Positions 1 to 24,254 of a DNA stretch of 24,254 nt are shown piece by piece. The position numbers and the translations under genes are program-made. The notes beneath the pieces were generated by a model that had not been told where the DNA came from, made no database searches, and worked only from the letters and a program-made list of their open reading frames with translations. Each line of letters begins with the position of its first letter. The first letter of the stretch is position 1. Source of the DNA: Archangiaceae bacterium (GTDB taxonomy: Bacteria; Myxococcota; Myxococcia; Myxococcales; Myxococcaceae); the NCBI GenBank assembly GCA_043750125.1, contig JAYVCD010000449.1, forward strand, positions 1 through 24,254, written 5' to 3'.

Positions 1-144
1 CTGGCCCACTCGGCGAACAGCAGCGGCCTGATGGCGAACGTTCTGTGGGGGGTGGGTGGCGCCGCAGTCGTCGGTGGTGTTGTGATGTTCATCGTTTCGA
101 TGCCTGAGCCGGGCATGTCCAGAAGCGGTGGAGGCAGTCGGTGA
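1..144 (+). CDS. 3' end of a membrane protein (partial); the tail resembles myxobacterial PEGA/TPR-protein C-termini
   Basis: Frame 1 is open from the window edge: LAHSANSSGLMANVLWGVGGAAVVGGVVMFIVSMPEPGMSRSGGGSR*. It contains a hydrophobic helix, and its TGA overlaps the next GTG start (GTGA). Confidence 0.75.
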   Translation: MAHSANSSGLMANVLWGVGGAAVVGGVVMFIVSMPEPGMSRSGGGSR

Positions 145-2600
145 ATAACTTTTGGTCCGGGCTCACGCTGTGCGTCGTCTTGTCATGCCTTGTCGGCTGC
201 AGCGTCAGCCTCGAGGCGAACCCCGAAGGGCTGCAGTGTGACCCGGGTGGGGTCTGCCCCACCGGCTTTCTGTGCATCAGCGGCAACGTCTGCCACGCGG
301 TCAATGGCGCGGGAGGCGGCAGCGGCGTCGGCGGAGGCAGTGGTGTCGGCGGAGGCAGTGGTGTCGGCGGCGGCAGTGGCGTCGGCGGCGGCAGCGGTGT
401 CGGCGGAGGCAGTGGCGTCGGCGGCGGAGCAGGGGATCCTTGCGCCGGAATCAGCTGCACCACGCCCCCGGGCCCGGTCTGCAAAGACGCGAGCACCCTG
501 ACCACGTTCGCCAACTCGGGAACCTGCAGCAACGGCCAGTGCAGCTACACCTCGAGCCAGACCGCGTGCGCCAACGGCTGCAGTGCGAACATGTGCCAGA
601 ACCAGAACCTCTGCGCGGGCAACACCTGCATGGCGCCCCCGTCCCCCACCTGCATGGGCACGATGGTGCGGACCTTCATGTCCCCCGGCACGTGCAACAC
701 CGGCACGGGCGTCTGCACCTACAATCCGATCGACACTCCGTGCGCCAACGGCTGCTCGGGCGGCGTCTGCGTCACCCCCGGGCAAGTCTTCACCCAGACG
801 ATGCCGCGGGTGAAATTCGCGGTGAACTCGGTGGACCAGGCCCCCGGCTCATCGGGGACCCACGTGTTGGTGGTGGGCGACAACGGGAACATCGTGAAGT
901 GGGACGGCACCGCGTTCACCCGGGTCACGTCCACCGCCGCCTCGACCAGCAATTTCAACAGCGTCTGGTTCGCCGGCGTGAACACCGCCTTCGCGGTCGG
1001 CTCTGCGCGAACGGTCGCCCGCTACACCGGCACCAGCTACGCCCAGATGCCTTCAGTTCCCGGAAGCGGCGGCGCGAACTTCAGCGCCGTGCACGGGCGC
1101 GATGAAGCGGCGTTCACCGTCATCGACGGCACGGACAACTACTGGCGATTCGACAGCACCGCGGTTCCCAGTTGGAGCGCCGGAACGGTCACCAAGAACG
1201 CCCTCAACACCCACAAGAACTTCGCGGTTTTTGTCGATTCTCTGAACCGACTGCGCATCGCCGGCCAGAAGACGGTGGTGGCGACCAGCGTCAACACCGG
1301 CGTGGTCCACTACTTCGATTCGAGCACGTGCGTGGCCGGCTGCGCCGACGAAGACCTCACGTCCTCGGACCCGTTCTCCGCGGTCGGTGGGCCGGCGATC
1401 GACGGCGGCAGCGTCCTGCCCGACTCGGCATTCCTCGGGCGCTCGACCAGCTCTGCCCTTCGTCTTCACAACGACCAGGGGAAGTTCGGCCCGTCGGGCT
1501 TCACGCTGCCTACGAGCAACGGAATCGTCGCCATCACTCCGGGAAGCAGCGCGACCCGCCAGGTCTACTTTCTGACCCGGGTTCCCACCGGTGGAGTGGG
1601 CCACCTGTACCGCTATTCCGGATTGAACGACGCGGTCGATCCCGACCCGCTGGGCGACTTCTATTTCGACAAGGTCTCGATGAGCCGCACCGAGAGCGGG
1701 GGAGTAATCATCGCCGAAACCGACTCGGCCAAAGGGGTCAACAACATCTACCGGCGCAGCTCGGTCGCCTCGGAAATGCTCGACCTGGGAGAGAGCTGGA
1801 CCGCGCTCAGCAGCGCCGGCGGGACCCTGGTCCTCGGCAGTATTTTCGGCGACCTCGCGGCCCGCGCAATCGGCTCGAACACCTGGCAGCTGCGCCGCGG
1901 TCCCCGCGTCACCATCACCGACCTCGCCGCCGCCAACGGGACCGGAGTTCTGGTCGCCGGCAAAGCGGGCAAGCTCTCGCGATTCAAGTTCAACGCCTTG
2001 ATTCCTGACAGCGTGCCCATCGCTTCGGCCACCACCAACGACTTCAACGGCATCTGTCGGCTCAGCGACACCGAGGCCTACGCGGTCGGAAACGCGGGGA
2101 CCATTCGCAGCCTCAACACCACCGTGCCCAGCGCCGCCACGATGACCTCGGGCACCACCCGGAACCTGCTCTCGGTCGACTGCGTGAGCCCCGGAAGTGC
2201 GTTCGCCTGCGGACAAGCCGGAACGGTGCTGCGTTTGAGCGCCGGCGTGTGGTCGGCTCTTCCGATGGCGTTCCCCAACCTCGCCGTCGACCTCACCAGC
2301 TGCAAAGTGCTCAACAACGTCCTCTGGGCGGCCGGGGATAACGCGTTCTACAAAATCGATCTCGCCGCGGCGAGCCCGGTCTGGCAGTCGCTGCCCTCGC
2401 AGTCGCGGCTGTCGAGGCTCAACGTCCTGGGTCCAGGCGACGTCTACGCCATCTCGGCCAACACCCGGGTCGTGCGCTTCGATGGAGCCAACTGGAACAC
2501 CCTTTTTACTGCCACCACCGGCAGTCTGGTGGGGGGTGGGCAATTGGGCGGGAAAGTGGTATTCGCCGGCTCCCTCGGGACGGTGGTGGAAGGGTTGTAG
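141..2600 (+). CDS. Large lipoprotein with a Gly/Ser linker, Cys-rich repeats and WD40/YVTN-like beta-propeller repeats
   Basis: 819-aa ORF. Signal peptide with lipobox LVGC, (GGGSGV)x6, two Cys-rich modules, then recurring blades such as FNSVWFAG..AFAVG, LLSVDC..AFACGQAGTVLR and VVRFDGANW. Confidence 0.85.
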   Translation: MNNFWSGLTLCVVLSCLVGCSVSLEANPEGLQCDPGGVCPTGFLCISGNVCHAVNGAGGGSGVGGGSGVGGGSGVGGGSGVGGGSGVGGGSGVGGGAGDPCAGISCTTPPGPVCKDASTLTTFANSGTCSNGQCSYTSSQTACANGCSANMCQNQNLCAGNTCMAPPSPTCMGTMVRTFMSPGTCNTGTGVCTYNPIDTPCANGCSGGVCVTPGQVFTQTMPRVKFAVNSVDQAPGSSGTHVLVVGDNGNIVKWDGTAFTRVTSTAASTSNFNSVWFAGVNTAFAVGSARTVARYTGTSYAQMPSVPGSGGANFSAVHGRDEAAFTVIDGTDNYWRFDSTAVPSWSAGTVTKNALNTHKNFAVFVDSLNRLRIAGQKTVVATSVNTGVVHYFDSSTCVAGCADEDLTSSDPFSAVGGPAIDGGSVLPDSAFLGRSTSSALRLHNDQGKFGPSGFTLPTSNGIVAITPGSSATRQVYFLTRVPTGGVGHLYRYSGLNDAVDPDPLGDFYFDKVSMSRTESGGVIIAETDSAKGVNNIYRRSSVASEMLDLGESWTALSSAGGTLVLGSIFGDLAARAIGSNTWQLRRGPRVTITDLAAANGTGVLVAGKAGKLSRFKFNALIPDSVPIASATTNDFNGICRLSDTEAYAVGNAGTIRSLNTTVPSAATMTSGTTRNLLSVDCVSPGSAFACGQAGTVLRLSAGVWSALPMAFPNLAVDLTSCKVLNNVLWAAGDNAFYKIDLAAASPVWQSLPSQSRLSRLNVLGPGDVYAISANTRVVRFDGANWNTLFTATTGSLVGGGQLGGKVVFAGSLGTVVEGL
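312..419 (+). repeat. Coding tandem repeat, 6 x 18 bp (GGGSGV)
   Basis: Six in-frame 18-bp units that differ only at synonymous positions. Confidence 0.95.
435..770 (+). repeat. Two tandem Cys-rich modules of about 55 aa
   Basis: DPCAGISCTTPPGPVC...GTC...C.Y....CANGCS..MC versus NLCAGNTCMAPPSPTC...GTC...C.Y...CANGCS..VC. Confidence 0.85.
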
Positions 2601-2640
2601 ACGGTGGGCGGGATTTAAGAGGGCAAGGGGAAGTCCTAAA

Positions 2641-4011
2641 ATGGAGCTGGATCCGCGCTTCAAGATTCGCGCACCGCTGCGTTGTGAGGGAATTGGGCGG
2701 CTGGACTGCGCCGAAGACCTCGAATCGGGAATGAGAATGGCGGTGCGTTGGCTGCCTCTGGAAGCCAATGGTTCCGCGGCAGTACAGGCGTGTGAGCAGC
2801 TCCCCGAGCACCCGACACTGCCCCGGATTCGGCAGATCGGCCAGATGGGCGCCTCTGCCTACGTGGCGATGGATTTTCCCGACGGGAACCTTCTCGCCAC
2901 CCAGCTGCACGAGGTGCAGTCCGCGGCCAGCCTGATTGGGATTACCGCGCAGATCGCCGACGCCCTGGCCACCATCCACATGCAGGACGTGGTTCACGGC
3001 GAGATGTCGGCCGACTCAATCTTGATCGTCAGCGGACCTTCCGAAAAGGCGTACCTCTGGGACATGCCGCTGGTGATTGCCAACCGGGTCACCGACCGCC
3101 GGGGTGAAGACCGACTGATGCACCAGCTGGTGAAGACCGCTGCCTTCCTTTCCCCTGAGCGCGCGCGTGGCTCGGCCCCCACCCCCGAAGGCGATGTCTA
3201 CGCCCTGGGCGCCATTGTCTGCATCGCCGGCGGGGCCCCGCTTCCTCCCGGCCAGAACACCCTCGCGGTCATCCACTCGGTCGCCGTGGGCACCTGGGTT
3301 CCGAAAGTTCCCAAATCGCTTCCTGAGCCCCTGCGCTCGATGCTCGAGCGGATGATCGCCCGCGATGCGTTTGCCCGTCCCACAGCGCGCGAAGTCGCCG
3401 AGCTGTTCATGCCTCCGGTCGCCGCCCACCGCACCGAGCCTGAGCTGCCCGCGATCGTCTTGCCCGCGGCGGTCCCGGTGGAAGCGCAGTCCGCCCTTCA
3501 GCCTGCGACCGACCCGGTCCTTCCGAAAGTCGAGAGCGCCGTGCAGCTGACCGACAACATCAGCGTGTCCCAGGATCTCGCCGATGCCGGCGCGGCGCTG
3601 TTGTCCCCCGACGAGGCCGCGTTTCTCATCCGTTCCAACCGCAAAGTCCCGCTGAGGATTGCGGCGGCGATGGCGGTCCTGGTCGTCGGCTTGAGCGCGT
3701 TGGCCGTCAATCTGTCGCACCGAAAGGGTGGGACGGAAGCCTCCCCGACGGGAACCCAGCTTGCCGTTCCGACTCGCACCACGGTGACGGTCACGGCTCT
3801 GGCCCCTCTCGATTTTGAAGCCTCCTCTGACGATGAGCTGTTTTCGTTGACCCCGCGCGTCAAGAAGGTGGCTGCGAAGAAGCGCGCTCCGAAGGCGGAA
3901 GTGGCAGCCCAGGACTCCGATTTCGTTCCGGGAATGACCGGCGATCCCGCCCTGAAGGGTGAGTTTGGTTTCCTCGAAGAAGAGCCGGAATTGAAGCGCC
4001 CGACTTTCTAG
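2641..4011 (+). CDS. Membrane-anchored Ser/Thr kinase-like protein, probably a pseudokinase
   Basis: ATG at 2641 follows a purine-rich AAGGGGAAG. The Hanks C-lobe is recognisable (FLSPERARG, DVYALG, P.PLRSMLERM...RPTA), but the catalytic motifs are degenerate (MAVR, HGEMSADSIL, DMP). TM helix IAAAMAVLVVGLSALAV. Confidence 0.85.
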   Translation: MELDPRFKIRAPLRCEGIGRLDCAEDLESGMRMAVRWLPLEANGSAAVQACEQLPEHPTLPRIRQIGQMGASAYVAMDFPDGNLLATQLHEVQSAASLIGITAQIADALATIHMQDVVHGEMSADSILIVSGPSEKAYLWDMPLVIANRVTDRRGEDRLMHQLVKTAAFLSPERARGSAPTPEGDVYALGAIVCIAGGAPLPPGQNTLAVIHSVAVGTWVPKVPKSLPEPLRSMLERMIARDAFARPTAREVAELFMPPVAAHRTEPELPAIVLPAAVPVEAQSALQPATDPVLPKVESAVQLTDNISVSQDLADAGAALLSPDEAAFLIRSNRKVPLRIAAAMAVLVVGLSALAVNLSHRKGGTEASPTGTQLAVPTRTTVTVTALAPLDFEASSDDELFSLTPRVKKVAAKKRAPKAEVAAQDSDFVPGMTGDPALKGEFGFLEEEPELKRPTF

Positions 4012-4039
4012 TTGGCAGCGCCTCGCCAAACATTATGGT
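4012..4039 (+). promoter_or_regulatory. Putative sigma70-type promoter for a near-leaderless transcript
   Basis: TTGGCA-N16-TATGGT ends 9 nt before GTG 4049, which has no Shine-Dalgarno. Confidence 0.35.
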
Positions 4040-4048
4040 GCGCGCGCT

Positions 4049-5095
4049 GTGCGCGCCCCACTGACCGAAGCTGAGCTCGATGCTCGCCTGGCTGCTCTTG
4101 GTCTGGTGAGAGACGATTCCGTCGCTGCGCCTCCGCCGAGCAAGAACCGCACGGTGGTCTGTCGCAACGGTCGTCGCCGGGTGTTGGTGAAGGTCGCCGA
4201 CGGGCCGGGAAACGTGGGCGTGCTGCGCGAGGGCTCGATTCTCGAACGGGTCGCGCCGCTGGCCAAAGAGCCCGACGCGCCGCTGCTGATTCCTGGAATC
4301 TATGCCTTTGACCCCGGCAACGGGCTGCTCGCGCTTCACTGGCTGCAGGGCGGTGAGACGCTCCATCACTTTCATCGCCGCAGCGGCGACTACCCCCGCC
4401 AAGTCGCGCGGCAAGTCGGCAAGGCGCTCGGCTACCTTCACCGCGCCAGCCACGACGCGCCCGGTCGATTCGCGCTCGCCGACGCGTTTCGCGATGAATC
4501 CGACCTGCTCGAGTGTTTCTTGCGGATGCGGCCCGACTTCTACGCGCGGCTGTCGGGGGTCGGCGTCGAGCTCTTCTCGCAGGTGCAGGCCGATGCGCCG
4601 GCGATGGCCGGGCTTCAGGCGCTCAGTGAGCAGCAGGCCAAAGAGAGCGAGGCGTGCCTGGTCCACGGAGATCTTCGCCAGGCGAATCTGCTTCGGGTGG
4701 GCAAAGACCGAAACGCCCCGGTCTTCTTTCTCGATTGGGAATTGTCGTTCTGGGGCGACTCGGCCCGAGACCTGGGCAGCCTGTTTGCCGACTACGTCAG
4801 CGCCTACCTCGCGCCCGAGCACAAGAGCGAGGTGCTCACCCGCACCGAGCTGTCGACGTTCTGCCGCGCGCTGATGGCCGCCTACGCCGAGGCGCGGGGC
4901 GAGTCGTTCGAGCTGACCGACGAGTTTCAAAATCGGGTGGTGCGGTGGGTCGCGACCGCTCTGCTGATCGCCGTCTACGGCATCTCTCACTACGAGCAGC
5001 AGCTCGACACCCGCGCGCGCGGCCTGGCGCAGCAGGCCCTGGACATGCTGGCCGCCCCCCAGTCCTGGCCCGCGGTGTTGTGGGGTGCCCCGTGA
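4049..5095 (+). CDS. APH/choline-kinase-family phosphotransferase (LanK/LxmK/TvaC-like)
   Basis: Intact motifs VLVK, LVHGDLRQANLL and FLDWELSFWGDSARDLG. Its stop overlaps the next start (GTGA). Confidence 0.85.
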   Translation: MRAPLTEAELDARLAALGLVRDDSVAAPPPSKNRTVVCRNGRRRVLVKVADGPGNVGVLREGSILERVAPLAKEPDAPLLIPGIYAFDPGNGLLALHWLQGGETLHHFHRRSGDYPRQVARQVGKALGYLHRASHDAPGRFALADAFRDESDLLECFLRMRPDFYARLSGVGVELFSQVQADAPAMAGLQALSEQQAKESEACLVHGDLRQANLLRVGKDRNAPVFFLDWELSFWGDSARDLGSLFADYVSAYLAPEHKSEVLTRTELSTFCRALMAAYAEARGESFELTDEFQNRVVRWVATALLIAVYGISHYEQQLDTRARGLAQQALDMLAAPQSWPAVLWGAP

Positions 5096-6006
5096 CTCTG
5101 CTCGAAGCGTTTCGAGAGCTCGAGCCGCAGGTGGTGCTCAACAAGTCGGTGCTCGCGCTCGAGGGCGTCTCTCACCGGGCCGAGCAGGCGCACGCGGCGC
5201 TCTCGTCCTGGATGTTGTCCCACTGGCTCAGCCGCCGACCGGGCCCTGCGCCCAAAGGCGGTCGGGCTTCCGGAGACTCCGGCTGGGTGGCCCACCTGCA
5301 ATCGCTGACGCGCGGCGCGTCGGGTTGGGAGCCGGGCTACACCCTGGTCCGGGTCGGCGAGTCCGACGGCCTCACCGGGCGACGCGGGCAGTGGGCGTTC
5401 GTCTCGGACGGCCGCTTGAGCCTGTTCCTCGACGAGCCGGGCCAGTACTCGCCTCCTTCGGCGCTGCCGGGTGAGAAGGTCAGTGTCCGGGTTCCCCGCG
5501 CCCGCGAAAACCTGACCCCCCATCGGTTCACGCTGCTGGGAAATCACGGCTCGCCTGCTCCCGGCGAACGGGTGAGCAAGCTGTTCGTCGCCGCTTCGCT
5601 CGAGGCCGCCGCGCAGCTGGTGGCGACGCTGTCCGCCCGCAGCGCCGACGGGCTGCGCTTCTCGCTCTTCGTCAGCAACGAGCCGCGCGATTTCGAGCGC
5701 ACCGACAACCTGGTGATCGACGTGGCTTTCCGCGACGAGCCCGCCACGGTGAGGTTGTTGGGTGACTTTTTCAAAGCGCAAAGCGGGCGACTGCTTGCGC
5801 TCAAGCCTCCGCTGCAGGCGCAGCAGGTGGTCCCCGGAATCTCGAAGACCGAAATCACCGCCCCCGAGGATTCGGGTGACGGCTACTTTCGAAGGCGGGC
5901 GGATCAGCTGGCCGCGGTGGTGCTCGATGCCCTGCACGCAGGCGAAGTGACCGCGGCGCAGTGGGCGGCCCGGCTCGCGCTCGAGAGCAAACGCCAGGGA
6001 CTTTGA
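5092..6006 (+). CDS. Divergent HopA1-family protein (LanY-like phospho-elimination lyase candidate)
   Basis: GTG at 5092. The motif order matches my recollection of HopA1 proteins: GWEPGY, DGRLSL, GEKVSVRVPR..ENLTP, FSLFVSNEP.DFERTDNLVI, VPGISKTE, YFRRRADQLA. It is paired with an APH kinase. Confidence 0.7.
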   Translation: MTLLEAFRELEPQVVLNKSVLALEGVSHRAEQAHAALSSWMLSHWLSRRPGPAPKGGRASGDSGWVAHLQSLTRGASGWEPGYTLVRVGESDGLTGRRGQWAFVSDGRLSLFLDEPGQYSPPSALPGEKVSVRVPRARENLTPHRFTLLGNHGSPAPGERVSKLFVAASLEAAAQLVATLSARSADGLRFSLFVSNEPRDFERTDNLVIDVAFRDEPATVRLLGDFFKAQSGRLLALKPPLQAQQVVPGISKTEITAPEDSGDGYFRRRADQLAAVVLDALHAGEVTAAQWAARLALESKRQGL

Positions 6007-6039
6007 CGCGTTGCCCCCTGTGACGCTAAGGCCGCCGGC

Positions 6040-6729
6040 GTGCTCGCCCCACTGATCGCTGCGCTGCTCGGAATCCTGCTCGGCGTTCGCCATGCGTTCG
6101 AGCCGGACCATCTGGCAGCGGTCTCGACCCTCGCCGGAGACGAGCGCTCGGTCAAAGGCGGCCTCTTCCTCGGGGCGGTGTGGGGCCTGGGGCACTCGAT
6201 TGCCTTGCTCGGCGTCGGAGGCTCGCTGGCGGCGATCGAAACCCAGATGCCCGTTCCCCTCGCCAACGCCTTCGAGCTCGGGGTGGGAATGATGATCGTC
6301 GGCCTCGGCCTGCGGGCCATCGTTCGCGCCGTCCGCGAAGGCCGGCGCGGAAGGGTGCAGTCCCACCGTCATGGACCCGTGCTTCACACCCACTCCGCCG
6401 CGGTTTCCCACGTGCACGTCAGCCGCTGGACCCTGGCCACCCGCCCCCTGCTCGTCGGGTTGGTTCACGGCCTCGCCGGCAGCGGAGCCCTCACCGCGCT
6501 GGTGTTGGCTGAGCTGCCCACCGTCGGCGCGCGACTGACCTACATCGCCTTGTTCGGCGCCGGCAGCATGGTGGGCATGGCGATGCTCAGCGCCCTGTGC
6601 GGAGTGCCTTTGGCGAAGCTCCAGCGCGCTCCCCGACTGATGGCCGCCTGCCTGCTGGGCATCGGAGTGCTCTCGGTCTGCACCGGCGCCTGGTGGACCC
6701 TGGGCGCCGCCGAACGGCTGTTCGGTTAA
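6040..6729 (+). CDS. NiCoT/UreH-like nickel/cobalt permease
   Basis: RHAFEPDH (HX4DH), WGLGH, a His-rich loop SHRHGPVLHTHSAAVSHVH, GLVHGLAGSGA, and about 6 TM helices. Confidence 0.85.
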   Translation: MLAPLIAALLGILLGVRHAFEPDHLAAVSTLAGDERSVKGGLFLGAVWGLGHSIALLGVGGSLAAIETQMPVPLANAFELGVGMMIVGLGLRAIVRAVREGRRGRVQSHRHGPVLHTHSAAVSHVHVSRWTLATRPLLVGLVHGLAGSGALTALVLAELPTVGARLTYIALFGAGSMVGMAMLSALCGVPLAKLQRAPRLMAACLLGIGVLSVCTGAWWTLGAAERLFG

Positions 6730-6744
6730 CGAAGCGAGGCTCGA

Positions 6745-7290
6745 ATGGAGTCTGGCCGCAGCCCCCCGCGCGAGGGGACCCGCCTCAAGCTCATCGCCAC
6801 CCTCGGGCTGGTCGCCTTGCTGGCTGCGGTCGCATTTCGTTCCGTCCATCAGCGCCCCCGCGTTCGAGCCGCCCCCGAGCTGCTCGCCTACCAGGGTCGG
6901 GTCGGCGAGCTTTCCCCCCAGGAACAGGAACGCTTCGCCCTGATTCAAAAAGAGATTCGCCAGGCCGAGCGGGCTCGTGCTGCGACCCACGCCTGGCCCA
7001 ATCTTTTCGAAGTTCCCGGTTTGCCCTGGGTCCACTTGGGAACGGGGCTCTACGTCAACTACCTCGGGATTCCCGCCGAGCCCGATCGGCTTCGATGGCT
7101 GGTGTTGTTCATCGAGCCCGAGCCCGCGGCGCTCAAAGAGCCTGCTCCGCCCGAGGACCTCGAGCATCACACCCTGTCCGACGGAACGGCGTTGCACGTC
7201 TCGGTCTGGACCGCTGAGAACACCGGCCCGGTGAGCACCACCGTCCTTCCATTCCCAGCCGCAGAGAACTGGACTCAGCGGGTTCAGTGA
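6745..7290 (+). CDS. Membrane-anchored hypothetical protein, DUF6162-like
   Basis: GAGG RBS and an N-terminal TM helix. The pattern LLAYQ..LSPQEQ.RF..I, YLG, VW, NWTQ resembles DUF6162 as I recall it. Confidence 0.65.
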   Translation: MESGRSPPREGTRLKLIATLGLVALLAAVAFRSVHQRPRVRAAPELLAYQGRVGELSPQEQERFALIQKEIRQAERARAATHAWPNLFEVPGLPWVHLGTGLYVNYLGIPAEPDRLRWLVLFIEPEPAALKEPAPPEDLEHHTLSDGTALHVSVWTAENTGPVSTTVLPFPAAENWTQRVQ

Positions 7291-7439
7291 CCCTTTTGGG
7301 GATTGCGTTCGGACATCGGCGGCCGCGCAAAGTGGCCAGAGTTCCTTCACACTCAGCCACACCGTTGCGCCAACCTTGCCAGCCGTGGAGCACCGTCATC
7401 GCAGGCGCCGGGATCAATTTCACCCCCTTGCTTCGCGCC

Positions 7440-8230
7440 CTCTTGAATGCAAACCAATCACTACTTCGACAGGACAGCTTGGTTGAATCTGTGCACGGGC
7501 CCCGGGTGCTTCCGGGCTAATGCTAATGATTGTGAGATTGATCATGCTCGACTTCGCACGAAGCAGAAGAGCCGTTCTTCGTTTCTCTACGGATATTCAG
7601 GGTCTGTTTTCTGTTCGTTCCACATCGATTTGAGCAAATCGAGGACTTAGTCGAGGCTCACGACGAGGTGGTCAGGATCAATTTGGACACCCCGAACGCG
7701 ACCTGCCAGATCACGATGCAGGTCACACCGGTCCCGACAATGCGGATCGGGCAAATGGTAAGTCATGTGCAGTCGGTCTTCATAGGGCAGAAGCAATACA
7801 ATCGATTCGCCCTCAAAGTTCAATTGGCTGACGCTGTGTTCTTCCCACACTCCTTCTTCTGGTTTGCTTGTGTTGGGTAGTCCTTCGTTCTTGTTCTGTA
7901 ACTGATTTGTAAGTGTTTTGAGAAAGTTAAAATGGTCGTCCCAGACTGTGCTTTGACGTTCGGCAAGGTTCCGACAGTTCTCAAACAAATGCTCGAACTC
8001 AAGGTAGTTGATCTTGCGTTTGAGGCGCACTGAGAGCTCGTCGAGCGCGGTGATATATCCTCCCAAGTACGCTGCGCTCATGGTGAGCGAGAGCTGCTCG
8101 CCATCGACGAAAAAATTAATGATTGGAAAGGCGATGGCTTCCCTGTGATAAATTCTAATTCCGAATTTATTAATGTCTACGATGAGAGTTTGAGTTATTC
8201 TGTAGCCAAATCAGACTGGCCATTGGAACT
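7440..8230. other. AT-rich foreign or decayed insert between convergent operons
   Basis: Hand counts give 24/60 GC at 7861-7920 and 22/60 at 8101-8160, far below the flanks. No integrase or IS is visible. Confidence 0.75.
7647..8081 (-). CDS. Low-GC hypothetical protein, possibly a remnant with a lost start codon
   Basis: 144-aa ORF with AT-rich codons. The frame stays open upstream to 8210 (ITQTLIVDINKFGIRIYHREAIAFPIINFFVDGEQLSLT) with no ATG/GTG/TTG. Confidence 0.5.
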   Translation of the reverse strand: MSAAYLGGYITALDELSVRLKRKINYLEFEHLFENCRNLAERQSTVWDDHFNFLKTLTNQLQNKNEGLPNTSKPEEGVWEEHSVSQLNFEGESIVLLLPYEDRLHMTYHLPDPHCRDRCDLHRDLAGRVRGVQIDPDHLVVSLD

Positions 8231-8297
8231 CAATCTCGTCGTCTGTTCTCGGTCGGATGGCAGACATTCAGGCAAATGGGGTCGGGGATGAAAACCC

Positions 8298-8822
8298 TTA
8301 GACCCACCGTTCCCGCTGGCGCAGCGCATACATCGGCGCCGCGCCCAACAACAGTCCCAGGGACAGCCCGAACAGCCCCAGCGCTCCGGCCACCACACAC
8401 CCCAGCGCGCCGGTCAGCCCCGCCAGCACCGCGCCCGCCAGCAGCTCGTGCCAGCTGCCGCGCAATGAAGAGCCGACGAACAGCCCGGCCACCAGCCCGC
8501 CCACCACGCAGGTCGCGATGAACAACGTGCACCAGGTTCCGGTGGCACAGGCGTGTCCTCCCAGCGCCGCGCAGACTCCGAGGGAAAAGGGAGCCAGTCC
8601 GGCCAACACCCCCGGCAACACCACCCGCCCCATCCGTTGTCCCCGCCAGAGCAGGCCGACGGCAACCACCGCCAACAGCGCTCCGCAGATGAGAGATCGG
8701 GCCAGACAAGCGCAGCTCAAGCACGACAAGGCGGTGAGCGCGGGGACGAACAGCGCCAGCCGAAGCGCGTTTTTAAGCCGCCCCAGCTCGTAGGCGCGGC
8801 GTGCGGATTCAACGAGGACCAT
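8298..8822 (-). CDS. Cys-rich polytopic membrane protein, putative anti-sigma factor
   Basis: ATG 8822 overlaps the end of the ECF gene. About 5-6 Gly-rich TM segments and 9 Cys (SCLSCAC, HAC..WC..ATC, LGC). Confidence 0.75.
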
Positions 8823-9333
8823 GTTTCTCACTCCAGGCCAGGCGAAGGCGCCCCAGCGTCCGCTCGACACGTTTGCGAAAAGTGGCCCCGGGAAGACGTT
8901 CGCCCCGCGCGACCCGCATCAGGGTGTCGAGATCGGCTGCGTCCATCGTCCCCAGAACCTCGACCACCGCGGCGCTCAGCTGCGCGGCTTCAACTTCTTC
9001 TTCAGGGCTGCGCGAGGGGGCCACGTGGCTGGCGAGCACGTCCGCCGGCTCTTCTTTGCGGCGCTGCGTCTTCTTCCGCGCGGTCCGCACCTCGTAGGCT
9101 GCGATTCCGAAGGCCCAGGACAGCGCGTCGAGGCTGGGGTCGAACTCGGTGGCCCGCTCGAAAATTCGCAGCAGGGCCCCCTGGGTCACGTCCTCGCAAT
9201 CACAAGCGCAGATCTGCCTCGAGACGAACCGCTGCAGCAGCGGGCTCAAGACATCGAAGACCGGGCGGAATGCCGAGCGATCGCCGTCGCTCAAGCGCGT
9301 CATCCACTCCTGCAGCTGGAGTCGAGGGTTCAC
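8809..9333 (-). CDS. ECF sigma factor with CxCxC and a shortened sigma4
   Basis: GAGGA RBS before GTG. Sigma2 motifs GDRSAF, EDVTQ, FDP and SWAFGIA; C-terminal [15 protein letters not shown]. Confidence 0.85.
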
Positions 9334-9353
9334 CCGGTCCTCTTCACATCACG

Positions 9354-9476
9354 TTATGGGCAGAACGGGCAGCACCAGCCCGACGCGGTGGCGGCGGCCT
9401 GTCCAGCCCAGGCCAGCGCGGGAATGGCGGCGGCGGTCACTGCGAGCATCCACGGCTTGAGGATGAAGCGCTTCAT
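9354..9476 (-). CDS. 40-aa secreted peptide ending in WCCPFCP
   Basis: AAGGA RBS 5 nt before ATG. Sequence [40 protein letters not shown], with a basic N-terminus, hydrophobic core and A-W-A cleavage site. It ends 20 bp before the ECF start. Confidence 0.75.
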
Positions 9477-9644
9477 TTTGGTCCTTGGTTTCGAGGGAGC
9501 CCCAATGCCCCCGGCCAAGTAGGCCCACCGGTTCCGGAACGTGACCTTCGGGCAGTGGAAAAACCGTACGCCACTGAAAATGACCGTGCTAGGAGCGGCG
9601 CAGTTTCTCCCCGCTTTTTCGCCTGCAAAGTCGAAGGAAAACCC

Positions 9645-11192
9645 ATGCAAATCCGCGCCGACGAAATCAGCCGCATCATTCGCGATCAGATTCAGGACTA
9701 CGGGAAGAAGGTCACCATCTCGGAGACCGGCACCGTGCTCTCGGTCGGCGACGGAATCGCGCGCGTCTACGGGCTGGAAGGGGCGCAGTCGGGCGAGCTG
9801 GTCGAGTTCGCCAATGGGGTCCGCGGCCTGGTGCTCAACCTCGAGGAAGACAACGTCGGGGTCGCGATCATGGGTGACTTCGTCGCCATTCGCGAAGGCG
9901 ACACCGTCAAGCGCACTCAGCAGATCGCCTCGGTGCCCGTTGGGAAGGCGCTGCTGGGCCGGGTGGTCGACGCGCTCGGAGCTCCCATCGATGGCAAGGG
10001 GCCGATTGTCGGCGCCGAGCTCAAGCGACTCGAAGTGAAGGCGCCCGGAATCGTGAAGCGCAAGTCGGTGCACGAGCCGATGCAGACTGGAATCAAGGCG
10101 CTCGACGCGCTGGTTCCAATCGGTCGCGGTCAGCGCGAGCTGATCATCGGGGACCGGCAGACCGGGAAGACCGCGGTCGCGATCGACGCGATCATCAACC
10201 AGCGCGGCCAGAACATGTTCTGCGTCTACGTGGCGATCGGCCAGAAGCAGTCGACTGTCGCGCAGGTGGTCGACAAGCTCACCCGCCACAACGCGATGGA
10301 ATACACGATCGTCGTTGCGGCCAGCGCGTCGGACTCTGCCCCGATGCAGTTCTTCGCGCCCTACACCGGGGTGACGATGGCCGAGTACTTCCGCGACAAC
10401 AAGATGCACGCGCTGATCATCTACGACGACCTGTCGAAGCAGGCGGTCGCGTATCGCCAGCTGTCGTTGTTGCTGCGCCGGCCCCCGGGCCGCGAGGCGT
10501 ACCCCGGCGACGTCTTCTTCATTCATTCCCGCCTGCTCGAGCGCGCGGCGAAGCTGTCTGATGACCAGGGCGCTGGCAGCCTCACCGCGCTTCCGATCAT
10601 CGAGACCCAGGCCGGCGACGTGTCGGCGTACATCCCGACCAACGTGATTTCGATTACCGACGGGCAGATTTTCCTCGAGACCGACCTCTTCAACTCGGGC
10701 ATCCGTCCTGCGATCAACGTCGGTCTGTCGGTCTCGCGCGTCGGCTCGGCCGCGCAGATCAAGGCGATGAAGCAGGTCGCCGGCTCGATGAAGCTCGAGA
10801 TGGCGCAGTACCGGGAACTCGCGGCCTTCGCCCAGTTCGGTTCGGACCTCGACAAGGCGACTCAGGACATTCTTTCCCGCGGCGCTCGCCTCACCGAGCT
10901 GATCAAGCAGGGCCAGTACGAGCCGATGTCGGTCGGAAAGCAGGTGATGCAGATCTACACCGGCACCAACCGTGACGATCCCGGCAAGCGCGGCTGGCTG
11001 CGTGAGATTCCGGTCACCGATGTCGTGCGCTACTCGAAGGAATTTCTCTCGTTCTGCGACGCGAAGTTCCCCAACCTCGAGAAGAGCATCATCGAGAAGA
11101 AAGAGCTCACCGCCGAAATCAAGACCGAGCTGAACAAGGCGATCACCGAGTTCAACGCGATCTTCCAGAAGACCCCGGGCGCGAAGCTCTGA
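9645..11192 (+). CDS. atpA: F1 ATP synthase subunit alpha
   Basis: [24 protein letters not shown], Walker [38 protein letters not shown]; 515 aa. Confidence 0.98.
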
Positions 11193-11569
11193 TGCGAAAG
11201 ATTGCCCTTTGCCTTGCCGCGCTGGTGCTCGCGGGCTGCGCGCTGCGTCCGCGGTATGGGCAATTCGTCGGCAAAGAAACCCGCGCGCCGGTGAGGCTGC
11301 AGCTGCTCGAGAAGCAAAGCGGCCTCCCGGTCTCGGGCGCGGTGATCGAAGTGGGAGACAATCGGAAGGTCACCTTCAAGACCGATGAGCACGGCGTCTT
11401 CACCCTGCCGGTGGATCCTTTGCTGCTCAGCGACAACGCGCTGATTGTAGTCACCGCGCCCCGTGGCGTCAGCCGCACCCAGCTCGTTCCGGTCCCAGCG
11501 CCGGAGCTGCCGATGACTCGGCCACAGCCGGTCTTCGAAGTCGTCGACGGCGGAACCTCCACTTACTGA
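11192..11569 (+). CDS. Small lipoprotein with a carboxypeptidase-regulatory-like (prealbumin-fold) domain
   Basis: TGATG overlap with atpA; lipobox LAGC; motif G.PVSGAVI...KTDEHGVFTL. Confidence 0.8.
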   Translation: MRKIALCLAALVLAGCALRPRYGQFVGKETRAPVRLQLLEKQSGLPVSGAVIEVGDNRKVTFKTDEHGVFTLPVDPLLLSDNALIVVTAPRGVSRTQLVPVPAPELPMTRPQPVFEVVDGGTSTY

Positions 11570-11586
11570 AGCCGCGGGGCGAAGGG

Positions 11587-12144
11587 TTACTTCGACTTCT
11601 TCTTTGCAGCCTTGACCGCCGCGCCGGGCTTGAGCGGGACATCGCAATGGATGAACCGCCCGTCGATGAACGCGGCGAGGTACTTCCCGCCGGGGTGCCA
11701 GTAGACATTGCCCAACTTCGAGTCTTCGTGAAGGCCTGAGGCGTAGCAGACCGATTTTTTTCCACCGGCTTCGAACGCGTACCCGGGTCTCTCTCCGTCG
11801 AGGACCAGCTCGGTCAGCGCCCGGGCTCCGTTGGGGCCGGACAACGACGGCTTGGGCAGCCCAACCGCGTTCTTCCAGGCGTAGGGGGCGCGGTTCACGT
11901 CGGTGTAGCGGGCGCAGGAAAACACAGAGCCCATCCGTTCGAGCTCATTGAGCTCTTTGGGCCAGCTGGGGGGAATCGAATCTTCGGTGATGCAGAAGAA
12001 CAGCTCGGTCAGATCGTTGGGGCCTGAGACCGACTGGTAGATGAAGTAGCTGCCGTCTTTGGACCAACCGTAGAACGTGTCGCTGTCGGCGAGCGAAGGC
12101 AGAGCGAAGAGGCAGATGCCGAGGAAGGCAGTGCGGAGGTTCAC
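11587..12144 (-). CDS. Secreted hypothetical protein
   Basis: Signal peptide ending SLA-D. WSKDG and WHPGG turns resemble propeller blades; Lys-rich tail; 4-bp overlap with the upstream gene. Confidence 0.75.
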   Translation of the reverse strand: MNLRTAFLGICLFALPSLADSDTFYGWSKDGSYFIYQSVSGPNDLTELFFCITEDSIPPSWPKELNELERMGSVFSCARYTDVNRAPYAWKNAVGLPKPSLSGPNGARALTELVLDGERPGYAFEAGGKKSVCYASGLHEDSKLGNVYWHPGGKYLAAFIDGRFIHCDVPLKPGAAVKAAKKKSK

Positions 12145-13148
12145 GGGCTGGGCTCGTCCGGCGCCGCCACCGGCGCGGGCTTGACCGGCGCGGAACCTTC
12201 GCCGCCGCCGCCCATCTTTGCTTCTCGCGCCGCTTCGTCCGCAGTCCCGCCCACCGCCTCGATGCTCGTCTTCGGCATCTTGGCCTTCCCGGCGGCGGCC
12301 ACCGGCGAGGCGACCTTCACCGCGCGATCAAAGGCCAGCGCGGCATCTCCGACCTTGGTCGGAGTCGTCTGCCGCAGCTGCCTTCGCACTTTCGAAATCA
12401 CCAGCTGCACCACGTTCGGGTCCGGGTGCCGCTTCAGCGCCTCGACCCAGGTCTCGATCGCCTTCTCGTTCTCGCCGGCTTCCGCGCGCAGCTTTCCCGC
12501 CTCGAACAGCGCGTGCGGCTGCAGCTCTGAATCGGGAAATTTTTCAGCCAGCGATTCGAACGCCTTGAGCGCCTCGGGGTGCTTTCCGTCCATCATCGCC
12601 AGCGCCTGTCCGCGCAGCAGCAGCGCGTCATCGACGTAGGGCGAAGTCTCGAACTTGCGCACCATGCCCGCCGCTTCGAGCTCGGCCTGCTGGTAGTCGG
12701 CCAGCTCGAAATACAGCTTGGCCACCCGGTACGACAGCTCGGCCGACTGGGGGGGATTGCGCGCCAGCGCCGCGGTCAACTCGGTGATGGATCCCCGCAG
12801 GTCATGAAACTGGGTCTGAAGAATGTCGGCCAGGTGCAGTCGACCTTCGAGCGTCTCGGGCGCTTCCGGACACAGCTGGGACAGCTCGCGGTAGACCTCG
12901 ACCGCCCGCTTGAAGTCGCGCAGCTCGAGGTAATAGATGTCGGCCGCTCCCCGCAGGGCCCGAGCCCGGTAGACGGCCGCTTCCTTCGATTCGTCGCGGT
13001 CCAGCGAGTCGAGGGTGAGCCGGTATTCCTCGAGCGCCGCCTGGGGTTGGTGGATGTAGAGCTTTTCACGGGCGTTCTGCAGCCGAGTCGGAGCGTCCGT
13101 GCGCTTGCACGCACAAAGGCAAAGCAGGGCGGCAAGAAGAAATCGCAC
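12141..13148 (-). CDS. TPR-repeat lipoprotein (BamD/CpoB-like repeats)
   Basis: AGGA RBS before GTG 13148; lipobox LCAC; TPR units such as YRVAKLYFELADYQQA, FETSPYVDDALLLRG and FPDSELQPHALFEAG. Confidence 0.85.
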   Translation of the reverse strand: MRFLLAALLCLCACKRTDAPTRLQNAREKLYIHQPQAALEEYRLTLDSLDRDESKEAAVYRARALRGAADIYYLELRDFKRAVEVYRELSQLCPEAPETLEGRLHLADILQTQFHDLRGSITELTAALARNPPQSAELSYRVAKLYFELADYQQAELEAAGMVRKFETSPYVDDALLLRGQALAMMDGKHPEALKAFESLAEKFPDSELQPHALFEAGKLRAEAGENEKAIETWVEALKRHPDPNVVQLVISKVRRQLRQTTPTKVGDAALAFDRAVKVASPVAAAGKAKMPKTSIEAVGGTADEAAREAKMGGGGEGSAPVKPAPVAAPDEPSP

Positions 13149-13212
13149 AGCGCTTCCTACACCCGGGGCAGCACTTTCAGCGAGCGCCGTTGCCACCTTC
13201 GAAAGGCCCTCG

Positions 13213-15135
13213 TCAGGGGCAATTGCCCGTCGCCACCGGGCTCACCAATCGGCCGCTCGAAGCCAGGCAGGTGAGGATGCTGCGCAGGTGAATGCGCCCG
13301 GCCCCCGCGCCCCCTCCGCCGCCGGCCGACCCGGTGCCGTCTTCGGCCGGGGAAGGCCCGAGGGTCGCGCCGCCCTTCCCTCCGCTGCCGGCCTGGTCGC
13401 CGCCTTTTTCTCCGCCCGCCGCGGGGTTCGAGTCGTCCGGGTGGCCCTCTTCGCCCTCGGTGCCATCGTCCCCCTCGCGCGCTCCGCCCCCGCCACCGCC
13501 TCCGTGGGCGGTGACCAACGCGTTGCTCATCAACTTCAGCTGGTTCGCCTCGAGCAGGATTCCGCCGCCGCTGCCCGCCCCTGCTCCCCCTGCGTTGTAG
13601 GTCACGCCGCCCGCTCCGCCCCCGCCGTTGGCCGACACGCTTCCCTCGAGGGCGAGCGTGCCCGACACCGACAGCTGCACCGCTCCGCCGGCGCCTCCTC
13701 CCAGCGCGGCTTGTTGCCCGGCGAGCCCGCTGGCCCCGTCGCCCCCCGCGCACCCGCCGCGCAGCTGGGTCTGCGGGGGAACCAGGTAGGCCCCGCCGCC
13801 TTGGCCGCCCGAGAGGGGCAGACCCACCCCATTTCCCCCCTTCGTCCCCGCCTGGGCAAAGCCCGCTCCTCCGCCTCCCGCGGCGCTGAAGATGAGCGCA
13901 ATTCCGGGCTCGCCCTGCAGCAGACAGTTGCTCGCCGGGCCGCCCGCGCCGGAAACCGCACGTCGGGCGCTCGCCACCAGTCGTCCGGTGATGGTCGCAT
14001 CGCCATAGACCGCGAGCAGCACCGGCTGGCTTCCAGTCAGCCGCAGCTCGCCCGCCAGCAGCAGGCCCCCCATCGGCAGCACCACGATGTTTTGCACTCC
14101 GAGCCGATTGACGACGCGCGGAATCGGCAGGGTCTGGCTGCACCAGTTGCCGAAGGCCAACGTGTCCGAGTTGAAGGTCGAGACCCCACAGTCGAGGCGG
14201 ACCCTGGGGACGATGGCCGAGCTGGGAAGAGCAGGGTTGAACCCGTTGCTCGGCGGGAAGGGGAACCCGACGATGCACTCCCCATTGGTGCAGGTGCCTC
14301 CATCGCAGCTGCCGCTCTTCGCCGCGTAGCCGCAGCCCGCGTCGGGAAGGCAGCTGCCCGCACCCATCTGGCATTCATTGGGACTGACACAGCTGAGCGT
14401 GAGCCCCGCGGTGCACACTTTGGCCTGGCAGGTCTCGGCGAAGGTGCAGGCGTTGGTATCGGCGCAGCTCTTGTTCTTGCAGTCGTCGTCCGCGCAATCG
14501 ATGAGGCCGTCCTTGTCGTCGTCGATTCCGTCGTTGCACAGCTGCTCGGTCTTCGGCACCTCACACACTCCAATCGAAGTGCAGCGCCTGCCGAAGTTGC
14601 AGTCCTGCTTCAGGCAGTCGCCATCGAAACAGTCGACCAGACCGTCCCGGTCGTCGTCGATGCCGTTGCCGCACTGCTCGGGACCTCCGTCCGGCCCTGC
14701 GCCCGCGTCGATCATCCCCGCATCCATCCCCGCATCGACCCCGCCCGCATCGGTTGGACCCGCGTCGACGAACGCCGTCGCCCCGCCTTTGAGCACCAGC
14801 AAGATGTCGGGTGAAGCCTGGCCGCTGGCAAAATCGCAGTGCTCGACTTTGCTCGAGTCGACCGGCGTGCCGCTGCAGTCGGCGGCCAGATACCCTTTCG
14901 CCTGAACGTTGATCGAAGGGCCGGTGAAGTCGTCTTGCGCGATTCCCACCACCCGGTCTCTTCCGCCCCGAAGCAAGGGTCCGCTGGTCTGGCTCTGGTT
15001 GTTCTCGCCGGTGACGAAGACCTTCGCGCATTGAGCATCGGTGTCGAAGAAGCGCACCGCCACTTTGAGCCCGCCCCAGGGGGCCGAAGAGCAGGCGGTG
15101 AGAGCTCCAAGGACGATGAACGCGCGCAGTCGCAA
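13213..15135 (-). CDS. Myxobacterial lipoprotein with Cys/Asp metal-binding repeats and a Gly-rich C-terminal domain
   Basis: Likely TTG start at 15135 (the ORF is open to 15171). Lipobox LTAC, DAG repeats, two ExC.(N/D)GIDDD.DGL.DC motifs, and GGGAGGA.QL / GGGSGG.ILLEA repeats. Confidence 0.8.
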   Translation of the reverse strand: MRLRAFIVLGALTACSSAPWGGLKVAVRFFDTDAQCAKVFVTGENNQSQTSGPLLRGGRDRVVGIAQDDFTGPSINVQAKGYLAADCSGTPVDSSKVEHCDFASGQASPDILLVLKGGATAFVDAGPTDAGGVDAGMDAGMIDAGAGPDGGPEQCGNGIDDDRDGLVDCFDGDCLKQDCNFGRRCTSIGVCEVPKTEQLCNDGIDDDKDGLIDCADDDCKNKSCADTNACTFAETCQAKVCTAGLTLSCVSPNECQMGAGSCLPDAGCGYAAKSGSCDGGTCTNGECIVGFPFPPSNGFNPALPSSAIVPRVRLDCGVSTFNSDTLAFGNWCSQTLPIPRVVNRLGVQNIVVLPMGGLLLAGELRLTGSQPVLLAVYGDATITGRLVASARRAVSGAGGPASNCLLQGEPGIALIFSAAGGGGAGFAQAGTKGGNGVGLPLSGGQGGGAYLVPPQTQLRGGCAGGDGASGLAGQQAALGGGAGGAVQLSVSGTLALEGSVSANGGGGAGGVTYNAGGAGAGSGGGILLEANQLKLMSNALVTAHGGGGGGGAREGDDGTEGEEGHPDDSNPAAGGEKGGDQAGSGGKGGATLGPSPAEDGTGSAGGGGGAGAGRIHLRSILTCLASSGRLVSPVATGNCP

Positions 15136-15217
15136 ATCGTCCCAAGTGTCGCCCGCCCTCTGACTCAACACAAACGCCGTGGCAGTGGTCCGCGGCAGCA
15201 GTTATGGTTTCGCCCCC

Positions 15218-15835
15218 TTGGCCACCGACGATCTCACGCTCGTTCAGCGCGCCAAGACGGGGGATCAGCGGGCCTTCAAGGCGCTGGTCGAACGGTACCA
15301 ACGCAAAGTCTATTCGGTCGCGCTGGGCATGCTGAAGGACCGCGAAGAGGCACGCGACGCCGCTCAGGAAGCCTTCATCAAAGTCTACAAGTACATCGAG
15401 CACTTCAAGGGCGACTCGAGCTTCTACACCTGGCTCTACCGCATCACGGTGAACATCAGCATCGACATGATGCGCAAGCGAGGCAGCGCGAAAGGTCCGC
15501 ACTTCGAGTTCGACGAGACGATCGCCAACGACACGACCGAAGCGAACATCGGCGCGCTGGGCACCCGGCTGGGCACCAACCCGCAGAAGTCGATGTTGCG
15601 CAAAGAGCTCGCCGAGAAGATTCAGGCCGCGCTCGCCGAGGTGCCCGAGAACCACCGCGCGATCCTCCTGCTGCGCGAAATCGAAGGGATGAGCTACGAG
15701 GATCTCGCGCGCACCCTCGGGATTCCCAAGGGCACCGTGATGTCCCGACTGTTTCATGCCCGGCTGAAAGTTCAGAAAATCCTGAACGAATACATCGAGT
15801 TGGACGAGTCGAAGTCTGGCGTCGGCACTGAATAA
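15218..15835 (+). CDS. rpoE: ECF sigma factor, Myxococcus RpoE1-like
   Basis: TTG start giving (M)ATDDLTLV. FKGDSSFYTWLYRI and a full sigma4 LREIEGMSYEDLARTLGIPKGTVMSRLFHAR; closely resembles M. xanthus RpoE1 as I recall it. Confidence 0.92.
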   Translation: MATDDLTLVQRAKTGDQRAFKALVERYQRKVYSVALGMLKDREEARDAAQEAFIKVYKYIEHFKGDSSFYTWLYRITVNISIDMMRKRGSAKGPHFEFDETIANDTTEANIGALGTRLGTNPQKSMLRKELAEKIQAALAEVPENHRAILLLREIEGMSYEDLARTLGIPKGTVMSRLFHARLKVQKILNEYIELDESKSGVGTE

Positions 15836-15891
15836 GCACTCGAGTATTTCGTCGTGACGAAGTTGCCCCGCACTTTTCAAGAAGGTTCGCG

Positions 15892-16485
15892 ATGAAAAAT
15901 CCCGCCCGTAAGACTTTCGAGCCGCTCCTGTCGCCCTACGTCGACGGAGAGCTCTCGCCTGAAGAACGACTGGCGGTGGAACGCCACATCGCGGCCGACA
16001 AGAGCAGCGCCGCCCAGGTTGCCGACTTCCGGGCCGCTTCCGGGCTGACCCGCCTGTCCTTTGAAATGCTGGCCGATGAGCAGGACTTCACCGACTTTGC
16101 CAACCAGGTGATGGCGCGGGTCACGCCAGAGAAATTGCCCCTGCTCGAACGGGTCAAGCTTTCGGTTTCCGAAATGTTCACCTACCAGCGCGGGATGCTG
16201 GTGACCGTGGGGGCGATGGCCTGTGCGCTCGCGTTGATGGCCGCCGCGGTGGTGAAGCTGTCGGGTCAGGACCCCGAGGGCTACGCGAATGCCCGGGTCG
16301 AGGTGCAGAGCGTGTCCGTCGACACCGACGCCAAGGTCCGCCCGGTGGTGATGGAAACCGAGAAGGGCGACGCGATCATCTGGATGGTCGAAGACGCAAC
16401 GGTGAAGAAGGGCGACGACGCTCGGCGCGAAGAGCTCGACCTCGAGCCGGGCCCCGATGCCTCGAAGAAGGCGGGCGAGCTTTGA
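15892..16485 (+). CDS. Transmembrane anti-sigma factor with a degenerate zf-HC2 domain
   Basis: GAAGG RBS; LLSPYVDGELSPEE...VERH motif; one TM helix; lies directly after the ECF gene. Confidence 0.85.
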   Translation: MKNPARKTFEPLLSPYVDGELSPEERLAVERHIAADKSSAAQVADFRAASGLTRLSFEMLADEQDFTDFANQVMARVTPEKLPLLERVKLSVSEMFTYQRGMLVTVGAMACALALMAAAVVKLSGQDPEGYANARVEVQSVSVDTDAKVRPVVMETEKGDAIIWMVEDATVKKGDDARREELDLEPGPDASKKAGEL

Positions 16486-16889
16486 GACTCGCGGTCCTCG
16501 CGCTGGTCCTCTCTTCGGTGGCCCTGGCCGAAGAGCCGAAGGTCACGGTCAACGCCGAAGTGATTCACGCCCAGGTCAAGGCGGGAACCATCGAGCCCGG
16601 ACTTCAGGAAATGCAGATCGCGCTCTCGCAGGGAAAAAAGTACGGCGCGCTCAAACGCATCTCGACGCAGAAAGTGACGGTTCAGGGCAAACCGACCGTG
16701 CTCCCGCTGCCCAACGGAAAGAATGCCCAGCTGTCGTTGATGACCCTCGAGCTGGGCGTGGCCACGATCAAAGTGAAGGTCCCCCAGGGCGAGAGCACGC
16801 TGAAGCTCGGCCGCGACGGCTCGCTGTTCCAGCAGGCGGGCGAATGGCAGGGCGGAGATCTCTGGTTGGTGCTCAGCCAACCCAAGTAG
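16482..16889 (+). CDS. Secreted hypothetical protein
   Basis: TTGA overlap with the anti-sigma gene; signal peptide ending ALA-EE. Confidence 0.75.
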   Translation: MRLAVLALVLSSVALAEEPKVTVNAEVIHAQVKAGTIEPGLQEMQIALSQGKKYGALKRISTQKVTVQGKPTVLPLPNGKNAQLSLMTLELGVATIKVKVPQGESTLKLGRDGSLFQQAGEWQGGDLWLVLSQPK

Positions 16890-16892
16890 CAA

Positions 16893-16916
16893 ATCGCGGC
16901 CTAGAGTCGCCGCGAT
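16893..16916. repeat. 8-bp perfect inverted repeat (ATCGCGGC-N8-GCCGCGAT)
   Basis: Intergenic hairpin ending 3 nt before ATG 16920; no U-tract. Confidence 0.6.
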
Positions 16917-16919
16917 CCG

Positions 16920-18341
16920 ATGCCGGTTTCCTTTCTTCTTCTGTTCGCGCTCTTGGCGGACCCTGCTGTGGACGCTGGGATTCCCGCGCCGCTGATGGAA
17001 CCGACTGCGTGGCCGATCGAAGCCCGGCCCCTGTCCGCGATCGACGCGGGGGTCCACGCCGCCGAGCCCGTTCACCTCGAAGTCCCCCCCACCGAGCCCG
17101 CGGAAAACCAGGGGCGGGTCAAGCTGCGCGCCGCGGCCGAGAGCAGCCTCACTTCGTTTCCTTCGGGGACCCCGGGCGGAGGACAAGACGCGTTCATCGA
17201 CCTTCGCCCCATCCTCGGAATCAGCATCGGCGAGGACTTCGGAATCGAGGTGGGCGCTCAATTCCGATTGCGGCTGATCGACAATGAACCGGCCCAGCGC
17301 GCGGGCGACATCGGCGGAGCGCTGCGCCGCGCCGACTGGGACGAAGCCTCGGACTTCGGGCAGATCCTCCGCTCGCTCACCATCAACAATCCAGACAGCG
17401 CGTTCTGGGTTCAGGCGGGGTCGGTGCGGAAGAAGACGCTCGGACTGGGCCACCTGATTTCCAGGTACTCCAATCAGGACAACCCCGACTACCACCCCGC
17501 GGGCGCTGCGATCGGTGCCGGCTACAAGGCCATTCGCGCAGAGCTCTTCGTCAGCGACATCTTTGGCGCCCGCATCTTCGCCGGCGAAACGGTCGCAGAT
17601 CTGGGCCGCATCTTCGGCAGCACCGAAGGGGTGTTCGACCGCTTTCACCTCGCGTTCTCGTTGGCGCACGACGCCGGGCGCGCGGGGACAGTCGCTCCCT
17701 CGGTGACGCTCTATCAACTCGACTTCGATGCGGTCCTCTACCGCAGCGCCGCCGCCCGCATCATGGCCCTCGCCGGCCTCGGCGCGCGCCTGGCCGATGC
17801 GGTCGACTCCACCGGAGACCTGGGGTTGGTGGTGGGAATCTCGGTCGACGCGACACTGGAAGGCGGTTTCTCAATCGGAGGAAAGGCCGAGGTCCGCAAG
17901 CAGCAATCGGGATTCCGGCAGGGGTTCTTCGGTCCGGGCTACGAGCTTTCGCGCTTCGCGAGCATCGGATTCTCAGGCCCGTCGCAAGCGGCCGAGCAGC
18001 TGCCCGACGGGTTCAGCTTCGTGGGCGAGCTGCACCTCGCCAGTGGCACCGCCGTTTCGTTCGATTTCGCGCTCGAGCATTTCACCTGGAACCGCACCGA
18101 TGTGGATGCGGTGTTTTCGCTGGAAGTCATCAACCAACGGTTGATCGCCGGGGCCCGCTTCACGGCGGTAGGCCTGGGGAAAATTCCGCGCTACGCCACC
18201 ACCAGCGAGCTGCGGCTGCGCCTCTTCTCTTCCTTCTACGTGCTGGCCGCCGCCGGCACCGTCTTCTTCCCTCAACCCGACGGGACCCTCGTCCGCGGCA
18301 TCTACGCCGGTGTGGGCGCCGGCCTCGACTTCGAACGCTGA
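16920..18341 (+). CDS. Probable outer-membrane beta-barrel protein
   Basis: N-terminal hydrophobic signal, many amphipathic alternating strands, and a C-terminal GIYAGVGAGLDFER resembling a beta-signal. Confidence 0.65.
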   Translation: MPVSFLLLFALLADPAVDAGIPAPLMEPTAWPIEARPLSAIDAGVHAAEPVHLEVPPTEPAENQGRVKLRAAAESSLTSFPSGTPGGGQDAFIDLRPILGISIGEDFGIEVGAQFRLRLIDNEPAQRAGDIGGALRRADWDEASDFGQILRSLTINNPDSAFWVQAGSVRKKTLGLGHLISRYSNQDNPDYHPAGAAIGAGYKAIRAELFVSDIFGARIFAGETVADLGRIFGSTEGVFDRFHLAFSLAHDAGRAGTVAPSVTLYQLDFDAVLYRSAAARIMALAGLGARLADAVDSTGDLGLVVGISVDATLEGGFSIGGKAEVRKQQSGFRQGFFGPGYELSRFASIGFSGPSQAAEQLPDGFSFVGELHLASGTAVSFDFALEHFTWNRTDVDAVFSLEVINQRLIAGARFTAVGLGKIPRYATTSELRLRLFSSFYVLAAAGTVFFPQPDGTLVRGIYAGVGAGLDFER

Positions 18342-18344
18342 GCC

Positions 18345-19574
18345 ATGAAAACAGCCAACCTCGCGATCGTCTTCACCGACATCAAGGGCTTCACCGAGCG
18401 CACCAGCCGGCAAACCCTCGAGCAGAATCAGACCCTGCTGCGCACCCACCATGACTTGCTCGCGCCCGTCTTCCGCGCGTTCCACGGAAAGATCATCAAA
18501 GAGATCGGCGACGCGTTCCTCGTCACCTTCGAGTCACCGACCCAGGCGGTGCTGGCCGGGGTCGCGCTGCAAGACAAGCTCTGGTCCCACAATCGCCGCC
18601 TCGCGACCGACGACCGAATCGACGTCCGGGTGGCGATCAACTGTGGAGAGGTGAGGCTCGAGCACGGCGATGTCTTCGGCGAGCCGGTCAACATCGCCGC
18701 GCGCGTCGAAGGCCTGGCCGACGCGGGCGAGGTCTACCTCACCGAGTCGGTCTACCTCGCGATGAACAAGGCCGAAGTCCCGTCGCAAGAAGTGGGTCTG
18801 TTTGAGCTCAAAGGAATTCCGGGAAAGATTCGGGTCTTCAAGGTTCCCCATGCGCCCTACCGGGTCGCGCCGGTCGTGGGGGGCACCGAGCCGGTCGCCG
18901 TCGACGACGTTCCCCCCTATGGAAATCTGGGGCTCTCGAAGATGCCCGACGGAACCGGGGCCGAGCTCACCGCCCGGGCCGCGCAGTTGACTGCCAAGGC
19001 GATGCACGGGGGGGAAGTGCTGATGAAGCGGGCGGTGCACGGGATGAGCTCGCGGGACGGGACGGGCGCGATCACGCTCGTACGCCGGGGGGCGCCGGTG
19101 GCCCTCGCGTTGGTGGCGGTGTTGCTCGGAGTCTCGGCGGTGCGGTGGCTCTCTACGTCGGCGCTCGAGCGCGCGGTGCGGGCGGTCGAAAAGTCGGCGC
19201 CTGAAGAGAAGAACCCGAAAATCGAAGCGGTCCTCAAGTTGCTGGTGGTCGAGAAGGACCTCGGCACCCAGCAGTATTGGAGCGGGCGCTTGCAGGAAGC
19301 CCGCGATGACACCGGCGCTCTTCGGCACTACCGGGCCGCGGCGCAGCAGGGGTACACCGCCGCGGAAGACCGGTTGATCTCGTTGCTCGATCACCCGCGC
19401 TGCGAGTGGCGGGTGGCCGCGCTGGAAACCGTCGGTGAGCTGAAGCTGCTGCGGGCCCGCAGTCGGGTCGCGGCGCTGGCCGAAACCGGCGGGGCGGATG
19501 ATGTGCAGAAGGTGCTCTTCCTCGGGTGCAACTCGCGCAGCGAAGCGGCATCCGTGCTGCGCAAGCTGGAGTGA
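18345..19574 (+). CDS. Class III adenylate cyclase with a TM helix and C-terminal SEL1/HEAT-like repeats
   Basis: FTDIKGFT, KEIGDAF, GDVFGEPVNIAAR and ELKG. The metal-binding Asp pair, the adenine-specifying Lys/Asp and the Asn/Arg are all present. Confidence 0.9.
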   Translation: MKTANLAIVFTDIKGFTERTSRQTLEQNQTLLRTHHDLLAPVFRAFHGKIIKEIGDAFLVTFESPTQAVLAGVALQDKLWSHNRRLATDDRIDVRVAINCGEVRLEHGDVFGEPVNIAARVEGLADAGEVYLTESVYLAMNKAEVPSQEVGLFELKGIPGKIRVFKVPHAPYRVAPVVGGTEPVAVDDVPPYGNLGLSKMPDGTGAELTARAAQLTAKAMHGGEVLMKRAVHGMSSRDGTGAITLVRRGAPVALALVAVLLGVSAVRWLSTSALERAVRAVEKSAPEEKNPKIEAVLKLLVVEKDLGTQQYWSGRLQEARDDTGALRHYRAAAQQGYTAAEDRLISLLDHPRCEWRVAALETVGELKLLRARSRVAALAETGGADDVQKVLFLGCNSRSEAASVLRKLE

Positions 19575-19648
19575 CTTCCAAACTGTCGCAGCAGTAGGGT
19601 CCGCCGGTTATTGGCCAGGCGAAAGCCAACCCCCCCCAAAGGCACCCC

Positions 19649-21367
19649 ATGTCTGCTTCCGCCGTAGCCATTCCCCCTTCGATGCCGTTTCCCCAACTCG
19701 ATGCTTCGATCGCCCGGGTCCGCGCCGCGAGCAGGGAATTCGCCGGACTCTCGATCGACGAACGCATCTCTCTGCTCGAGCGAATGCGCCTGGGGTACCG
19801 CGAGATCTCCGAAGAGAGCGTGAAGCTCGCCTGCGCCGCGAAGGGCATCGACTTCAGCTCGGCTACGTCTGGCGAGGAATGGATTTCCGGGCCGATGGTC
19901 ACCCTTCGCGTCATCCGCCTCACCGAAGAGGCGCTGCGCGAGGTGAAGCAGTATGGAGCGCCGCGGATCAAGCCTTCGGACGTGAGAGACCTTCCCGATG
20001 GGCGGATCGCGGTGAAGGTCTTTCCCAACAACGCCTTCGATTCGACCTTGCTGCCCAAGCACCTGGGCGAGGTCTACATGCAGCAGGGAATCACCCGGGA
20101 AAACCTCAATGACCACCAGGCGGGCTTCTTCAAGAAGCCGCATCAGGGCCGGGTGTGCCTGGTGCTCGGCGCTGGAAACGTGAACGCGATTCCCCCCACC
20201 GACGTGGTCTACAAGATGTTCGTCGAAGGAACCGCGTGCGTGCTGAAGATGAACCCGGTCAACGCGTACCTCGGGCCGCTGATCGAACGCGCCTTTCAGC
20301 CGCTGGTCGCGCGGGGCTTCCTGACCGTCGTGTATGGCGGCGCGGAAGAGGGCGCCTACCTCGCTGCGCACCCGGGCATCGACGAGATCCACATCACCGG
20401 CTCGGACAAGACGCATGACGCGATGGTGTGGGGCCTGGGTCCCGACAGTTCCGCCCGCCGCGCCCGCAACGAGCCGGTGCTGAAGAAGGCGATCTCGAGC
20501 GAGCTGGGGAACATCTCGCCGGTCATCGTCGTCCCGGGCGCCTGGGATGAGGGCAGCCTCGAATACCAGGCAGGCAACATCGCCGGGCAGGTCTGCAACA
20601 ACGCTTCGTTCAATTGCAATTCCGCGAAGCTGATGGTCACCAGCAAGGGGTGGTCGGGCCGGACCAGGCTGCTCGAGCTGATTGAAAAAAACCTCGGCAA
20701 AGCTTCGGTGCGCACCGCGTATTACCCGGGCGCCGAGCAGCGCTGGAAGCAGTTCACCGACGGCCGCACCAACGTGAAGCTCGTCGGCGCTCCGAAGCCG
20801 GGCCAGCTGCCCTATGCGCTGATCACCGGCATCGACCCCAACGACTCAAAGGACCGGACGTGGACGCAAGAGCCCTGGTGCACGGTGCTGTCCGAGACCT
20901 GCTTCGAGCGGCCAGACGCGGCCGGCTTCCTCGAGGACGCGGTGAAGTTCGTGAACGAGAAGGTGTGGGGCACGCTGTGCGCGACGATCATCGTTCACCC
21001 CTCGACGCTGGCCGACCCGGCAGGAAAGGCCGCGGTCGAGAAGGCGATTTCCGACTTGAAGTACGGAGCGGTGGTCGTCAACACCTGGGCCGGAGCCGTC
21101 TTCGCACTCGGCACCGCTCCCTGGGGCGGTCACCCGAGCAGCACCCTGCAGGACATTCAGTCCGGGCTGGGCTGGGTCCACAACACCTTCCTCCTCGAGG
21201 GAATCGAGAAGATGGTGCTGCGGGCTCCGGTGAAGGCGTTTCCGGTATCGCCCTGGTTCCCCGGTCACCGCACCCAGGACGTGCTGGGCCGACGGCTCAC
21301 CGACTTCGAGATGGAGCCCTCGTGGCTCAAGGTGCCCGGGCTCGCGCTGGCCGGGATGAAGGCGTAA
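19649..21367 (+). CDS. Aldehyde dehydrogenase family protein
   Basis: GAGN, LKMNP, HITGS, SELGNISP and catalytic NASFNC. Confidence 0.9.
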   Translation: MSASAVAIPPSMPFPQLDASIARVRAASREFAGLSIDERISLLERMRLGYREISEESVKLACAAKGIDFSSATSGEEWISGPMVTLRVIRLTEEALREVKQYGAPRIKPSDVRDLPDGRIAVKVFPNNAFDSTLLPKHLGEVYMQQGITRENLNDHQAGFFKKPHQGRVCLVLGAGNVNAIPPTDVVYKMFVEGTACVLKMNPVNAYLGPLIERAFQPLVARGFLTVVYGGAEEGAYLAAHPGIDEIHITGSDKTHDAMVWGLGPDSSARRARNEPVLKKAISSELGNISPVIVVPGAWDEGSLEYQAGNIAGQVCNNASFNCNSAKLMVTSKGWSGRTRLLELIEKNLGKASVRTAYYPGAEQRWKQFTDGRTNVKLVGAPKPGQLPYALITGIDPNDSKDRTWTQEPWCTVLSETCFERPDAAGFLEDAVKFVNEKVWGTLCATIIVHPSTLADPAGKAAVEKAISDLKYGAVVVNTWAGAVFALGTAPWGGHPSSTLQDIQSGLGWVHNTFLLEGIEKMVLRAPVKAFPVSPWFPGHRTQDVLGRRLTDFEMEPSWLKVPGLALAGMKA

Positions 21368-21399
21368 CCGCCTTTCCTGATTTCGAGGCAGCACCCGCC

Positions 21400-21972
21400 G
21401 CCGCGCGTCTTCGAGGCGATACGTGCCGTCGCGCCTATCGACCTGAAGCAGATTCCGAAGGACTCCCGCGGGCCGATCGAAAACCCAGATGCCCGCCACC
21501 AGCGCTTCGGCGCCGCGGGTGCCCGCTTCGAGGATCTCTTTGAGCGCCGCATCGAAGTCCGTGCCATCGAAGGTCCGGCTCTTGGCCAAAGCCAGCAACG
21601 CAGCGGTGGAGCTTCGCTGGCGGGCCTCGACCTCAGCCTGCAGTTTGATGCATTTCGCGCTGGTGCTCGAGCCGGACCAGCAGCGGCCACAACCCGGTAA
21701 ACTTCGGTCGGGTGATGAAGTCGAATGCCCCCGCTTCGAGCCAGCGGACAGTCGTTTCTTCGTCGTCCGCCACCACCACCACCGGGGCGTAGTGGCCGAG
21801 GTCCTGAACAAACCGGTCGGCCTCGGGTCCCGGCCTTTGCGCGGCGGTTGCGTCGGCCAGAATCAGGTCCCAACGCGAGTCGTCCAACACCGAGTCCATG
21901 TCGGAAGGCTCGACGCGCACCAGGGAATGCATCGCCGCAAATCAGCAAGATGCGTAGACCCGTTCCAGGCAT
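21400..21972 (-). pseudogene. Frameshifted, truncated receiver (REC)-GAF signalling gene
   Basis: Three frames join into one protein: MPGTGLRILLICGD / HSLVRVE..WDLILAD..EAGAFDFITRP / KLQAEVEARQR..FDAALKEILEAG..AGIWVFD. Shifts occur near 21932 and 21650, and the GAF domain is incomplete. Confidence 0.7.
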
Positions 21973-22197
21973 GTGACCCCAGGGCTCAAGACGGGTGGTT
22001 GGTGGACTGAAGGGACAAAGAACTCTGGGGGACCCGCATCACTTCTGGGGCGGGGGGCCTCGGCGCTCGGCTCGGCTAACGATTGGGATTTCGACTCAGG
22101 CTTTAATTTAGGACGCGTGACGCTTGAATTGTGCTTGTCGTTGTGAAAATTGTACTTGGCGTTCCCCATTCAACCCTTAATTCGATCCGGTGAGCCG

Positions 22198-23652
22198 ATG
22201 ACGAACCCGCTGATTTTGACGAAACCGCCGCTGCGCGACTTTCTCGAAATTCCGTACGACGAGCTCGAAGAGCTCAACCTCGAGGCGAAGGAAGCCCGGA
22301 TCAAACGCAAGAACCCCGAGAAGCTGCGCGAAGATCGAATGAAGTACCTCGCGGACGAACGGCGGATCAAAGCGGTCACCGTGTGCTTCACCGACCTCGA
22401 GGGGCGGATGCACATGTTGGACTACGACAAGAAGTTCTTGCTCAAGTCCGCGGACAACCTCACGTTCGATGGCTCGTCGATTCGAGGGTTCTCAGAGCAG
22501 CAAGAGTCGGACCTTCGCCTCGAGATTGACTGGCCTGCGTTCTATTGGCTGCCGTCGGACGTCTTCGGGCCCGGGAAGGTCCTCGTCTTCGGAGCGGTGA
22601 TCGATCGCGACGGCTCGCCCTACATCGCCGACCTTCGCGGCCGGCTGAAGAGCTACACCGACGCGCTGTTCAAGAAGGACCAGACCATCTGCCACGTGGC
22701 GCATGAGATTGAAGGCTTTCTCTTCAAGGGCCGCGACGCCGAACGCCACTTCCACGAGCTGGGGCATTTCGACTTCATCAGCACCGGCGGTTACTACCAC
22801 TCTCTGCCGGGCGATTCGCTGCGCAAGTTCATCGACTCGGCTGCCGAAGTGCAGCGGGCGATGGGCTTTGCGAACGAGAAAGATCACCCCGAAGTCGCGC
22901 CCAGCCAGTTCGAGATGAACTTCAGCTACGCCGACGCGTTGATCGGCGCCGACCAGGTGCAGCTGTACAAGTTGCTCTCGCGCCAGGTCGCAGCCCAGAT
23001 GGACCTGACCGCCTGCTTCCTGCCCAAGCCGGTCACCGGGGTCAACGGCAACGGAATGCACACCAACATGTCGCTCAACCGGAAGGGCGTAAACGTCTTC
23101 CACGACAAGAAGGGGCAGGACGGGCTGTCGAAAGAAGGGTGGAAGTTCATCGAGCGAATCTTGTCCAACGCTCCGGACATCTGTCTCGTCCTCAACTCTT
23201 CGGTCAACGCCTACCGTCGGTTGGATCCCCATTTCGAGGCGCCCAATCAGATCAAGGCGTCGGCGATCGACCGGGGCGCGATGGTGCGCATTCCGCTGGG
23301 CAATGAGAAGTCGGCCCGCATCGAGGTGCGCAGCGTCGCCCCCGATTCCAACCCGTACATGAGCGTCTACACCATTCTTCGCACCGGCCTCGAAGGCCCG
23401 CTGTTGAACGAAGAGGCGGGGAAGAAGTCGCGCACCCGCTTCTTGCCCGACAACATCTACGACGCGAATCGGCTCTTCAAGGGCAGCAAGTTCGCGCAGG
23501 GAATCTTCGGGGACAAGGTCCACGAGAAGTTCGCCGAGCTGAAGAACCTTCAGGCCGAGCGCTGCCCCAAGGCCCTGGGAGCGCGGGTGAAGACGTCCGA
23601 GATTCAGTTCCATCACGAGGTCACCAACCAGTACCTCTGGAATCAGTTCTAG
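22198..23652 (+). CDS. glnA: Glutamine synthetase (type I family)
   Basis: FDGSSIRGF, HEIE, HPEVAPSQFE, PKP..GVNGNGMHTN, NAYRRL, EAP, RGAMVRIP, RIEVR. Confidence 0.9.
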   Translation: MTNPLILTKPPLRDFLEIPYDELEELNLEAKEARIKRKNPEKLREDRMKYLADERRIKAVTVCFTDLEGRMHMLDYDKKFLLKSADNLTFDGSSIRGFSEQQESDLRLEIDWPAFYWLPSDVFGPGKVLVFGAVIDRDGSPYIADLRGRLKSYTDALFKKDQTICHVAHEIEGFLFKGRDAERHFHELGHFDFISTGGYYHSLPGDSLRKFIDSAAEVQRAMGFANEKDHPEVAPSQFEMNFSYADALIGADQVQLYKLLSRQVAAQMDLTACFLPKPVTGVNGNGMHTNMSLNRKGVNVFHDKKGQDGLSKEGWKFIERILSNAPDICLVLNSSVNAYRRLDPHFEAPNQIKASAIDRGAMVRIPLGNEKSARIEVRSVAPDSNPYMSVYTILRTGLEGPLLNEEAGKKSRTRFLPDNIYDANRLFKGSKFAQGIFGDKVHEKFAELKNLQAERCPKALGARVKTSEIQFHHEVTNQYLWNQF

Positions 23653-23660
23653 CCAGCCCC

Positions 23661-24254
23661 TTGGCCTTCACGCTCCTCTCTGGTTCTTCGCATCACGGCC
23701 TCGCCACGGCGCTGGCGCGGCAGCTCGGCTTCCCGCTGGGCGAGTGCTGCATCGACCGGTTTCCCGACGGAGAGTCGCAAATTGAAGTGCAGTGCGATGT
23801 GCGCGGGCAGGACGTCTTCGTGCTCCAATCGCTGTGCGCGCCGGTCGGCGAGCACCTGCTCGAGCTGACGATGATGGCCGACGCGATTCATCGGGGCGGC
23901 GCGCGCAGCGTCACCGCGGTGGTTCCCTACCTCGGCTACGCGCGGCAGGACCGGCGCGAGCTGGGCCGCGAGCCGTTGGGCGCCCGGGTGATGGCCGAGC
24001 TGTTGTCCGCAGGTCGCATCGATCGGCTGGTGTGTCTGGACCTTCACAGCCGCGCGGTCGAAGGGTGTTTTCCCCAGCCGCTGGAGCACGCGACCGCGAT
24101 TGCGGCCCTGGCCGCGCAGCTGGGCGACGTGCCGCGGCCGGCGGTGGTGATTTCTCCGGACCTCGGAGCCGTGAAGCGCGCCGAGGCCTACGCCCAGCTG
24201 CTCGACCTGCCGGTGGCAATCATTCACAAGCAGCGACTGTCCGGAGCCGAGGTC
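23661..24254 (+). CDS. prs: Ribose-phosphate pyrophosphokinase (3' partial)
   Basis: Missing from the ORF track because it runs off the window. TTG 23661 gives LAFTLLSGSSH...RFPDGE...VPYLGYARQDR...LDLH...SPDLGAVKRA...IHKQR. Confidence 0.93.
   Translation, partial: MAFTLLSGSSHHGLATALARQLGFPLGECCIDRFPDGESQIEVQCDVRGQDVFVLQSLCAPVGEHLLELTMMADAIHRGGARSVTAVVPYLGYARQDRRELGREPLGARVMAELLSAGRIDRLVCLDLHSRAVEGCFPQPLEHATAIAALAAQLGDVPRPAVVISPDLGAVKRAEAYAQLLDLPVAIIHKQRLSGAEV

Follow-up and report, generated by a model that had tools for sequence, protein, structure and literature searches.

A divergent Myxococcota ECF sigma factor operon combining a predicted exported Cys/Pro-rich micropeptide with a putative six-helix membrane anti-sigma

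We describe a three-gene module on a 24,254-nt contig of an Archangiaceae bacterium (the whole stretch of DNA analysed, referred to below as the window), in which a micropeptide precursor, a divergent ECF sigma factor and a six-helix membrane protein are encoded in succession (Table 1). Our main reading, to which we assign a probability of roughly 0.5, is that these genes form an autoregulated envelope-stress module, belonging to a Myxococcota-specific ECF sigma/anti-sigma family, that senses metals or thiol-reactive stress. By sequence comparison, the three-gene module recurs in many myxobacteria. The gene features listed here by the initial annotation are all present in the sequence, and the tight three-gene operon that it had pointed out is conserved as a unit across related loci. 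The peptide and sigma genes are separated by exactly 20 nt (9353-9334), and the sigma gene shares its last 14 nt with the start of the membrane-protein gene. AAGGA lies 5-9 nt 5' of the peptide ATG, AGAGGA precedes the sigma GTG start and the promoter motif ends 43 nt upstream of the peptide ATG. Promoter, peptide, sigma factor and anti-sigma together fit within ~1.25 kb, a compact circuit that could be an attractive orthogonal metal-sensing part. A second ECF pair in the window (15892-16485) matches zf-HC2.

Table 1. Features of the module and of the segment that contains it, in contig JAYVCD010000449.1 (GCA_043750125.1; Archangiaceae bacterium; 24,254 nt).
Feature	Position	Strand	Remarks
Three-gene module	8298..9476	(-)
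Micropeptide precursor, 40 aa	9354..9476	(-)	ATG 9476, TAA 9354
ECF sigma factor, 174 aa, divergent group	8809..9333	(-)	GTG start 9333; Pfam Sigma70_r2
Six-helix membrane protein, 174 aa, putative anti-sigma	8298..8822	(-)	ATG 8822
Predicted ECF-type promoter	9520..9545	(-)	GTCACG (9545-9540)-16 nt-CCTA (9523-9520); conserved motif
Segment of ~2.3 kb with whole module, promoter and low-GC orphan ORF	7291..9556		From genome comparison
Low-GC orphan ORF, 144 aa	7647..8081	(-)	Inside inserted segment, downstream of module

The micropeptide ends in GWCCPFCP. Its residues 1-24 have the make-up of a predicted Sec-type signal peptide (K/R n-region, hydrophobic core and A-W-A), and cleavage according to the A-x-A rule would leave a mature peptide of 16 residues. 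Of 54 assessable distinct related sigma genes, 23 are directly preceded by a gene for a like peptide, with a signal peptide and a Cys/Pro-rich tail. The peptide gene comes first in the operon in every peptide locus, and each upstream peptide gene is preceded by a GGAGG-type ribosome-binding site. Read by eye from the sequence, the K/R n-region, hydrophobic core and A-x-A site are found in 21/21 peptides; the cysteines are confined to the tail, with none in the signal part, and at least one Cys-Pro dipeptide occurs in 21/21. The peptide sequences are highly variable across loci, with 3-7 Cys at differing spacings and a mature part of ~16-35 residues. By the same reading, the peptides contain no lipobox and no CxxCH, ruling them out as lipoproteins and as c-type haem sites.

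One might suspect that the small ORF is not a gene but either a fortuitous ORF or the sigma operon's non-coding leader, given that the window's own peptide has no protein call in a 15-billion-protein collection and that a word-based homologue search with it returned no candidate. We consider this extremely improbable. In 49 loci, we filtered 5,444 stop-terminated segments for an initial M, K/R among residues 1-10, a hydrophobic stretch of 11 or more and two or more Cys among the final 25 residues, and obtained 50 matches; 29 of the 50 are something other than the upstream peptide, and not one of these resembles a signal peptide followed by CP motifs. The background of the filter is ~0.5% of segments, whereas the single position immediately 5' of the sigma gene yields a peptide in 23/54 loci. 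Moreover, conservation extends to the ribosome-binding sites, the signal-peptide architecture persists despite sequence divergence, the peptide indels in a diverged environmental relative are in-frame only (3-nt deletions at 9386 and 9459) and 7 of 10 sister peptides have gene calls from other pipelines. Chance alone does not account for the peptide ORF. These loci define a family of predicted exported Cys/Pro micropeptides that annotation pipelines have either missed or called 'hypothetical'.

The mature part of bufferins is reportedly ~60 residues long, and that of the peptides described here is much shorter. According to the portions of PMC11626156 and PMC12452194 that deal with them, bufferins (Buf1/DUF2282, Buf2) are MNIO-modified periplasmic copper-binding RiPPs; they share with our peptides a Sec signal peptide and export to the periplasm (both predicted here), conserved cysteines, an ECF sigma/anti-sigma pair and a link to copper stress. 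Unlike bufferin loci, the module operon contains no MNIO, DUF2063 or DoxX gene and its peptide has no Pfam match, and the Cys-Pro-rich tail differs from the CKGxG-type motif of a bufferin-like precursor found in the same genome. It is conceivable that the peptide is a RiPP precursor, modified before Sec export by a trans-encoded enzyme (MNIO or other) to yield a bufferin-like metallophore. Bufferin precursors have Sec signal peptides and a sizeable share of them are encoded away from the MNIO gene, as described in excerpts of PMC12452194, and all 5 peptide-bearing genomes checked carry an MNIO gene. This co-occurrence is uninformative because MNIO genes are also found in 31 of 41 relatives, including four congeners without the module. 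The initial annotation had stated that no MNIO enzyme is present in the window, which is correct; elsewhere in the genome, contig C72 carries one with a DUF2063-like neighbour and its own Cys-rich signal-peptide precursor directly upstream; the strict promoter pattern finds no site on C72. There is no MNIO gene in the window, nor is there an MNIO gene or other modifying enzyme in any annotated peptide locus. The peptide matched none of the Pfam and NCBIfam precursor models at E up to 1, bar a chance match to Ecm33 (E 0.4). We regard a modified precursor as very unlikely. If the peptide binds copper unmodified, it would serve as a periplasmic metal buffer that is minimal and genetically portable, a simpler counterpart of bufferins.

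The second gene encodes a protein that, judged from its domains, is an ECF (group 4) sigma-70 factor, with regions 2 and 4 only. It matches PF04542 (Sigma70_r2) with 25.8 bits and an E value of 9e-6 (cut-off 24); it scores 36.9 bits against TIGR02937, short of the cut-off of 42.9, and its best NCBIfam match, TIGR02989, gives 49.9 bits, far under the cut-off of 124.55. A family profile matches solved ECF sigma factors over positions 4-170, namely 6in7_B ('sigma-H factor') and 8z6g_B at E ~3e-10 (best 2.9e-10), SigW (6.9e-10), R. sphaeroides RpoE (4.3e-8) and CnrH (2.6e-5). Region 4 is undetected by Pfam, yet GATFRKR..RAL.RLR is conserved in the family. The main text of the ECF reclassification paper (PMC7826278) holds nothing on this sigma group. 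Peptide-bearing sigma factors form one clade of 25 rows, 21 of them with the peptide, and the peptide label changes twice on the sigma tree compared with a mean of 15 changes for shuffled labels.

Cysteines clustered in all three products had been singled out at the outset as a common theme. They are indeed present in this genome, but for the sigma factor this does not extend to relatives. CACDC occupies sigma residues 46-50, in region 2, and is absent from 45/45 aligned relatives (the alignment holds 46 relatives, 34 of which make up alignment A2); in an environmental relative ~86% alike it is disrupted by a -1/+1 indel pair. The idea of a sigma factor that senses through cysteines fails because CACDC is not conserved. 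Together with the indel pair and the lack of a CorE-type C-terminal Cys-rich domain, this led us to reject the sigma factor as a Cys sensor. The Cys of a WECRT motif, also in region 2, is common among the sigma relatives; the window sigma has V at this position. As far as the excerpted text of PMC4937300 goes, CorE and CorE2 of Myxococcus xanthus are metal-binding sigma factors of groups ECF44 and ECF238, and CorE-like sigmas have a C-terminal Cys-rich domain of 28-38 aa, a CxC between regions 2 and 4.2 and no anti-sigma. The present protein resembles them in being a myxobacterial ECF sigma factor tied to Cu/Cd/Zn with cysteines as suspected sensors. In contrast to them, it stops right after region 4 with no C-terminal extension, its CACDC lies in region 2 and is unconserved, and a membrane anti-sigma is predicted.

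The third gene product has no family in Pfam or NCBIfam. Its AlphaFold model (pLDDT 85.1, pTM 0.73) consists of six helices (2-36, 40-59, 62-87, 96-119, 124-142 and 147-173), of which the N-terminal, amphipathic one carries an ARRAYELGR motif in family alignment A1. Nine cysteines are present (34, 37, 39, 46, 84, 92, 98, 105 and 142). The model places His90, Cys92, Cys98, Cys105 and Cys142 on the periplasmic side, and, from alignment A1 and the model together, the conserved GHxC..C..C.PxC and LGC residues are predicted at periplasmic helix ends and loops. The membrane protein is also predicted to bind the sigma factor: a model of the complex scored 0.62 (runs 0.57, 0.62 and 0.67; best control 0.00), the three runs agreeing in at least 100% of contacts with a partner pLDDT of at least 73. 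It passes a mark that is reached by 116/157 solved complexes and 2/215 mismatched pairs, although solved sigma/anti-sigma pairs that the model has memorised may have contributed to this pass. The interface joins membrane-protein residues 3-18 and the cytoplasmic loop 60-62 to sigma residues 14-30 and 51-63, placing the conserved N-terminal helix on sigma region 2. Neither the window protein nor 27 relatives match PF13490 (zf-HC2), the criterion for class I anti-sigma factors, and a Foldseek search of the model against the PDB gave no usable match (best E 1.1).

The closest functional parallel is the SigF-NrsF pair of Caulobacter. In the parts of PMC3511200 devoted to it, this is an ECF sigma factor with a six-TM DUF1109 anti-sigma that responds to heavy metals, requires conserved periplasmic cysteines of NrsF to hold the sigma factor and governs a small, autoregulated regulon; excerpts of PMC11626156 add that bufferins, which are exported Cys peptides, are under its control. 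What the initial annotation had cited on SigF/NrsF, bufferins and CorE agrees with what these sources and PMC4937300 contain on the subject. Both systems have a sigma gene followed by a gene for a six-TM putative negative regulator of ~180-210 aa, and by analogy they would share conserved periplasmic cysteines, a tie to heavy metals (here proposed), a small regulon and autoregulation. The resemblance to NrsF is thus one of likely working, with six modelled helices, an N-terminus placed on the sigma factor and conserved periplasmic His/Cys, and not one of membership. None of 27 family members matches PF06532 at E up to 10, and hhalign against nine Myxococcota NrsF homologues gave a probability of 0.5% (E 0.11). 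A whole-genome scan with PF06532 found a separate NrsF-like gene on contig C9, away from the module. The promoter differs as well, GTCACG-N16-CCTA here versus GTAACC-N16-CGAA as quoted for SigF in PMC3511200, and, unlike in SigF-NrsF, the module's peptide is encoded inside the regulator operon with no linked maturation enzymes. On sequence grounds, the membrane protein belongs to a large unannotated Myxococcota family distinct from NrsF/DUF1109, with 1,060 representatives at 50% identity (E up to 1e-3). This defines a large family of putative membrane anti-sigmas for which we found no Pfam model and no published description, and the module could serve as a clean system for studying how a periplasmic thiol or metal signal is relayed by polytopic anti-sigmas.

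We further looked at the putative promoter across loci and genomes. Of 54 assessable loci, 44 have GT[CA]AC-N14-17-[CG]CTA upstream of their first operon gene, among them 23/23 peptide loci. In the module's own genome, the scan returned 10 matches compared with 4 for the reversed control; they comprise sites at two family operons and one preceding an HMBD-protein gene on contig C311, the rest being at chance level or intragenic. This genome is 89% complete, and further regulon members may be unseen. Genome G012 has 8 matches and 0 in the control, and there the motif precedes the sigma gene, a membrane-protein/cusBA string and a divergent OEP gene. Four other peptide-bearing genomes were scanned and had no second site above control counts; therefore, the peptide looks like the sole non-regulatory output. 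An Rfam scan of 7000-10000 returned nothing at E up to 1, and a scan for sigma-70 promoters and terminators stayed at shuffle level, with one promoter-like site at 8179-8152 (-) in a low-GC stretch.

The metal association that had been anticipated was borne out for the wider sigma/membrane-protein family, where copper and heavy-metal genes stand beside peptide-less paralogues. The paralogue in the same genome (C311) is accompanied by genes for an HMBD protein, an OEP, a cytochrome c, two multicopper oxidases, a thioredoxin-like protein and ZnuA, and a paralogue in G007 has a YHS/HMBD P-type ATPase and an HMA protein nearby. In G012, the sigma factor, membrane protein, CusB-HMBD and RND pump are encoded in a single string, and among 18 further peptide-less loci, 7 lie within 1.5 kb of a gene for an efflux component or metal ATPase. 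An OEP gene as neighbour does not point to metals specifically. Peptide-bearing loci do not adjoin metal genes, their neighbours being atpA, DprA and LysM genes (family f1) or DoxX, S9 and M13 peptidase genes (family f8), and because of this the metal link is borrowed from paralogues that are only 33-44% identical.

The module might instead sense envelope thiol-redox or oxidant stress (disulfide stress, hypochlorite or electrophiles) and not metals, with the CPFC-type peptide as a sacrificial or redox-active dithiol. A CxxC with Pro, such as CPFC, resembles redox-active sites. Thioredoxin-fold genes occur within the C311 and G012 clusters and a DoxX gene is convergent to the module in the f8 clade. 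The subclade that has lost the peptide has thioredoxin-like genes instead, located after the membrane-protein gene in L015 and L038, and these point to thiol chemistry as much as to metals. Nevertheless, the most explicit contexts are metal-specific (HMBD, HMA and YHS domains, the CusB/RND pair, the P-type ATPase and the multicopper oxidases), and the family promoter motif precedes efflux genes in G012; we judge a purely redox-sensing module to be unlikely.

Our main reading, a module that senses metals or thiol-reactive stress, would work as follows. At rest, the cytoplasmic N-terminal helix of the membrane protein would hold sigma region 2, as modelled. The NrsF analogy and the metal genes beside the paralogues suggest that the periplasmic His and several Cys may sense a soft metal, copper being the likeliest, or a thiol-reactive agent, whereupon the sigma factor would be freed. 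It would then transcribe its own operon from the conserved GTCACG-N16-CCTA motif, the putative promoter, whose first and only non-regulatory gene would yield a Sec-exported Cys/Pro-rich peptide of ~16 residues that accumulates in the periplasm. Binding of metal by the peptide thiolates would lower the signal, amounting to negative feedback. A CPFC or CPxC also fits a redox-active dithiol, and periplasmic thiols are normally oxidised.

In this scheme the peptide would be a bulk chelator. It could also be a co-sensor or feedback ligand, its thiolates completing or capping the periplasmic metal or disulfide site of the anti-sigma so that the switch needs the peptide. The second Cys of a GCxC pair at the end of helix 5 is present in 0/19 membrane proteins from peptide loci versus 13/17 from peptide-less loci, the 17 including one gene fetched twice (L010 and L066) and membrane proteins having been extracted for 36 of 46 rows. 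In the peptide-loss subclade, of which 3 of 4 rows are assessable (L015, L019 and L038), the GHxC..C cluster is also lost in 3/3, and the peptide always comes first in an operon that appears to be autoregulated. Against this, both correlations amount to one or two evolutionary events among kin, and peptides so variable in Cys number and spacing suit loose chelation better than a fixed docking site. We regard the co-sensor as possible, if somewhat unlikely, and offer with the same reserve the bolder picture of an ECF switch that is gated by its own secreted, unmodified Cys/Pro micropeptide, itself part of the sensor, and is carried on a small mobile cassette. If true, a diffusible 16-residue peptide would mediate both signal perception and feedback, and the membrane protein would represent a new class of six-helix anti-sigma.

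Comparison with related genomes placed the module in an inserted segment of ~2.3 kb, which is missing from four genomes of the same genus; in the three with both flanks on one contig (G002, G003 and G004), the flanks are 134-177 bp apart. GC falls to 0.54 within the segment, and its low-GC ORF has no Pfam, PADLOC or Atlas match. A metagenome scan with a single protein gave 410 pattern matches, none of which was confirmed, and a scan with alignment A5 found 16 loci, all of them relatives at ~40% identity. Closer relatives, at 63-81% identity, exist. Seven runs bear the locus, none of them listed as RNA, and an identical contig in two sediment runs joins the low-GC ORF to the membrane-protein gene.

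The initial annotation had described a compact minus-strand unit made of a Cys-rich micropeptide gene, an ECF sigma gene and an overlapping Cys-rich membrane-protein gene, and all of these features were recovered where it had placed them. The spacing between the peptide and sigma ORFs is exactly 20 nt, the membrane-protein ORF overlaps the sigma gene by 14 nt, and the GTG-started ORF is the sole sigma-like gene of the module. atpA starts at 9645 and is divergent to it. No Pfam or NCBIfam match was found for the membrane protein of the window. By its kind, the unit would be a stress module in which an ECF sigma/anti-sigma pair is joined by an exported Cys peptide, and we infer its signal as well as the export and the function of the peptide.

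Coordinates of the module and of the segment that carries it
Feature	Position	Strand	Remarks
Peptide ORF, 40 aa	9476 to 9354	-	AAGGA 5-9 nt before ATG
ECF sigma ORF, 174 aa, GTG start	9333 to 8809	-	Pfam Sigma70_r2 25.8 bits, cut-off 24
Hydrophobic membrane-protein ORF, 174 aa, ATG start, nine Cys	8822 to 8298	-	sequence
Promoter motif	9545-9520	-	43 nt before peptide ATG
Segment of roughly 2.3 kb	7291-9556		holds promoter, three genes, low-GC orphan ORF
Low-GC (0.54) orphan ORF	7647-8081	-	within inserted segment

Relatives were collected with the membrane protein as query. Its single sequence matched in 8 of 41 related genomes and a 27-sequence profile in 101 of 363 genomes of the same order, including 76/207 of the window's own family and 23/34 of a second family; the profile matched none of the four other genomes of the window's own genus. 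The fetched loci comprised 59 distinct sigma genes adjoining such a membrane protein, 54 of which had 230 nt or more of sequence upstream and were assessable. The small ORF, which the initial annotation had expected upstream of sigma homologues, is conserved: it lies directly upstream of sigma in 23 of the 54 loci, and combines a start rich in K/R, a hydrophobic core and an A-x-A-type site with a tail rich in Cys and Pro. Another peptide ORF is present at locus L058, which has 203 nt of upstream sequence and is outside the 54. Among 21 peptides, precursors measured 39-55 aa and carried 3-7 Cys, all confined to the tail and leaving the signal part free of Cys, with at least one Cys-Pro dipeptide and a preceding GGAGG-type ribosome-binding site in every case (example tails: ...SSGCGCPFCNW, ...HGGCPCCPCPFCP, ...LPCGENCPIPCEDCPLSKR, ...CCPGCSGKCGGHCSGCSHCPRSHK). 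A loose peptide filter applied to the same loci matched 50 of 5,444 stop-terminated segments, 29 of the 50 being located elsewhere. In a diverged relative found in two sediment runs, there were 56 differences over 9081-9486 and the peptide ORF carried only two 3-nt deletions. Seven of 10 sister peptides were found in a public protein collection, where 'hypothetical protein' is the sole name on cluster members; the window's own peptide is absent from it.

Upstream of the first gene, that is the peptide gene if present and otherwise the sigma gene, we found the motif GTCACG-N15/16-(GCG)CCTA in 44 of the 54 assessable loci, including 23/23 peptide loci. Such a motif is typical of ECF operons that are autoregulated, and its place makes the peptide gene the first cistron. 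The SigF motif given in PMC3511200, GTAACC-N16-CGAA, is unlike that of the module. At seven peptide loci of the second family (L016, L017, L024, L026, L031, L033 and L036), a GC-rich inverted repeat (GGCCGCGC...GCGCGGCC) lies in the 5' UTR, downstream of the -10 element and ahead of both the ribosome-binding site and the peptide ATG; it could act as an operator or form an RNA hairpin, and is absent from the window. A site with the extended -35 of the peptide operons (GTCACGTT...) was also seen in the related genome G012 (L096, G012:C1:6138951-6138975, minus strand), 12 nt ahead of a small ORF for a lipoprotein with a Cys loop that resembles rhodanese by eye; the peptide-linked sigma may have a second target there. 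In the window's own genome, a good motif match falls inside a 2,034-aa PKD / MopE-type Cu-binding-motif / M11-peptidase gene (L064, contig C12, position 15641) and may represent an internal promoter or chance.

The membrane protein had been proposed as the partner of the sigma, and structure prediction agrees. When the two were modelled as a complex with their family alignments, the score was 0.62 (runs 0.57, 0.62 and 0.67) versus 0.00 for the best control. Of 157 solved complexes, 116 attained this mark, as did 2 of 215 mismatched pairs; the prediction may draw on sigma/anti-sigma pairs already solved. The runs shared at least 100% of contacts with a partner pLDDT of at least 73, and the predicted interface joins membrane-protein residues 3-18 and 60-62 to sigma residues 14-30 and 51-63, which supports binding of the sigma by the membrane protein. 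Conserved elements of the family alignment are the N-terminal helix, a GHxC-x5-C-x3-C-x-P-x-C cluster and an invariant LTGALGC. The AlphaFold model of the membrane protein is confident (pLDDT 85.1, pTM 0.73), has six helices and, with the N-terminus taken as cytoplasmic, places His90, Cys92, Cys98, Cys105 and Cys142 in predicted periplasmic loops or outer helix ends; the remaining four Cys would lie in the outer half, as read from their position along the helices. Identity with NrsF, the anti-sigma of Caulobacter SigF, was rejected, as PF06532 matched 0/27 family members at E up to 10 and hhalign against nine Myxococcota NrsF homologues returned a probability of 0.5%. A separate NrsF-like gene is found on contig C9 of the same genome, paired with a sigma gene (L068, G000:C9:3653-4833, plus strand) and containing an N-terminal Cys-rich stretch. 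Foldseek found no solved relative of the membrane-protein model, and protein atlas matches were unnamed Myxococcota clusters only. A profile search gave 1,060 representatives with E up to 1e-3; at a limit of 1e-10 the number fell to 784, and at 1e-30 to 227. Among the best 150 listed, lengths span 125-198 aa, and nearly all are 165-198 aa.

Sensing by the cysteines of the sigma itself was not supported. The CACDC sequence (residues 46-50, within region 2) has no Cys counterpart in any of 45 aligned relatives, which carry ERDAED, SSDSED, AADGED and similar residues at this place, and in the diverged environmental relative a -1/+1 indel pair (9202, 9208) runs exactly across its codons. CorE-like sigmas are defined, according to PMC4937300, by a C-terminal Cys-rich domain and a linker CxC, whereas the module sigma has neither.

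In a maximum-likelihood tree of 45 sigmas, from which L066 was omitted as a duplicate of L010, peptide-bearing sigmas fell within one 25-row clade (support 92/85), and the peptide label required 2 changes, as against 15 on average when labels were shuffled. Four of the 25 rows are without peptide; one of them, L059, is cut by a contig end and not assessable. At loci L015, L019 and L038, the peptide is absent and the membrane proteins also lack the GHxC..C cluster. Of the GCxC pair, the second Cys occurs in 0/19 peptide-bearing versus 13/17 peptide-less membrane proteins (36 of 46 compared, one duplicate included). Both correlations represent one or two events among kin, and suggest, but no more than suggest, that the peptide is functionally linked to the periplasmic Cys site of the membrane protein. 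Downstream of the membrane-protein gene, two of the three loci that lost the peptide (L015:1464-2284 and L038:2071-2903) carry instead a Thioredoxin_7/DsbH-like gene, preceded by an unknown ORF of 132-139 aa.

The signal cannot be read directly from the neighbors of peptide-bearing loci. In one family they are atpA, DprA and LysM genes, in the other convergent DoxX and divergent S9 and M13 peptidase genes, and only the three-gene unit is common to both. The latter arrangement was seen at L046-L056 (e.g. L047:6821-7327, 8757-12957) and is confined to one family; since S9 (prolyl-oligopeptidase family) and M13 oligopeptidase types both act on short peptides, a link to the Pro-rich peptide of 20-30 residues is conceivable. 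Peptide-less pairs, on the other hand, reside in telling contexts. The pair on contig C311 of the window's genome is found amid an HMBD protein, an outer-membrane efflux protein, cytochrome c, two multicopper oxidases, a thioredoxin-like protein and ZnuA, and that of genome G007 between a YHS/HMBD P-type ATPase with an HMA protein and a YHS protein. In G012, sigma and membrane-protein genes are followed by a CusB-like adaptor with HMBD and an RND pump, and the promoter motif (8 matches versus 0 for the reversed control) precedes the sigma gene, the membrane-protein/cusBA string, in the gap before it, and a divergent outer-membrane efflux gene. An efflux component or metal ATPase was present in 7 of 18 further peptide-less loci, viewed with 1.5 kb of flank. 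From these paralogue contexts, the sigma/membrane-protein family would be a metal-stress sensor, most plausibly for copper or another soft metal; for the peptide-bearing clade, this reading is carried over from paralogues 33-44% identical.

The full-text literature searched, which included the main text of the ECF reclassification, contained no match to the three-gene architecture or the membrane family. The module would resemble SigF-NrsF with its bufferins in working, but its parts are unrelated and, in that literature, undescribed. Bufferins have maturation enzymes, whereas the module would need none. The absence of an MNIO gene was correct for the window but not for the genome, which encodes one on contig C72. 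Modification of the module peptide in trans is conceivable, as many bufferin precursors are encoded away from an MNIO gene according to PMC12452194, yet no observation in this analysis points to it. MNIO genes occur in 31 of 41 relatives, including four congeners without the module, which makes co-occurrence uninformative, and the strict promoter pattern had no match on C72. The C72 locus itself (L067, G000:C72:3335-5400, minus strand) is a classical-looking bufferin cluster, with a Cys-rich precursor, bearing a signal peptide and repeated C-K-G-K-G-type motifs, directly upstream of MNIO and a DUF2063-like gene downstream, both neighbors being assigned by eye.

Four same-genus genomes match both flanks of the module, with a NicO-like gene and its neighbor on one side and atpA on the other. 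Three of them (G002, G003 and G004) have both flanks on one contig and 134-177 bp in place of the roughly 2.3-kb segment, while in G001 the flanks are on different contigs. Because the segment is missing from all four congeners, the module is a small accessory cassette of this lineage; neither an integrase nor obvious terminal repeats were noticed. Outside it and kept in congeners, the NicO-family nickel/cobalt transporter-like gene and a 181-aa secreted-looking ORF (6040-7290, plus strand) are convergent to the module. On the other side (9645-11569, plus strand), atpA stands alone; the next gene is not atpG but encodes a small CarboxypepD_reg-like lipoprotein. Elsewhere, the window encodes a second, ordinary ECF sigma (Sigma70_r2 and r4_2) followed by a zf-HC2 anti-sigma (15179-16485, plus strand), with an adenylate/guanylate cyclase gene beyond this pair (18345-19574), and a run of kinase-like genes (Pkinase, APH) with an ORF weakly matching the Pfam HopA1 family (E 4.8e-7) at 2482-6006 on the plus strand.
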